The position numbers were made by a program, and so were the translations under genes. Shown one piece after another: positions 1-64,000 of a stretch of DNA of 64,000 bases (position 1 is its first letter; every line of letters starts with the position of its first letter). This DNA is from an uncultured Bacteroidota bacterium. GTDB taxonomy: Bacteria; Bacteroidota; Bacteroidia; Bacteroidales; CG2-30-32-10. A model generated the notes under the pieces. That model had not been told where the DNA came from and searched no databases. It worked only from the letters and a program-made list of their open reading frames with translations. The DNA is taken from NCBI GenBank assembly GCA_963831005.1, contig CAWHOW010000027.1:45002-109001 (forward strand), written 5' to 3'.

Positions 1-94
1 TGTCTGCAACAGTTACCTGGAAACTTTTTTCTTTAGCAAGATCAATTGCCATTGGGCCTCCAACGAGCCCTGCACCTAAAACTATAACCTTCAT
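1..94 (-). CDS. N-terminal fragment of an NAD(P)-binding Rossmann oxidoreductase (saccharopine dehydrogenase-like); the gene runs off the left edge
   Basis: The reverse complement from 94 reads MKVIVLGAGLVGGPMAIDLAKEKSFQVTVAD, a GxGxxG dinucleotide fold at the extreme N-terminus. It is not in the ORF track because it is truncated by the window edge. Confidence 0.45.
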   Translation of the reverse strand, partial: MKVIVLGAGLVGGPMAIDLAKEKSFQVTVAD

Positions 95-106
95 TTTCTT
101 TTGTTT

Positions 107-1006
107 TTAAACTAGTTTATTAATCATTTTATATATCTGCGATAATGAAACGCCTGCAACAACTATCACTATCCCGATAATTTTGTTAAAATTAAATGTT
201 TCTGACAATATAAAAAAAGATAAAATTGCAGTAAATACAGGAATGAGGTTGGTAAACATATTTGCTTTATTTATTCCTAACTCTCTTACAACAGGGATGT
301 ACAGTATGTATGCACCTGAAGAAGCGAACACAGCCAGCATCAGCATTGAATAAACCAAGTCAGTATCGAGTGGAATTGAAATGAAATACTTAAAGTCGAA
401 AATAAAGAACAATGGCATAAAATAAATGGCGCCGAGTATATTCTGAGCTTTAATAATGGTAAATGAAGAATATTTATTGGTAAGTTTCTTTACAACAATT
501 GCATAAGCTATGGCAGAAGCAACAGCAAAAAACTCAAGGCTGACACCAAGAGGAGAAGCATCAAAAGTAAAATCCTGATTGAACACCATCAGCATGATAC
601 CCGCGAAAGAAATGATAAGTCCGAAAAAATTAAGGAATGAAATTTTCTCTTTAACAAAAAGAAATGAAAAGATGGGAGTTAACACAGGCAAGGTTGAAAT
701 GATAACAGCCGCTATTGTTGATGATATCATGGTCAATCCAAAGCTTTCACCAATGAAATAACAAAACGGTTGTGTTAATGCCAGCAGAAGAAACTTGCCA
801 TAATCTTTCTTATCTATCTTCTGCCCTTTCTTCATCAGCTTAATAGCAACAGTCAATATGATGGAAGATATAACAAGTCTTAGAAATATGGTCATGATGG
901 GACGGTAATGATGTGCATACACTATCTTCACCCAAATAAAGGAACAACTCCAGAAAAGCATAGAGAGCAGTGCGAAAGAAATTATTCTGAAATTAGCTTT
1001 TTTCAA
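107..1006 (-). CDS. EamA/DMT family transporter
   Basis: 299 aa, about 10 hydrophobic helices arranged as two similar halves, typical of the drug/metabolite transporter (EamA) superfamily. Confidence 0.75.
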   Translation of the reverse strand: MKKANFRIISFALLSMLFWSCSFIWVKIVYAHHYRPIMTIFLRLVISSIILTVAIKLMKKGQKIDKKDYGKFLLLALTQPFCYFIGESFGLTMISSTIAAVIISTLPVLTPIFSFLFVKEKISFLNFFGLIISFAGIMLMVFNQDFTFDASPLGVSLEFFAVASAIAYAIVVKKLTNKYSSFTIIKAQNILGAIYFMPLFFIFDFKYFISIPLDTDLVYSMLMLAVFASSGAYILYIPVVRELGINKANMFTNLIPVFTAILSFFILSETFNFNKIIGIVIVVAGVSLSQIYKMINKLV

Positions 1007-1018
1007 GAGGGAATGAAT

Positions 1019-1813
1019 TTATGAGCGGCCCTCTTCGTTAAGCAAACCGGCATGTTTAATAGTTCTTAAAATGACAACCAAAATAAAAGCAACGATAACT
1101 ACATATACAGATACCCTTTGCCATTCTATTTTTTTCTCTATAAAATATATCCTCAACAGATCAATAAAAGCAAAACCGAAAGCAGTTGCAAGCACGCCTG
1201 AATACTCTCTTCTTAAGACACTTTTAAATGAGAAAGGGATTTCATTCTTTTTGTAATTTTTAAAAGAAGGGATAAATGCAGGAACTGTTTTTGACCATAC
1301 CAAGTAAACATCGCCAAACTTCTTCTCAAGGAAACGTTCCTCGGCAAACATGATGCGTTCGTAATACAACCAAAAGGCTAAAGAAACGATGATGAAGAAA
1401 TAAATATTAAACGTAAACATCACTATGCCTATCCACATCAGGTAATTCCCAAGATACAGGGGATGCCTGAGCATGGAATATATACCTGATGTATTAAGCG
1501 ATTCGGCAACCTGCTCATTGGTGTTCCTGCCTGAAGTCCCTTTGGGGGTAGTGGCTATTGCATATGCACGAATAACAAAACCAAATAAACTTATCACGAT
1601 TGCAGCTATGCTTAATGCAATTGCCATACTATTTTTCATATAGGAATAATCGGTAAAATAGATAACCGGTACAGCTAAAATAAAAAGAATAACGGGCATC
1701 TGTCCCCTGTTGCGGAACAAGGTATTCCCGCTTTTCTCGAATGAATGAATCAATGCCATTATTAAAAAAATTTGGTTATTTTGGATAATTGTTGTATCTT
1801 GCACAATTATCAA
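1019..1813 (-). CDS. Membrane methyltransferase of the ICMT/PEMT-like family (likely true start at ATG 1759)
   Basis: Polytopic membrane protein with the RHPLYLGNYLMW motif (RHPxYxG), characteristic of the isoprenylcysteine carboxyl methyltransferase family. The first 18 codons look like read-through of the upstream region. Confidence 0.6.
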   Translation of the reverse strand: MIIVQDTTIIQNNQIFLIMALIHSFEKSGNTLFRNRGQMPVILFILAVPVIYFTDYSYMKNSMAIALSIAAIVISLFGFVIRAYAIATTPKGTSGRNTNEQVAESLNTSGIYSMLRHPLYLGNYLMWIGIVMFTFNIYFFIIVSLAFWLYYERIMFAEERFLEKKFGDVYLVWSKTVPAFIPSFKNYKKNEIPFSFKSVLRREYSGVLATAFGFAFIDLLRIYFIEKKIEWQRVSVYVVIVAFILVVILRTIKHAGLLNEEGRS

Positions 1814-1850
1814 TAAAATTTGCGCTAAAGTATTAAATTTTACCTTAAGT

Positions 1851-2258
1851 ATGAAAACACATTGTCCTCAAAAATATACTCTCGAATATATTTTTATTGC
1901 ATCGGTTAAGTTGCTTTATCACTATTTAAGCACAGAACAGGGTTTGTCGGAATGGTTTGCCGACAAGGTTGACCTGAAAGACGGCATTTATCATTTTTCC
2001 TGGGGAGCCACTGAACAGAAGGCTTCTTTATCTTCAAAAAAAGAAAATGAATCTATCCGCTTTAAATGGATTGACGAAGAGTACGACAACTATTTTGAAT
2101 TCAAAATAGATACCAATTCCATTATGAGTGAGATTACACTTATAATTACTGATTTCGCTTTTGCCGAAAATATGAAAGAATCAGAAATGATGTGGAATTC
2201 GGCTATCAATAAAATGCTTAGAATAATAGGCGGAAAGCTTGTTCACTCCCCCTCTTAA
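1851..2258 (+). CDS. START-like / SRPBCC (AHSA1-like) domain protein
   Basis: 135 aa. The N-terminal LYHYLSTEQGLSEWFADKV segment resembles small Bacteroidota START-like domain proteins. Confidence 0.5.
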   Translation: MKTHCPQKYTLEYIFIASVKLLYHYLSTEQGLSEWFADKVDLKDGIYHFSWGATEQKASLSSKKENESIRFKWIDEEYDNYFEFKIDTNSIMSEITLIITDFAFAENMKESEMMWNSAINKMLRIIGGKLVHSPS

Positions 2259-3715
2259 AGGTTAAACCATTTTATCACCTTACTTTCTTCATCTTTCTTC
2301 AGACTTTTATGCCTGAATTCATTTGTTTTTGAGGAATAGAGGTAATCGTTTCCCCACTCTTTATGATTAGCCTGTATTTCTTTTAGTGCTTTAGCAATCA
2401 ATATGACCTCGCTGTCTTTCATAGTTGGATGAAGCGAAATCCTTACCCATCCGGGCTTGGTTGAAAGGTCACCTGTATTGATCTGTTCGGTGATTTTTTT
2501 AGAATAATTGTACGAAACATCTAGTAGAAAATGACCGTAAGTTCCTGCACAGGCACAGCCTCCCCTTACCTGAACACCATAGCGGTCGTTAAGAAGCTTC
2601 ACTATAAGGTTATAATGAATATCATCAATATACAGCGAAATAACACCTAATCGGTTCTTAACATTATCAGCGAGTATGTGAATATTCTTAATCTTGCTCA
2701 ATTCTTTAAAAGCAAGTTTTACCAACTGTTCTTCGCGCTTATGAATATTATCAGTACCCATTTTATTCTTCAACTCAATGCATAGCGCCGCGCGTATTGC
2801 CTGCAGAAAGCCAGGCGTTCCACCATCTTCCCTTAACTCAATATCGGAAATATATTTATATCCTCCCCATGGGTTTGTCCAGTCAACAGTACCACCGCCA
2901 GGTTGATCGGGAGCCTGACAATTGTACATGCCAGAATCAAATACAAGCACACCGGAAGTTCCTGGTCCACCAAGGAATTTATGAGGGGAGAAGAATATCG
3001 CATCAAGTTGCTGCATAGGATCGAGAGGATGCATGTCAATATCCACGTAAGGGGCAGAAGCAGCAAAATCGATAAAACATTTACCTCCGAACTCGTGCAT
3101 TATCTTAGCCATTTCATGATAAGGTGTTTCAATGCCTGTTACATTTGAACATGCTGTAAAGGAGCCTATTTTAATTTTGCGTTCTTTGTATTTCTTTAAT
3201 TGTTTTCTCAATTCATCCAAATCCACAAGCAAATCTTTTCCGGGTTCAATTAACACTATATCAGCGCATGTTTCATACCATGAAGTATGATTGGAATGAT
3301 GTTCCATATGGGTGATAAAGACCACGGGGCGCTCTGATTCTGATAAACACGGACGATTACTAAGCTTGCCGCATATCTTCAAGCCAAGTATTCGCTGAAG
3401 CTTATTAATAACCGTTGTCATTCCTGAACCCGCCGTAATAATAACATCATCTGGCCCTGCATGTACATGTTCTTTTATCTTCTTATGCGCCAGATGATAT
3501 GCTCTGGTCATTAAAACGCCGGTTTCGCTAGAATCGGAATGAGTGTTGCCCACAAAAGGGCCAATGATTTTGGATATTTTTTCTTCAATGGGACTGTATA
3601 GTCGTCCGCTTGCAATCCAGTCAGCATAGATCATTTTCTGAATACCATAAGGCGTTTTAAACATCACATCGTTTCCAATGATCTTATTCCTGAATTTATC
3701 AAAATATTTCTCCAT
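2255..3715 (-). CDS. Aminotransferase class V-fold PLP-dependent enzyme (cysteine desulfurase/selenocysteine lyase-like)
   Basis: 486 aa with SPHKFLGGPGTSGVL (PLP-lysine region) and ITAGSGMT motifs. Confidence 0.8.
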   Translation of the reverse strand: MEKYFDKFRNKIIGNDVMFKTPYGIQKMIYADWIASGRLYSPIEEKISKIIGPFVGNTHSDSSETGVLMTRAYHLAHKKIKEHVHAGPDDVIITAGSGMTTVINKLQRILGLKICGKLSNRPCLSESERPVVFITHMEHHSNHTSWYETCADIVLIEPGKDLLVDLDELRKQLKKYKERKIKIGSFTACSNVTGIETPYHEMAKIMHEFGGKCFIDFAASAPYVDIDMHPLDPMQQLDAIFFSPHKFLGGPGTSGVLVFDSGMYNCQAPDQPGGGTVDWTNPWGGYKYISDIELREDGGTPGFLQAIRAALCIELKNKMGTDNIHKREEQLVKLAFKELSKIKNIHILADNVKNRLGVISLYIDDIHYNLIVKLLNDRYGVQVRGGCACAGTYGHFLLDVSYNYSKKITEQINTGDLSTKPGWVRISLHPTMKDSEVILIAKALKEIQANHKEWGNDYLYSSKTNEFRHKSLKKDEESKVIKWFNL

Positions 3716-3735
3716 TGTCTATTACAAATAAATCA

Positions 3736-4542
3736 TCATACTTTATATGCAGATTTAATTATTCCGCTAAACTCTTCCGCAATATTGCTGTTTGAAGCAA
3801 CGATCTCCTTACCGAAAATATAATCATCAGCGCCTTTGAAATCGTACACCTTCCCTCCTGCCTGCTGCACAATAAAAGCTCCGGCAGCGACATCCCAGGG
3901 GTTTAGCCCGTATTCAAAGAAGCCTTCGAAACGCCCGCAGGCAACATAAACAAGGTCGAGCGCAGCAGAGCCAAGGCGGCGAATGCCACTGGAGTTTTGG
4001 AGAAAATAAGTAAACAATATCATATACTTTCCCAAGGCGGAATAATCGTAATAAGGAAAGCCTGTAGCTAGCAATGAATCGGTTACTTTAGCAGTGGATG
4101 AAACATGTATCTCTTTGCCGTTAAGGTATGCCGCACCGCCCTGCCATGCATAAAAACATTCATCAAGGTTAACTTCGTAAACCACACCTACCACTACTTT
4201 ATCTCTTTTCATCAATGCTATGCTAACTGAATAGCAAGGCACTCCATGAATATAATTGGTGGTGCCATCAAGGGGATCAACTATCCAATTGTAATCATCG
4301 CTATGTTTGGTAACAGTTTTTTCTTCCACCACATAACCTGCTTCGGGAAGAATTTCGGATAAGCGTTCGATGATCTTCTTTTCGGAGGCTTTGTCAACAT
4401 AGGTTACATAATCGTGCAAGCCTTTGGATTCGATGTCATCATTTTTTACCTTGCTTATTTCGCTTTTCAGGAAAGAACCTATACTTCTGGCAAGCAGGCA
4501 AACTTCTTCGCATATTTTTTGATAATCCATATATAACAACAA
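3736..4542 (-). CDS. Inositol monophosphatase family protein
   Basis: WIVDPLDGTTNYIHG metal-binding motif and a C-terminal WDVAAG motif. The 4-nt gap to lgt suggests co-transcription. Confidence 0.85.
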   Translation of the reverse strand: MLLYMDYQKICEEVCLLARSIGSFLKSEISKVKNDDIESKGLHDYVTYVDKASEKKIIERLSEILPEAGYVVEEKTVTKHSDDYNWIVDPLDGTTNYIHGVPCYSVSIALMKRDKVVVGVVYEVNLDECFYAWQGGAAYLNGKEIHVSSTAKVTDSLLATGFPYYDYSALGKYMILFTYFLQNSSGIRRLGSAALDLVYVACGRFEGFFEYGLNPWDVAAGAFIVQQAGGKVYDFKGADDYIFGKEIVASNSNIAEEFSGIIKSAYKV

Positions 4543-5850
4543 TTAGGTTGTTGTGACAGGTATTTTGTTTTTCTTTCGTAATAGATAAATAAGCAGCAGT
4601 ATCCCTGCAAAGAACAAAAGCGTAGAAATGATCTCGGCCTGGGTAATACTATGTCCGAAAATATGGTATTTAATATTTACCCTTATCTTTTCAATAAAAA
4701 AACGCTCAACGCCATTCATAATAAGGAAAACAGAAAATAACACCCCTGTTGTTTTTATCCTTTTTCTTATTGCCCACAAAACAATAAATAATAAGGCACA
4801 CATAGTGGTTTCATAAAAAGGAGTCGGAAACACAGGGATAGGCAACTGGGAATAATGTTTATCATTCTTACTTTTAATTCTTAAATATTCATTTTTCACA
4901 CCACTGTCTATTACATTATTTGGATATGAATAAGCAAACATCCATTTAGGTAGCCAACTAGGTCCTGATACACTAATATGAGGAACTTCTCTTAAATCAT
5001 GCGTATTAAATTCATTGAAATAAAAAGATTGATACTTCTGTAACGTATCTTGATACTGAGAACCCTGTACCAACTCAATTTTCGTATCGGAATTAGTTAT
5101 GTAAGCGCTATTTAGTATGCCCCAATCGCCATCGCCTGCTGTCTGGCAACCAATGCGACCAATGGCATAAGCAATCATAATGGCAGGAGCAGCAACATCG
5201 CACATAACCAGCGGCGGGATATTATTTTTCTTTGCATACAATATTATAGATATGGCAGCAAAAATCAACCCTCCATAGAATGTAAGTCCGCTGAATGAAA
5301 ACAAAGAACCAAGAGGATCGCTTATAAAACTGTCAATATTCTCAAGGCAGTCGAATACTTTAGCCCCTATAACGCCAAACAAAGCGCCAAGCATAATGAT
5401 GTTACCAGTAAGTTCATAAGGATGTACATCAATTTCTTCCCATTTAGGTGTTTCAAGCTTTTGCTTATTCTTTTCCCAGTAACGCAGATATACAGCAATA
5501 GCAGCACCAAGTATTCCCCCTATAATACTTCCATCAGAAGAAAAAACAAAAGACTGAGGGTTCTCGGAAAAACTACTGTAATGAAGTATCATCCCTAACA
5601 CTTTATAACCTAGTATAAACCCGATTATACCCATTATGATTAACTCCTGTGCAGTTGCAGGCTTCCCGATCAATACTTTTCGCTTCTGAATAGAAAGGAT
5701 GGAATTACGTTCTTTGCGCTTCAATTCCCTCATAACTAACCAAGCGGCCACAATAAAAGCAATAGCCATAAAAAAGCCAAAGCTTTGAATTGGCAATGGA
5801 ATGTTTACACCGAAAATATCTTTAATAAGGTCGGAAATGGTAGGGTACAT
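4543..5850 (-). CDS. lgt: Prolipoprotein diacylglyceryl transferase, long form
   Basis: Polytopic membrane protein with an Lgt-like N-terminus and an AIGRIGCQ motif (compare GRxGNFxN). At 435 aa it carries a roughly 100-aa insertion relative to the classical ~270-290 aa Lgt. Confidence 0.65.
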   Translation of the reverse strand: MYPTISDLIKDIFGVNIPLPIQSFGFFMAIAFIVAAWLVMRELKRKERNSILSIQKRKVLIGKPATAQELIIMGIIGFILGYKVLGMILHYSSFSENPQSFVFSSDGSIIGGILGAAIAVYLRYWEKNKQKLETPKWEEIDVHPYELTGNIIMLGALFGVIGAKVFDCLENIDSFISDPLGSLFSFSGLTFYGGLIFAAISIILYAKKNNIPPLVMCDVAAPAIMIAYAIGRIGCQTAGDGDWGILNSAYITNSDTKIELVQGSQYQDTLQKYQSFYFNEFNTHDLREVPHISVSGPSWLPKWMFAYSYPNNVIDSGVKNEYLRIKSKNDKHYSQLPIPVFPTPFYETTMCALLFIVLWAIRKRIKTTGVLFSVFLIMNGVERFFIEKIRVNIKYHIFGHSITQAEIISTLLFFAGILLLIYLLRKKNKIPVTTT

Positions 5851-5910
5851 TGTTATTTACACTTTAGAAACATTTATAGTTGAATACTTGAGATACCAAT
5901 CGTTTCATAA

Positions 5911-6372
5911 TTATTCATTACTCGGCCAAATGGGTTTCTCATCATCGTTATAATCAACGCCCCAGTTAACAGAAACTATTTTCCCACTATCGAAATAAAT
6001 ATCAACAACAGCATCGTTAATGCTGATTCTTCTTTCGCCCCATTCTTCATCTTCGGTTTCGAAATCGGAATAACCATTTTTTGTGAAAAGCTCTTTTATA
6101 TCAGCCTCTTTAAGTTCAGACAGAGGTTTACCTAACAAAGTAGCATCAATGTTTTCGGTTTCAAGGCAGGTACATCTTTTATCTTCAGCATAATCAAAAA
6201 ACACAGTAATTCCATGTTCCCAGTAATACCAAATCTCTGTTTTATTTTCAGAATCTTCATCAAGCTCAGTATCATCGGGATTGCCAAGTATCTTTTTTAC
6301 TCCACCCGTACTAAGGCCAAACTTAAGTTCATTAAGCCCGTGTTTAAGTTTTATTTCAATTTTTTCTTCCAT
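5911..6372 (-). CDS. Hypothetical acidic cytoplasmic protein
   Basis: 153-aa ORF rich in D/E; no recognisable motif. Confidence 0.45.
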   Translation of the reverse strand: MEEKIEIKLKHGLNELKFGLSTGGVKKILGNPDDTELDEDSENKTEIWYYWEHGITVFFDYAEDKRCTCLETENIDATLLGKPLSELKEADIKELFTKNGYSDFETEDEEWGERRISINDAVVDIYFDSGKIVSVNWGVDYNDDEKPIWPSNE

Positions 6373-6393
6373 TGTTATATGTATTTAGCTGTT

Positions 6394-7203
6394 TTATTTG
6401 AATGGTGAATCGTGTTCTTTTGCCATGTGGTTATATACCATTTTATCCATCATCTTGGGGAAAAACTTATTCAATAATACTATCAACTTTCCCTGTGTGG
6501 TTAGGACAATTCGATGTTTACGTTTTTTAATAGCACTTATAATATGTTTAGCAACATCTTCCGAGGTCATTAATTTACCTTCATCAAGAGGAGATTCGCC
6601 CTGCGTACTGCCATCCTTTGCCAATGCTGTATTACGTATGTTGGATGCTGTAAAACCAGGACAAGCAATAAGGACATGTAAACCTTTATTCAGATTCTCT
6701 ATCCTTAAGGTTTCCAGAAAACCCTGCATAGCAAACTTCGATGCGGAATAACCTGTGCGTCCGGGAAGGCCTTTATATCCTGCAATAGAAGAAACCCCAA
6801 CCACGCTTCCTTTGCTTTTCAATAAGTAAGGTAATGCGTATTTTGTACAATAGACAGTGCCCCAGAAATTAGTATCCATCAGCTGTTTGATAACTTTCAG
6901 ATCCACATCCTCAAATAATGCACGCATGGAAATGCCTGCATTATTAATGAGTATATCTATCGTTCCAAATTTATTTACAGTTTCAGCAATAATTTTTTTA
7001 CAATCATCTTCCTTACTCACATCGGCCTGTATAGACAAAACAGCATAATTTTTACTTTCCAGTTCCTTTGCAAGCTGACCCAGTTTATCAGTATTCCTGG
7101 CAGCAATCACTACCTTTGCACCCATGCTTCCAAGTTCTTCGCTTAGTGATCTGCCAATTCCAGAGCTTGCACCGGTAATAATTACAACTTTATCTTTCAT
7201 CAA
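6394..7203 (-). CDS. SDR family oxidoreductase
   Basis: TGASSGIGR cofactor motif, NNAG, and the YSASK catalytic Tyr-x3-Lys. Confidence 0.9.
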   Translation of the reverse strand: MMKDKVVIITGASSGIGRSLSEELGSMGAKVVIAARNTDKLGQLAKELESKNYAVLSIQADVSKEDDCKKIIAETVNKFGTIDILINNAGISMRALFEDVDLKVIKQLMDTNFWGTVYCTKYALPYLLKSKGSVVGVSSIAGYKGLPGRTGYSASKFAMQGFLETLRIENLNKGLHVLIACPGFTASNIRNTALAKDGSTQGESPLDEGKLMTSEDVAKHIISAIKKRKHRIVLTTQGKLIVLLNKFFPKMMDKMVYNHMAKEHDSPFK

Positions 7204-7397
7204 AATAGATTTTCAACGCAATAATAAGCTTAAAATTCGGATTATTGATATAATGAAAATGTTTTCTAAGTAATTTGCAAATATAGATATTACGTTAAAA
7301 TCATTTATCATGATTGTAAATAAGATACTTAATAAACTGTTAATTACATTTTTAGTTTTTGTAGGCAAATTATTTTTGGAATTTCAAATAATGCCTC

Positions 7398-7405
7398 TAT
7401 CTTTG
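7398..7405 (+). promoter_or_regulatory. Candidate Bacteroidota -7 promoter box (TATCTTTG) for tRNA-Lys
   Basis: Matches the TAnnTTTG consensus about 20 nt upstream of the tRNA 5' end. A TTTG lies about 22 nt further upstream. Confidence 0.35.
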
Positions 7406-7424
7406 CACCCTCAAAAAAGAAGAT

Positions 7425-7497
7425 GATTTGGTAGCTCAGCAGGTAGAGCACATCCCTTTTAAGGATGGGGTCCTGGGTTCGAATCCCAGCCAGATCA
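7425..7497 (+). tRNA. tRNA-Lys (anticodon UUU)
   Basis: Hand-folded cloverleaf: acceptor GATTTGG/CCAGATC, D arm GCTCAGCAGGTAGAGC, anticodon stem CATCC/GGATG with loop CTTTTAA, T arm CTGGGTTCGAATCCCAG, discriminator A. No encoded CCA. Confidence 0.9.
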
Positions 7498-7512
7498 CTC
7501 TTAATCTTTATA

Positions 7513-7552
7513 AACCCCTGTAGAATTGATACTTACAGGGGTTTTGTTTTTT
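7513..7552 (+). terminator. Rho-independent terminator after tRNA-Lys
   Basis: Stem CCCCTGTA/TACAGGGG with an 11-nt loop, followed by TTTTGTTTTTT. Confidence 0.7.
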
Positions 7553-7691
7553 CAGGGGACGGGTTTGGGGACGGTGGCAGAATAATAAATTTCTATTAAT
7601 AAAAAAGGCTTACCGATTATGATAAGCCCTTTAGCCAAATGTCCTAAGAGAAATATTATTTTGTTACTGCTCTTAATACTTCACCATTCTT

Positions 7692-8336
7692 TTATAATAG
7701 AACGTTAACTGTACCAGCATAAGAAGAAATTGAAATCTCACCTGTAGTTGGGTTCTTGAATGCAATATATGCATAAACCGTATTTCCTACACAGATAGGC
7801 GGACATGTTATAGTTAATGTGCCAGCAGAACGAACTGATGAAGAAGTGTCCTCAAGGATCATTCTGTTAGAGGCATCGATTAAAAGTATCATGCCAACAT
7901 CTGTACTTGCTGCATCACCTTCACCTGTATTATCAGTCCAGGTTAAAATAACTTTACGACCAGCAGCGTTTGCAACCGAAACTGTATCAATGCCGGTTAA
8001 AGTACCCGTAGCCACTACTAAATTCGGGTAATTAATAGAAAACGAAGGATACGTTCCGGAAATTGCTGTTGAAAGGTTTAACTTTACAAAAGAATTAGAG
8101 CCTGACATATTAGCATAAGCCTTAGCGAGGCTAACACGTACAAACGGCAAGCATTTTTTCCCTAATGCTACTATAAGTTTAAACTTTGCACGCTGGATCA
8201 ATTGAGCCTTTGTTTTAGGATTGTGTGGTTTTGGTTGGTAAGCTCTTAAGATATTTAAGCTTTTCCATTTGGAACCTACGACTGGGCCAACCTTCCCATT
8301 TACTTTTCCTAGAATTCCATCATAAATTGTTGCCAT
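7692..8336 (-). CDS. Hypothetical protein, resembles a conserved Bacteroidota family (possibly DUF6266)
   Basis: 214 aa. The N-terminal GILGKVNGKVGPVVGSKWKSLNILRAYQPKPHNPKTKAQLIQRAKF pattern matches my memory of that family. The name is tentative. Confidence 0.5.
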   Translation of the reverse strand: MATIYDGILGKVNGKVGPVVGSKWKSLNILRAYQPKPHNPKTKAQLIQRAKFKLIVALGKKCLPFVRVSLAKAYANMSGSNSFVKLNLSTAISGTYPSFSINYPNLVVATGTLTGIDTVSVANAAGRKVILTWTDNTGEGDAASTDVGMILLIDASNRMILEDTSSSVRSAGTLTITCPPICVGNTVYAYIAFKNPTTGEISISSYAGTVNVLL

Positions 8337-8584
8337 AAATTTTGATTTTTTAGTTAATTTAAATTGTTAATTATTAATATTACTTATACTTGTAATGCAC
8401 CTGAATGGAGATTCCGCGCAAACTGGGCCAGTAATTCCGCGGGAAAGTGTACCCCTCATTCCGCAGTAAACTGGTCCCCCTATTCCGCGGCAAACTGTGC
8501 CGCCTAAAATACATTGAGCTCTGTTGTTTTTGAACATATTTTGTAAAGATTAAACAGTACATTACTGTAAAATCAATACAGATT

Positions 8585-10135
8585 ATGCCAAACAAAAACA
8601 TCGACATGAGCAAACTAAGACAAATCATAAAACTCTACGCCAGTCATAAACAAGGGACGCGCACCATACGTGATTTAATAGGTGTGTCAAGGACAACGAT
8701 AATGAAGTATATTGCACAGTTCCGTGCTTCAAGAATACTCTGGGACGAACTGTCAACGCTTAACGATAAAGACCTTGATGATCTGTTTAACACAGATGCA
8801 GAGATACCAGAACCACCGGAACGAGAGAAAGAACTATATGCATTCTTCCCACAAGTGGATAAGCGGATAAAACAGCCCGGAATGACTCTTCTCAAGCTAT
8901 GGAAAGAGTATTCTGATAAAACCACAGACGGATACCAAAGCACTGGATTTTACAAACATTACAGCCTCTGGAAGGGACGGTCTCACCCATCCATGCACAT
9001 GACACATAAAGCAGGAGATAAGATGTTTGTTGACTTTACAGGGAAGAAGCTTGAGGTTATTGATGTTTCAACAGGAGAGGTTAAAACAGTCGAGGTATTT
9101 GTTGCCATACTCGGAGCAAGTCAGCTAACATTTATTCAGGCAGTGGAAAGGCAGGACATATCAGATTTTATCATGGGTTGCGAAAATGCACTTTACTATT
9201 TTGGCGGAGCCCCTACAGCCATAGTACCGGATAATTTAAAGTCAGCGGTTACCAAAAGCAGCCGTTTTGAACCAATATTGAACCAGAACTTTGAGGCATT
9301 TGCAGAACATTATGGAATGGCAATACTACCCGCAAGAGCATATAAACCCAAAGACAAATCATTGGTTGAAGGAGCTGTGAAGATAACCTATAACAGGATT
9401 TTCACAAATCTTCAGGGACAAAAGTTTTATTCATTAACAGAACTCAATGAAGCTATAATGAGGCATCTTGAAAATCATAATAAAGCATGCTTTGTCGGGC
9501 GAACATACTCACGTATGGACCAGTTTAATGATATAGAGAAACATGTACTGCAACCTTTACCCTTCATGCGTTTTGAGATGAGAGAAAATGTTCAGGTTAC
9601 GGTAATGAAGAACGGTCATGTTTGCCTTCATCGAGACAAACATTATTATAGCGTTCCTTCCAATCATGTAGGCAAGAAAGTAAAGTTATTTTTTTCAAAA
9701 ACAACCGTGGACATCTATTACAAATACGAATTAATTACAAGCCATCTGCGCTCAAGAGCCCCACATGGCTACACTACCATACCCGAGCATATGGCAACTT
9801 ATAATAAAGAGATTTTGGAATGGAACCCGCAACGTTTTATAGATGATGCCAATAAAATACACAGCGATGTAGGGTATTACATATCATTAGTAATAACCAA
9901 AAAAGCACATCCTGAACAGGCATATAAATCATGCCAGGGAATACTTTCATTTGCAAAGCGTGTCGGCAATGAAAGGCTCATCAATGCATGTAGGCGCGCA
10001 CATCAGTTTGGCGTGTTTCATTATAAAATAATAGAAACCATTCTGCAAAGGAATCTTGACCAGTATGACATGGATGATGAAATACCTCCGATGCCTGCTC
10101 ATGATAACATTCGCGGAGAAGAATATTATAAATAA
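8585..10135 (+). CDS. istA: IS21 family transposase IstA
   Basis: 516 aa with an N-terminal HTH (RTIRDLIGVSRTTIMKYI) and a DDE integrase core (FVDFTG ... VPDNLKSAV ... KDKSLVEG). Confidence 0.9.
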   Translation: MPNKNIDMSKLRQIIKLYASHKQGTRTIRDLIGVSRTTIMKYIAQFRASRILWDELSTLNDKDLDDLFNTDAEIPEPPEREKELYAFFPQVDKRIKQPGMTLLKLWKEYSDKTTDGYQSTGFYKHYSLWKGRSHPSMHMTHKAGDKMFVDFTGKKLEVIDVSTGEVKTVEVFVAILGASQLTFIQAVERQDISDFIMGCENALYYFGGAPTAIVPDNLKSAVTKSSRFEPILNQNFEAFAEHYGMAILPARAYKPKDKSLVEGAVKITYNRIFTNLQGQKFYSLTELNEAIMRHLENHNKACFVGRTYSRMDQFNDIEKHVLQPLPFMRFEMRENVQVTVMKNGHVCLHRDKHYYSVPSNHVGKKVKLFFSKTTVDIYYKYELITSHLRSRAPHGYTTIPEHMATYNKEILEWNPQRFIDDANKIHSDVGYYISLVITKKAHPEQAYKSCQGILSFAKRVGNERLINACRRAHQFGVFHYKIIETILQRNLDQYDMDDEIPPMPAHDNIRGEEYYK

Positions 10136-10136
10136 A

Positions 10137-10904
10137 ATGAAGTTGAACTTAAAAAACAAAACTATGATGAATGAACAAGTTGTAAAAAGAATGAAAGAAA
10201 TGAAGCTCTACGGTATGCTCCGTTCCTTTGAGACCAGCCTGGAATCGGATGCTATGAACACCCTTACAAAGGATGAAATGATTGCTCAATTAATAGAAGA
10301 AGAGTGGGATGACCGATGTTGCAGGAAGATTGCACGTAATATGCAAAACGCAAAGTTCCACTACACCGCATCTATTGAACAGATGTACTTTGAAACAGAC
10401 CGTGGCATTGACAAGAACCAGGTGATGCGTCTTGCGGAATGCACATTTATTAAAAATAAAGAAAACGTAATGATTACTGGCAGTACCGGTATTGGGAAAA
10501 GTTATCTTGCGTCAGCTATTGGTCAACAGGCTTGTACTTTAGGATATAAAGTATTATATCATAATGCAACCAAGCTTTTTGCTAAACTTAAAATGGCTAA
10601 AGCCGACGGATCTTATATTAATGAAATTGCAAAACTTGAACGGCAACAGTTGCTTATTCTTGATGATTTTGGGATACAGCCCATCGATGCTCAAAGCCGT
10701 TCTGCATTCATGGAGATCATAGAAGACAGACACGAGAAGGCATCTACATTGATTACTTCACAGGTTCCGGTTGCGAAGTGGTATGAAGTTATCGGAGAAA
10801 AAACAATAGCTGATGCTATTATGGACAGGATAATCCACAATGCTCACAGATTGGAGCTCTCAGGAGATTCTTTACGTAAGAAACTAAAGAAAAAAATGGA
10901 TTAA
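10137..10904 (+). CDS. istB: IS21 helper ATPase IstB
   Basis: Walker A GSTGIGKSYLASA and Walker B LLILDDFG. The ATG lies 2 nt after the istA stop. The ORF-track start at 10056 overlaps istA and is probably not used. Confidence 0.9.
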   Translation: MKLNLKNKTMMNEQVVKRMKEMKLYGMLRSFETSLESDAMNTLTKDEMIAQLIEEEWDDRCCRKIARNMQNAKFHYTASIEQMYFETDRGIDKNQVMRLAECTFIKNKENVMITGSTGIGKSYLASAIGQQACTLGYKVLYHNATKLFAKLKMAKADGSYINEIAKLERQQLLILDDFGIQPIDAQSRSAFMEIIEDRHEKASTLITSQVPVAKWYEVIGEKTIADAIMDRIIHNAHRLELSGDSLRKKLKKKMD

Positions 10905-11149
10905 TTTTTAAATGATAAAATAAACTATATTTGTAATAATGAAAAACAGCAGAGAAAATACCTCAATAAAAAATTCGTTTTTAGTGGCCCAGTTTAACGC
11001 GGAATAGGTGGTCTTCTTTGCGCGGAATATCCAGACAACCTCACCAGTTCCATTAAATGAAATATATAAATAATTCAAGGCAACTTGTTTAAAGCAGATA
11101 GGCAATTTAAAATATTATTGCAAATTGAAATAAAACTTGCAACAGGTCA

Positions 11150-11230
11150 CCAATTCGGTTACCATTGAAAATTACAATTTTGAAACCATTGTAAATACTG
11201 GTAAGTAGAGTAAGCTTCAAAGACCTCCAG
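11150..11230. repeat. Copy A of a 78-bp diverged direct repeat, immediately 3' of the hydA stop
   Basis: ATTCGGTTACCA ... (63-nt identical spacing) ... TTCAAAGACCTCCAG. About 60 of 78 positions are identical, without gaps, to copy B at 27032-27109. Confidence 0.7.
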
Positions 11231-11235
11231 CTCAA

Positions 11236-13014
11236 TTATATTTCGCTTCTGTCCAGATAATAGGTATGCAGCAGTTCGTGCGATTTATGACCTAATGGCT
11301 TACCGAGGAACTCCTCATATATCTTTGTAATATCAGGATTCATATGCGATTTGCGTATTGTCTTCCCTTCATCTTCTTTAATAATGGCATTCAGTCGTTT
11401 TTCGCGTACATCACCATTCAGTGGCCGTGGCTGCCCTCCCCCGCAAATACATCCGCCGGGGCATCCCATTACTTCTATAAAATGATATTCGCTTTTGCCT
11501 GATTTGATCTCATCGAGAAGTATAGCCGCACCCTTTGTCCCGCTGGTTACAGCAACTTTAAGTACAAAGCCTTCAAGTCCTTTCCATTCAGGTAAAGGGT
11601 TTTCAATTTTCAGTTCGGCGGTTTTTATCCTCTCCAATCCCATCAGTGGTTTAACATGCAGGCTTTTGGTAGGAAGCTCCCTTCCGGTAACAAGCTCATA
11701 AACCGTACGTATAGCAGCTTCCATTACTCCTCCTGAATTTGCAAATATATCGGCAGCGCCACTTGAAAAGCCTAGCGGAGAGTCAAACTTTTCATCAGGT
11801 AATGATCTGAAATCAATGCCTGCGTTCTTTATCATCTTAGCAAGTTCTCTTGTTGTAAGCACAGCATCAATATTAGGAACGCCATTGTTTACCATTTCCG
11901 GACGTGTTATCTCAAATTTCTTGGCAGTGCAAGGCATCATAGAAACCATAAAGATGTCTTTAGGGTCCACTCCTATTTTCTCTGCAAAATAAGATTTAGT
12001 AAGGGCTCCAAGCATCATTTGTGGTGACTTACATGATGACAAATGGTCAAGTTGTTTCGGATAATTATGTTCTATGAATTTTATCCAACCCGGGCTGCAA
12101 CTGGTAATCATCGGGAAAGAAACTTCTTCTTTATTAAGGACTTTTCTTACTCGTTGAAGAAATTCGCTTCCTTCTTCAATGATAGTAAGGTCGGCTGCAA
12201 AGTTGGTGTCGAATATGTAATCGAATCCAAATGTACGAAATGCCGCAGCCATTTTACCGGTTACAGATGTCCCTACTTCATAACCGAATTCCTCGCCAAG
12301 TGCAGCGCGAATAGCCGGTGCTGATTGGATGATAGTTACTTTTTTAGGATCGTGTAAAGCATCCCATACTTTATCGGTTGAATCATGTTCCTTTAAAGCC
12401 CCAACCGGACAAACAACCACGCACTGTCCGCAATTGATGCAGGATGTGGAACCAATGTTGATGCCATCGCTCGGGCCAATAAAGGTATCGAATCCCCGAT
12501 GCTGTGCATTTAAAATACCTACACCCTGAACTTCATTGCATATGGTAACACAACGCCGGCATAGTATACATTTTGAAGCATCACGTGTAATGGAAGCACT
12601 TGAATTGTCTATCACTACTTTCGATTTTGCCCCGTCATTCATGCGATTTTCTTTTATCTGAAGCATTTCGCCAACTTTTTGAAATTCGCAAGCCTGGTTA
12701 CGGTCGCATGACAAACACTCCTGATTATGGTCGGATAGCATCAGTTCATACACAATTTTTCTTGCCTGTCGTACCCTTTCAGTATTGGTATTTACCACCA
12801 TTCCTTCGGTAACTTCGGTAACACATGAAGCCATCAGGTTTCGCTGCCCTTCAACATGTACCAGACAAATCCTACAGGAGCCTATGCTATGGATATTCTC
12901 CAGATAGCAAAGATGGGGAATGTGAATATTGTTTTCTTTCGCGGCTTTGATTATGGTGTATCTTTCAGGAACACTAATCTTTTTATCGTTTATTGTAAGA
13001 TTTACATTTTTCAT
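11236..13014 (-). CDS. hydA: [FeFe]-hydrogenase catalytic subunit, M3-type (2Fe-2S + 4Fe-4S N-terminal domains + H-cluster domain)
   Basis: Plant-type ferredoxin N-terminus, two CxxCxxCxxxCP motifs, and H-cluster motifs TSCSPGW (variant L1), MPCTAKKFE (L2) and EVMGCPGGCICGGGQP (L3). Confidence 0.9.
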   Translation of the reverse strand: MKNVNLTINDKKISVPERYTIIKAAKENNIHIPHLCYLENIHSIGSCRICLVHVEGQRNLMASCVTEVTEGMVVNTNTERVRQARKIVYELMLSDHNQECLSCDRNQACEFQKVGEMLQIKENRMNDGAKSKVVIDNSSASITRDASKCILCRRCVTICNEVQGVGILNAQHRGFDTFIGPSDGINIGSTSCINCGQCVVVCPVGALKEHDSTDKVWDALHDPKKVTIIQSAPAIRAALGEEFGYEVGTSVTGKMAAAFRTFGFDYIFDTNFAADLTIIEEGSEFLQRVRKVLNKEEVSFPMITSCSPGWIKFIEHNYPKQLDHLSSCKSPQMMLGALTKSYFAEKIGVDPKDIFMVSMMPCTAKKFEITRPEMVNNGVPNIDAVLTTRELAKMIKNAGIDFRSLPDEKFDSPLGFSSGAADIFANSGGVMEAAIRTVYELVTGRELPTKSLHVKPLMGLERIKTAELKIENPLPEWKGLEGFVLKVAVTSGTKGAAILLDEIKSGKSEYHFIEVMGCPGGCICGGGQPRPLNGDVREKRLNAIIKEDEGKTIRKSHMNPDITKIYEEFLGKPLGHKSHELLHTYYLDRSEI

Positions 13015-13033
13015 TTCCGTATAGATTTAATAA

Positions 13034-16000
13034 TTAACAACGTCTGTCGCACCTCAAACATCTCATGGATTCAGCTATTGCATTTATCTTATGATAACCC
13101 AGAGAAACTTCCTGGAAATTATTTTTCCTTTTGTCAGGAGCAAGAAATTTTGCATTGAATCTTTCGTGTTCAATAACTTCAGATTCTTCTTTAGGCATAG
13201 GAATTTCTATTGGATGAGTTATCTGGAGTTTTCCTGAACCGCCAAGAAATTTATCAATAGATTTGGCAGCCCTCTTACCGTCGGCAATGGCAGTAATTAC
13301 AATATCGGAGCCACGCGCCACATCGCCACCTGCAAAAATTCCACGCACTGAGGTCATTTGTGTTTTCTTGTCTACTATAAAGGTATTCCAGTCAGTAAGC
13401 TCAATTTCTTCTTTTTTCACAAATGAAAGATCCGTTTCCTGACTTACGGCAAGAATAACCATATCTGCATTCACCAGATATTCTGAACCCTTTATTACTT
13501 TCGGTTTTTTACGGGCTGCAATATCGTATTCCCCAAGTTTCATTTTAACAAGCTCAATGGATTTTACTTTATCACCCTCTCTAATAAAACGAACCGGGGC
13601 ACATAGTGTATGAATTTTCGCACCTTCTGCAATAGCATCATCAATTTCGTACCGATCAGCAGGCATATCTTCAATTTCGCGCCGATAATAAATATGTACT
13701 TCATCGGCTCCTTTTCTGAGTGCCGTGCGAGCCGCATCAATAGCAGTATTCCCGCCGCCAATAACTGCAACTACACCGTTTATGGTAATATCCTTGCCCA
13801 GATTGACATCTTTCAGGAAATTCAAACCCTTATAAACACCCTTCAGGCTTTCACCTTCAATGCCCATGTTTTTTGAAAGTTGTGTTCCTGTTGAAATATA
13901 TACTGAATCGAATTTCGCTTTTATTTCATCTACGGAAATATCACGTCCAATTTTTTTATTGAATTCGATTTTAACACCAACATTCAAAATAGTATCAATT
14001 TCCTTTTTAAGAATTTCTTTAGGAAGACGATATTGAGGAATACCAAAAGCAAGAACACCACCTGCAACATCTTGTTCTTCATAAACGGTTACATCATAAC
14101 CAAGTCGTGCAAGGTAATATCCGCAGGTTAGTCCTGACGGGCCTGCACCAATGATCCCTATCTTTTTATTTCTTCTTGGCAGTACAAATTCATGGAAAGC
14201 TTCACTGGAATTCATCACACTGTCAGCAACAAAGCGTTTCAATTCCATTATAGACAACGGATCATCCAACTGAGCTCTGCGGCATTTAGCTTCGCATGGA
14301 TGAGTGCAAACACGTCCGCAAACAGATGGAAAAGGATTCTCCTGTCGTATCAACCTATACGCATCCTCAACTCTTCCTGCTGATATAAGGGAAAGATAAC
14401 CGGGAATATTTACATTGGCAGGACATGCATTTTCGCAGGGAGAAATAAATAATGCCTGGCATATCCCTGCTCTGCAATACTTATCATTGATATGCTCCTC
14501 ATATTCATGACGGAAATATTTAATAGTACTTAGCACCGGGTTTGCTACAGTCTGTCCCAGTCCGCATAAGGCTGAATCTTTTATGGATTCACCCAGCTCG
14601 ATCAATAATTCGATATCTCCTTTACGACCTTCGCCTTTTGTGATCCGTTCGAGTATTTCCAGCATACGCTTTGTTCCAACACGGCAGGGTACACATTTGC
14701 CGCATGATTCTTCCTGGACAAATTCCATGAAGTATCTTGCCACATCTACCATGCAAGTGTCTTCATCCATAATGACCATTCCGCCTGAACCCATTATCGC
14801 CCCGTGTTCTTTAAGCGAATCGTAATCAACTGCTACATTCAGATGTGCGGGTGTTAAGCATCCTCCTGAAGGTCCACCTGTTTGCGCCACTTTGAATTTT
14901 TTACCATTCGGTACGCCATGGCCAATACCAAAAATTATATCGCCAAGCGAAATACCCATTGGCACTTCAATTAACCCCGTATTTTTAATATCTCCTGCCA
15001 GTGCAAATACTTTAGTCCCTTTGCTTTTTTCAGTGCCTATTTTTGCATAATTATCACCTCCATGCAACATAATATGTTGAATGTTTCCAAATGTCTCTAC
15101 ATTATTGATTACTGTTGGTTTACCTTTCAGTCCTTCTTTTGCAGGAAATGGTGGTTTCTGAACAGGTTCACCGCGTTTACCTTCCACTGATGCGATCAAA
15201 GCGGTTTCTTCACCGCAAACAAAAGCTCCTGCTCCAATTCGTATATCGATATCAAAGTCAAGGTCAGAGCCCAGGATGTTTTTGCCAAGTATTCCGTATT
15301 CTCTTGCTTTGTCAATGGCTAAGGTCAATCGTTCTACGGCAATTTGATATTCAGCACGTACGTATACTACACCTTTTGTAGCGCCAATTGCATAACCAGC
15401 CGTAATCATTCCTTCCAGAACCAGATGTGGGTTTCCTTCAATAATACTTCTATCCATGAATGCTCCGGGATCACCTTCATCTGCATTGCAGATAATAAAT
15501 TTTTGATCGCTGTCATTTTTTCGTGTAAGCTCCCACTTCAATCCTGTAGGAAATCCACCGCCGCCTCTCCCCCTTAGCCCGGATTTTTTAATTTCATTGA
15601 TCACTGCATCAGGGTCCATAGTAAGGGCTTTTGCAAGTCCCCTATATCCGTCATCAGCTATAAACTCTTCAATATCGGCATAGTCAATAACACCACAGTT
15701 CTTCAATACAATTTTCTCTTGCCGTTTAAAAAATTCGATGTCATTTACCAAAGGAATAATTTCACCGGAATCAATGTCTTTATAACAGTATTCCTTTTGG
15801 ATCGTTCCTTCAACCAAATGTTTTTTTACAATATCAGCAACATTTGAACTTTTAAGTTTACAATAGAAAACTCCTTCGGGCTGAACAATCAGGGATGGTC
15901 CTAAAGCACATGCACCCCGGCATCCAGTTGTAATCAAGCGGACTTTCGAAGTAAAATTGTTTTTTTCCAATTCGGCAATCAAGGCATCTCTAACGTCAAG

Positions 16001-16162
16001 ACATTTCGATGACATACAACCTGTTCCAGCGCATAGTTGGAGAGTGTATTGAACAGATTCAATTTTTTTAGCAAAGCTCTTTTTAATTGAATCAAGATCT
16101 TTAATATTTTTAATCTTTGCTGTCATATAATCCTTCCCTTTAGCATTAATGATATTTGGCAA
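13034..16162 (-). CDS. hydB: HydB-like NuoF-family flavoprotein fused to a GltD-like FAD/NAD(P)H oxidoreductase module
   Basis: Three parts. N-terminal thioredoxin-like 2Fe-2S domain (CAGTGC...TTGCRGACALGP). NuoF core (GRGGGGFPTG, GAFVCGEETAL, ESCGKCVPCRVG). Then a GltD-type 4Fe-4S region (SPCENACP...CGRVCTHPCEAKC), an FAD fold (IGIIGAGPSGLTCGYYLARLGYDVTVYE), a second dinucleotide fold (VAVIGGGNTAIDAART) and GGDVARG. The ORF-track start is non-ATG; ATG at about 16126 (MTAKIK) is the likely start. Confidence 0.85.
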   Translation of the reverse strand: MPNIINAKGKDYMTAKIKNIKDLDSIKKSFAKKIESVQYTLQLCAGTGCMSSKCLDVRDALIAELEKNNFTSKVRLITTGCRGACALGPSLIVQPEGVFYCKLKSSNVADIVKKHLVEGTIQKEYCYKDIDSGEIIPLVNDIEFFKRQEKIVLKNCGVIDYADIEEFIADDGYRGLAKALTMDPDAVINEIKKSGLRGRGGGGFPTGLKWELTRKNDSDQKFIICNADEGDPGAFMDRSIIEGNPHLVLEGMITAGYAIGATKGVVYVRAEYQIAVERLTLAIDKAREYGILGKNILGSDLDFDIDIRIGAGAFVCGEETALIASVEGKRGEPVQKPPFPAKEGLKGKPTVINNVETFGNIQHIMLHGGDNYAKIGTEKSKGTKVFALAGDIKNTGLIEVPMGISLGDIIFGIGHGVPNGKKFKVAQTGGPSGGCLTPAHLNVAVDYDSLKEHGAIMGSGGMVIMDEDTCMVDVARYFMEFVQEESCGKCVPCRVGTKRMLEILERITKGEGRKGDIELLIELGESIKDSALCGLGQTVANPVLSTIKYFRHEYEEHINDKYCRAGICQALFISPCENACPANVNIPGYLSLISAGRVEDAYRLIRQENPFPSVCGRVCTHPCEAKCRRAQLDDPLSIMELKRFVADSVMNSSEAFHEFVLPRRNKKIGIIGAGPSGLTCGYYLARLGYDVTVYEEQDVAGGVLAFGIPQYRLPKEILKKEIDTILNVGVKIEFNKKIGRDISVDEIKAKFDSVYISTGTQLSKNMGIEGESLKGVYKGLNFLKDVNLGKDITINGVVAVIGGGNTAIDAARTALRKGADEVHIYYRREIEDMPADRYEIDDAIAEGAKIHTLCAPVRFIREGDKVKSIELVKMKLGEYDIAARKKPKVIKGSEYLVNADMVILAVSQETDLSFVKKEEIELTDWNTFIVDKKTQMTSVRGIFAGGDVARGSDIVITAIADGKRAAKSIDKFLGGSGKLQITHPIEIPMPKEESEVIEHERFNAKFLAPDKRKNNFQEVSLGYHKINAIAESMRCLRCDRRC

Positions 16163-16646
16163 TTATTTCATTTAATTTATTCGGATTTACTTGTTTTAAT
16201 ACCTCTCCATCTATAGTTATAGCAGGAGCAAGTCCGCATGCTCCTATACAACGGGCCACTGTTAAGCTGAATTTCCTGTCTTCAGTAGTTTCGCCTATTT
16301 GTATATTTAAAACATCTTTTATTTTTTCAAGAATTTTCTTTCCGCCTCTCACATAGCACGCTGTTCCCAGGCAGACCTGAATGGTATGTTCGCCTTTAGG
16401 CTGTGTTGAAAAGAAGGAATAGAAACTGACTACTCCTGTAATTTTTGATAAAGGAATTCTCATCTCTTTTGAAATGTGTTTTAATACGTGGATTGGCAAA
16501 TATCCCCAGACCGATTGCGTGATATGGAGAATCTGAATCAGATTATTCTCATTTCTTTGGAAATCCTCAATGATTTGATCCAGGTGTTTTAGTTTTTCTT
16601 CTTCAGTTAGATTTGCGCAGTTGCACAATTTTTCAATTGCATTCAT
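16146..16646 (-). CDS. hydC: HydC, NuoE-like thioredoxin-fold [2Fe-2S] subunit
   Basis: CLGTACYVRGG ... ARCIGACGLAP cysteine pattern of the NuoE/HydC family. Overlaps hydF by 4 nt. Confidence 0.85.
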   Translation of the reverse strand: MNAIEKLCNCANLTEEEKLKHLDQIIEDFQRNENNLIQILHITQSVWGYLPIHVLKHISKEMRIPLSKITGVVSFYSFFSTQPKGEHTIQVCLGTACYVRGGKKILEKIKDVLNIQIGETTEDRKFSLTVARCIGACGLAPAITIDGEVLKQVNPNKLNEIIAKYH

Positions 16647-17863
16647 GATATAAGTTGATTAGTATGTTTAAATATTTTGGTTGTCCTTTCAAATATTCCA
16701 TTTACAAAGGCAATAGCCATTCCATAGTTAGTGACCGGTACATTCGCGTTGATTGCAGGTTGCAACCTGTTCATCACTTGCTTGCGAGTAAACATACAGC
16801 CACCACATTGAATAACCAGCGCATAGTTTTCAATTTCACACATTGGTTTATTATTTCCGGAAACAAATTCGAATTCCAATTCTTTATTTGTAAAAGCCTT
16901 CAACCATTTTGGTAATTTGAAGCGTCCTATATCATCACAGTTTACACGATGCGTACAACTTTCCATGATCAGAATTTTGCTTCCGTTTTTTAATTTGGAA
17001 ATTGCAGAAGTGCCATCTAAGTATGCTTCAAAATTGCCTTTTAGCTGAGCAAACAATATGCTGAAACTTGTAAGCGGTATTTCATAAGGAACTATTTTTG
17101 CTACATAATTAAACGCCTGACTATCTGTAACCACACAGCTTAGAACAATATGCGAAGTTTTGAAAAAATATTCAAGTTCCGTTTCTTTTAAGGTAATGCA
17201 AATACAATCATTATCCAATACATCTCGTAATGCCATTACCTGTGGAAGTATCATCCTGCCTTCGGGAGCTTCAGCATCTATGGGCGTTACCAGAAGAACA
17301 TAATCTTTTGGTTTTATCAGATCAAGAAAAAGTGATGATTTTGAATAGGATGTTTCCGGAATAATTCTTTTTACGTTTTCAATGATTTCTTCTGTGTTTA
17401 AAGAAAATAGCGAGCTAAAGTCGATAACTGTCGCATTTGTAATTTTCTTAACTTGACCTATGGTTTCAGATGATAATTTACCAAGATCACTTTTATTATG
17501 AATAATAAAAAATGGAATATCGAATTCATTGAACTTGGTAATCAAATTTATTTCATAATCATCGAATGTATTTTCGCTGATGATCAGTATCGCAGCGTCA
17601 ATGATTTTAATAACCTCAACAGTCTTTGTAATTCTTTTTTCTCCCAGAGCCCCTGAATCATCAATGCCGGCAGTATCAATTATGACAACAGGGCCAACAC
17701 CAAATATCTCAATTGATTTCTTCACAGGATCTGTTGTGGTTCCGGCTTGCTCCGATACAATAGCAATTTCCTGATTGGTAATTATATTGATAAATGAACT
17801 CTTTCCGGTATTTCTTTTACCAAAAATTCCTAAATGTGGTTTTAAATCCCTGCCTTTATTCAT
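16643..17863 (-). CDS. hydF: [FeFe]-hydrogenase maturation GTPase HydF
   Basis: N-terminal GTPase (GKRNTGKSSFIN, DTAG, NKSD) and C-terminal cluster cysteines (ESCTHRVNCDD, QCGGCM). Confidence 0.85.
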   Translation of the reverse strand: MNKGRDLKPHLGIFGKRNTGKSSFINIITNQEIAIVSEQAGTTTDPVKKSIEIFGVGPVVIIDTAGIDDSGALGEKRITKTVEVIKIIDAAILIISENTFDDYEINLITKFNEFDIPFFIIHNKSDLGKLSSETIGQVKKITNATVIDFSSLFSLNTEEIIENVKRIIPETSYSKSSLFLDLIKPKDYVLLVTPIDAEAPEGRMILPQVMALRDVLDNDCICITLKETELEYFFKTSHIVLSCVVTDSQAFNYVAKIVPYEIPLTSFSILFAQLKGNFEAYLDGTSAISKLKNGSKILIMESCTHRVNCDDIGRFKLPKWLKAFTNKELEFEFVSGNNKPMCEIENYALVIQCGGCMFTRKQVMNRLQPAINANVPVTNYGMAIAFVNGIFERTTKIFKHTNQLIS

Positions 17864-17865
17864 AT

Positions 17866-19308
17866 CTAAAAAAATAAATCACGTTTACCATTCCTAATTA
17901 AATCAAGATTTTCATGTAATTTATCTGTATTTGTTTTTTTGTTCTCCAACTCTGAAATGGATTCCTGTATTAATTCATTTCCCATTTTTCTTGTTTCTAC
18001 GTCGGCATAATCTTCAAGAAATTCAGCTAGAGTCAGTATTGAGTTGGGGGTACAAAATCTGTTTATAAACCCCGGGACAGAGTATTCCATAAAATGCTCA
18101 CCTGTCCTGCCAGCACGGTAGCAGGCAGTGCAGAAGGAGGGCATATATTTATCTGAAATCAGTTCCTTAACTACTTCATTTAAGCTCCGGGTGTCGCTCA
18201 AACTGAATTGTTCTTTTTTTAGATCCTGATTAAAACAGGTCTTTATAACTTTATCATTACTGTACCCATTTATTTCGATGTTACTTCCTGCATCTATTTG
18301 GGAACAACCAAATTCTAATACTTCGTCTCTGACCTGTTCGGACTCTCTTGCTGTTAATATTAATCCTGTGTATGGAACAGCTAAGCGAAGAATAGCGACT
18401 AGTTTGGAAAAGTCTTCATCACTGACAAACTCATCGGGAAGAATTTCCGCACCCTCAGCCTTTTGAATACGCGGAAAAGAAATAGTGTGAGGCCCCACAT
18501 TGTAGCATGCTTCCAGGTGATTGACATGCCTAATCAGTGCAAGTAAATCGAATTTCCAATCGGCTAATCCAAACAGCACGCCCAATCCTACATCATCAAT
18601 TCCCGCTTCCATTGCCCTGTCTAGAGCTGTTAACCGAAAAATGTAATTTGATTTATGACCCGATGGATGATATTTTTTATACACTTCTTTGTGATAAGTT
18701 TCCTGAAATATCTGGTAAGTACCAATTCCGGCATCTTTGATTGTTTTAAAACCTTCGATGTCGAATGGTGCTGCATTTATATTTACTCTTCTGATCTCGC
18801 CCCTGTCCTTTTTTACCTTATATATTTTCCTGACACAATCAGCAATGAACTCCGGAGAATAATCCGGATGCTCCCCAAAGACTGCAATTACCCTTTTGTG
18901 ACCAGCATCTTCAAGAACTTTGACATTATCAATTAGTTCATCTGTGGATAATGTTTTTCTTACAGCTTCTTTATTCGAAACCCGGAAACCACAGTATTTG
19001 CAATCATTCTGACATTTGTTGCCAATATACAATGGAGCGAACAGAACTATTCTGTTGCCATATATCCTTTGTTTCAGAATACGTGCATTATTTTTTATTT
19101 CATCAATTAATTCAGGCTGGTCAGTATTGATGAGGCAGGCAACATCTTCTATATTAAGACGTGTATTGTTAAGTGATTTATTAATTATGTTCCGTACTTT
19201 TTTCTTTGTAGAAACAGAATTTTTCAGATAATCCAGAATTTCCTCTTCATTAATGAAAGGATTCATGGGTTCATCTTTAATGCTATATTTTTGTGGAGAG
19301 AAATTCAT
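17866..19308 (-). CDS. hydG: [FeFe]-hydrogenase radical SAM maturase HydG
   Basis: CQNDCKYCGF (Cx3Cx2C) radical SAM motif, ThiH-like core, and a C-terminal CTACYRAGRTGEHF auxiliary-cluster motif. Confidence 0.9.
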   Translation of the reverse strand: MNFSPQKYSIKDEPMNPFINEEEILDYLKNSVSTKKKVRNIINKSLNNTRLNIEDVACLINTDQPELIDEIKNNARILKQRIYGNRIVLFAPLYIGNKCQNDCKYCGFRVSNKEAVRKTLSTDELIDNVKVLEDAGHKRVIAVFGEHPDYSPEFIADCVRKIYKVKKDRGEIRRVNINAAPFDIEGFKTIKDAGIGTYQIFQETYHKEVYKKYHPSGHKSNYIFRLTALDRAMEAGIDDVGLGVLFGLADWKFDLLALIRHVNHLEACYNVGPHTISFPRIQKAEGAEILPDEFVSDEDFSKLVAILRLAVPYTGLILTARESEQVRDEVLEFGCSQIDAGSNIEINGYSNDKVIKTCFNQDLKKEQFSLSDTRSLNEVVKELISDKYMPSFCTACYRAGRTGEHFMEYSVPGFINRFCTPNSILTLAEFLEDYADVETRKMGNELIQESISELENKKTNTDKLHENLDLIRNGKRDLFF

Positions 19309-19313
19309 TTTTC

Positions 19314-20432
19314 TTATTTTGGAATCGTTATTGTGAAAATGCTTCCTTTGCCCGGTGTACTTGACACATCAATTTTACCATTATAGAGATCGATGATCTT
19401 TTTAGCAATGGATAAACCCAATCCAGTTCCAACTATACTTCTGGTTTTTATATTTTTTATTCTTACAAAATCCTGGAAAAGTTTTGCAATATCTTCCATG
19501 CTCATTCCAATTCCGGTATCTTCAATGGTCACTATAGCATTTCTTCCGGCATCCTTTATTGAAATGTTTACATAACCTTCTTCCATATTGTATTTGATCG
19601 CGTTTGAGATAAGGTTATTAAAAACAATTTCAATTTCCTGTCTGTCAGCTGAAATAAACAGATGCTCCGGTGAATCAATATAAATTTTGACTTTTTTTTG
19701 ATCAGCCAAAGGTTCTTGTGTATCTCTTGAAAATTTAAGAATCTCGGTTAGATCGACTTCGGAAATTTCACGGGCTTTTTCGCCTGATTCAATTTTAGTG
19801 AGATTAAGCAGATCGTTTATAAGATGGCGCATCCCCTGCAATCTTACCAGAGAACGATCAATAACTCCCAGGTAATCATCAACATTGTTCCCTGCTTCCT
19901 TATCACGCATCATTTTTATATATCCTTCAACGGAATCTATAGGCGACTTTAATTCGTGTGATAAAACAGATAAGAACTGGAATTTGATTTGTTTATCTTC
20001 TTCATTCATCTGCTTGGTCATGCGCTTGAGATAAAGATGCTTTGTTATATTCTCAATGGCTGATTTCAGTTCTTCCGGAGTAAATGGTTTTGGTACAAAA
20101 TTGTAAGCCCCGTTTCGTGTAGATTTGACTGCCAGTTCAAGTGATGCATAACTGGTGATAATCGTAACAGAAATATCGTACTTGTTTTTATTAATGTATT
20201 CCAACACTTCCACCCCTTCAATTCCGGGAAGTTTATTGTCTAATAAGACGATATCAATACTCTGGCTGTTTATTATTTCTATTGCTTCTTCTCCTGTTGA
20301 AGCTTCAATAATTTCAAAGTAAAAGTCTTCTTCCATGAAGGGAAATCCGACACTGTAGGATTTGAGTATGCGTTTTATTCCTGAACGAATACCCGGTTCA
20401 TCATCTACAACCAATAATTTGAGCATTATCAT
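19314..20432 (-). CDS. Receiver-domain/histidine-kinase hybrid (REC-HisKA-HATPase)
   Basis: N-terminal REC (LVVDDEPGIR ... IVLLDNKLPG ... KPF) followed by the H-box SHELKSPI and N/G1/G2 boxes (NAIKY, DTGIGM, GTGLGLSI). Confidence 0.85.
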   Translation of the reverse strand: MIMLKLLVVDDEPGIRSGIKRILKSYSVGFPFMEEDFYFEIIEASTGEEAIEIINSQSIDIVLLDNKLPGIEGVEVLEYINKNKYDISVTIITSYASLELAVKSTRNGAYNFVPKPFTPEELKSAIENITKHLYLKRMTKQMNEEDKQIKFQFLSVLSHELKSPIDSVEGYIKMMRDKEAGNNVDDYLGVIDRSLVRLQGMRHLINDLLNLTKIESGEKAREISEVDLTEILKFSRDTQEPLADQKKVKIYIDSPEHLFISADRQEIEIVFNNLISNAIKYNMEEGYVNISIKDAGRNAIVTIEDTGIGMSMEDIAKLFQDFVRIKNIKTRSIVGTGLGLSIAKKIIDLYNGKIDVSSTPGKGSIFTITIPK

Positions 20433-20441
20433 ATGAGCTAC

Positions 20442-22421
20442 TTATTTAAGTGGTAATATTATTTTAAACTTCGTTCCTGTTCTCCCTTTAGTCGCGTCAT
20501 CATTTGAGTCAACTGATATTTTCCCTTTATGCATTTTAATAATGCCATATGTTGTAGATAGTCCCAGCCCTGTTCCTTTGCCGTGAGTCTTGGTAGTAAA
20601 GAATGGAGTAAAAATCTTATCCATATTTGTTTTTGATATTCCTGTGCCTGTATCCGAAATTTCAATTACCACCGAGTCAAATTCCTTATAATATGCGTTA
20701 ATATTTAGTTCTCCTCCGTTAGGCATTACTTCAATAGCATTTTTAGCAAGATTTGAAATAACCTGAACCATTTGTTCTTTATCGCATTTTATAAGGTCTA
20801 ATTTCGAATCAACATTTTTCAAAACTTTAATATTATCCTGAATAATAAGTGAATTCAGACTTGCATTAATAAGGTCATCGAAACTGATCAATACCTTTTT
20901 TAATTGATTGTTCCTCGCAAAATTCAATAACCCACTGACGATGGTTTTGCATCGTGCTGCCTGCTCAACAACAAGCTCCAGATCTTCTCTCATCTGGGAA
21001 TTCTTTTGGCAATCTTCGAGTAAAATATTGCTGTACATGATGATCACTCCCAGAGGATTATTAAGTTCATGGGCAATACCTGCCGATAATTGTCCCATGT
21101 GTGCAAGCTTTTCGGATTGGGTCAATGCTTTCTGCATATTTGAAAGCTTTTCATTTGAAACTGCAAGTTCTTTAATATAATTGTGCAATTTGTCAATGGT
21201 AAATGGTAAGCACATTTCATCCTCAGCTAACCCATTTGAAATTGCTATGGCGTGTTCATTGCAAGTATCGTAACCACAGCTTCCACAGTCAAGATGATCT
21301 TCTTTTGTTAATTTTCCCATCTTTTTCAGGATGATCTCAATCTCATCCTGAGATGTAGATGACATCCTATGGTCGTTACTATTAAATTGCTGACTCAAAT
21401 CGAGTGAAATATATTCTTCAATTTCCTGATTCCATCTGGCATAATCCAGGTTAGATAATTTATTATTTACATAATTCTTGATGCTTTTTCTTTTATTTAA
21501 GGCATTACCGGCAATTGACATACCGGCTCCCATAACGCATCCTTCACAGCATAGCAATTCCAAATGATGAGTATGAGATAAATCGTTTTCAAATTCCCTA
21601 ATAGCTTCGGGAAAATTACTTTTGCCGTCTGATACAATAATATTCCCTTCAACAATGCTGTCATCTATGCCAACAGTTTGAAGCAAACCCCTGCTTAACG
21701 GGAATATAGCTCCTTTGCCGCCTAACGGAAAATCGAATTCTGAAATATCAACTTTTCTATTCTTGATTTCAAAGAGCAGAAACAATTCTCTCAGTTCTTT
21801 AAAGGTAAGTGCTGCATCGATTTCGGTTGATTCGTCCTTCTTGGCTATACAAGGTCCTATAAAAACCACTTTAGTGTCAGAACCATATTTTTTACGTACT
21901 ACTCTTGCAGTGGCAACCATTGGAGATACATGCGGAGCAAGATAGCAGACCAACTCAGGATAGTATTTCTCTATGTAGGAAACTATAGCAGGACAGTCGG
22001 ATGAAATGTAATGCGATGAAGACTCGTTAAAAAGCTCTTTATATTTCTCGGCAATTAGATCAGCTCCAAAGGAAACTTCATGTACCCATGTAAAACCAAT
22101 AGATCTAAGTGTCCCCACAAATTGCTTATAATCTGCATAATCCTTGAATTCTGCCGGAAAGCTTGGAGCAACACATGCTGAAACATTTTTATTTTGGTTC
22201 AGTAATTTATAAACACTCTGTACTGAGCTTTGGAATGTTTTGGCATTCTGACGGCAGACCTTAATGCAATTCCCGCATCGGATGCATCTTTCATCAATAA
22301 CCTCTGCCTGGCCATCGGCAATCTTAATTGCTTTTGCCGGACATTCTTTTACACATGTATAACAAATCTTACACCGTTCTTTTATCGTCGATACCAATGA
22401 TATAATAGTGCTCCCTAACAT
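20442..22421 (-). CDS. HydS-type (putative sensory) [FeFe]-hydrogenase domain fused to a histidine kinase
   Basis: Two 4Fe-4S ferredoxin motifs. H-domain variants SSDCPAIV, GPCIAKKDE and ELLCCEGCVMGAG. An exact Cx2Cx4Cx16C motif (C379, C382, C387, C404). Then a coiled coil, H-box AHELNNPL and HATPase (NAIEV, DTGTGI, GTGLGLS). Confidence 0.8.
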   Translation of the reverse strand: MLGSTIISLVSTIKERCKICYTCVKECPAKAIKIADGQAEVIDERCIRCGNCIKVCRQNAKTFQSSVQSVYKLLNQNKNVSACVAPSFPAEFKDYADYKQFVGTLRSIGFTWVHEVSFGADLIAEKYKELFNESSSHYISSDCPAIVSYIEKYYPELVCYLAPHVSPMVATARVVRKKYGSDTKVVFIGPCIAKKDESTEIDAALTFKELRELFLLFEIKNRKVDISEFDFPLGGKGAIFPLSRGLLQTVGIDDSIVEGNIIVSDGKSNFPEAIREFENDLSHTHHLELLCCEGCVMGAGMSIAGNALNKRKSIKNYVNNKLSNLDYARWNQEIEEYISLDLSQQFNSNDHRMSSTSQDEIEIILKKMGKLTKEDHLDCGSCGYDTCNEHAIAISNGLAEDEMCLPFTIDKLHNYIKELAVSNEKLSNMQKALTQSEKLAHMGQLSAGIAHELNNPLGVIIMYSNILLEDCQKNSQMREDLELVVEQAARCKTIVSGLLNFARNNQLKKVLISFDDLINASLNSLIIQDNIKVLKNVDSKLDLIKCDKEQMVQVISNLAKNAIEVMPNGGELNINAYYKEFDSVVIEISDTGTGISKTNMDKIFTPFFTTKTHGKGTGLGLSTTYGIIKMHKGKISVDSNDDATKGRTGTKFKIILPLK

Positions 22422-22480
22422 AAACCCGCCATTAATACAATTACATTATTATAACCTGACTCTGTATACATGAAGAATGC

Positions 22481-23452
22481 TTAACAATTTTTCAATGTTC
22501 TTTTTTCAATTATCCGTTCAAGCTCAGGTAAGAATCTATTTATGTCGAATGGTTTTGCAATGAAACCATCAACAGGGAACCATATGGTTTTCCCTTCTTC
22601 CGACAAATAATCAATACCTGTATTTCCTGTAGCGATATCCTTAACCAATAAAACATTTAAATCCTTATAACTGTCTTTTTTTCTAAACTCCCGTGCCATG
22701 TCCTGAACGTACGGGCTTGATGTGTACAGTACCTCAATAGAAGTTTGCATGAGTATTGGAATTTTATTTAGCACAGGATCATCTGTAATGGCTTTAGCCA
22801 TTTCAAAACCTTCGTAATGAGTGGCCATCATTACATCAAGAATAGCAATGTCAGGCAGTTCTTCCTTAATTTTTAGAAGCCCTTCTTCCTTGCTATAAGC
22901 GGTGACAACGTTAAATCCCTTCTTCGAGAGAATTGTTTTCATAACAATGAGCACATCTTCGTCATCATCAACTATTAAAATTTTGGTTGTTTTCATGTAA
23001 TTGAATTTTTTGTTATTAATAATTTCATTAAAATGTATGGGGAAATATAATCTTCCGTCAATAACTGAATTAACGGCACGCTCTATGTCTTTTCTGTCAG
23101 CATTTTTAGGTAAAAAATAGTTTACTCCGGTTGAAATAATTTTAATCAGGTAATCAGCATCGTTAAACATGGTAAGTGCAACGATTTTTGTTTTTGGGAA
23201 AAGTTTTAATATGATTTTTGCTGCCTCAACACCATCAAGGTCCTGCATCTCCAGATCAAGGAAAAAGATATCAACCCGATTATTCTTTAGAAAGGGTAAT
23301 AGTTCCCTGCCATTTGATAATTCCCCAATGACATTTACATTTTCCATTCTTAACAAAACTGTCTTTAATGCTTTGCGAAACAAATGGTGAGAATCGGCTA
23401 TGAGAATATTTTTTTTTGAACCTTCCATTATGCAGAAAATGTAACACGGCAA
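22481..23452 (-). CDS. Tandem-receiver protein (REC-REC, no output domain); likely start at ATG 23428
   Basis: The first REC is NarL-like (ILIADSHH ... FFLDLEMQDLDG ... LPK). The second REC reads ILIVDDDEDVLIV ... AILDVMM ... KPF. No HTH or enzymatic domain is visible. Confidence 0.75.
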   Translation of the reverse strand: MPCYIFCIMEGSKKNILIADSHHLFRKALKTVLLRMENVNVIGELSNGRELLPFLKNNRVDIFFLDLEMQDLDGVEAAKIILKLFPKTKIVALTMFNDADYLIKIISTGVNYFLPKNADRKDIERAVNSVIDGRLYFPIHFNEIINNKKFNYMKTTKILIVDDDEDVLIVMKTILSKKGFNVVTAYSKEEGLLKIKEELPDIAILDVMMATHYEGFEMAKAITDDPVLNKIPILMQTSIEVLYTSSPYVQDMAREFRKKDSYKDLNVLLVKDIATGNTGIDYLSEEGKTIWFPVDGFIAKPFDINRFLPELERIIEKRTLKNC

Positions 23453-23534
23453 AATTAGAGAGCAATAAAATTGCAGGAACGGTTATTAATTACCAATTTA
23501 ACAGGTAAAAAGAGGAATGAAAAAATAAGTTAAT

Positions 23535-23572
23535 CAGTAATTTTAGGAAGGTAGGGTTGCGTAAAATTACTG
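23535..23572 (-). terminator. Possible weak terminator or attenuator hairpin between the LuxR-type regulator and the REC-REC gene
   Basis: 11-bp stem CAGTAATTTTA/TAAAATTACTG with a 16-nt loop. On the minus strand a T6 run follows only after 9 nt, so it is not canonical. Confidence 0.25.
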
Positions 23573-23585
23573 GTTTTAAATTTTG

Positions 23586-24242
23586 CTAAAAGTCAACCAA
23601 CTTGTTTTTAATAACATAAGCTAAAAGCTGAACAGTGCTTTTACAATTTGTTTTTGATAGAAGATTCGATTTGTGTCCGATAACAGTTCTCTCACTAATA
23701 AATAAAGTATCAGCAATATCTTTATTACTATATCCTTCCAATATGAGTTTAATAATCTCAACTTCGCGCTTGGTAAGGACCAATCCACTTGTATTACCTG
23801 GTTTTTCTTCGCGTATGAATTTTTGAGTAAAGTAATTCCATAATTCTTCAGAGTAATAATTATTCCCTTTCATCACGGTTTCAATGGCTCTTTCTAAATC
23901 TTCCGAATTAATATTTTTCAATAAAAATCCTTTCGCTCCGGCCTCAAGCATGCTTTCAAGGTATTCTTTATTATTAAACATGGTAAGGGCAACAATTTTC
24001 AAATCAGGAAATTTGGCAATGGCATTCTTTGTGGCTTCAACACCATTCATAACCGGCATTTCAATATCAAGCAGGACAATATCAGGTGTAACAGTATCTA
24101 ATGCAGAAAGAAAATCCCTGCCATTAGAAGCTTCTGCAATAACCCTTGTATTCTTGATTTTATTAATAACAGTCTTTAAACCACTACGGAAGATCTCGTG
24201 GTCATCCACTATCATTATGGTAATTTTATCAATCATAAGCAT
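23586..24242 (-). CDS. NarL/FixJ-type response regulator (REC + LuxR HTH)
   Basis: IMIVDDHEIFRSG ... VLLDIEMPVMNG receiver plus a C-terminal LTKREVEIIKLILEGYSNKDIADTLFISERTVIGHKSNLL HTH. Confidence 0.9.
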   Translation of the reverse strand: MLMIDKITIMIVDDHEIFRSGLKTVINKIKNTRVIAEASNGRDFLSALDTVTPDIVLLDIEMPVMNGVEATKNAIAKFPDLKIVALTMFNNKEYLESMLEAGAKGFLLKNINSEDLERAIETVMKGNNYYSEELWNYFTQKFIREEKPGNTSGLVLTKREVEIIKLILEGYSNKDIADTLFISERTVIGHKSNLLSKTNCKSTVQLLAYVIKNKLVDF

Positions 24243-24412
24243 TGCAAAAGTAATGTTTTACTATAAACTGCTGCTTCATTTAATCATATTTATTCAGGAC
24301 GAATATTATTTTATTAGCTCGAATTTATAATTCTGCTGTTTTATTGACAACAAATAATTGCCTCGGGTCAATAGTATTGCAGAATTTATTTTCAGATGGC
24401 ATAAAATATCAA

Positions 24413-25708
24413 TCATTTCAATTTTGCTTCAATAACCATTGTAAATCCTCTATCAGGGTTTCTTGTAAAAGAGTATTGACCATTTATCGAAATTACCCTG
24501 CTTATAATATTTTTCAGCCCGGTACCGGATTGTTTGCTTTTTAAAATTTCATCTATGTCAAATCCGATACCATCGTCAGTATATTTTAACAACAAATCCG
24601 TATCGGATCTGTTTATTACTAAAACTATACTTGGGGCTTCAGCATGCTTTATAGTATTGTTGATTAATTCTTCTGTAATTCTAAATAAGGCAAGCTCTAT
24701 TTTTGAATCAAGACGAACTGTATCAATATTCGACTTGAAATTTAATTTTATTTTACCTGTCAGATTAATCTGATTGCATAGTGAATCGATCGCTTTCGCT
24801 AAACCGTAATCTTTGATCAGTATAGGAACTAGGTTATTAGAGATATCGCGGATATTAAGCATGGCTTCATCAATAATTTCGTTGATATTTTTAATAAAAG
24901 AAAGTTTATCATCCTTTGCAAGATCATCTTCCTTCAGAATATTCACATAAAGTTTTATGGTCGATAGAAGCGGGCCAATGCCATCGTGCATTTCTTTTGC
25001 AAACCGCTTTCGTTCCCGTTCTTCTGTTTCGATCGACGCACTAAGAATCTTTCTTTCAAATTTAAATCGTTCTGAAATATCATGGGCTATGGTCAATATT
25101 GCTGTGCGGTCTTCATAATCGATAGTCCTGCTAATCATTTCCAAATAGAGAATTTTATTATCTTTTGTGATATGTTCTGTATCGTAGGTATGCCTTCCGT
25201 TTTTTACAATCAGATCAATATTGTATTTTACCTGATCAATATATTTTGGAGTTTTTATTTTCCTTATGTTCGTATTGATAAGTTCTTCTTTGGAGTATCC
25301 AAGTTGCTTACAAACTTCCAGGTTTGATTCTATGATATTCCCATCAAGATCCAGCAAGAAAATCCCATCCGTTGAATCATTAAATAATGTTCTAAACTTT
25401 TCTTCTGATTCTTTTAATATAACTTCTGATTTCTTCAGTTCTTTTAATACTTTCCCAATGGTAATAACTCCCACAAGAATAAGTGTAGAAATTATTATAT
25501 CTATAAAATAATAATATCCGTTATGAATATTCCCATTTAATGCAAAATCAGCCAGATCAACAACTCGATTAAATGATATAAGGAAAAAAGCAATTGCAAT
25601 AAGTATCCAGGATGTACGCGAACGCGCTATACTTAGTAACTGCAGCGTTTTAAGAACAGTAATGAGCTGGATTAAAATGGAAATTGAAAGAAGTATATAA
25701 ATATACAT
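24413..25708 (-). CDS. Membrane sensor histidine kinase (TM-PAS-HisKA_3-HATPase, NarX/DegS class)
   Basis: Three N-terminal TM helices, a PAS-like segment (FRTLFNDSTDGIFLLDLDGNIIESN), the H-box EMHDGIGPLLS and a C-terminal ATPase (DDGIGF, GTGLKNI). Confidence 0.85.
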   Translation of the reverse strand: MYIYILLSISILIQLITVLKTLQLLSIARSRTSWILIAIAFFLISFNRVVDLADFALNGNIHNGYYYFIDIIISTLILVGVITIGKVLKELKKSEVILKESEEKFRTLFNDSTDGIFLLDLDGNIIESNLEVCKQLGYSKEELINTNIRKIKTPKYIDQVKYNIDLIVKNGRHTYDTEHITKDNKILYLEMISRTIDYEDRTAILTIAHDISERFKFERKILSASIETEERERKRFAKEMHDGIGPLLSTIKLYVNILKEDDLAKDDKLSFIKNINEIIDEAMLNIRDISNNLVPILIKDYGLAKAIDSLCNQINLTGKIKLNFKSNIDTVRLDSKIELALFRITEELINNTIKHAEAPSIVLVINRSDTDLLLKYTDDGIGFDIDEILKSKQSGTGLKNIISRVISINGQYSFTRNPDRGFTMVIEAKLK

Positions 25709-25719
25709 AAACGTCCCGG

Positions 25720-26802
25720 TTAATTATTTTGACCTTTAAAGTGCTTTGAATCGCCCCATTTCCCATATCCTATTGAATTATTTATAGATTTTATTCTTAA
25801 TTCAGTACATGGCAAACAATGAGATGCATCCTCAGTAGTACATGGCTTGCCTTCGTATAATTCATATAAATTGCGATATTTGACAGGAGAAATATTTGGC
25901 ATTATAATATTGGCACCAGCTTTTATAGCTGCTTCTCTTCCATCTGGAACAATTGCCTGCATGGCTGTGGTTGCTGCAATATTAATATTTTTCATTAATA
26001 TTCTTAATATAGCTATCATTTTTAACGTTAATTCAAAGCGGGCAATTTTCGGCATTAAATTCTCTTTATATACATACAATGGTGTATCCTGATGTTCCAC
26101 ATATGGACCCATTCCACACATATCAATATCTAAATCCTTCATAAAGATTAAATCATCGGCCAAATCTTCCATTGTTTGAAAAGGCATTCCTATCATAACC
26201 CCTGTTCCAACCTGAAAACCTATCTTTTTTAAAAGGTGCAAACAATTTAACCTGTAATCATAATCATGGTTTTTATCAGCAGGATGCAATTTAGCATACA
26301 ACTCACGATTTGATGCTTCAATGCGAAGCAAATAACGATGTGCACCTGCTATAAACCATCTTGAATATGTTTCTTCGGATTGTTCGCCAAGTGAAAGCGT
26401 TATACCGAGTTCGTTGTTGGTTTGCTTTTTAATATTCCTCAATAAGCATTCAATTCTATCAACAAACGTATCTTTCATCAATTCACCGGATTGAATCACG
26501 ATGGAGCCATAATTACTTTTATAAGCAAAATCGGCGCATTGCATTACTTCATCATCAGAAAGATTATATCTCTTAGTGTTTTTGTTACTAATCCTTATAC
26601 CGCAATATAAACAGTCCTTTCTGCAAATATTCGATAATTCAATTAACCCTCGAAGATGAACAATATTACCTATATGTTTTTCTTTTATTCTCGCGGATTC
26701 ATGAAACAATTTTTGTTTATCATCACCTTCAAGTTGTAATAAAATAATCAGATCTTCTTTTGAAAATGTTTTTTTTGCTAGGATTTCATCAACTAAACTC
26801 AT
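25720..26802 (-). CDS. hydE: [FeFe]-hydrogenase radical SAM maturase HydE
   Basis: BioB-like radical SAM protein with CRKDCLYCGIR. The ORF track extends to 26832 through a non-ATG codon; ATG at 26802 (MSLVDEIL) is more plausible. Confidence 0.85.
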   Translation of the reverse strand: MSLVDEILAKKTFSKEDLIILLQLEGDDKQKLFHESARIKEKHIGNIVHLRGLIELSNICRKDCLYCGIRISNKNTKRYNLSDDEVMQCADFAYKSNYGSIVIQSGELMKDTFVDRIECLLRNIKKQTNNELGITLSLGEQSEETYSRWFIAGAHRYLLRIEASNRELYAKLHPADKNHDYDYRLNCLHLLKKIGFQVGTGVMIGMPFQTMEDLADDLIFMKDLDIDMCGMGPYVEHQDTPLYVYKENLMPKIARFELTLKMIAILRILMKNINIAATTAMQAIVPDGREAAIKAGANIIMPNISPVKYRNLYELYEGKPCTTEDASHCLPCTELRIKSINNSIGYGKWGDSKHFKGQNN

Positions 26803-26829
26803 TCTAAAGGGGCTTTTCAAGAATAAATG

Positions 26830-26837
26830 CAAAGTTA
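26830..26837 (-). promoter_or_regulatory. Candidate -7 promoter box (TAACTTTG on the minus strand) for the hydE-led transcript
   Basis: Matches the Bacteroidota TAnnTTTG consensus about 28 nt upstream of the 26802 ATG. Confidence 0.35.
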
Positions 26838-27028
26838 TATATTTGTTGTCAAGTATTGAAAATGCCGTAAATATATATTCAATTATCCAGATATTTAAGA
26901 CTTATTCATTATATGTAATAAACTATTACATTGGTTAAATAGCTAATCTGTGCACAATAAAAATATCAAATAGTAACAATGAGTATGAAAGCATTTGACG
27001 CAATTTAAAAAAAAGCATCTCAATGCAT

Positions 27029-27109
27029 ACCATTCGGTTACCAACGATTATTAAAATTCAAAAACTAATGCAAACACTCATATGTAGAGTATGGTTCAAA
27101 GACCTCCAG
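27029..27109. repeat. Copy B of the 78-bp diverged direct repeat (partner of 11150-11230)
   Basis: Same conserved ends (ATTCGGTTACCA and TTCAAAGACCTCCAG) with the same 63-nt offset. As with copy A, it begins 2-5 nt after the stop codon of a minus-strand reading frame (...APYSIK*). Confidence 0.7.
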
Positions 27110-27250
27110 ATCTATTTTATACTGTATGGTGCAACAATGTAGAACAGTTTTTCATTATCTTCCGGCAAACCCTTTAAATCAAAAAATTCCATGCCCATTT
27201 TATCAAGATTCTCACCATACAAATAAGTCGCATGTGACTGGTTTTCATTA

Positions 27251-27446
27251 GAGTTCTTCGGAAAATAGATACGTCATTGCGAACCCTTCGTGCCGTCATT
27301 GCGACACAGAGCGAAGCGAAGGGGAAGCAATCTTAAATGGAAAAGCACTCAGGATAAACTCCATGAAGCAATCTCTTACCTGAATTAAGATTGCTTCGGG
27401 AAAAGAGCCCTCGCAATGACGAGATAAATGATTTTCCGAAGAAGTC
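27251..27446. repeat. Long nested palindromic REP/MITE-like element
   Basis: Outer arms GAGTTCTTCGGAAAATAGATACGTCATTGCGA and TCGCAATGACGAGATAAATGATTTTCCGAAGAAGTC. Inner arms GGGGAAGCAATCTTAA and TTAAGATTGCTTCGGG. The GTCATTGCGA / GAAGCAATC words are typical of Bacteroidota intergenic repeats. Confidence 0.7.
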
Positions 27447-27486
27447 TATTGAACTGCCTTTTTGAACAGCCTCATAACTTCTTTCC

Positions 27487-27668
27487 GTAATGATTATCAT
27501 TTTTATCCGGATGTTTCACATTCCTATGGAATGATTATCATTCTTATCCGGATGTAACACATTCCTGCGGAATGATTATCATTCTTACCGGGATGTTACA
27601 CATTCCTACGGAATGATTATCATCCTTACACGGATGTTTCACATTCCTATGGAATGGTTATCATTCTG
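27487..27668. repeat. Tandem array, about 4.5 copies of a 41-bp unit
   Basis: Unit GAATGATTATCATTCTTATCCGGATGTAACACATTCCTGCG, with starts at about 27487, 27529, 27570, 27611 and 27652. Each unit holds two overlapping palindromes (CATTCC-nnn-GGAATG and GAATGAT-T-ATCATTC). Confidence 0.8.
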
Positions 27669-27947
27669 TTTGGAATTATCACTAAAAGGGTCTTTCGGAA
27701 ATTTTAATGCTAATACTTGGTGGCAATCATCAGTTATCAATGTAGAATAAGCCATCATTTCATCTTTTTCACCAAATTCGCTTATGAAAAACAATTTTAA
27801 TTGAGATGAAAATTCTTTTGTATGCTTTACTAGCGTCATTGTTGCAATTATTTCAAGATAATCCAGCATTTTAATCAACTTACCTGAAGTCTCTTTTATG
27901 GTTTCCATTTGCTCATCATAGCCTGTAAGACCAGTTGTATCGGGCAT
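27639..27947 (-). CDS. Doubtful hypothetical ORF (102 aa) whose 3' end runs into the 41-bp array
   Basis: ORF only; no motif. The upstream sequence (27948-28247) reads like a further fragment in another frame, so this may be gene debris. Confidence 0.25.
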   Translation of the reverse strand: MPDTTGLTGYDEQMETIKETSGKLIKMLDYLEIIATMTLVKHTKEFSSQLKLFFISEFGEKDEMMAYSTLITDDCHQVLALKFPKDPFSDNSKQNDNHSIGM

Positions 27948-28247
27948 TGAAAAATTGATGAGGCGGTAGGTAATATCTGTATTATTCTGAATATCCTTAA
28001 AATTTTAATCCCAATACAATTTTACCGTATTGGGTCTTAAGCCTATGGTTGGTACTAGATAATATAAGCCTTCATGATTCTTGTTTTTTTGAGCATATTT
28101 TTTTAGTATCCTTTCAGTATAAGGTATTCTAATTGCAACAGATTTCATAGAAGTATCTATTTTTTCCCTTTTGAAAATACAGTATCTTGCATAAATATGC
28201 AGCCCTTTTGCTGTAATATAGAAAGAATGAAAGGTGAATATTTCACA

Positions 28248-28740
28248 TCATCTTTTGATTTCAAGTATTTCAAGGTCTTTTATATCGTTTCCGTTAATGG
28301 TAAACCTTATTGCTGTAATAACATGATGTAAACCATACTTTCCCGCAGCTCCAGGGTTAATATGAAGCAAATTCAGCTTTTTATCATAAATAACTTTAAG
28401 TATATGCGAATGACCACAGATAAATAACTTCGGCGGATTAAGATGTATTCTTTCTTTTACATCAGGATTATACCTTCCGGGATATCCTCCAATATGAGTA
28501 ATCCATGTATCCACATTCTCGCATTTAAATCGTAACTCTTTAGGATAAACTGCTTCTTACATCCTGACCGTCAATATTGCCATAAACGCCTTTAAATGGC
28601 TTTATTTCTGAAAGCCTGTCGGCAATAGCTATAGCACCCATATCACCGGCATGCCATATTTCATCTGTTTTACTAAGGAATTCAAGAATACTTGGATGAA
28701 GATAATTATGTGTATCTGATAACAATCCGATGCGAATCAT
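28248..28740 (-). pseudogene. YfcE/MJ0936-like metallophosphoesterase split by a frameshift near 28520-28540
   Basis: The N-terminal ORF has LLSDTHN and WHAGD. The C-terminal ORF has GHSH and NPGA motifs. The two pieces are in different frames (28740 vs 28514). Confidence 0.75.
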
Positions 28741-28766
28741 TCAATAAACTATTTTTTAAATGAAAT

Positions 28767-28796
28767 AAAAAAGAGGAACAAAATTGTTCCTCTTTT
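28767..28796. terminator. Hairpin terminator AAAAAGAGGAACA-AAAT-TGTTCCTCTTTTT (bidirectional shape)
   Basis: Perfect stem GAGGAACA/TGTTCCTC flanked by A and T runs, between the phosphoesterase gene and T9SS cargo copy 1. Confidence 0.6.
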
Positions 28797-29828
28797 TAAT
28801 AAAGACTATTCTTTTTTCTTACCTTATAACTTGTAACTGATTTTGTAGTAATTCCATCTTTGTTCTTCACCTGAACAAAATAAATACCTGCTTTAAACTC
28901 AGATGTATTAATTTGAGTATAATTCTGACCAATATTATTTTCATAAACTGTTTGACCAATAGTATTAATTATCTTAACACTTTCAATATTTTGATTGAAA
29001 CAACATTTACAAAATTATTTGATGGATTAGGATATAAGCCTATACAGCATTATCGTGAATAATTCTTGAACACCAACAGTAGATGAACAAACTATTAGGC
29101 AGTATCATCATGATCAAGATTGACACCAGCACTTACCATTGAAAGCCATGAATACCATATTTTACCCTGAACTTCAAAGCACCGGCAATATCAACAGTAG
29201 CACTGCTATTAGTACCTGATTACTATCCAATTCCACCAAGGTAAGTTGTAATTGTAATACGTAAGTTGGAAGTGTTCAATGCTACAGCAAATAATTAGCA
29301 GTTGTTAACGGAAACTGGTGTAGTAAAATGATAATCATTATTAAAATTAACTCCAAAGTTAGTAGTATCAATAGCACTTTTTACAATAGTTGCACTGGTT
29401 CCTAACAATGAACCAACAGCAATACTGCTACCTGTGCCAGTAGCGTGCAGTATAAATACTAACTGCAAGTATTTCCAGTTGTTCCAGCTTTTTGCATAGC
29501 AAACATTACAAAAGCGTCAGAAATTGTAGAACCAACTGTTGCAGTGTACCTCATTGCTAAATAGCAGGGAATTTATAATAACATTCGCCCGTAAAGAAAC
29601 CAGAATCAGGGTTTGCTGCAAGCATAATAAAGTGTTAAACTATCATAACATGTGCCCGTCATAAATGACAGTGGAACAACAGTATCGCATAATAGCTGCG
29701 CCAACATTGGTTAATACATGTTTTGCAGGAAATTCTTTTGCTTTTTTCAAATGAGTTGCTTCAATCTGGCTGAAAGCCATACTTACTGTAAGCATCATAA
29801 TTGCTACTAAAAAAGTAATTTTTTTCAT
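28796..29828 (-). pseudogene. Degraded T9SS-sorted secreted protein, tandem copy 1
   Basis: An intact signal peptide ORF (MKKITFLVAIMMLTVSMAFSQ, 29643-29828) and a recognisable CTD coding end (...GFYFVQVKNKDGITTKSVTSYKV). No long ORF lies between them, implying multiple frame breaks. Confidence 0.55.
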
Positions 29829-30006
29829 GTTTTTTCTGGTTTAAAGTTAGTAATGTATTTTAAAATTTATAATTGCAAATATATAATTTATTTTTAAACA
29901 AAAATATATTTTTCCATCTTTTTCAGTAGGTTGTCATTTGCATTATGATGTCTTAATATTCATTTTAAATTATTAAAAATACTACTCCCGTTTCAGTTTA
30001 AGCAAA

Positions 30007-30041
30007 TAAAAAAAGAGGAACAAATTTGTTCCTCTTTTTTT
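30007..30041. terminator. Second copy of the GAGGAACA/TGTTCCTC hairpin terminator
   Basis: AAAAAAAGAGGAACAAATTTGTTCCTCTTTTTTT. It is part of the 1.18-kb tandem duplication. Confidence 0.6.
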
Positions 30042-30085
30042 ATAATAACTATATTTATTATTTATGACTTGTAATGATTTTGTGG

Positions 30086-31010
30086 TTATTCATCCTTGTT
30101 CTTAACCTGAACAAAATAAAAACCTGCTTTAAACTCAGAAGTATTTATTTGAGCATAATTCTGACCAATATTGTTTTCATAAACTGTCTGACCAATAGTG
30201 TTAATTATCTTAACACTTTCAATATTCTGGTTAGATACAACATTTACAATATTATTTGATGGATTAGGATATACGCCAACAGTATTATTTGCATATTCAT
30301 GTATACCAGAAGTGGAGCAAACAATAGGAAGTATAGCTAATTCCATATTTTGACACCAGTTCATAAAACAATTGGAATATGAATACCAATTACCATCGCC
30401 TTCCAATGTCCAGGCAAGGGAATCAGTGGTATGACAATCAACCGGGTTTCCATAAACTGCTAAAGTATCGTTAGTGGCAGTAATTGGAAATACAACGCAT
30501 GCAGCGAAATCACTTGTTACATTAACCGGAGTAGAAAAAGTATAAATAGTTGCAGTAGATGAAGCTAATTGCACTCATGGCAACAGGATTACTGGTTCCA
30601 AGCAAACCTGAAGGAGCTTTAGAAGTTGCATCAATACCATAAATCCTTACATAAGTATTGGCTGTGCCGGTAGTTAGCTGTTACAGCAGCTTCTGCAACG
30701 ATAACGGCTGATATTGAACCAGCAGTAGTATTATAATATTTCTGAGCAATAGCTGAGTCTCCATATGAATCAGTACCAGTTAAATACCCTGCACCGCCTT
30801 GTAAGCCATAATAAACTAAAGAGTCACCGCAAGCCGTACCAAAAGTAGGAGGTTTTAATGTATCACAAGTAGCAGCTAAAATTCCCCGTGGTAGTGAATG
30901 TATTGTAAGTAATCCCGCCAGCTTGATCTTAAATGATTTGAATTCTTTTGGCTAAATGACATGCTTCCTATAAGCATCATAATTGCTACTAAAAAATTAA
31001 TTTTTTTCAT
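30086..31010 (-). pseudogene. Degraded T9SS-sorted secreted protein, tandem copy 2
   Basis: The 162-aa ORF (30086-30574) carries the CTD (VYPNPSNNIVNV...GFYFVQVKNKDE) but stops about 15 codons earlier than copy 1. The signal-peptide ATG is at about 31010 (MKKINFLVAIMMLI...), with a frame break between them. Confidence 0.55.
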
Positions 31011-31271
31011 GTTTTTTCTGGTTTAAAGTTAGTAATGTATTTTAAAATTTATTGGTGCAAATATATAATTTATTTTTAAACAAAAAATAATTATTATTCT
31101 TATTATTTTTTTGCAGCAATGCACAAAGTTAAGTCAAAGAGTAGTTAAATGTTACGTAAAAACGCTTTCGGTTTGATCCATACAGCTTTCGGTTTGCTCC
31201 GTTCTGCGAGCCGAAAATCATTTCACGAAAGCCTAAAATGGAATAATGCGATACTTTTGCCTTAGTTTGGG

Positions 31272-32549
31272 TTATGTTTGAAGAAAAGTTAAATATTTAT
31301 GGTTTTTTTGATGAATTTGCTTTACATGTATAACAATACAAAATAGTATTATCAGAAAATTGGCAAGCCCCAGTATGCCGTATGAAGAAAGGAAAGATGA
31401 AATATCCGCTCCTACAATATCCCTCATATTAAATCCAAACATTACCAGGCAAATAATTCCAATAATTTTGTAAGCGATTGTTCCCTTTTTCTCAAAAAGA
31501 AAATGAATAATAATGGCTATTAAAGGGATTGACAAAAGGAAATGCTCCGAATCAGTTACGGTAATATTTGGAACTATAGCAAGCAGAAGGAAATATTCAA
31601 ATACGAAATTACCCTCTTTGATTAGTTGAGATGAAAGGAATGTCCGTTCTTTTTTCAAATGAAAGATCAGCAGCATTAAGAAAGCAATTGCAATCAACGA
31701 AATTATGATTATCCCGAATGCTTTATCATAATGAATAGTATCTGAAAAAAAGAAATGCCCGACACTCCTGTAAAGCCATGAAAAGATGGTATACTGTCCG
31801 TCAATAAGAGAGTTATTGTGAAGCTGCATAGTCGTCAGCCACTGCCTGTGAAGTTCAATATTATATTTAATGCCTGTAAATACTGCCGGAAGAATAAGTC
31901 CTGAAATGATTCCTGCAACAGTATAGAATAAACATTTAAACTTTTTTCTGAATAATAGCAGAGGAAGAAATATTATGAAATGAGGTTTTATTAATATGCC
32001 TAATGCCAGCAATAATCCGGCTTTTAACTCTTTTCCTTTCAATAAATATCTCAATGCAATAATAAAAATTAAAAGAAGAATAGAATTAATATTTCCTAAA
32101 TGAAGCTCTGTATAAACATTGGGAAGAATTGGCAAAAAAATGAGAAATAGCAATAGATTTAGGTTTGCTAACTTACTATCAGGAAAGAAGTGCAATTTGA
32201 CAATCTTAGCAGAAAGAATAATTACTGAAGTAATTGCCACAGAAAGAATAATAAAATGCAACACTTTTGCTGCATAAAATGGCAATAAACTAAAAGGGGC
32301 GAATATCAGTAACGCAAATGGAGAATATTTGTAAAAACCGGATGATAAGCCATACGAAACACCATATACTTTTTCACCATGTAATAATGAATTCGCCGCC
32401 GAATAATACACTTCATAATCGTGCATCCAGAAACGATGATTGATATTTTGAACTATGAAGAACGCAACGCAAAAGAATGCCATAAAGGAAATGAACCAGG
32501 CATTTCCTCTGAAAAGTTCCTTATAATTATATTTCGACAAAATGTTCAT
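31272..32549 (-). CDS. Polytopic membrane glycosyltransferase-like protein (DUF2029/GT87-like)
   Basis: 425 aa, about 11 TM helices, with sequence character similar to the GT-C fold mannosyltransferase-like DUF2029 family. The assignment is tentative. Confidence 0.5.
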   Translation of the reverse strand: MNILSKYNYKELFRGNAWFISFMAFFCVAFFIVQNINHRFWMHDYEVYYSAANSLLHGEKVYGVSYGLSSGFYKYSPFALLIFAPFSLLPFYAAKVLHFIILSVAITSVIILSAKIVKLHFFPDSKLANLNLLLFLIFLPILPNVYTELHLGNINSILLLIFIIALRYLLKGKELKAGLLLALGILIKPHFIIFLPLLLFRKKFKCLFYTVAGIISGLILPAVFTGIKYNIELHRQWLTTMQLHNNSLIDGQYTIFSWLYRSVGHFFFSDTIHYDKAFGIIIISLIAIAFLMLLIFHLKKERTFLSSQLIKEGNFVFEYFLLLAIVPNITVTDSEHFLLSIPLIAIIIHFLFEKKGTIAYKIIGIICLVMFGFNMRDIVGADISSFLSSYGILGLANFLIILFCIVIHVKQIHQKNHKYLTFLQT

Positions 32550-32574
32550 CGGGTAAATTGAATGTAAATTTATT

Positions 32575-32606
32575 AAAAAAAAGAAACCCTGTAAATTACA
32601 GGGTTT
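32575..32606 (-). terminator. Rho-independent terminator downstream of ftcD
   Basis: The minus strand reads AAACCCTGTAA-T-TTACAGGGTTT followed by CTTTTTTTT. Confidence 0.75.
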
Positions 32607-32627
32607 TTCATATTAAATATGATTGGA

Positions 32628-34313
32628 CTATTTTATTTTTCCTTCAACCATGCAAAGTATCTCGGCTTCCAATGCCTTGGTCTTTTCTTCAATCTCTTTC
32701 CCCTTTTCAAGTATCTCTTTAACAAATTTCTTATCTTCAAGTCCGGCTGCATTAATTTTCACATTCAGGAAAGCGCCCATTACTGCAGTGCGTGCACATA
32801 AGGCTCCAACACCGGCATCGGTAATGGAATTAGGATTACCTATTTCAACCATTGCTTTAATTATTTCCAATGATTCAAATGCTTTTTGCATGGTGCGGAA
32901 TGGAACTTCGGTGGCATATTTGGTTGCTTCTTGTATTGCAGCATTTCTGGCAGCCTTTTCTGCATCACTTTTTTTAGGAAGACCGAATGCATCCATTATC
33001 TTATTAAATGAAACAGTATCTTCATCAACAAGGTAAAGAAGTTCATCTTTCAGTGACTGACCTTTTTCAGCCCAAATGCTGAATTCTTCCCAGCGCTCAT
33101 CCCATCCTGCTTTGTGCGATGAAAGATTTGCGACCATAGTTCCCAGTGAAACACCCAAAGCCCCAATATAAGCGGATACAGAACCTCCACCAGGTGCAGG
33201 CGATTCGGATGCGGTTTCGTTTGCAAAACCTTTGCAAGTCATATTAACCAGGCTTTTCTTTGAAGTGTCTTCAAGAAGATATTCTATGATTTTCTCTTTT
33301 GGATTAAAAGGTTTCAAGTCATCAAGCCCTAATGATTTTACAGCTATTTTAATAATCTCTTCTTCCGCAACACCAACTGAACGCTGTTGTTTGCGAAGGA
33401 AATATTTCCCTGCTTCTATCATCGCTTTTTTAGGTATCAAACCAACAAGTTCAGAACCAGTAGCACGTAAACCTCTTTCCTGTGCTTTTTTGCTGGCTTC
33501 TTCAAAAGCAATATGAACAGGAGTAATGCTGATGTTGGTTAAGTTTATTGAAATCTGTGCAATACCGTATTCTTCAATAAACCAGCCAATGGCTTTGCAT
33601 GCTTTAAGCGAACCGGGAATCATTACATCCTTACCGTTAGCATCTTTTACAATTTTACCTGTTACCTGGTTGCCTTCGCGCTTAGGGCGTCCTTTTTCGC
33701 GTATATCAAATGCTATGGCATTGGCTCTTCTAACGGAAGTTGTATTGAGGTTAACATTATATGCTACTAGAAAATCTCTGGCACCAACTGCTGTGGCACC
33801 AGCGGTAGCATTAAATGTAGAGGGTCCGAAATCGGGTTTCCATTTAGGGTCGGCAAGCTTTTGTTGTAACCCTTCGTATTCACCGGAACGGCAATTGGCA
33901 AGGTTTCTTCTTTCGGATGAAAATGCAGCATTCTCATAACAATATATAGGTATCTTCAATTCTTTTCCAACCCTTTCAGCCAGTTTACGGGCATAGACAA
34001 CGGTCTCGTCCATTGTAATGTTAGCAACAGGGACAAAAGGACAAACATCGGTAGCGCCAAAGCGGGGATGTTCGCCTTTATGCTTACGCATATCAATAAC
34101 TTCAGATGCTTTTTTAATTGCTTTGAAAGCCGCTTCAACAACTGCATCCGGCTCGCCTACAAAAGTTACCACTGTTCGGTTGGTTGCTTTTCCGGGGTCA
34201 ACATCAAGCAATTTAACGCCTTCAACTGTTTCAATCTGGTCGGTAATCTGTTTGATAATGCCCATATCGTTCCCCTCACTGAAATTGGGAACACATTCAA
34301 TAATCTGTTTCAT
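32628..34313 (-). CDS. ftcD: Bifunctional glutamate formimidoyltransferase / formimidoyltetrahydrofolate cyclodeaminase
   Basis: N-terminus IECVPNFSEGND (formiminotransferase signature) and a C-terminal cyclodeaminase-type helical domain (SESPAPGGGSVSAYIGALG). Confidence 0.9.
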   Translation of the reverse strand: MKQIIECVPNFSEGNDMGIIKQITDQIETVEGVKLLDVDPGKATNRTVVTFVGEPDAVVEAAFKAIKKASEVIDMRKHKGEHPRFGATDVCPFVPVANITMDETVVYARKLAERVGKELKIPIYCYENAAFSSERRNLANCRSGEYEGLQQKLADPKWKPDFGPSTFNATAGATAVGARDFLVAYNVNLNTTSVRRANAIAFDIREKGRPKREGNQVTGKIVKDANGKDVMIPGSLKACKAIGWFIEEYGIAQISINLTNISITPVHIAFEEASKKAQERGLRATGSELVGLIPKKAMIEAGKYFLRKQQRSVGVAEEEIIKIAVKSLGLDDLKPFNPKEKIIEYLLEDTSKKSLVNMTCKGFANETASESPAPGGGSVSAYIGALGVSLGTMVANLSSHKAGWDERWEEFSIWAEKGQSLKDELLYLVDEDTVSFNKIMDAFGLPKKSDAEKAARNAAIQEATKYATEVPFRTMQKAFESLEIIKAMVEIGNPNSITDAGVGALCARTAVMGAFLNVKINAAGLEDKKFVKEILEKGKEIEEKTKALEAEILCMVEGKIK

Positions 34314-34604
34314 AATACAATAAAAAGTTTATAGATGATATATACGCTGCGAAATTAGAAAAAAAGATGGGAGAAATTAAAAATGTTTGTTTTTGCTTTG
34401 ATGTTATCTGGAGTGTTGAGTATTAGTTTCGATGCTATTCGGCCTATTCGGCATCTGTGCTTTACTCTTTTCAACACTTCCAGCTCATATTCATTCATAA
34501 TGAAAGCAAATTTAATAATTCCTTCCAAACATTATTTTTTTTCTCAAACAATTAACCTATTCCTTCGTTATTATAGGAACATATACCGTACAATATTCAA
34601 TATC

Positions 34605-35102
34605 CTAAGCAAATTTACTTTTAACAAGAGCCAATTCATCAACAACCGAACGGTATTCATTAAATACCGAACGGTTGTTATCAAATACCGAACGGTTGTC
34701 ATCAAATACCGTACGGTTGTTATCAAATACCGTACGGTTGCCATCAACATTCAGAGGTAATTTATTAAAATGCCTTAGGTTGTCGTTAAATACTGTACGG
34801 TTGTCATCAACAACTGAACGGTATTCATCAATTACCGTACGGTTGTCATCAATTACCGTACGGTTGTTATCAAATACCGTACGGTTGTTATCAATTACCG
34901 AACGGTAATCATCAAATTCCTAAAGGTTATCATCAAATTTGCAACTATAATCACCAATATTGCTAACAACATCATCAATTTCGTTAAGCAAATCATCAAA
35001 CTTGCTTACATATTTAATAAATGAAGCGCTAAAGTTAACAAAAGCAGTACCGTTATTGGGAAAAGAGGCTCGGTTATTGGAAAAAGCGTGACTGTTGTTC
35101 AA
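34605..35102 (-). pseudogene. Heptad-repeat ORF (about 23 x 7 aa) built on a 21-bp tandem array; one in-frame TAG at 34920-34922
   Basis: The minus frame reads MNNSHAFS NNRASFP NNGTAFV ... KFDDNL* EFDDYRSVI DNNRTVF DNNRTVI DDNRTVI ... DNNRSVF ... SKFA*. Phe/Ile recurs every 7th residue, even in repeats that have diverged at the DNA level. Coding status is uncertain. Confidence 0.45.
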
Positions 35103-35147
35103 TTATTTTGCAATAATAAACTTGAATTATAGATTAAACGTTTATTT

Positions 35148-35290
35148 CACCCCTAAAGGGGTTTTGTTTTTCCAGGGGTTTTCCTTTTCTACCAATATAA
35201 TGCTCCTAACGGAGCTTAGAAAAGTCCTGTAAGGACCAAATATTAATAGAAAACAAATTGACATTGTCCATATAACCCTGCAGGGGTTTA
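35148..35290. repeat. Cluster of short stem-loops (Bacteroidota multi-hairpin intergenic repeat)
   Basis: CCCCTAAAGGGG, CTCCTAACGGAG, GTCCTGTAAGGAC and CCCTGCAGGG, spaced about 30-60 nt apart. Confidence 0.6.
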
Positions 35291-35333
35291 ATATTCTTAA
35301 AAGTTAATCCATAATGCACGATATAACAAAGCT

Positions 35334-37127
35334 TTATTGATTGCTTTCCTTTTGAAGTTCCTGCTCAACTTTAGCTTTAAGGTTCATGGCTTTTTCATCA
35401 TTGGGATTAATCTGCAGCACCTTATCGCAATCGTCTGAAGCCCCTGCAAAATCCTTTAAAGAATATTTGGATCTGGCCCTGTTATAATAAGCATTAAAGC
35501 CTTTGGGATCAAGTTCCACAGCTTTTGTAAAAGTTTCAATTGCCTCCCTGAAATTGCCCATCGAATTCAGCACAGTTCCTTTACCGTTATAGGCTTCGGC
35601 AAAGTTTGGATTGAAATGAATAGCTTTGTCAAAATCTTCAATGGCCATATTGTAATTGGCCAGGCTCATATTTGCAAACCCCCTGATGCAATATGCTTTT
35701 ACAAATTTATTATTTAATGAAATGGCGATATTGCAATCGTCCAATGCCCCGCGTTTATCACCCAGTTTAAACTTCATAAACCCCCTGTTACTATATGCAT
35801 CGCTAAAGGAGGGGTTAATAATAATAGCTTTGTTATAATCATTAAGCGCCCCCTGGTAATCTTTAGCTGATAATTTTAAATGCCCCCTGTTATTGTATGC
35901 TAAAGCAGAATTTGGATTTTTAGAGATGGCAGTATTATAAAAAGTTATCGGGTCGGAATATGAACGGGATTTAATAAAAGTGAAAGAACTTAAAAGCACA
36001 AAAAGGGCAGGCATTACCCAAAAACTTTTACTGTTGGCTTTTTCAAACCATTTCTTTGGTAATACAAAAAGTATAAATAAAAGTATCCCAATTAATGGCA
36101 GAAAAAAACGATGATCCAGATAATCAATAAGTGGATGCTTGAACAGCATCGGAGGAAGCATTAAAATTAAAAACCATGAGAGGCCGAATATCTTTTCTTT
36201 TGTAGTCCTTTCCCTGTTTTTAATTAAGATAATAATAATTAAAGCAATAATTACTAAGCCTGTTAAGGTTTTAAAGAAAGAAAACCCGGGAATAGGTGCA
36301 TTATCAATGGGAAGGAAAAATTGTGCCAGCGATTCGGGGATTGTTTGCAGGTTCAACATCACGGCTGCTAATCCTAAAATGTCATTTGAATTGGAAGAAT
36401 CGCCAACTGCCTTTGAACGCATCCAATACCAGAGTATTCCTGATATTGCATAAAGGATAATTATGAAAAGATACTTCCAGTTAAAACGTTTTTCGGTAGA
36501 AAAAGTAAAAAAATATATAATGAAAATAAAAGGAAGGAAAGCGGCAGTTTCCTTACACAACAAGGCAATTGTAAAAGCAATCCAATTTAAAAGTAAATAA
36601 ATGGTTTTTCGTTTTTGAAGAAAATCAATAAAGAATATAAACGATACTAACGAAAACAACAACAACAGCATATCCCCTCTTGCGGGAATCCATGCAACAG
36701 ATGATACAAAAAGCGGGTGTGCGCAGTAAATCAAAGCAGCTAACAAAGCTAACTTAACCGGAATTAAGAAACGCCGTAGCAAAAGAAATAGCAGGCACGA
36801 TATAATTCCTAAAAGTAAAATATTAGTTAAGTGAAACATCCATACACTGTTTGCTCCCGACAACTGTAAATCCACCATGTACGATAAAGTTTGCAGGGGG
36901 CGATAGAAGGAACTCATCTTTGAAATAAATGCATCTGTCATGAATGCATGAAATGTGTTATTAAAATGACTCAGGAAGGTAATATTATTTAAAATTATCC
37001 CATCATCATCAAAATGAGTAAATCCGAAACCAATAGTTTGAAGGTATAATAATACAGGTACGCAAAAGGCAATAATAATATGGACGATTGAAACATTTGT
37101 TCCTGAAAAACTCTTTCTATGATTCAT
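35334..37127 (-). CDS. TMTC-like GT-C glycosyltransferase with C-terminal TPR repeats (paralog 1)
   Basis: The N-terminal 400 aa are polytopic, with FTHFDDDGII (a GT-C acidic loop motif) and YRPLQTLSYMVD. The C-terminus has about 6 TPR units (AYNNRG, AYSNRG, AYCIRG, AYNGKG, AYYNRA). Confidence 0.75.
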   Translation of the reverse strand: MNHRKSFSGTNVSIVHIIIAFCVPVLLYLQTIGFGFTHFDDDGIILNNITFLSHFNNTFHAFMTDAFISKMSSFYRPLQTLSYMVDLQLSGANSVWMFHLTNILLLGIISCLLFLLLRRFLIPVKLALLAALIYCAHPLFVSSVAWIPARGDMLLLLFSLVSFIFFIDFLQKRKTIYLLLNWIAFTIALLCKETAAFLPFIFIIYFFTFSTEKRFNWKYLFIIILYAISGILWYWMRSKAVGDSSNSNDILGLAAVMLNLQTIPESLAQFFLPIDNAPIPGFSFFKTLTGLVIIALIIIILIKNRERTTKEKIFGLSWFLILMLPPMLFKHPLIDYLDHRFFLPLIGILLFILFVLPKKWFEKANSKSFWVMPALFVLLSSFTFIKSRSYSDPITFYNTAISKNPNSALAYNNRGHLKLSAKDYQGALNDYNKAIIINPSFSDAYSNRGFMKFKLGDKRGALDDCNIAISLNNKFVKAYCIRGFANMSLANYNMAIEDFDKAIHFNPNFAEAYNGKGTVLNSMGNFREAIETFTKAVELDPKGFNAYYNRARSKYSLKDFAGASDDCDKVLQINPNDEKAMNLKAKVEQELQKESNQ

Positions 37128-37183
37128 TACTTTTAACTTAATTATTCATGTTACGCACAGATAATTTAATACTGCTTTTAAGT

Positions 37184-37376
37184 GTGATTCCTCACTCCGT
37201 TCGGAATGACAACAATATTATTATTAACAGGAGGGAGCGGGAAAGCGCCCGCTTGAAGCGGGCGCTTTCCCGCTCCCTCTCACACATCATAAACATTATG
37301 TCATTCCGAATGGAACGCCTGCCTGCTCGCCTGCCTGTCCGGTAGGCAGGGTAGGCAGGAAGTGAAATGAGGAATC
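37184..37376. repeat. GC-rich nested palindromic element between the two tandem GT-C/TPR paralogs
   Basis: A near-perfect 22-23 bp stem GGAGGGAGCGGGAAAGCGCCCGC/GCGGGCGCTTTCCCGCTCCCTC (37230-37279), a second hairpin CCTGCCTG...AGGCAGG (about 37316-37360), and outer arms GATTCCTCACTCCGTTCGGAATGACA / TGTCATTCCGAATGGA ... ATGAGGAATC. Confidence 0.8.
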
Positions 37377-37410
37377 TAAATATGAAAAATATTTGTTTGC
37401 GTAACATCAG

Positions 37411-39144
37411 TTAATTATTCGTTTTTTGAAGTTCCTTTTCCGCTGTAGCTTTAAGCTGATATGCTTTTTCATCATCAGGATTTAACTTAATGATCATATT
37501 GCAATCAGCTAATACTGCTTTAAAATCTTTTAATTTATATTCTGTAATAACCCTGTTAACATAAGCTTCAAGGTATTTTGGATTTATTTCAATAGCCCTG
37601 TTGAAACTGATCATTGCTTCATGATAATTACCGGCAGCACCCATTACTGAGCCTTTATTATTAAATGCCTCTGCATAGTTTGAACGAATTGATATTGCTT
37701 TATTAAAATCATGAATAGCTTCCTGAAGATTTCCTAAATTGTTATTAGCAACTCCCCTGGTATTATACGCTTCTTCATAATCAGGACAAATAATAATTGC
37801 TTTACTGAAATCATCACTGGCAGCTTCATATTCACTTCTTGCCATCTTTAGGACTCCCCTGTTATAATATGTTATTGCGGAATTAGGATTGAGCGAAACG
37901 GCCCTATTATAAAAGGTAATCGGGTCGGAATATGAACGTGATTTTATAAAAGTAAAAGAACAGAGTACAATAAAAATGGCTGTAAGCAGCCCATATATCT
38001 TTATATTGTTTTGTTCAAACCATCTTCGTGGAAAAAGAAATAGAATGAATAACAATATTCCGATTAAAGGAAGAAAGAAACGGTGATCGAGGTAATCTAT
38101 ATGGGGATGTTTATATATCATGGGAGGTAACATTAAAATTAAGAACCATGACAAACAAAATATTTTTTCTTTTATCGTCCTTTCACGATTCTTGAAGAGT
38201 AAATAAATAATCAGTATAATAATTAATGAACCTGTTAATGTTTTAAAAAGAGAAAAGTCGGGAAATGGATCAAATCCGAATGAAACAAAAAGCTTTGTTA
38301 TAGATTCGGGTATCGTTTGTAAATTTGAAATAATTGCAGTAATTCCAAACTCTGCGCTTGGATCATACGTATTTCCGATTGCCCGGAAGCGCATCCAATA
38401 CCAGTATGTCCCTGAAACAGCATAAAGAAGAAGAATAAAGAGATGCTTCTTTTTAAATTGTTTTTCATGTGAAATAGTAAAGTAATATACAATAAATAGA
38501 AAAGGAAGAAATGCCGCAGTTTCCTTACAGAATAATGCGATTGTGAAAGATAGCCAATTCAAGAGCAGGTATCTTATCTTTCCCTTTTGAAGGAATTCAA
38601 TATAAAACAAAAAAGATAATAAAGAAAAAACTAAAAGCAGCAAATCACCTCTTGCCGGTATCCACGCTATTGATGATACAAATAACGGATGCGCACAATA
38701 AATCAAAGCGCTGAATAATGCTAAAGCAGGAGTTATTATGAACTTCTTAAGTAAAATAAAAAGCAAACAGGATATAAGGCCTAAAAGCAGAATATTGGAA
38801 AGATGAAACATCCATGCATTGTTCCCCCCGGACAATTGTATATCCACCATGTAAGATAAAGTTTGTAGTGGACGATAAAAAGAACTTGTCTTTATGATGA
38901 AAGCATCTGTAAGGAATGCCTTGTGACAGTTTCCAAAATGACTCAGAAAAGCATAATTATTGATTATTATTGAGTCGTCGTCAAAATAAGTAAAACCGAA
39001 TTTTATAGTTTGCAGGTAAAGCAAAACAGGTAAGCAAAAAGCAATTATTATTATTATTGGGTACTTTTTGCTTTTAGAAATACTTGAGGAGATTGTTGTT
39101 AAGGCAATGCCAGGTTGTTGATTACCTTGATGATTCAATTTCAT
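37411..39144 (-). CDS. TMTC-like GT-C glycosyltransferase with C-terminal TPR repeats (paralog 2)
   Basis: Collinear with paralog 1 (FTYFDDDSII, YRPLQTLSYMVD, SIAWIPARGD, DYLDHRFFLPLIGILLFILF) plus TPRs. Confidence 0.75.
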   Translation of the reverse strand: MKLNHQGNQQPGIALTTISSSISKSKKYPIIIIIAFCLPVLLYLQTIKFGFTYFDDDSIIINNYAFLSHFGNCHKAFLTDAFIIKTSSFYRPLQTLSYMVDIQLSGGNNAWMFHLSNILLLGLISCLLFILLKKFIITPALALFSALIYCAHPLFVSSIAWIPARGDLLLLVFSLLSFLFYIEFLQKGKIRYLLLNWLSFTIALFCKETAAFLPFLFIVYYFTISHEKQFKKKHLFILLLYAVSGTYWYWMRFRAIGNTYDPSAEFGITAIISNLQTIPESITKLFVSFGFDPFPDFSLFKTLTGSLIIILIIYLLFKNRERTIKEKIFCLSWFLILMLPPMIYKHPHIDYLDHRFFLPLIGILLFILFLFPRRWFEQNNIKIYGLLTAIFIVLCSFTFIKSRSYSDPITFYNRAVSLNPNSAITYYNRGVLKMARSEYEAASDDFSKAIIICPDYEEAYNTRGVANNNLGNLQEAIHDFNKAISIRSNYAEAFNNKGSVMGAAGNYHEAMISFNRAIEINPKYLEAYVNRVITEYKLKDFKAVLADCNMIIKLNPDDEKAYQLKATAEKELQKTNN

Positions 39145-39182
39145 ACTTTTCCACCCGCATTAAAAGTTAACCAGAAATTAGA

Positions 39183-40274
39183 TCAAAGTTTTATGAAACG
39201 AATGCTTTCAGATTCTTTTCCATTATCCATATTTATAATATAAACTCCTTTACTTAAAGTTGCTGACCCTATATTAATTATATTCTTTCCCGAAGAAAAA
39301 TCTTTTTCAGTGACAGATACAAGCTTACCTACAACATCAAAAATGGAAAATTTAACTTTTGATGCTTGAAGTAAATTGAAATCTAAAACCGACTTATCTG
39401 TTACGGGATTTGGCGAGATAATAGTCATCATGTTATTTCCCTGAACTTCGCAGATATCCATTACAGGACTTCCTGCCTGAATCCATGCAGTATACATCAA
39501 TTCTGCAAGTGAATGGGAAGCATTATACCAAAGTAATTTAGTAAAACTTCCTGTTTTATTATATAAAGCCTGATAATATTGGGTTGAAGTATTGTTCCCT
39601 GCAAGTGCCTGAGCATAATCGTCTGCTGCAAAAATACTATCGATGTATGTGTAATCAATGTATAAATAATCGAAAATATATTTTTGAACATCAGTTATTA
39701 CATGAACAGTATCACCGGGATAATTCTCAAGATAAGAAATATAATCATCAACCATATCTGTTTCATATCGAGCATGTATACCGCTTTGACTTGTGGTCAT
39801 TCCATCATAATTTTTCGTAATGTGTAATGGTTGATGTCCATCTCCAACATAATGTCCAAGATCAGAAGCATGCAGCATTGCATGGCGCCAGTCGTGTTGT
39901 TGGAAAGCAAGAACCAGTGAATCATACATGGTCTTTGTTGCCCAAGGCAAAATTCCATTGGTAGTAACAAAACTTGATCCGTGTATTGCAACCACTGAAT
40001 CATAGGTTGAAGGAATATATCCTGTAGTATTAAATTCAGAATAATTGTCAATATCAATATAATGTCTCTTGCTTTCATTAGGATCCCAACTCTTTCGGTT
40101 ATCGGCATCCGAACCATGATTGGCAAGTGAATCAGCCCATACCAGATATGAACTCATAGATGTAGGAAATGATTCTGTGGAATTGTGATTTATCCAGTAA
40201 TGTCCTTCTACTCCCCAGCTAATGCATAATATGGCGAGTCCGAACATGCTTAATAAAATAACTAGTTTTTTCAT
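39183..40274 (-). CDS. S1/P1-type zinc nuclease with a T9SS C-terminal sorting domain
   Basis: The mature N-terminus is WGVEGH. There are HYIDID and LGHYVGDGHQPLH metal-ligand motifs and a C-terminal PNPVTDKSVL...GVYIINM CTD. Confidence 0.75.
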   Translation of the reverse strand: MKKLVILLSMFGLAILCISWGVEGHYWINHNSTESFPTSMSSYLVWADSLANHGSDADNRKSWDPNESKRHYIDIDNYSEFNTTGYIPSTYDSVVAIHGSSFVTTNGILPWATKTMYDSLVLAFQQHDWRHAMLHASDLGHYVGDGHQPLHITKNYDGMTTSQSGIHARYETDMVDDYISYLENYPGDTVHVITDVQKYIFDYLYIDYTYIDSIFAADDYAQALAGNNTSTQYYQALYNKTGSFTKLLWYNASHSLAELMYTAWIQAGSPVMDICEVQGNNMMTIISPNPVTDKSVLDFNLLQASKVKFSIFDVVGKLVSVTEKDFSSGKNIINIGSATLSKGVYIINMDNGKESESIRFIKL

Positions 40275-40309
40275 AATTTCAAATTTTAGTAAAATATAAT
40301 TAGATTGCT

Positions 40310-40771
40310 TTAATTTTTGCCTGACTTTTCAAGTTTTTCCAAAATTTCCATCATCACTTTATTCTGGTTCTCCAAATGCATGAGTATAGTTTCTATCTCA
40401 AGTTCAGCTTTTGTATTCACTTCAAAATCGGCTTCAGCCCTTGCTTCCGCATGCTGAGATTGCAAATTTTGTCCTATCATAATCAATGGCATCAGGAAAA
40501 TTTGTAGCACATTTGAAATGAATAGCCATAGTACAAAAGCCGGATAAGGGTCAAAACGCATACCTTCAGGGCCTAATGAATTCCAGCTAAGCCAAATGAT
40601 AGTCCATATAAAAACTATAAAGAAGAATCCCATAGTTCCTACATTATTTGTGATCCATAATGCTAATTTATCCATAGAGGATAAATGTTTTCTATGTTCT
40701 ATATTGGCATTGCGAATAGGTTTACTAAGTTTCTTTAACTCAGCAAGGAGTTTAGGTTTGTGCGATTCCAT
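40310..40771 (-). CDS. DUF1003-like small membrane protein
   Basis: Two TM helices followed by the QNLQSQHAEARAEADFEVNTKAELEI coiled segment typical of DUF1003. Confidence 0.6.
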   Translation of the reverse strand: MESHKPKLLAELKKLSKPIRNANIEHRKHLSSMDKLALWITNNVGTMGFFFIVFIWTIIWLSWNSLGPEGMRFDPYPAFVLWLFISNVLQIFLMPLIMIGQNLQSQHAEARAEADFEVNTKAELEIETILMHLENQNKVMMEILEKLEKSGKN

Positions 40772-40781
40772 AATGAATTTA

Positions 40782-41240
40782 TTAAGAGTGAAATTTCTTT
40801 AGTAATTCTTCCAGATAAGAAGTTGCATCGCAAACACAACTCATACACACCTTTTGATGCAGTTCGTGTTCTTCATAAAATTGTTGTCCTTCTAAAGTGT
40901 TCAGGTCGCAATTCAACAAGTCGCGGCATTTTACAGATCTGTATTTTTCCTTGAACCTATTTATGAATTGTGAAATAGTATAATAAACGCGTTCTTTATT
41001 AGTAGTAATATCTTCTTCTTTATTACTTACAGCCATACCTATTGCCACAATTCCGCCAGTCACGGCACCGCAAGTGTTTTGCATACGCGCCATACCGCCC
41101 CCAAATCCGCTTGTAATTTTTATTGCAATATTCTCATTGAGATTAAGTTCATGTGCAAAAGCAACTAAAACTGATTGTGCGCAATTATAACCTGAGTCAA
41201 AAAACTTTGATGCAATTTCTTGTTTAGTCATAAGATTCAA
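40782..41240 (-). CDS. C_GCAxxG_C_C family protein (putative redox-active)
   Basis: YNCAQSVL, GFGGGMARMQNTCGAVTGG and C-terminal CRDLL...CMSCVC cysteine signatures. Confidence 0.7.
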   Translation of the reverse strand: MNLMTKQEIASKFFDSGYNCAQSVLVAFAHELNLNENIAIKITSGFGGGMARMQNTCGAVTGGIVAIGMAVSNKEEDITTNKERVYYTISQFINRFKEKYRSVKCRDLLNCDLNTLEGQQFYEEHELHQKVCMSCVCDATSYLEELLKKFHS

Positions 41241-41253
41241 ATGTTACATTTGA

Positions 41254-41739
41254 TTAAACATTTCCAATTAGTTCTTTTACCATCTCGCTAACTTCTTCAA
41301 GAATTTCAGGATACCTTGCCTGAACTTGTGGTGTGAAATCGTTGCTGAATACCATATCCTCTACTATCTCAATAGCAATAATATGTACTTTTTCAGGAGT
41401 TGGTATATCCAGTTTTTTAGCCAGTTTCAAGGAAGTTAAGAAAGATATATCATGGATATTTGATAGGTGTGAAGTCTCTTTAAAATCCTCCGGTTTGAAT
41501 TGATAAACAGCCCCGGGAATCCCATTCAGTGTTTTAATAGCATCAATTAAGATGACCATTTTGAAATCCTTGATATATTCAATTATTTCAAGTCCGCCAA
41601 GGGAAAGCGTATCGTAAATGATATTAGGAAAAGGGAATTTCTTTTCAAGGACTTTTGTTATCTTTATTCCAATACCATCATCAGTCAGTATATCGTTTCC
41701 CATACCAAGTATGAGAATTTTATTTTCATTCATTTGCAT
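41254..41739 (-). CDS. Hydrogenase maturation endopeptidase (HyaD/HybD/HycI family)
   Basis: ILILGMGNDILTDDGIGIK N-terminus, VILIDA and SNIHD motifs matching the metal-binding Asp/Asp/His pattern of the family. Confidence 0.7.
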   Translation of the reverse strand: MQMNENKILILGMGNDILTDDGIGIKITKVLEKKFPFPNIIYDTLSLGGLEIIEYIKDFKMVILIDAIKTLNGIPGAVYQFKPEDFKETSHLSNIHDISFLTSLKLAKKLDIPTPEKVHIIAIEIVEDMVFSNDFTPQVQARYPEILEEVSEMVKELIGNV

Positions 41740-41832
41740 TCCATTTTAAATTGGGATGCAAGATAGTAAAATACTGCGAATTTTAAGGCAAGGCTTTTAA
41801 ACTCATACCTCTTAAAGAAATTTTAAAGAGTG

Positions 41833-42561
41833 CTAATCTGCCTTTTTAATCGAGCCAACACCAGATATAGATTGAGAAACAGATGGATTGCCTTTATATA
41901 GTACCGAAGCGGCTCCCGAAATATCAACATCCAACTTATTACTTACATTAACATCAGCTTTACCTGCCCCTGAACTGGTTAGTTTAAAATCCTTAGCAAC
42001 CAGTTCAAATGCTCTTATGTCGGCAGCGCCAGATAGCTCAGCATTGACATTTTCAGCGTTCCCTTTCAAGTTGAGGTCGCCGGAACCGCTGCAACTAATT
42101 TCTAAGCTTTGCACATCAAGGTCAAGTATCAAATTCCCCATCCCACTTATATCTATATTTAATTCTTTCGAAGTTAATTTATTTAAGGTTTTCAAATCTG
42201 CCTCACCTGATAAATCAATACCCGAGATATTCGGTGTTGTGATATTTACTGTCAGTCCTTTTGAACTGCAAATTGGTTTTTTATTTTCGATGATAAGCTT
42301 ATTTCCTTCAGTCCTTGTAATAATCAATGATTGCAGGTTTTCATCTGCTTCAACTGAAACAGAAGTAATGCTATCCTGTTTCAGAACGATGGAATACGCT
42401 CCCGAAACTTCAAGCTTGCTAAAGGCATCTGTTTTCCTGTCCTGTTTGACAATTTTCCCATTCCCTTTTTCGCAGTTTATGTTGACAAAGCAACTTGTAA
42501 GTACTACGCAGCTTACTGCAATAAATAAGAATAACAAAGCTGTTGTTGTGATCTTTTTCAT
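41833..42561 (-). CDS. Lipoprotein with a DUF2807 / head GIN-like beta-solenoid domain
   Basis: Signal peptide with Cys (LTSC) and repeated ISG(S/A)G(D/A) strands. Confidence 0.6.
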   Translation of the reverse strand: MKKITTTALLFLFIAVSCVVLTSCFVNINCEKGNGKIVKQDRKTDAFSKLEVSGAYSIVLKQDSITSVSVEADENLQSLIITRTEGNKLIIENKKPICSSKGLTVNITTPNISGIDLSGEADLKTLNKLTSKELNIDISGMGNLILDLDVQSLEISCSGSGDLNLKGNAENVNAELSGAADIRAFELVAKDFKLTSSGAGKADVNVSNKLDVDISGAASVLYKGNPSVSQSISGVGSIKKAD

Positions 42562-42724
42562 CTGTGTATTTTTTTTGTTTTTTTAAGGTCAGATGGAATA
42601 CGCCATGTAATATTCATTCTGACTATTGTTACCTTTATTGCTCATGGCTATTTCATGTTTTAATTTTTATGATTAGTTATTCCTGTGACGAAATGAATAT
42701 ATCATTTGTTACAATAAATTCTCT

Positions 42725-44629
42725 TTATCTCAGAGATTCGCGTTTCGTACGGTAATAATCAGCCTTTGCATAATCTTTCTTCAATTCATAAACTTGTACA
42801 AGGTTATCATATATATTCGGGTTATTTGGATTTAATGCAACCGATCTTTCATAGTATTTAATAGCTTCATCGTAATTGCCTTTGTTAACCATTATTACTC
42901 CAATGTTCAAGAGGGCAACAGCATCTTTTGGGTTCAGCTTAAGGGTTTTATTAAAATAATAATATGCAGAATCATAATTCTGCTGATTAAAGAATATTAC
43001 TCCTATGTCGTTAATTGCTGACAAATTTGTTGTATCGTATCTCAGGCAATGTTTAAATGCGTTTTCAGATTCCGCTGTGCTTTTCAGGTTATAATAACAC
43101 ACTCCCAGATCATACCATATTGCAGCTTCCCTAGGATAGATTGCAATGCTTTTTTTGTATTCACTTACAGCTTCTGATAATAATTCACTTTTAGCAGAAG
43201 GATCAACTACACTTTCACTTTTCAATTTTAGCACAATCCCATCATTGTTATGCAGTCTGAAACTGCTTGGCATGTTTTGCACATCTGTTTTGAACAGGTG
43301 GTCATTATCTTGCCAGTCTGCATTTCTGTTAATTGTCTTAAAAGAATAAAGAAATATAATTATTCCTAAAGTCGCGTAAAGCGAAACTAATCCTGTTTTC
43401 TTATTATTGGTTATATCTATTTTAAATAGTTTAACAAGAGCAAGTCCTATAATGATACAAAAACCCAGTGATGGTGTAAATAAGAACCTTTCAGCCATTG
43501 AAGAACCGATTATTTTGAAAATGTTTGAAGTAGTGGAGAATGTTATAAGGAAAAATAAAATAGCAAATGAAAAATAGTTCTTCTTCCTGAAAGTAACAAT
43601 TGCAAAAACCAAAGCACCTGCATAGACAAGAAATGATACAAATGCTTCCGGGTTTCCCCATCCAATAATAGGCATGGAATTATAAGAGTAGTCGCAGGAC
43701 AATGTAATAGGGAAAATTAAAAGCATTAAATATTTACCAAGCATGGAGAAAGTAGTGGCAAGCCTGTCGGAATAATTATCTGTTGACATAAGTGAATTGT
43801 TTATCATTTCAACTTTTGTGCTTAATGTGACAGCATCAATTACGGCATATCTTATCAGCAGATACAGTGATAATGTCGCAAAATAGGGAATAATAAAAAT
43901 AAGGGAATCCTTCAAATTCGTTTTTGTAAAATAAAATATCACCATTGGAAACAGGAGAAAGAATGTTATTGCATTTTCTTTCGACAATAGAGAAAGAAGA
44001 TAAAAGATGCAGCTAATTATAAGTTTGAAGATATTTTTCTTTTCAACATACATCATCATCAGATATAAGCTGCATACAAAGAACAGGAAACACAGTATTT
44101 CGTCACGACTCTTGATATTTGCCACAGCTTCCGTATGTATTGGATGTGCTGAATAAAGCAGTGTGATAATAAGCGGCAGCAGAAAATTGTAAGTATTGTA
44201 TAGCTTTCTTAGCAATAAAAATAAAACAACACAGCTCAATGAGAACAGCAGTACATTTATGAAGTGATGATTATGCGGCTTGTTACCATATAGATATATT
44301 TCAAATGCCATGCTCAACAATGTAATGGGGCGGTAGGTATCAGTGTTTATTCCATTAAAACCATAGGTGTAACCTTTGGTGAATATCTCTTTTACACTGT
44401 GAAGCTTATTTTGAACATATTTGTTATTCCCGCAAATAACCATATCATCAAAGGCATAGTTATTCTTTATGGAATTGGAATAGATCAAAAATGAAAATAT
44501 GAATATGATAATGGCAATTGTAATATCTTTCTTAGACCGTTTTTCCTCTTTATTGTTAATTCTCTGCTGCGCAGGTTTAACATTTTTATTCCCGTTCTTG
44601 TTGCCTATATCCTTTTTCAGTTTTGCCAT
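42725..44629 (-). CDS. TMTC-like GT-C glycosyltransferase with C-terminal TPR repeats (paralog 3, divergent)
   Basis: YAFDDMVICGNN, YRPITLLSMAFE, a polytopic core and about 5 C-terminal TPRs. Confidence 0.7.
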   Translation of the reverse strand: MAKLKKDIGNKNGNKNVKPAQQRINNKEEKRSKKDITIAIIIFIFSFLIYSNSIKNNYAFDDMVICGNNKYVQNKLHSVKEIFTKGYTYGFNGINTDTYRPITLLSMAFEIYLYGNKPHNHHFINVLLFSLSCVVLFLLLRKLYNTYNFLLPLIITLLYSAHPIHTEAVANIKSRDEILCFLFFVCSLYLMMMYVEKKNIFKLIISCIFYLLSLLSKENAITFFLLFPMVIFYFTKTNLKDSLIFIIPYFATLSLYLLIRYAVIDAVTLSTKVEMINNSLMSTDNYSDRLATTFSMLGKYLMLLIFPITLSCDYSYNSMPIIGWGNPEAFVSFLVYAGALVFAIVTFRKKNYFSFAILFFLITFSTTSNIFKIIGSSMAERFLFTPSLGFCIIIGLALVKLFKIDITNNKKTGLVSLYATLGIIIFLYSFKTINRNADWQDNDHLFKTDVQNMPSSFRLHNNDGIVLKLKSESVVDPSAKSELLSEAVSEYKKSIAIYPREAAIWYDLGVCYYNLKSTAESENAFKHCLRYDTTNLSAINDIGVIFFNQQNYDSAYYYFNKTLKLNPKDAVALLNIGVIMVNKGNYDEAIKYYERSVALNPNNPNIYDNLVQVYELKKDYAKADYYRTKRESLR

Positions 44630-44676
44630 TGTTCCTGTTTATCTTGTGCTGCAAGCAATATAAAATTGATTATAAA

Positions 44677-45213
44677 TTACCGATTAAAATTAGCCGTTTC
44701 CCTGTAAAGTTTCTTTAATATCTTATCGCTGCATGTTTTGAATGCACCCGAGTTCTTGTCCGACTGGTCAAGTATTGCAAATATCAATTCGTTTTTTAGT
44801 TCGGGTTCTTTATTTGATATTTGATAAAGTATCTCAAGTGAATATGATTTCACTGCCACCGTTTCTTCATATGAAGCCATAAAAGCAAAACAGGCATTTA
44901 TCAGCAAGCACAAAACTCTTTCATTATTTAGGTCACTATGCCGTGTGAAAATCTTAAGAAAGCAACGTTTCACACCAACTACTTCAAAGCCGGATAGAGC
45001 TTTTATTATTTTAGAATAATATGGTCGAATAAGGGCTGGTTGCTGCGAATCTATAATTTCTACAGTATTAGCAGCCCTCAGCGAGATGGGGTATTTATCT
45101 GCAAAAGCCAGTTTGATCAATGCAGGAATAATATCCCTTCTCTGCACAGCCACATCTGCTGCATGTATAGCGGTCAGCTTTCCTGTATCAGGTAATAGAT
45201 CTTCCAAGTTCAC
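44677..45213 (-). CDS. Hypothetical helical-repeat protein
   Basis: 178-aa ORF with no recognised motif. Confidence 0.4.
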   Translation of the reverse strand: MNLEDLLPDTGKLTAIHAADVAVQRRDIIPALIKLAFADKYPISLRAANTVEIIDSQQPALIRPYYSKIIKALSGFEVVGVKRCFLKIFTRHSDLNNERVLCLLINACFAFMASYEETVAVKSYSLEILYQISNKEPELKNELIFAILDQSDKNSGAFKTCSDKILKKLYRETANFNR

Positions 45214-45279
45214 GGCAGTAAAGATAAAAAAAGCAGCTTAGATATTAATCTTCTTAACGAACGCTATCAGTGTTATTAT

Positions 45280-45783
45280 TCAATTGTCACCAGGGTATCT
45301 GTCAAATATCACTTTATCAATCTGGGGAAATTGAAGCAATGTCTTTTCAATAAGCGGGTGAATGATGGAAATACTGTATGAAACTCCTACCCAACCATCA
45401 ATATCTATGTCAAGAAGGACATAAGCAATTTTATTTTCCAGTTTAAAGTAAGCTATTGAAGCATGTTCTGGCCCCCCGGCAGTTGGAATCATTTCAGCGG
45501 CAGCTTCAGCGCTTTCTCTTACGATATCAGTTGTATAAGGAACACGTATCTGCTTTTTAATAAATGGCCATTCATTAGAAGGTGCACCTCCTCCATAAAT
45601 AATGAAATCGGTCATCGAATCAATATAACTGCCAATATCCCTAGGAACCATGATTGTTATTAATATTGAATCGGATTGTTTTGGATTGCCCACATTATCC
45701 TTTCCCTTTGAAAGCTGTATTTGAGATTGTGAAAACGACAGGGTCAGTTTTAAAGTTATTATAAGGAAGATTATATATTTCAT
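45280..45783 (-). CDS. Hypothetical secreted protein
   Basis: Signal peptide; 167 aa; no confident family. Confidence 0.4.
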   Translation of the reverse strand: MKYIIFLIITLKLTLSFSQSQIQLSKGKDNVGNPKQSDSILITIMVPRDIGSYIDSMTDFIIYGGGAPSNEWPFIKKQIRVPYTTDIVRESAEAAAEMIPTAGGPEHASIAYFKLENKIAYVLLDIDIDGWVGVSYSISIIHPLIEKTLLQFPQIDKVIFDRYPGDN

Positions 45784-46052
45784 AGTTCAGTAGTTTAGTA
45801 GTTATCTTATGTTCTATGCATTGAACATGTCTTCGTTATCGCATCAGGATAAACCTTAATGAACAAATTCAAATGGTAATAATGTTTCAAACGTCAAGAC
45901 AATAAAGATAAAAAAACAGTTTGAAATTCTACTTCAATTGCCACATTATTCATGACTGCCAAATAAAAGATAAGTATAGAGAAAACACAAAGTGCACAGA
46001 GAACTGCCCACTGCCTCTAACTCTGGCTAACTATCATTTTTATTAAATAACC

Positions 46053-46595
46053 TCACTTATTCTTTGTCACCCTGTTAAAGATAGTATCCTTCATACTATT
46101 GAACTCCTTTTCATCGTATAACCGGGTAAGGTAGATTATCTTTCCCTGAGGATCAATTATAACGTTGCGGGTTACCCCGGCTTCTTTATTGGCATAAAGG
46201 GAGAAAACCTTGGCATCAGGATCAAGCGCCAGTGGATAGGTAATTTTAGCACTTTGGGCAAATTTAGTAGCCACATCAAGCGGCTCATTTCTGTCAATAC
46301 CAAGCAGTATAAAATCTTTCCCTTTTAACGGAAGCCATATCTCACTTTCAATGTGCGGCATTTCTTTTCGACAAACACTGCACCAACTGGCTGTGAACTG
46401 AAGCATGATAATTTTACCTTTATTCTCTGACAATTTAAATGTCTTGCCATCAATTGTAGTTACAGAAAAATCAGGGGCTGCCTGCCCTACTGTATCAATA
46501 TAACCTCTGTCGTCATCCTGAACTTGTGCAATAATGCTGATGCTGGCCAATAATAAAATTATTATCAATATCTTAGGGCGACTAACTTTCTTCAT
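46053..46595 (-). CDS. TlpA-like thiol:disulfide oxidoreductase (redoxin family)
   Basis: Signal peptide and the FTASWCSVCRKE CxxC motif. Confidence 0.8.
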   Translation of the reverse strand: MKKVSRPKILIIILLLASISIIAQVQDDDRGYIDTVGQAAPDFSVTTIDGKTFKLSENKGKIIMLQFTASWCSVCRKEMPHIESEIWLPLKGKDFILLGIDRNEPLDVATKFAQSAKITYPLALDPDAKVFSLYANKEAGVTRNVIIDPQGKIIYLTRLYDEKEFNSMKDTIFNRVTKNK

Positions 46596-46667
46596 AGTAT
46601 AAAATTTAATTTTCGTTTCAAAGATAGCTGAAATGTGTATGCATTGCTTACACTGCTTAATGAATTA

Positions 46668-47888
46668 TTATTCTTTCACTATCCTTATTACTTCAATCTT
46701 ATCATTACAAATCACTCTCAAAATGTAAACCCCTTTTGAAAGCCTACTAATGTCAATGTCTGTTTTCCCTTGCTGGATTTGTTGTTGTAGAATTATCTGT
46801 CCTTGTATATTTAAAATATCTAATGTTGATTTTTCAATAGTAGCAATAGTAAAATTATTTATTGCAGGATTGGGATAAACATTAATGCCTGCCGATGCCA
46901 AACTATGCGAAGTAACACCTACCGTTACTGTATACGTTGAAATAAAATTACCTAATGAAGTAGGTCCATTACCAACTGCAATTGTATCTGTAACTGCATT
47001 GTTAACACTATCTATTACACTTACAGTATTATTATCTTCATTCGCAACATATATTTTGCTTCCATCGGGGCTTACAGATATACCGACAGGATATGAAGGA
47101 TAAGGGCCAATCGCTATTGTACCCGATACAGTATCGGTAGCAGTGTTTATTATATTTACCGTACCATTATAATTATTATTTGCAACATATACTTTTTTAC
47201 CATTGGGACTGACACATATACCATCTGGTTGACCATTAATTGTAATTTTAGCTATGATAGTATCTGCATCTGTGTTTATTACAATTACTTTATTAGCAGT
47301 TTGATGTGATGTAACATATACCTTTTTCCCATCGGGACTTACACATATACCAACTGGTCCGTAATCAACAGTAATTGTGTCCAGAATAGTATTGGTAGCC
47401 GTGTTTATTACATTTATTGTATTAGCGCCATTATTTGCAACATAAACCCTGCTGCCATCTGGGCTTACACATATACCATCAGGTCCATTACCTACTGTAA
47501 CTGTAGTGGAAACATTATTTGTGGAAGTGTTTATTACACTCACTTTATCAGTTCCGCTATTTGTAACATACACAGTACTTCCATCGGGGCTTACACATAC
47601 GCCGCTTGGTTCGGAACCAACTGAAATTGTAGCCGAAACAGTATTTGTAGCCGTATTTATTACACTTACTTTATCATTGCCCCAATCTGCAATATATACA
47701 GTACTTCCATCGGGGCTTACTGATACTCCGCCTGGAGTAGAGCCGACCGGAATTGTAGCTATCACACTATCCGTCGAAACATCAATAACGGATACCGTAT
47801 TAGCACTGCTATTTGTTATATAAGCAGTTTGCGCATTTGCATTCAAGCCAATTATGGCAAGTATTGAAATAATAAATAACTTCTTCAT
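46668..47888 (-). CDS. YVTN-family beta-propeller repeat protein with a T9SS CTD
   Basis: About 7 repeats of VSVI(D/N)T.TN.V..TI.VG..P.G(V/I)(C/S)VSPDGS.VYV.N, plus a C-terminal VYPNPAINNFTI...GVYILRV. Confidence 0.8.
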   Translation of the reverse strand: MKKLFIISILAIIGLNANAQTAYITNSSANTVSVIDVSTDSVIATIPVGSTPGGVSVSPDGSTVYIADWGNDKVSVINTATNTVSATISVGSEPSGVCVSPDGSTVYVTNSGTDKVSVINTSTNNVSTTVTVGNGPDGICVSPDGSRVYVANNGANTINVINTATNTILDTITVDYGPVGICVSPDGKKVYVTSHQTANKVIVINTDADTIIAKITINGQPDGICVSPNGKKVYVANNNYNGTVNIINTATDTVSGTIAIGPYPSYPVGISVSPDGSKIYVANEDNNTVSVIDSVNNAVTDTIAVGNGPTSLGNFISTYTVTVGVTSHSLASAGINVYPNPAINNFTIATIEKSTLDILNIQGQIILQQQIQQGKTDIDISRLSKGVYILRVICNDKIEVIRIVKE

Positions 47889-48064
47889 GTTAACAAATGT
47901 TTAATTTCTGAATTGTTAATTGTTTTATGTTTTCAGACTCACCCCCTTCCCCCATAGCCGTCAGGTTAAGGATATAAACAATTGATTGTAAATAAAAAAC
48001 AGTTTGACATTAGTAAAGTAAATGAGAGTTTCAATACTATAGCAATTCACCAAAACTGCATACA

Positions 48065-48446
48065 ATGAAACTCTCAAGTAAAAAATCAAACAAAGATAAA
48101 ATAATAGAACAAATACAAGGATTTTTTGACCCAAAATATATAGAAGAAATATCCAGATTAACAAAATTTGTTCAACGAAAAAGTAAACTTCAAGGTGTAA
48201 TTTTTTTTTCTTATGTGTTTTTATAGCTAAGAAAGAAGGCACAATTAGTTTGGATGATTTATGCAGGGAATTACAAAGAGACGGTATCAAAATCAGAAAA
48301 CAAAGTTTGCAAGAACGGTTTAATGAACCGGCATCAAACTTTATGAAGAAGATGGTAGAACATGCATTATCGAAGAAGTTAGGATTAGATAAAGAAGGTA
48401 TAGAATGTCTATTTGGAAGGATTGTAGTAAATGATTCAACAGCCAT
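48065..48446 (+). pseudogene. 5' remnant of an IS4-like DDE transposase gene, frameshifted and truncated
   Basis: MKLSSKKSNKDKIIEQIQGFFDP...KLQGVIFF, then (frame change at the T-run near 48205-48215) ...SLDDLCRELQRDGIKIRKQSLQERFNEPASNFMKKMV...FGRIVVNDSTA. The similarity ends at the first catalytic-Asp region. Confidence 0.5.
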
Positions 48447-49137
48447 GCCCCACCGGCAATATGCCCGAATGGTTTATAGCCAGTATAGTTCCACTGGTAA
48501 GGTCGGTAACTTCAATAGTGCCTTCCAGTGAATAACAATCCACGTAGGTTCCTTTTGCCGGGATAACGCCTTTACCGCTAACCACCGCAACCCTGAAAAT
48601 ATGCCCTTCCTCTCCTCTCGCCACCTTCTTTGCATGTATCTGCACCCATCCTATTCCGGCGGCAGTAACCCCAAAATCGGGCTGGGTGCTTGTTATTTTC
48701 TTGGTCAACCTTCCCCCGCAGATATTTGCCAGTGTTATACCTGCAGTAATATCGCCTGTAGTTGTAGCAGCATCATTGCAGGCGCCTTTCATAAAATTAA
48801 TTACCTTGTTGTACAAGTCAACCGTAATTTTTTTCTGGCCCAGTACCTGGTTGCTGGTATAGAGCTGTGGTATAAGTACAGTGCCGTTTGACATGGTCAG
48901 CAGCAAATTCGCCGCATTATGCACCACAGTATCGGTAGTTGTACAACCTGCCATAGCTGCCACACCTGATGTTTTCAAACCCAAACATTCTTTTATTACA
49001 AATTCAGTAGGATCTGTTACCCTAAGAAGTTTAAGGCTGAGTTTTGGGAGATTTTTAACTAACGCCATCATGATGAACGTCATTACGAACCTTTCGCCAT
49101 AGCTGATTGGTTCTGATTTTAAAATTTTTGTTTCCAT
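48436..49137 (-). CDS. Hypothetical protein whose 3' end abuts the IS remnant
   Basis: 233-aa ORF rich in T/G/V; no motif. The last few codons lie inside the transposase remnant, so the C-terminus may be truncated. Confidence 0.4.
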   Translation of the reverse strand: METKILKSEPISYGERFVMTFIMMALVKNLPKLSLKLLRVTDPTEFVIKECLGLKTSGVAAMAGCTTTDTVVHNAANLLLTMSNGTVLIPQLYTSNQVLGQKKITVDLYNKVINFMKGACNDAATTTGDITAGITLANICGGRLTKKITSTQPDFGVTAAGIGWVQIHAKKVARGEEGHIFRVAVVSGKGVIPAKGTYVDCYSLEGTIEVTDLTSGTILAINHSGILPVGHGC

Positions 49138-50165
49138 TGTTTTAATTTTTTTTGGTTAATAATTAAACTGCCTATCTGTTTTAATCAAGTTATGCAAATA
49201 ATTTTATAATTTGTTTTTGCGAATTTGTATAACAATGGATTTTAAATTATTTTCAATCTGCGAAAATCAGCGTAATCAGCGGGAAACAGAAAGAACTCCC
49301 GCAGATAGCGCAGATATACACAGAAAATCAATATTAAATTTTGACATAATAAATCTTTCAACTTGTTCGAAGCAGATAGGCAGTATAATTAATTGAATTA
49401 TTCGCAATACAAAGTTAAGTCGGCTGTCAAGCGAAAACAGCTCCCAATCAGTTAACGGTAGGTTTCGTCCAGTATTCGGCAGGGTTCAGCCAGTTAATAG
49501 TAAGCTAAAACGATTTGGGTGTTTTTTATCAATTTGCGATGCCATGCAGAGAAGAGAAGCGCGCAGGCAAAGGAAAATTTGGTGGGGCGGCTACGTGTGA
49601 TATTCTCTTTTCCCAACCCGCGTCAGCATGTGAGGATGTGGCAAACCAAAGGCATGTGCGTAAAGCAACATACTTTTTATTACAGCAGGGTAGACATCAG
49701 GCTAAATGGGTGTAATAAAAAGCGTTGCGGCCGGTTTGCATATCCGTGTATGCATGTGCGCAGGGAAAATGCCTTCGCGCGTTGCGTCTTTTTCTTTTGG
49801 AACTTTTCTTTTGGACGAGCAAAAGAAAAGTGGAAATACTTTCAGATACATTCATAGTTCCTTACTTTTCTCCTCGATGAGAAAAGTAACAAAAGAATCA
49901 ACATCTCTCCTTTAGTAAACGTAAACATGAAATAAAAAAATACAATAGAGTTCTTAGGAAAATAGTTACTCTTTTCAGTTCGAGCAGGGGTGATACTGGC
50001 GGGATAATAAGGTCTGTTACTCGCCTTCACGTAAAAATACCTGTTTTTTCTTTATTAAATCGGGTCAATATACTCTTGGCCAGCTTATGTTCCTGATATA
50101 ATTTAGCATACTGGAAATACATTAAATTTGCTTATTCTAAAAGTCATTATAATTAAAAAGATACT

Positions 50166-52286
50166 ATGAAAACAAAACTTACTTTATTATTTTTCTTTTG
50201 CATTTATATTGCTGCATTCGCACAGTGGCAGCCAACCAATGGATTGTTTGCGGGCTCAGTTCAATCGGTGGTGGTGAGTAACGGTGAGATCATTGCCGGA
50301 ACTAATTATATTTATAAATCATCCGATAATGGCAAAACTTGGTTCGTGAGCAACAACGGTATAACTGGTACTGTTACCGCTATCCGCGGCCTGGCAAAGA
50401 GCGGTGGCAACCTTGTTGCTGTGAGCGATGCAGGAGCATTTTATTCGACCGATAACGGCAACAACTGGACACAAAGTTCAGGCACAGCAAGCTTGAATAT
50501 ATGGTGCCTTGTTAACGGGGGAAGCGACACCCTGTTCATGTCAACATACGCAAACGGGGTGTATAGGTCAACTAATAAAGGCGTAACCTGGAATGCCGCG
50601 AGTTCGGGCATCAACACCGCACAGCCCATATATGCACTGGCTGTTAAAGGTCACGATATTTATGCAGGTAGTGATGGATATGGTATTTATAAATCAATTG
50701 ACAAGGGTGCAACTTGGAATACTGTAAATACAGGCTTGCCGGGAAGTTATTATGCTATAGGAGCCATGGCCGTCCACGGAAACCATATCTACGCTGGTAC
50801 TTATGGAGCAGGTATGTATTATTCTTCAGATAATGGAGCACACTGGCTTGCTTTGAATAATGGCATATCAGCATCTGATAACATACTTGGCATGGCTGTT
50901 AATGGCAACTCTATTTATGCAAGCACGCTTACCGGGACCTTATATAAAACCACCGATTCCACTAACTGGAATGCTGTTTCAATTCCAACTTATGTTACCA
51001 CAAGATACCAGGCGTTTTATTCTGCAAATGGTGTATTTTATGTGGGAACATGGGGGGCACAGGGTACAGAAAAATCTTATGGCCTTTTCAGAACAAAAGA
51101 TGACGGCAACACCTGGCAACAGATAGGTATTACTGATTACCCCGTTTCGGTTCTCGAAGTTTCAGGGAGCAATATAATTGGTGGCACATCAGATATCACG
51201 GGAAACTCTTACCGTGTTTCATTATTTCAAACCACCGAAACGGATACTACATGGTCATATAATTTTGGCGGATTCAACGGGAAAGATATGACCGCTCTAA
51301 AAGCAAACGGAGCTGTTATGTATTTGTTCGATAATGAAGATCCCGGCAATTCGCTGGTGTATCGCTCCACTAATAATGGCAACAACTGGACAAGCACAGG
51401 TTTCAATGCATTGTATAATAACTTTGTAACCTTTGCTACTGCTGGTTCATATATTTATGCGGGCGACAATTCCCCCTATTACTCTTCCGATCATGTTTTT
51501 GTAAGTTCTGATAATGGAGGTACATGGAACCCTGTAAATGGTGGTGCCTTATCTGCCACGAATGTTTATGCTCTTGCTTTAAACGGCACTTCATTGTTTG
51601 TAGCCACTGATAACGGAATTTTCAAAAACACTGTTGGCTTAAATGCTTGGACTGTCGCTGATACCGGTTTACCGGCCAGTATAATTGTCAAATCGCTTTA
51701 TGTTACAGGGGGCACTATTTATGCAGGAACGCAAGGCAATGGAATATACAAATCGGTTAATAATGGCGGTCTATGGACAAGCATAAATACAGGAATACCT
51801 TTATATGCTGATATTACCTGCTTTTCATCTTCAGGAAGCGCTGTTTTAGCAGGAACTGACAATGGAGTTTTTCTAATGCCCAGCGGAGGAACATCGTGGA
51901 CAAGATTTAACACCGGGCTTATAGATACATCAATAACTGCAATGGTTACAAGCCCGAATTATATATGGGTGGGAACAACAAGCCAGGGAGTATGGCGAAG
52001 AGAATTGTCGCAAATAATTACAGGCATAAAAGAAGTTCCATCAGATCCTTCGTTTAAAATATTACCAAACCCTGCAACTACTTCAATAAGGGTAGAAATT
52101 CCAAATGCAAATAATAATACAGATAATAATATTTTGATCTATAATTCAGAAGGCAGCCTTGTATGGCAGGAAAACACATCAAAAGCTGTTCTAAATATTG
52201 ACATTAGTAAGCTTTCAAAAGGGATCTATTTTGTAAAGATATATAACAACGATTATATCCATACTGAAAAAATGGTTGTTCAATAG
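50166..52286 (+). CDS. BNR/Asp-box repeat (Ycf48/sortilin-like propeller) protein with a T9SS CTD
   Basis: At least 9 SxDxGxxW-type boxes (SSDNGKTW, STDNGNNW, SIDKGATW, SSDNGAHW, TKDDGNTW, SSDNGGTW ...) and a C-terminal LPNPATTSIRVEI...GIYFVKI. Confidence 0.75.
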   Translation: MKTKLTLLFFFCIYIAAFAQWQPTNGLFAGSVQSVVVSNGEIIAGTNYIYKSSDNGKTWFVSNNGITGTVTAIRGLAKSGGNLVAVSDAGAFYSTDNGNNWTQSSGTASLNIWCLVNGGSDTLFMSTYANGVYRSTNKGVTWNAASSGINTAQPIYALAVKGHDIYAGSDGYGIYKSIDKGATWNTVNTGLPGSYYAIGAMAVHGNHIYAGTYGAGMYYSSDNGAHWLALNNGISASDNILGMAVNGNSIYASTLTGTLYKTTDSTNWNAVSIPTYVTTRYQAFYSANGVFYVGTWGAQGTEKSYGLFRTKDDGNTWQQIGITDYPVSVLEVSGSNIIGGTSDITGNSYRVSLFQTTETDTTWSYNFGGFNGKDMTALKANGAVMYLFDNEDPGNSLVYRSTNNGNNWTSTGFNALYNNFVTFATAGSYIYAGDNSPYYSSDHVFVSSDNGGTWNPVNGGALSATNVYALALNGTSLFVATDNGIFKNTVGLNAWTVADTGLPASIIVKSLYVTGGTIYAGTQGNGIYKSVNNGGLWTSINTGIPLYADITCFSSSGSAVLAGTDNGVFLMPSGGTSWTRFNTGLIDTSITAMVTSPNYIWVGTTSQGVWRRELSQIITGIKEVPSDPSFKILPNPATTSIRVEIPNANNNTDNNILIYNSEGSLVWQENTSKAVLNIDISKLSKGIYFVKIYNNDYIHTEKMVVQ

Positions 52287-52412
52287 AGATTATGTATAAC
52301 TACTGCTATAAATGTATAGGCATAGTGCGCAATGCATAATTGTAATTACTTAATAAACATCAGATAAATTTCAAACACATCCATACATACAAATAAGCAA
52401 AACAAATAAACC

Positions 52413-55400
52413 ATGAAAAATAGAACTATAGCACTTATTTTTTGTTTTATTGCAATCGCTTTTATTAAAACAAATGCAGCTACATGGACAGTAACCAATA
52501 CTTCGGATGCAGGAGCAGGATCATTGCGTCAGGCAATTACTTCAGCTAATTCAAACCCAATGGATGCAGATAATATAGTTTTTAATATTCCAACTTCTGA
52601 TCCGAATTATAATGCAACAACCGGTGTTTACACAATAACGCTTGCATCATTGTTACCCACTGTTAACAGTGTTTCTGTTTCTATTGACGGGACAACACAA
52701 CCCGGCAGCTCTAATCCGTATGGCCCGGAGATATGTATAAACAGCACCACCAACCTATATTATGCATTGTGTTTCCCCTTCTCGGGAGGTGTTGTAAAAA
52801 GTTTGATCATAAATGGATTTCAAAATGGTATAGTGCTAACGACTTATAGCACCTACCCAAGCGGAAGCTGTACTATATCCAACTGCTATATTGGTGTGAA
52901 TCATGATGGCAGCGCTGCTATTTCTAATGGCAATGGCATAGTGCTGTATGACGGCGTGGCTAACAATACAATAAGTAACAATCTTATTTCAGGAAATACA
53001 ACAGCGGGTTTACTTGTTCAAAGATCAAACGGAAATATTATTCAGGGAAATAAAATAGGATGCGACAGAACAGGAATGTTCGCTATTTCCAACTATTACG
53101 GTGTAGCCATTGATTCATCAGCCAGCAATACTATTGGAGGAAACACTTCTGCTGAAAGCAATATCATCTCGGGAAATGCTTATGCCGGTATTGGGATAAA
53201 CTCAAACATCTCCTATAATAACAGTATCAAGGGAAATTATATTGGCATCAATATAAACGGAGCTGCAAGAACAGATACTATACCTAATTATTATGGTATT
53301 GCAATCAACGACTCTTATAATAATACTATTGGAGGCTCAACAGCAGGCGAAAGAAATATCATTTCAGGTAATCCGGGCGGTGGAATTTCTATTGATGGTT
53401 CAAATGCAATTAACAACATTATAAAGGGAAACTATATAGGAACCAATGTTGCAGGCACTGATTCTATTCCAAATTCAAACGGAATACTTCTTAGCGGTGT
53501 TTCAAAGAATATTATAGGTGGAAGCAATACAGGCGAGGGCAATTTGATTTCAGGTAATACTGCAGCAGGAATTGTAATGGTTTACATTGGTACACGCTTA
53601 AACACTGTTATAGGAAATTATATCGGCACTAATTATCAGGGAAATCAAATCCTGAGCAACTATACAGGAATCTATATTAAAAGCAATGCCAATAATAATA
53701 CAATTGGAGGCTCTGCGACAGGCGACCGGAATATCATTTCGGGGAATATTGCCATGGGTGTATGTGTTGAATCGGCTGACAGTAATGTGGTGAAGGGAAA
53801 TTATATTGGTCCTGATGTTACCGGTTTGAACACTTTAAGACTTTCAAACGACACCCTTGTCCAGCAGAATGGCTTATATTTTAATGCCTATTCCCAATAT
53901 AATATTGCAGGGGGATACGCAGCAGGCGAAGGAAATGTGATCTCAGGAAACAGAATGTATGGCCATACATTATATGGCAATGCTTCATACAATTACACTA
54001 TAGGGAATTACATAGGAGTGGATGCAACTGGCAATCATGCCATGCCCAATGCAACAGGTATTTGTGTAGATGGCAGCGCCAATCATAATCCTATCATTAA
54101 CAATGTACTTTCAGGCAATCATTCTTACGGACTTTTCATTGTTACAACAGGCTCGGATTACAATGTTCTGAAAGGAAACAAAATAGGAACCAATGCGGCA
54201 GGAACTGATACTGTTCCCAATCAAAGCGGCTTGCTTATAGGCGGGGGAACAAAATACGATACCATTGGAGGGACTTCGGCTGCCAGACAGGAACATCATT
54301 TCAGGGAATAAGTTTGATGGTATTGAAGTTGCAGATCTTTACACTTCTCACTGCAATATAGCAGGAAATTATATAGGGACTGATGTAAATGGAACCACTG
54401 CATTGCCTAATTCTATTGGCATCGGTTTAAGTACAAACCCCGGCAAAATCAATATAGAGAATAATGTGATAAGCGGGAACAACTACCTGGGCCTTGTTCT
54501 TTATGAGCATAGCGACAGCAATACAATTTACAGTAATAAAATTGGTATTGCTTCGGACGGGACAACAGCCCTGAAAAATAAAAGCGCGGGAATTGTTATT
54601 GCAAAAACTTCAAAATATAATAAAATAGGCGCTCCGAATAAAGGCAATATTGTTGCCTATAACGACAGCATCGGCATTGCCATTGGCGATTATGTGGACA
54701 CAGAAACGGTGTATAATACCATTTCTGCAAATCAGGTTTATAATAATGGCATGATGGACATTGATATTTATCCTGTCGGTGTAAATACCAACGATGCAGG
54801 CGATACCTGTACCAAAGGACCTGATAATATGCTGAATTACCCCGTGATACAAAGTGTTTTCCTCGACTGGCATGGAATTTCAACCATTATGGGAACTATG
54901 GATTATACTATTCATGGAGGACCAGTGGGAATAAGAATAGAGCTTTTTAAATCCAATGGAACAAATACTTTCAATCATGGAGGAGCTACCGCTTATCTCG
55001 GAGATACAGTAATAGTGAACAGTTCGGGTAACTGGAGTTTTCATTGTACAGGATTGAGTGCAGGCGATATGGTAACGGCTACTGCAACTGATATTTATGG
55101 CAATACTTCCGAATTAGCCCTAAACTCAGGTATTACTGTGGGTATTAAGGAAGTTGCATCAACCAAGAGTTTCTCTGTTTTTCCTAATCCGGCGACAAAC
55201 TCGTTAACAATAGAAATCCCGCAAGCGGCAGTTGGCAGTATGCAGTCGGCAGTAAGCAATATTGATATATACAATTTGATAGGTGATAAGATATATAGTT
55301 CACCGATTAATGAAAACCGATTACCGTTTACCATTAACATAGCTGATTTTCCGGTTGGGGTTTATGTTATAGAAGTAAAAACCGAAAAGGGATTAGAAAT

Positions 55401-55422
55401 GAGTAAGTTTGTTAAAGAATAA
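52413..55422 (+). pseudogene. Right-handed parallel beta-helix T9SS protein, split by a +1 frameshift near 54265-54311
   Basis: Signal peptide, a GSLRQAI motif, then tens of ~23-aa IGG..AGE.N.ISGN repeats. The ORFs 52413-54311 and 54265-55422 overlap in different frames exactly inside one repeat (IGGTSAA / RNIISGN). The CTD is at the end. Confidence 0.75.
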
Positions 55423-55498
55423 CCAATATCCAACACCCAATGTCCAATAATGAAGTGAAAAATTACCTGGAAATTGGACGTTCGATATTCGATATTGG
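55423..55498. repeat. Imperfect long hairpin after the beta-helix gene stop
   Basis: CCAATATCCAACACCCAATGTCCAA ... TTGGACGTTCGATATTCGATATTGG. Confidence 0.55.
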
Positions 55499-55588
55499 AA
55501 ATTGAGAAACTGAAAACTTCACTTTAGGCATTTTATGGACTTTAAGCACTTCTTTTATATAACAATACTTAGGTAAATTTTTAAAGTA

Positions 55589-55690
55589 TGGGACTAAAGT
55601 CCCTGATATTAGTGGGTTTTGTCAGTAACCCCAGACTTAAGTCTGGGGTTATGCAAACACCGTTCAAATATAGGGCTTTAGCCCTGAAAG
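55589..55690. repeat. Second cluster of short stem-loops
   Basis: GGGACTAAAGTCCC, CCCCAGACTTAAGTCTGGGG and AGGGCTTTAGCCCT. Confidence 0.6.
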
Positions 55691-55710
55691 GTATCATCTT
55701 TTTAAATAAA

Positions 55711-56106
55711 TTACCGAACTATTGATATAAAGGCATATAAATCAACTCGTTCTTTGAAGCTTTCCTGCTGAACAGCTAGGTAATAAACGCAGTTATTGTA
55801 ATAGTTACCGCAAGTATTATAATAGTTTGTGCAAGTATTTAAATAGTTTGCGCAAGTATTTAAATAGTCTCTGCAAGTATTTAAATAGTTTGTGCATGTA
55901 TTTAAATAGTTTGTGCAAGTATTTAAATAGTCTCTGCATGTATTTAAATAGTTTGTGCATGTATTTAAATAGTTTGTGCAAGTATTTAAATAGTCTCTGC
56001 ATGTATTTAAATAGTTTGTGCAAGTATTTAAATAGTCTCTGCAAGTATTTAAATAGTTTGTGCAAGTATTTAAATAGTTACTGCAACTCTTTATAAAATA
56101 CGCCAT
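55711..56106 (-). CDS. Cys-containing heptad-repeat ORF (131 aa) built on a 21-bp x ~15 tandem array
   Basis: MAYFIKSCS (NYLNTCT/NYLNTCR/DYLNTCT) x ~14 ...NYYNNCVYYLAVQQESFKERVDLYAFISIVR. The DNA units TAGTTTGTGCAAGTATTTAAA and TAGTCTCTGCATGTATTTAAA alternate. Coding status is uncertain because several frames on both strands are open across the repeats. Confidence 0.4.
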   Translation of the reverse strand: MAYFIKSCSNYLNTCTNYLNTCRDYLNTCTNYLNTCRDYLNTCTNYLNTCTNYLNTCRDYLNTCTNYLNTCTNYLNTCRDYLNTCANYLNTCTNYYNTCGNYYNNCVYYLAVQQESFKERVDLYAFISIVR

Positions 56107-56303
56107 AATGACAGCGCAGAAGGCAGTTTTGGCATAAATGTTAGGGCAATTAATATAAGGAAAGTGAATTTTGGTAAATTTGTTGAAGAAATAATTTAAA
56201 AGGAAAATAACATTTCTGAGAGCAAAACAAGCATTTTTGAGTACATTGGCTATTACGATGTAATACCTGAAAACAAGTTACCTGCAAGCAAAAAAGACAA
56301 TAA

Positions 56304-56963
56304 ATGGAAGATATAGAATATTATCTTGAATATCTTGAAAAACTCCAAAATGAGCATTTGGAAAAAGTAAATCAAATGACAATAGCAGATAATGCAAATT
56401 TATATTTTCATGATTTAATTGCTATTCCTGTTTTTAATCGTTCAATTTCATTAATTTCCGGATTTTGCTTATTGATTCGTAATGAAAATTTCATTTGTGC
56501 TGCACCTCTTATTAGACTACAACTTGATAATGCAATTAGATTTTATGCTTCATTTTTAATAAATGATAATGAATTTTTAAAAAAATTAATTAATGGCGAA
56601 TCCATAGGTCACATTAAAGATCCAATAACTAAAAAGAATTTTACAGATACATTTTTATTAGAAAAATTATGCGAAAAGATTAAACAATCAGATAATGAAA
56701 GTGAATGGCTAAAAAATAATTGGCTAAAGAATGTATATATTAATACATCTGGTTATATTCATTTGAGCGAAAAACATTTTTTTAATGCTACTGAAAAAAA
56801 TGATGCTGCTAAAATTAGGCTAAAAGTTGGAATTAAAGATTCATATATAACAGATCAAAACAAGTTAGAAGCTATTGGAATTATGATAGGTATAACGAAA
56901 CTTGTAATGTGGTTACTTGATAGTTGGACATATACTAAAATCAATAAAAGTATAACTTTATGA
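56304..56963 (+). CDS. Hypothetical protein, first gene of an AT-rich cassette (possibly DUF5677/AbiV-like; tentative)
   Basis: 219 aa. The segment LISGFCLLIRNENFICAAPLIRLQLDNAIRFYASFLIND resembles the helical core of that family from memory. Its stop overlaps the next ATG (ATGA). Confidence 0.55.
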   Translation: MEDIEYYLEYLEKLQNEHLEKVNQMTIADNANLYFHDLIAIPVFNRSISLISGFCLLIRNENFICAAPLIRLQLDNAIRFYASFLINDNEFLKKLINGESIGHIKDPITKKNFTDTFLLEKLCEKIKQSDNESEWLKNNWLKNVYINTSGYIHLSEKHFFNATEKNDAAKIRLKVGIKDSYITDQNKLEAIGIMIGITKLVMWLLDSWTYTKINKSITL

Positions 56964-58465
56964 TAGAAATAGCAGTAATATTAATCATTATTATAGTAAC
57001 AGTTTATGTTGTAATCAAGAGCAAAAAGAAAAGCAATTCCTCAATACAGACAACAACTAAACAGACGAATTATAATAGTCCAAATGGACAACAAGTATTT
57101 ACGAGCGACTATTTACCTCAAAATATTCAACGCATCGGAATTCAAGCATTGGAGACAATACACATTATCGGGACATCAAAAGCAATTGACACCATAAAAG
57201 GAAGATATGATTTTCTTTTAAAAATAATCGACACTTTAAAAAAAGGGCAAAATAATTCCCGCTATTTATCCGACATTCAAAAATCCATTGACACATATAA
57301 AACAATGTATTATGACAGATTACTGCAAGATTATGAACTTGCTTTACTTCTCAAACCAAATAATTTTGACTTAACTGATTTATATTGCAAAGCTCTTTAC
57401 AATGCTTTTAAAAGAAATTATGAAGAACATCAAACAGCAATAAAGCTTCTTAAACAAGATAGTGCTAAAATAAAAAGGAAGGAAAAAATTAACAAGATAA
57501 TAAGTTTCACAAAAGATGAATTGAAAAATAAATGTTCTTTATCGCAATCGTATTCAGCAATAATGAGTGAATTGGAAAACATTGAAGGTAATTTGCAATC
57601 AGAAAATGGAAATGTTATTGTAAATACATTCTTGCAAGTAGTGCAAGCACAGTACCCTTCTACTGCTAATACAATTGACTCATTTAAAACCGACCAATCA
57701 ATTGCCATAAAAGAAACAGAATTTGTACTTAATCCTAGTGCACCTTTTAAATTGACACTTATAAGTGAAGATAAAACGATTGGTAGCCAAATTCGCAAAA
57801 TTCTAATAGATGAAAATTATGCTGGTGTTGCTGACTATAATAAAAGGCATCAAATTCTTGCTCTATTTGCAGAATTCAATTTAAAAGTTAAGGAAGTTGA
57901 AGAATATAAGAATAAATATAGCAAAACTTATTTCAATAAAATTGATGAATTGAAAAATAATTCTCAAGAATGGAAATCTGTTGATGAAAAAGAGAAAGAA
58001 GATATACTCAAAAAATTTCAACAACTTGCAGTGAAAGAAATTTATGAAAAAGCAAATTGTGATATAGTTACTTTATTTGAAAAAGAACCTAAAGACATAA
58101 CGATAGATAATGATTTAATAAAAGAATATGGATTTAATAATATTGAAACTTATTTTCGTTTTGCTGACAATTTAGATAAGGTCAGATTAATTCCGAATGA
58201 TAGCTATAATCGACACCGTTTTGAAAAGTTAACAGAAATAGGGTTAGCTATTAGAGGTAGAGCAATTCCTATAGAAGAAATTTTATTAATTTTATCTTTA
58301 AAAGACCTTAATGAAATTGCACGAAGTGAAGAAAAAGAATTCAAGCGAAAACATCAAATCATTGAATACATACTTTCACTTTCAAATATTGAGGAAAAAA
58401 TTAGTTCAAAAATTTCATTCAGTGAATTATTTAAATTAAAACCTCTTCCTGAAAAAGTCGAGTAG
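56960..58465 (+). pseudogene. Membrane-anchored K/E-rich helical protein, 5' part of a gene interrupted by a group II intron
   Basis: N-terminal TM helix (IEIAVILIIIIVTVYVVI) followed by about 470 aa of helical sequence. The ORF ends within 1-3 nt of the intron 3' boundary. Confidence 0.55.
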
Positions 58466-60390
58466 GCAAGGGCATTTCAGCCCAGAGCCTCTCGCAAAAC
58501 CGTACGGGAAACTCTCGCTTCATACGGCTTTTGTCATTTTTAAACCTTTAACAAAGAAACCTTGTTTCCAGGGTTCAAACAATGTAGGTTTTGCTTTTCT
58601 AATACGCATAAGCATACCGTAGGCTTTGCCAATATTGTTTCTTAATGCTTTATACCTGTTCATAATCCATTTGAGTAGCCTGCGATGAAAATTATAAAAA
58701 ATAAATGACATTGCTGATTTCCGAAACTTTCCGTAATAATTCAACCATCCCCGAAATTTGGGGTTCAGTTCTGCTGCGATTCCTTCAATGGTGTTTGATG
58801 TCCACCGATGAAAATGGCTTTGTCGTAGCATTGTCAAAATACGTTTCCGTGATTTTACGCTTATCCCTAAATCAAATCCCAGAAACTTATATCCATCCTC
58901 CTTCCCCTTTGATGTTCGTGGTTTGAAGGTGTACCCCAGAAAATCAAACTTCACATGTTTATAATTCCCTGTTCGTTTGTGGTCTTTGCAGTAAACAATC
59001 TTTGTCTTTTCAGGGTGTAGTTCCAGTTCACAATTCTGCATTCGTTCTTCAAGCCTTATCAAGTAATTTTTCCGCTTGCTCTTTGGTGCGGCAATGCACA
59101 ATGATGTCATCGGCATATCGCTCGAATTTCGCACCCCAAAAGCGCTTTGTTAGCCATTGGTCAAAAGCATAGTGCAGAAACAAGTTGGCAAGCAAAGGAC
59201 TTATGACTCCGCCCTGCGGTGTCCCTTTTCCTTCTTTGTATATCAGTTCTCCGCCTTCTTTTTGCACAGGTGCATTAAGCCAGCGTTTAATATACATCTT
59301 AACCCACTTTTCATTCACATGCTTGTCAATGGAAAGGAGTAACTTTTCATGACTGATGTTATCGAAGAATCCTTTTATGTCAATATCTACCACCCAACTA
59401 TACAGCCAGCAATTTCGTCTCGCCTTTGCTAATGCATCATGTGCACTGCGATTTGGACGATAACCATAGCTGCTCTCGTGGAAGATTCTTTCCATTCTTG
59501 GTTCAAGATAATCTTTTACTACCATCTGTGCCACTCTGTCCCCTACCGTAGTGATTCCAAGCTTTCGGGTTTTCCCGTCTTCTTTTGGTATCTCTACTTC
59601 CTTTACAGGGGGCGGAAAATATGTACCCGATGAAAGCCTGTTCCAGACTTTATACAGGTTGTCGGCATAGTCTTTCTTCAAATATTTTCAGACTTTCTCC
59701 GTCAACTCCTGGATAGCTTTTGTTGGCTTTCACCTTTTTGTATGCTACCCGTACCATCTGTTTTGTTACAGTTGCTCTGGTTTTGTTTCACTCATCCTAA
59801 TCCTCTCCGCCAACTGGCGGATTGTTAAAACTTGTTATACTAAATGACCTAAGTCCTTCGCTCCTTTCATGTTTCCATGAGTATCTTCACTACTACTACT
59901 TAGTCCGTCACCTCTCGATGCTTCGATATTTTTAGCCTTGTGTTGCTTCACTTGTGCCGTTTCTCTTTAATTGTCCAGCGAATCCTCAAGCGGTAGCCTT
60001 ATTTTTTGACAATCTATCATCATCGGGAGGTTTCCCTCGTTCCTTCAATGAGCCTGATTAAAGGTCATGCCTCCTTAATATCGGTTGACGCATAGCCGGT
60101 AAACAGGTCTCTGCTATACTCTTCCTGCCGATAGCACAAAATCAACAGTTTTGTCAACGGGTTACATTGTCTCTACACTTCTTAATAGGTTTACTTTCGT
60201 TCATCTCCTTTAACCTTACCTGATTTTGCTTGCTGCAAAACCTTGCTCTTTATCGCTCAGCACCATAACTTTTGATTACAGCACCATAAAGTGGTTTGGA
60301 AGCTACTCCTGTAAGTCGCTTCCGGTGGGTCGTCCACCATCTCATTTAAAGCTCGTCAAAGAACTACTGTCCTCTTTCTTCGAGGCGCAC
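58462..60390 (-). mobile_element. Bacterial group II intron (about 1.93 kb), boundaries +/-2 nt
   Basis: On the minus strand the 5' end is GTGCGCC at 60390. Domain V is AAGCCGTATGAAGCGAGAGTTTCCCGTACGGTTTT (AGC triad, GAGA tetraloop; about 58497-58530). A domain VI-like tail ends ...GCCCTTGCCTAC. An RT/maturase ORF sits in domain IV. Confidence 0.8.
58520..59795 (-). pseudogene. Group II intron reverse transcriptase/maturase, broken into four frames
   Basis: The pieces are MSETKPEQ / ATVTKQMVRVAYKKVKANKSYPGVDGESLKIFEE / KDYADNLYKVWNRL...LGITTVGDRVAQ...GTPQGGVISPLLANLFL...RYADDIIVHC...EKLLDKA / LEERMQNCELELHPEKTKIV...FLGY...X-domain (RGWLNYYGKF). There is no En domain. Frame changes lie near 59775, 59685 and 59055. 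Confidence 0.8.
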
Positions 60391-60681
60391 TATGCTTCAA
60401 TCAATTTTAAATATATTATTGATAAATGGTCATACATAACTGAAGTAGTCTCATTACTTGTATATACATATCAAAATGCAAATCGTACAATTAGGACACT
60501 CAAAGAAGATAAAGATATTATAGAAGGATATATTGTAAGTAATTTTGCTAAAGAAGAGTTAATGTGTCCTTGTGCAAAGACTTTAATAAATAAAAAATAT
60601 TCTAAAACAAAACCACCAAGAATTCCATATCATATTGGTTGTAATTGTGAACTTGAAAGCACATTAGATTTTGAAGATTAA
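60391..60681 (+). pseudogene. 3' part of the intron-interrupted gene (Cys-rich C-terminal domain)
   Basis: The frame from 60391 reads YASINFKYIIDKWSY...EELMCPCAKTLINKKYSKTKPPRIPYHIGCNCELESTLDFED. It joins in frame to 56960-58462 if the intron occupies 58463-60390. The upstream part of ORF 60226-60681 is intron sequence read on the opposite strand. Confidence 0.5.
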
Positions 60682-60911
60682 AAAATTGCCAGCGGCTAAC
60701 TTGCTTGCTTCAATGGCTCTTTGAAGTAGGAAGCAGGCAATAAAAAGTAATTTCTCTGTGTACTTTGCGCCACCTTTGCGCACTTTGCGGTTAAAATTTT
60801 CAATAACTATTAATGACAACTAATGACACGAAGTAAATGACAATAAATAAAAATCAGCGTAAATCAGTATTTTCAGTGTCATCAGCGTTCCCATTAAAAA
60901 CAATTCAACTT

Positions 60912-62960
60912 ATGAAACACAAAAATATCTTTTCAATACTCCTCGTTTTCATTCTTGTTACTTCGGCTAACGCTACTGTTTACAACGTAACCAACACCAA
61001 TGATGCAGGAAGCGGTTCACTGCGGCAGGTAATCACTAATGTAAACATGTTTCCGGGAACTGATACTATTAAGTTTAATATACCTGTTTCCGACCCAAAT
61101 TATAATTCCTCACAAGGTGTTTGGGAAATCATTCCGCTATCCGATTTGCCAATACTTACACATAGTAATGTATTTATTGATGGCTCTTCTCAAACCGCAA
61201 GCCAGGGAAATACCAATCAATATGGTCCTGAAATAATGATAAACGGAAATCATTCAACAGGCTCCGATTATGCTTTTAATTTATATAATGTATCAAGTGT
61301 TACCATCAAAGGCTTTATTATTGGCGGGTTTACCGTTGGCATTGAGATAGACGGAACCAGCCACAACAATACTATTATAGGGAATTACATAGGTTGTAAT
61401 TATAACGCCACCGACACTTTGAGCAATACCGAAGGAATTGAAATCATGGGTGGCCCTTATAGCAATACCATAGGAGGAGCAACAGCAGACAAGCAGAATA
61501 TTGTTTCCGGCAACAGGGATGTGGGTATTCGCGCAGTAAACTCTAACAGTAATATTATTAAAGGGAATTATGTAGGATTGAACCGCACAGGTAATGCCGC
61601 CCTTAGAAACACCGAAGGTATCAGCATTGAAGGAACTTCAAAATATAATATTATTGGTGGGTATACTACTGCAGAAAGAAATTATGTTTCAGGAAATGAT
61701 GCTTACGGTATTACGGTTTACGGAGACTATAATATTATTGTAGGAAATTTTGTAGGAACAGATATTACAGGTACAGATTCCATTCCCAATACATACGGAG
61801 TTTTATTTGATGAAGGCGCTTGCTATAACAGGCTTGGAGGAACTGTACCAGGCGCAGGCAATTTAATGTCGGGTAATTCAGGCTATGGTGTATTTATTTA
61901 TAATTTAGGTACACTAGCTGATACTGTTGTCGGTAATCTCATAGGAACAGATGTTACGGGCACTCTGCCCCTGCCCAATACAAATGGTATGGTAATCGAC
62001 GGCATAGCTTCAAAACATTATATTGACAGTAATGTGGTTTCAGCTAACCGTCAATGTGGCATTGACATTCATATCAGCGGAACAGACAGCAATGTAATAG
62101 TAAGAAATAAGATTGGCACAGACATTACAGGGACACAGGCTTTAGGAAATGCAATTGACGGAATCCGTATTGCAGAGGGTGGGCAACACAACAGAATAGG
62201 TTTACCCGGCAATGGAAATATCATTGCTTATAACGGAGGCAATGGAATAACTTTAATGACTGCCGCCGACCTGTATAATACTATTACAGAAAACTCTATT
62301 TATAGTAATGCTGCTCTTGGCATTGATCTTTATCCTGCCGGTGTGAATGTCAACGATGCCGGAAGCGCTGATACAACAGGGCCAAATGGTCTGATGAATT
62401 ATCCGGTGATACAGAATGTGAATCTGAATGCTATAAGTGGAATTACATCCATCTCGGGAACTATTGATTATACTATACATAGCGGGGCTAACGGAATAAG
62501 AATTGAATTGTTCAAATCTGATAATAATGCATCGGGATATGGCGAAGGAAAAGAATTCATTGGTTCTGCTATTGCAGATGCCGCAGGCAACTGGTCGTTC
62601 AGTTGTGCATGTCTTTCAGGTACTGATAAAGTTACTTCTACCGCCACTGACCTTCTGGGAAACACTTCTGAATTTTCACTAAACAGCAGTGTTATTACTT
62701 CCGTGAATGATATTGCATTGAACAATGATCTGATGTTATATCCTAATCCTGCGAGTACTATTTTAGTAGTAGAATTTTCAAATGTAAATTTTAAGAACGC
62801 TGATTATAAAATCATAAATGCAAATGGAGAAGTTGTTCTGGCAGGGAATTTAAGAGAAATGAAAAGTATCATCAATATAAACACACTAGAAGAAGGAGTT
62901 TATTCTATTCAAATAAATAACAAAATTTATAGTATTACCAGAAAAGTAATAATACGTTAA
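60912..62960 (+). CDS. Right-handed parallel beta-helix T9SS protein (paralog of 52413-55422)
   Basis: Signal peptide MKHKNIFSILLVFILV, GSLRQVI motif, IGG..A...N.(V/I)SGN repeats and the CTD LYPNPASTILVVEF...GVYSIQI. The ORF-track start at 60837 lies in a repeat-derived leader. Confidence 0.8.
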   Translation: MKHKNIFSILLVFILVTSANATVYNVTNTNDAGSGSLRQVITNVNMFPGTDTIKFNIPVSDPNYNSSQGVWEIIPLSDLPILTHSNVFIDGSSQTASQGNTNQYGPEIMINGNHSTGSDYAFNLYNVSSVTIKGFIIGGFTVGIEIDGTSHNNTIIGNYIGCNYNATDTLSNTEGIEIMGGPYSNTIGGATADKQNIVSGNRDVGIRAVNSNSNIIKGNYVGLNRTGNAALRNTEGISIEGTSKYNIIGGYTTAERNYVSGNDAYGITVYGDYNIIVGNFVGTDITGTDSIPNTYGVLFDEGACYNRLGGTVPGAGNLMSGNSGYGVFIYNLGTLADTVVGNLIGTDVTGTLPLPNTNGMVIDGIASKHYIDSNVVSANRQCGIDIHISGTDSNVIVRNKIGTDITGTQALGNAIDGIRIAEGGQHNRIGLPGNGNIIAYNGGNGITLMTAADLYNTITENSIYSNAALGIDLYPAGVNVNDAGSADTTGPNGLMNYPVIQNVNLNAISGITSISGTIDYTIHSGANGIRIELFKSDNNASGYGEGKEFIGSAIADAAGNWSFSCACLSGTDKVTSTATDLLGNTSEFSLNSSVITSVNDIALNNDLMLYPNPASTILVVEFSNVNFKNADYKIINANGEVVLAGNLREMKSIININTLEEGVYSIQINNKIYSITRKVIIR

Positions 62961-63291
62961 ATATTCCTCGACCTTGATTCAATTGGAATTCATGAAAAAT
63001 TTTCGTTCTTCATTCTGAAGGAATCAAAAATCTACTGAATACTGCTTGGATATTGCTTTTGCTATAGAGTTAAACAGAACACATTAGCATAATATTCGCA
63101 AGCAGCTAACCCTAAGGTAAATCGATAGTAGTGTTTTTATCAATATTAGAACAGAAAGAATAAAAAAGCAGCTTAAAATTTAGCTGCTTTTTTATAAATG
63201 ATGTTAAGCAAAAAAGCCATGCTTACATTCAGGCAGGCAACTTACCTATTAAAAACTAAGAAATAAACAGATAAAAAGAATTAAAATATAT

Positions 63292-64000
63292 TCAATGAAA
63301 TTCTTCAACAAAGTCGAATTTAAAGGGAATCACTAATTTCCCTTCATTATCTATAAATCCCCACTTCCCGTTTTTTCTGACGGAAACCAAGCCATTACTG
63401 TAATTACCGACAGCCTCATATACGGGAGGAATATATAATTCTCCTTTTGAATCAATAAATCCCCATTTTTTACCTACTTCAACACCTGTCATGGTTTTAT
63501 TGTATGGCATAGCCGAAATATAATTCTTAAAAACCTGTACGCCAAGTTTATTTACAAATTCAACACTGTCGCCATTTGTTGCACTCAAAATCCCATTACT
63601 ATAATTATAGCAACTGTTAAAATAGCCAATACCGGCAACAATTCGTCCGCCGGTATCTATAAGTATCGCCCTGTGATCGGAGGTTTCCATCAAAGCAGTA
63701 TCGTTAAGGAAATCACGCCCAAAATCCCCATTGTTATATGTTAATTTTATTTTACCCTGTTTGTCAATATAACCATCTCCCGGATCGACCATCGAAATTC
63801 CAATACAAGCAAGTCCGTCATGGAAATCGGAAGCAGCTCTCATTTCGGGGCTGAGAATGATGTTCCCATTCCAGTCAACATATTGCCATTTACCACCGTT
63901 AATAAAATTACGGTCATCCCAAAAGCCTCCTGTATTGGCAAGCGCCAAGCCGCAGGATAAAATGGAAACAAAATCCATGCCTTTAACAGTGCTTAGTATG
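63292..64000 (-). CDS. WG (KWG) repeat-containing protein, 5' end beyond the window
   Basis: Repeats of KWGFID..G.(L/I)(V/Y)IP..(F/Y). The frame stays open upstream of the annotated Met to the window edge. Confidence 0.65.
   Translation of the reverse strand, partial: ILSTVKGMDFVSILSCGLALANTGGFWDDRNFINGGKWQYVDWNGNIILSPEMRAASDFHDGLACIGISMVDPGDGYIDKQGKIKLTYNNGDFGRDFLNDTALMETSDHRAILIDTGGRIVAGIGYFNSCYNYSNGILSATNGDSVEFVNKLGVQVFKNYISAMPYNKTMTGVEVGKKWGFIDSKGELYIPPVYEAVGNYSNGLVSVRKNGKWGFIDNEGKLVIPFKFDFVEEFH

Follow-up and report, generated by a model that had tools for sequence, protein, structure and literature searches.

The window, by which I mean the whole 64,000-nucleotide stretch of DNA that was analysed, carries on its minus strand a gene, here called hydS-HK, that encodes a sensory [FeFe]-hydrogenase module and a histidine kinase in one polypeptide, and that lies among genes for further signalling proteins, for H-cluster maturases and for the hydrogenase subunits HydA, HydB and HydC. 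The reading frame and its parts are the following:

20442..22421, minus strand: hydS-HK, sensory [FeFe]-hydrogenase/histidine kinase fusion, whole open reading frame with stop, 659 aa (ORF list and Pfam)
22242..22385, minus strand: N-terminal 2x[4Fe-4S] ferredoxin domain, residues 13-60 (C17/20/23/27 and C46/49/52/56; Fer4_10 and Fer4 matches)
21525..22190, minus strand: H-domain, residues 78-299 (PF02906, Fe_hyd_lg_C, E 5e-44, full profile)
nt 21990-22004, minus strand: H-domain motif L1, SSDCP (from CpI equivalences)
nt 21831-21857, minus strand: H-domain motif L2, GPCIAKKDE (from CpI equivalences)
nt 21537-21560, minus strand: H-domain motif L3, ELLCCEGC (from CpI equivalences)
21210..21287, minus strand: C-terminal Cx2Cx4Cx16C [4Fe-4S] motif, C379, C382, C387 and C404 (regular expression and PF04060)
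21072..21209, minus strand: leucine-zipper signalling helix from the cluster domain to the phospho-His, residues 405-450 (a/d hydrophobic pattern, spacing and AF2)
20907..21098, minus strand: HisKA/DHp domain, residues 442-505 (PF00512, E 1e-13)
21069-21071, minus strand: codon of the phospho-acceptor H451, within AHELNNPL
20448..20783, minus strand: HATPase_c domain with N, G1, F and G2 boxes, residues 547-658 (PF02518, E 7e-23)

The Pfam matches, which include every domain that the first-pass annotation had expected (Fe_hyd_lg_C, Fer4, HisKA and HATPase_c), lie far beyond chance: Fe_hyd_lg_C scores 151 bits against a cut-off of 22.1 and is covered over profile positions 1-245 of 245, Fer4_10, Fer4 and Fer4_9 (4Fe-4S type) match residues 13-60, and PF04060 ('FeS') matches residues 377-406. 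Both ferredoxin motifs, CKICYTCVKECP (residues 17-28) and CIRCGNCIKVCR (residues 46-57), are present where two CxxCxxCxxxCP motifs had been read, but the second ends in CR and not in CP. The remaining motifs occupy residues 140-144 (SSDCP), 189-197 (GPCIAKKDE), 288-295 (ELLCCEGC) and 450-457 (AHELNNPL); the claimed Cx2Cx4Cx16C motif was recovered exactly by regular expression, and the proposed order of a coiled coil, an H-box with H451 and an HATPase domain agrees with Pfam and with the a/d pattern. An H-box His together with N, G1, F and G2 boxes makes this a class I (HisKA) kinase, and the top PDB sequence matches of its core are ZraS (9jfj) and a FixL chimera (4gcz), with CckA matching as well. 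Downstream of the C-terminal cluster Pfam gave no PAS match, with E values up to 0.01 admitted, and this sets hydS-HK apart from the TmHydS-type architecture, not from subgroup C1.

Residue equivalences to CpI were taken from HMMER alignments to PDB chains, and these give D142 for C299, C143 for C300, I146 for W303, G189 for M353, C191 for C355, K194 for K358, L290 for M497, C292 for C499 and C295 for C503, with A85-P86-S87, S166-P167 and F240 standing for the pocket residues A230-P231-S232, S323-P324 and F417. The earlier reading of an Asp at the relay Cys position, of Gly and Leu at the two conserved Met positions and of no Trp after L1 survives this comparison, as do three of its four cluster cysteines (C143, C191 and C295). 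The fourth, C291, does not: it corresponds to CpI A498 in an L3 that lacks one residue relative to group A (C-x-G-C versus C-x-x-G-C), and since position 292 aligns to C499 and is Cys in 72 of 72 kinase-fused relatives, while position 291 varies (usually C, A or F, now and then M), the L3 ligands of the H-cluster are C292 and C295. In A1, a 26-sequence Bacteroidota alignment, all eight ferredoxin Cys, the C-terminal cluster Cys and the H-cluster ligands and pocket residues are invariant, F240 being conserved at ≥90%; the invariant positions include D142, C143, G189, P190, C191, K194, E197, E288-C292, G294 and C295, and in the kinase AHELNNPL, N557, N561, D590, G592, G594, F604, F607, G614, G616, G618 and G620. 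Beyond A1, the Cx2Cx4Cx16C motif is found in 79 of 80 family sequences and the four H-cluster ligand Cys are kept in kinase-fused relatives of other phyla. Judged by these alignments the H-cluster site is complete, with four ligand Cys and its pocket residues, and is predicted to bind the cofactor, a prediction supported by TamHydS, with Leu at M497, and TmHydS, with Gly at M353, which both bind a functional H-cluster.

An ordinary group A or B enzyme, an outcome that the first-pass annotation had named as refuting its reading, was rejected on curated cut-offs and on active-site replacements: hydS-HK reaches 97 bits where group A (NCBIfam TIGR02512) requires 406 and 183 bits where monomeric B1 (NCBIfam TIGR04105) requires 450, and in place of the group A signature (TSCCPxW, M353, M497 and the proton pathway) it has D142, I146, G189, L290, K126 and A162. 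What it does share are the features of group C, namely an N-terminal 2x[4Fe-4S] domain with a C-terminal Cx2Cx4Cx16C motif (definition in PMC8163306), the loss of the relay Cys and of the group A proton pathway, and a group A hydrogenase encoded nearby (hydC, hydB and hydA on the same strand and in the same cluster), the PAS domain being the one group C feature that is lacking; the spectrum of residues at position 299 in sensory enzymes is given in PMC10055695. The kinase-linked subclass that the first-pass annotation had described as proposed from sequence classification is [FeFe] group C1 of HydDB, named in 2016 'Histidine kinase-linked (putative)' with a proposed role in H2 sensing (PMC5037454). 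By its sequence hydS-HK fits this C1 group, whose link to a histidine kinase, be it physical or genetic, is here present as HisKA and HATPase_c in the same polypeptide; its homology, over the full length, to Hydrogenedentota proteins of the type described as C1 with HATPase_c lends the assignment indirect support. Group C itself was reportedly first defined by Greening et al. in the ISME J in 2016.

The fusion is common and widespread, and nothing about it is specific to the window. At least 120 homologues were listed, 118 of them near full length, at 56-88% identity, with the nearest database relative given as 71%, and the names of the homologue clusters are generic ('histidine kinase', '[Fe-Fe] hydrogenase large subunit C-terminal domain-containing protein'). 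Matches to hydS-HK were obtained in 597 species genomes, many of which carry the same fusion, as do about 70 of the best 80; these best 80 are the loci compared throughout. MAGs with full-length fusions bear labels of over a dozen lineages at phylum or class level, and the gene nearly always adjoins hydABC, a receiver-kinase gene and hydEFG. As the first-pass annotation had supposed, the searched literature yielded no biochemical experiment on any kinase-fused member, nor a paper joining H-cluster, autophosphorylation and hydrogenase, and the reviews name TmHydS and TamHydS as the only characterised proteins, with evidence from genetics or from transcripts for RaHydS and TsHfsB.

Around hydS-HK lie the following genes:

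19314..20432, minus strand: REC-HisKA-HATPase receiver-kinase, 9 nt downstream of hydS-HK, with D10, D11 and D65 (Pfam)
22481..23452, minus strand: REC-REC protein without output domain, two Response_reg stretches, 59 nt upstream of hydS-HK
23586..24242, minus strand: REC-GerE (LuxR/NarL-type) response regulator (Pfam)
24413..25708, minus strand: PAS-HisKA_3-HATPase kinase (Pfam)
25720..26832, minus strand: hydE, H-cluster radical SAM maturase (TIGR03956, 358 bits, equivalog-level cut-off 255)
17866..19308, minus strand: hydG, H-cluster radical SAM maturase (TIGR03955, 507 bits, equivalog-level cut-off 312)
16643..17863, minus strand: hydF, H-cluster maturation GTPase (TIGR03918, 475 bits, equivalog-level cut-off 326)
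16146..16646, minus strand: hydC, NuoE-like 2Fe-2S subunit (PF01257, E 7e-49)
13034..16162, minus strand: hydB fused to a GltD/NfnB-like NAD(P)-binding module, 1042 aa (Pfam, NuoF and gltD-family matches: Complex1_51K, NADH_4Fe-4S, Fer4_20 and Pyr_redox_2)
11236..13014, minus strand: hydA, catalytic group A [FeFe]-hydrogenase (NF040763, 868 bits, cut-off 765)

From hydS-HK to hydA the genes are tightly packed on one strand, with gaps of ≤19 nt or overlaps, and hydA, which matches NF040763 ('NADH-dependent [FeFe] hydrogenase, group A6') and carries the motifs TSCSPGW, MPCTAKK and MGCPGGC, is the likely regulated target of the sensor. Its TSCSPGW motif was considered as an anomaly and dismissed, being present in 31 of 62 neighbouring HydA genes, in the solved A. 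woodii HydA (7q4v) and in published work (PMC3787301); a Cys at CpI-321 that might compensate for it did not covary strictly with the motif. The neighbourhood of hydC-hydB-hydA, hydS-HK, REC, REC-HK and hydG-F-E recurs in MAGs of over a dozen lineages labelled at phylum or class level, and in about 65 of the 80 loci, across phyla, a homologue of the receiver-kinase follows the sensor directly or after a small receiver gene, which makes the receiver-kinase at 19314..20432 the probable phosphotransfer partner of hydS-HK. That small stand-alone receiver, encoded after the sensor in 61 of the 80 loci, is absent from the window, where the gene order is rearranged relative to the related loci and where the only match to it is the second REC of the REC-REC protein (35% over 76 aa). 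The LuxR-type regulator has the only DNA-binding output domain of the cluster; it sits in the same cluster in five Bacteroidota loci (L004, L005, L010, L018 and L068), adjoined in all of these save L018 by the PAS-HisKA_3 kinase, its expected partner by family, and among the 80 related loci no DNA-binding regulator was found that is conserved with the module across phyla. A scan for sigma-70 promoters and terminators returned 79 sites where 65 were expected, in a phylum, the Bacteroidota, that uses other promoter types.

Between the hydrogenase and the kinase there is a zipper helix, continuous from C404 into the DHp helix that bears H451, with 47 residues from one to the other and hydrophobic a/d positions at 409/412/416/419/426/433/440, of which L412, L419, L426 and L433 are ≥94% conserved across phyla. 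The phospho-His follows the last cluster Cys at one of three distances only, 47 aa (54 loci), 40 aa (17 loci) or 54 aa (one locus), values that step by exactly one heptad. As a pattern of sequence spacing, such heptad steps argue that a coiled coil couples the C-terminal cluster domain rigidly to the kinase. Published linker-length work on the LOV-FixL chimera YF1 is said to have found the same kind of heptad-step changes. A monomeric AF2 model built from 26 sequences places helices at 409-441 and then 447-470, with a mean pLDDT of 68, a pTM of 0.50 and, as a monomer, values below 50 in the coiled coil. Foldseek with hydS-HK returned the expected kinase and hydrogenase folds alone, and this structure search brought up no HydS-type structure in the PDB.

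Taken together, the domains, the residue equivalences and the neighbourhood fit the original reading of a HydS-type module fused to a histidine kinase, and hydS-HK is probably a hydrogen-sensing switch for the neighbouring hydrogenase genes. The form of this reading that I favour, with rather better than even confidence, is that of a soluble, probably homodimeric C1-type sensor kinase that passes an H2 signal to H451 and from there to hydrogenase expression. HydEFG from the same cluster would install the [2Fe] subsite; H2 would be split at the H-cluster, with Asp142 replacing the relay Cys as proton acceptor; and the module of H-domain and C-terminal cluster, through its redox state or its conformation, would twist or piston the coiled coil, switching H451 autophosphorylation on or off. 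The phosphate would then move to the receiver domain (D65) of the adjacent REC-kinase, in most relatives maybe also to, or through, the small stand-alone receiver, and the receiver-kinase would set an output that adapts hydABC and hydEFG expression to the H2 present in the surroundings; for the final DNA-binding step the cluster offers a single candidate, the LuxR-type regulator at 23586..24242.

The Asp in this scheme had been singled out as a specific feature of the protein, and it is one within the window's Bacteroidota clade, where alone D142 is invariant; as a family-wide trait it was rejected, S, T, N, A, P, K or Y taking its place elsewhere. Of the replacements reported for C299, Asp alone leaves group A enzymes active (PMC10055695; PMC9563086), with 10-58% of H2-evolution activity kept in such variants (PMC9563086). 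Like hydS-HK, the CpI C299D, CaI C298D and CrHydA1 C169D variants place an Asp beside the adt amine, and it is because the SDCP motif matches that 6glz/8pvm is the top-scoring CpI chain against hydS-HK, 6glz being the crystallised C299D variant (PDB title 'variant C299D'). Those engineered Asp residues sit in catalytic group A scaffolds with the remaining proton pathway intact, whereas the Asp of hydS-HK is natural, clade-invariant and set in a scaffold without E279, S319 and R286: E279 is replaced by K126 (a variable position), S319 by A162, R286 is deleted, and E282 alone is kept, as E129. With the rest of the canonical pathway absent the role of Asp142 is uncertain, and the clade-invariant residue offers a natural counterpart of the engineered C299D variants.

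The missing proton pathway is also one of the points in favour of an explanation that I consider unlikely, in which hydS-HK would be a redox, ferredoxin-pool, O2 or CO sensor whose kinase reads Fe-S oxidation or integrity, H2 not being the primary signal; the clusters would exchange electrons with ferredoxin via the N-terminal 2x[4Fe-4S] domain, and the H-domain would be a relic or CO/O2-responsive. Four Fe-S sites, including a surface-type ferredoxin domain, would suit such a role, and Fe-S clusters are established sensors of O2, NO and redox state (PMC13104023). Moreover, the C-terminal cluster of TamHydS is not reduced by H2, a result that its authors regard as challenging earlier signal-transduction hypotheses and as questioning the role of that cluster (PMC13104023). 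Other points that speak against the favoured H2-sensing scheme are a study of Hydrogenedentota that hardly found P1-P3 signatures in C1 proteins and left H2 sensing open (PMC11406978), the lack of a DNA-binding regulator conserved with the module across phyla, the stand-alone receiver missing from the window and the moderate quality of the AF2 model. Against a plain Fe-S redox sensor stands the strict conservation of the [2Fe] site, which it would not need, the ligating and lining residues being invariant in A1 and the ligand Cys kept in other phyla; nor would a ferredoxin-pool sensor need a proton-competent Asp conserved at 299, and hydS-HK is inherited with hydEFG and hydABC in most loci.

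It is quite improbable that hydS-HK is a working hydrogenase that turns over H2 at rates relevant to metabolism, either by itself or as an additional subunit docked to HydABC, with a kinase that reports flux or is secondary. The activity kept with an Asp at the relay (PMC9563086), the N-terminal electron-transfer domain and the direct adjacency to hydABC in most loci would agree with this, as would the treatment of group C3 proteins as the 'T subunit' of Bfu/Hyd complexes (PMC11406978), but M353, M497, E279, S319 and R286 are all replaced or absent, the scores fall far under the curated group A and B cut-offs, TmHydS and TamHydS show low activity and irreversible electrochemistry (PMC8163306; PMC13104023; PMC10055695), and a coiled coil quantised in heptads, together with a complete kinase, points to a protein selected for signalling. 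I regard as very improbable a pseudo-hydrogenase whose H-domain carries its [4Fe-4S] cluster at most and provides an unrelated signal with a scaffold for input or dimerisation, since the Leu at the M497 position and the shortened L3 that might suggest it are set against a spectroscopically normal H-cluster in TamHydS, which has the same Leu (PMC8163306), strictly conserved ligand and pocket residues, and maturase genes in the same cluster.

If hydS-HK is indeed a C1-type H2 sensor kinase, it bears on whether group C [FeFe]-hydrogenases sense H2 and on how the signal leaves the H-domain; TmHydS and TamHydS have no built-in output, and the kinase fusion offers a direct readout, phosphorylation under H2 versus inert gas, and the heptad-quantised linker offers a simple structural hypothesis. 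Hydrogenase expression in fermentative Bacteroidota, and in many anaerobes besides, is probably set by C1 sensors, which would thereby matter for the flux of H2 in sediments, digesters and guts. A bolder proposal, tentative and in my judgement somewhat short of an even chance, is a conserved relay from HydS-HK through the small receiver to the receiver-kinase that has accompanied hydABC/hydEFG through over a dozen lineages of phylum or class level, turning H2 turnover into a mechanical signal via the [4Fe-4S] domain and the heptad-step coiled coil, with a natural Asp handling protons in the Bacteroidota clade and with the relay shortened in the window's lineage by loss of the small receiver; if true, no [FeFe] H2 sensor would have had its signal path defined before. 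The C1 class itself has been known since 2016, and what is new here is the clade-limited Asp, the 40/47/54 spacing and the small receiver missing from the window.

Among known systems the closest is HydDB C1, which likewise links an H-domain to a histidine kinase with H2 sensing proposed (PMC5037454), and from which no difference in kind was found; an identity of only 71% to the nearest database relative, the clade Asp at the relay, the rearranged gene order and the lack of a stand-alone receiver are what distinguish hydS-HK. In another member of the Bacteroidales, Petrimonas mucosa, the C1 gene ING2E5A_0849 lies near a multi-subunit bifurcating hydrogenase operon (PMC7768429), and C1 proteins of Hydrogenedentota contain HATPase_c and often have group A3 genes as neighbours (PMC11406978), the Hydrogenedentota loci L023 and L076 encoding full-length relatives 47-48% identical to hydS-HK. 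TmHydS shares the N-terminal 2x[4Fe-4S] domain, the absence of the relay Cys, the Gly at M353, the C-terminal Cx2Cx4Cx16C motif and the company of a group A hydrogenase (PMC8163306; PMC10055695), but it has Ala at 299, Ser at M497 and a PAS domain after the cluster with no kinase in the same chain, where hydS-HK has Asp, Leu, no PAS and a 47-residue zipper straight into a HisKA kinase. TamHydS, like hydS-HK, lacks PAS and the relay Cys, has Leu at M497 and the C-terminal Cx2Cx4Cx16C motif, and is encoded near a histidine-kinase-like ATPase gene and a bifurcating hydrogenase (PMC8163306). The kinase-like protein of T. mathranii is, however, a separate gene where that of hydS-HK is fused, and the M353 position is Ser in TamHydS and Gly in hydS-HK. 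Position 299 is Ala in TamHydS and Asp in hydS-HK; that the TamHydS residue is not Cys is given in PMC8163306.

More distant are the [NiFe] systems HoxBC-HoxJ-HoxA of Cupriavidus necator and HupUV-HupT-HupR, which follow the same logic of a low-activity hydrogenase reporting H2 to a kinase that controls hydrogenase genes (PMC5037454; PMC5665086), and whose H2-sensing enzymes belong to HydDB group 2b (PMC5037454). These are analogues and not relatives of hydS-HK, for HoxBC and HupUV have an unrelated [NiFe] site and fold, and their sensor and kinase are separate and joined via a PAS-like region. On the kinase side, FixL and YF1 (PDB 4gcz) resemble hydS-HK in the sequence and fold of the kinase core and in the parallel coiled coil that links sensor to DHp, and differ from it in the input module, which is PAS/LOV in FixL and YF1 and a hydrogenase with an Fe-S domain in hydS-HK.

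hydS-HK joins a putative sensory [FeFe]-hydrogenase to a histidine kinase, and the first-pass annotation that recognized this fusion was right in both its finding and its interpretation: its motifs were all found at the residues it had named when the translation was checked, and Pfam places the hydrogenase domain, the cluster motif, HisKA and HATPase on one polypeptide.

Architecture of hydS-HK (domains from Pfam)
20442..22421, (-) strand, hydS-HK open reading frame, 659 aa
Residues 13-60, Fer4_10, Fer4 and Fer4_9 (4Fe-4S type)
Residues 78-299, complete Fe_hyd_lg_C (E 5e-44, profile positions 1-245 of 245)
Residues 377-406, small 'FeS' domain PF04060
Residues 442-505, HisKA
Residues 547-658, HATPase_c

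Both ferredoxin motifs described as CxxCxxCxxxCP are present, but the second, CIRCGNCIKVCR, ends in CR rather than CP. The kinase core is similar to ZraS, CckA and FixL/YF1 by sequence and fold comparison; the translation shows an intact kinase and, separately, the cofactor-binding motifs. Ordinary group A or B classification, named beforehand as a refuting outcome, was looked for in NCBIfam, where hydS-HK scores far under the cut-offs (97 bits vs 406 for group A; 183 bits vs 450 for monomeric B1) and is claimed by no curated family; the database names of its relatives are generic.

Equivalences with CpI, the reference group A enzyme whose residue numbers are used here, were taken from HMMER alignments to PDB chains.

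Residues of hydS-HK and their CpI counterparts
D142, C299, relay position
C143, C300, H-cluster ligand
I146, W303
K126, E279
E129, E282, kept
Deleted, R286
A162, S319
G189, M353
C191, C355, H-cluster ligand
K194, K358
E197, E361
L290, M497
C292, C499, H-cluster ligand
C295, C503, H-cluster ligand

These alignments bear out the replacements noticed earlier, namely Asp for the relay Cys (D142), Gly and Leu at the two Met positions (G189, L290) and the Trp missing after the L1 motif (I146), and they retain three of the proposed cluster cysteines (C143, C191 and C295) but not C291. In L3, matching ELLCCE-GC to CpI EVMACHGGC takes a deletion of one residue, and position 292 is Cys in all 72 kinase-fused relatives, so C292 and C295 are the ligands in L3; C291 is ruled out, since these relatives usually have C, A or F at 291, and now and then M. 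The lining of the [2Fe] subsite is retained (A85-P86-S87, S166-P167, K194, F240), and among 26 Bacteroidota sequences P86, S87, S166, P167, K194 and D142 are invariant while A85 and F240 are at least 90% conserved.

Among the CpI chains of the PDB, 6glz/8pvm, titled 'variant C299D' by Foldseek, scores highest. Asp at 299 occurs only in the Bacteroidota clade of the window (22 loci and each of the 25 homologues aligned); other members of the fused family have S, T, N, A, P, K or Y there, and two Bacillota forms that lack a kinase have Cys. Sensory enzymes carry Ala in about 43%, Cys in 17%, Pro or Ser in about 10% each, 'etc.', and in group A Asp alone among replacements of the Cys retains activity (PMC10055695), C-to-D variants keeping 10-58% of H2 evolution, with H2 oxidation hit harder and Hox favoured under H2 (PMC9563086). 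D142 is therefore a real feature, confined to one clade and, as first proposed, testable; it has no canonical proton pathway to feed, because E279, S319 and R286 lack equivalents in hydS-HK.

The final Cx2Cx4Cx16C ligand, C404, is followed by L405-P406 and then a helix, and the distance from this Cys to the phospho-His is 47 residues in 54 loci, 40 in 17 and 54 in one, with no other values, so that the spacings differ by exact heptads. The periodicity evident in the linker sequence has hydrophobics at 409/412/416/419/426/433/440 (L412, L419, L426 and L433 at least 94% conserved) and a polar a-position at 423 (Asn in 56%); a low-confidence AF2 monomer model has helices at 409-441 and 447-470, and L3 lies a nearly fixed 84 residues from the cluster motif in 61 of 79 sequences. 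Heptad quantisation would be expected of a rigid parallel coiled coil carrying a signal from the cluster domain to the DHp bundle. The inferred course has HydEFG maturing the sensor, H2 reacting at its H-cluster, the resulting state altering kinase output via the coiled coil, phosphate passing to D65 of the neighbouring receiver-kinase, and hyd gene expression then changing. Coupling to the kinase may be conformational; the version in which an electron moves to the C-terminal cluster is weakened by counter-evidence from TamHydS, a characterised group C sensory hydrogenase.

The hyd cluster lies wholly on the (-) strand and reads, 5' to 3', hydE, a PAS-HisKA_3 kinase, a LuxR-type regulator, REC-REC, hydS-HK, the REC-HisKA-HATPase receiver-kinase, hydG, hydF, hydC, hydB (a GltD-like fusion) and hydA. 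Between hydS-HK and hydA successive genes overlap or stand at most 19 nt apart, which is compatible with a single transcript. HydE, HydG and HydF exceed their NCBIfam equivalog cut-offs, and HydA that of 'NADH-dependent [FeFe] hydrogenase, group A6'. Most of the best 80 related loci have, in this order, hydC-hydB-hydA, hydS-HK and a receiver-kinase, often followed by hydG/F/E, and synteny with hydABC, hydEFG and receiver proteins is conserved; conservation of the LuxR-type regulator and its kinase with the cluster is limited to Bacteroidota. A stand-alone receiver gene of about 130 aa lies directly 3' of hydS-HK in 61 of these 80 loci, the closest relatives (L081, L082) included. The gene is missing from the window, where only 9 nt (20433-20441) separate hydS-HK from the receiver-kinase and nothing but the second REC of the upstream REC-REC matches it, weakly (22736-22942, 35% over 76 aa).

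In HydB (13034-16162, (-), 1042 aa) a NuoF-like flavoprotein is fused to a GltD/NfnB-like NAD(P)-binding oxidoreductase, which suggests different or additional pyridine-nucleotide specificity; similar long forms adjoin hydS-HK in loci labelled Acidobacteriota (L025), Thermoleophilia (L026, L033), Planctomycetota (L041) and Armatimonadia (L066). HydA (11236-13014, (-)) reads TSCSPGW at residues 304-310, with Ser where CpI has ligand C300, as do 31 of 62 neighbouring HydA genes and the A. woodii HydA of known structure (7q4v), and the variant is also known in Melainabacteria (PMC3787301); the CpI-321 position was checked for a Cys that would strictly compensate, and none was seen. About 330 nt past hydA, two overlapping ORFs (8585-10904, (+); 516 and 282 aa) resemble in sequence an IS21-type transposase with its helper ATPase, so the cluster ends beside a probable mobile element.

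Other elements of the window
7425-7497, (+), tRNA
50166-52286, (+), and 60837-62960, (+), two Por_Secre_tail (type IX secretion sorting) proteins of ~706 aa
58457-58532, (-), group II intron domain RF00029 (Rfam)
60218-60338, (-), group II intron domain RF01999 (Rfam)

The Por_Secre_tail proteins, taken with the taxonomy of the homologues, point to a Bacteroidota origin for the window. Between the intron domains (region 58457-60338, (-)) lie two overlapping ORFs, 58520-59134, which bears a maturase GIIM domain, and 59049-59681; the intron-encoded protein may be frameshifted.

The fusion is widespread. The best 120 database matches are 56-88% identical and mostly from Bacteroidota or Bacteroidales MAGs, 118 being near full length with the same architecture (nearest full-length match 71%) and two truncated (447 and 452 aa). 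Scanning one genome for each species turned up relatives in at least 597 genomes. The fusion is found at full length in MAGs that bear the labels Bacteroidota, Ignavibacteria, Myxococcota, Planctomycetota, Hydrogenedentota, Acidobacteriota, Verrucomicrobiota, Elusimicrobia, Spirochaetota, Actinomycetes/Thermoleophilia, Deltaproteobacteria/Desulfobacteraceae, KSB1, Anaerolineae, Bdellovibrionales, Armatimonadia and Clostridia. Querying 1.84 billion cluster representatives with the junction alone (residues 286-520) yielded 80 matches at E <=1e-30, roughly 30 of them 650-730-aa proteins spanning the whole junction. Locus L082, from a Bacteroidota genome also carrying P0002, encodes a 1077-aa protein (16959-20192, (-)) with Fe_hyd_lg_C, several PAS domains and HATPase_c, a second, larger hydrogenase-kinase fusion type, adjoining a receiver and a REC-SpoIIE phosphatase (15227-16947). 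Many Bacteroidales loci also hold a further HydS-like paralogue that is shorter, shares 39-42% identity across the sensor part and is transcribed divergently from hydCBA; no such gene lies in the window.

Shorter HydS-like paralogue (strand opposite hydCBA, upstream of hydC)
L003, L009, L011, L028, L047, L062, L069 and L071, at ~3.6-5.6 kb
L007, at 0.2-1.6 kb

hydS-HK belongs to a class already catalogued, seen adjoining hnd genes in Petrimonas mucosa (PMC7768429) and, with an HATPase_c domain, adjoining group A3 genes in Hydrogenedentota (PMC11406978), and its kind is not new. What is new is the ligand correction, the finding that the Asp is confined to one clade, the linker quantised in heptads, the two conserved partners (receiver and receiver-kinase), and the small receiver's loss at the window locus. 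Kinase-fused members had been said to lack biochemical characterisation, and a literature search found no such study; the fusion offers the most direct route to test H2 sensing by [FeFe] enzymes. Compared with TmHydS, also a characterised group C enzyme, hydS-HK has no PAS domain and has its kinase built in; it resembles TamHydS in having Leu at M497 and no PAS, but has a fused kinase where TamHydS has an adjacent one, and the [NiFe] HoxBC-HoxJ-HoxA system is a functional, unrelated parallel.
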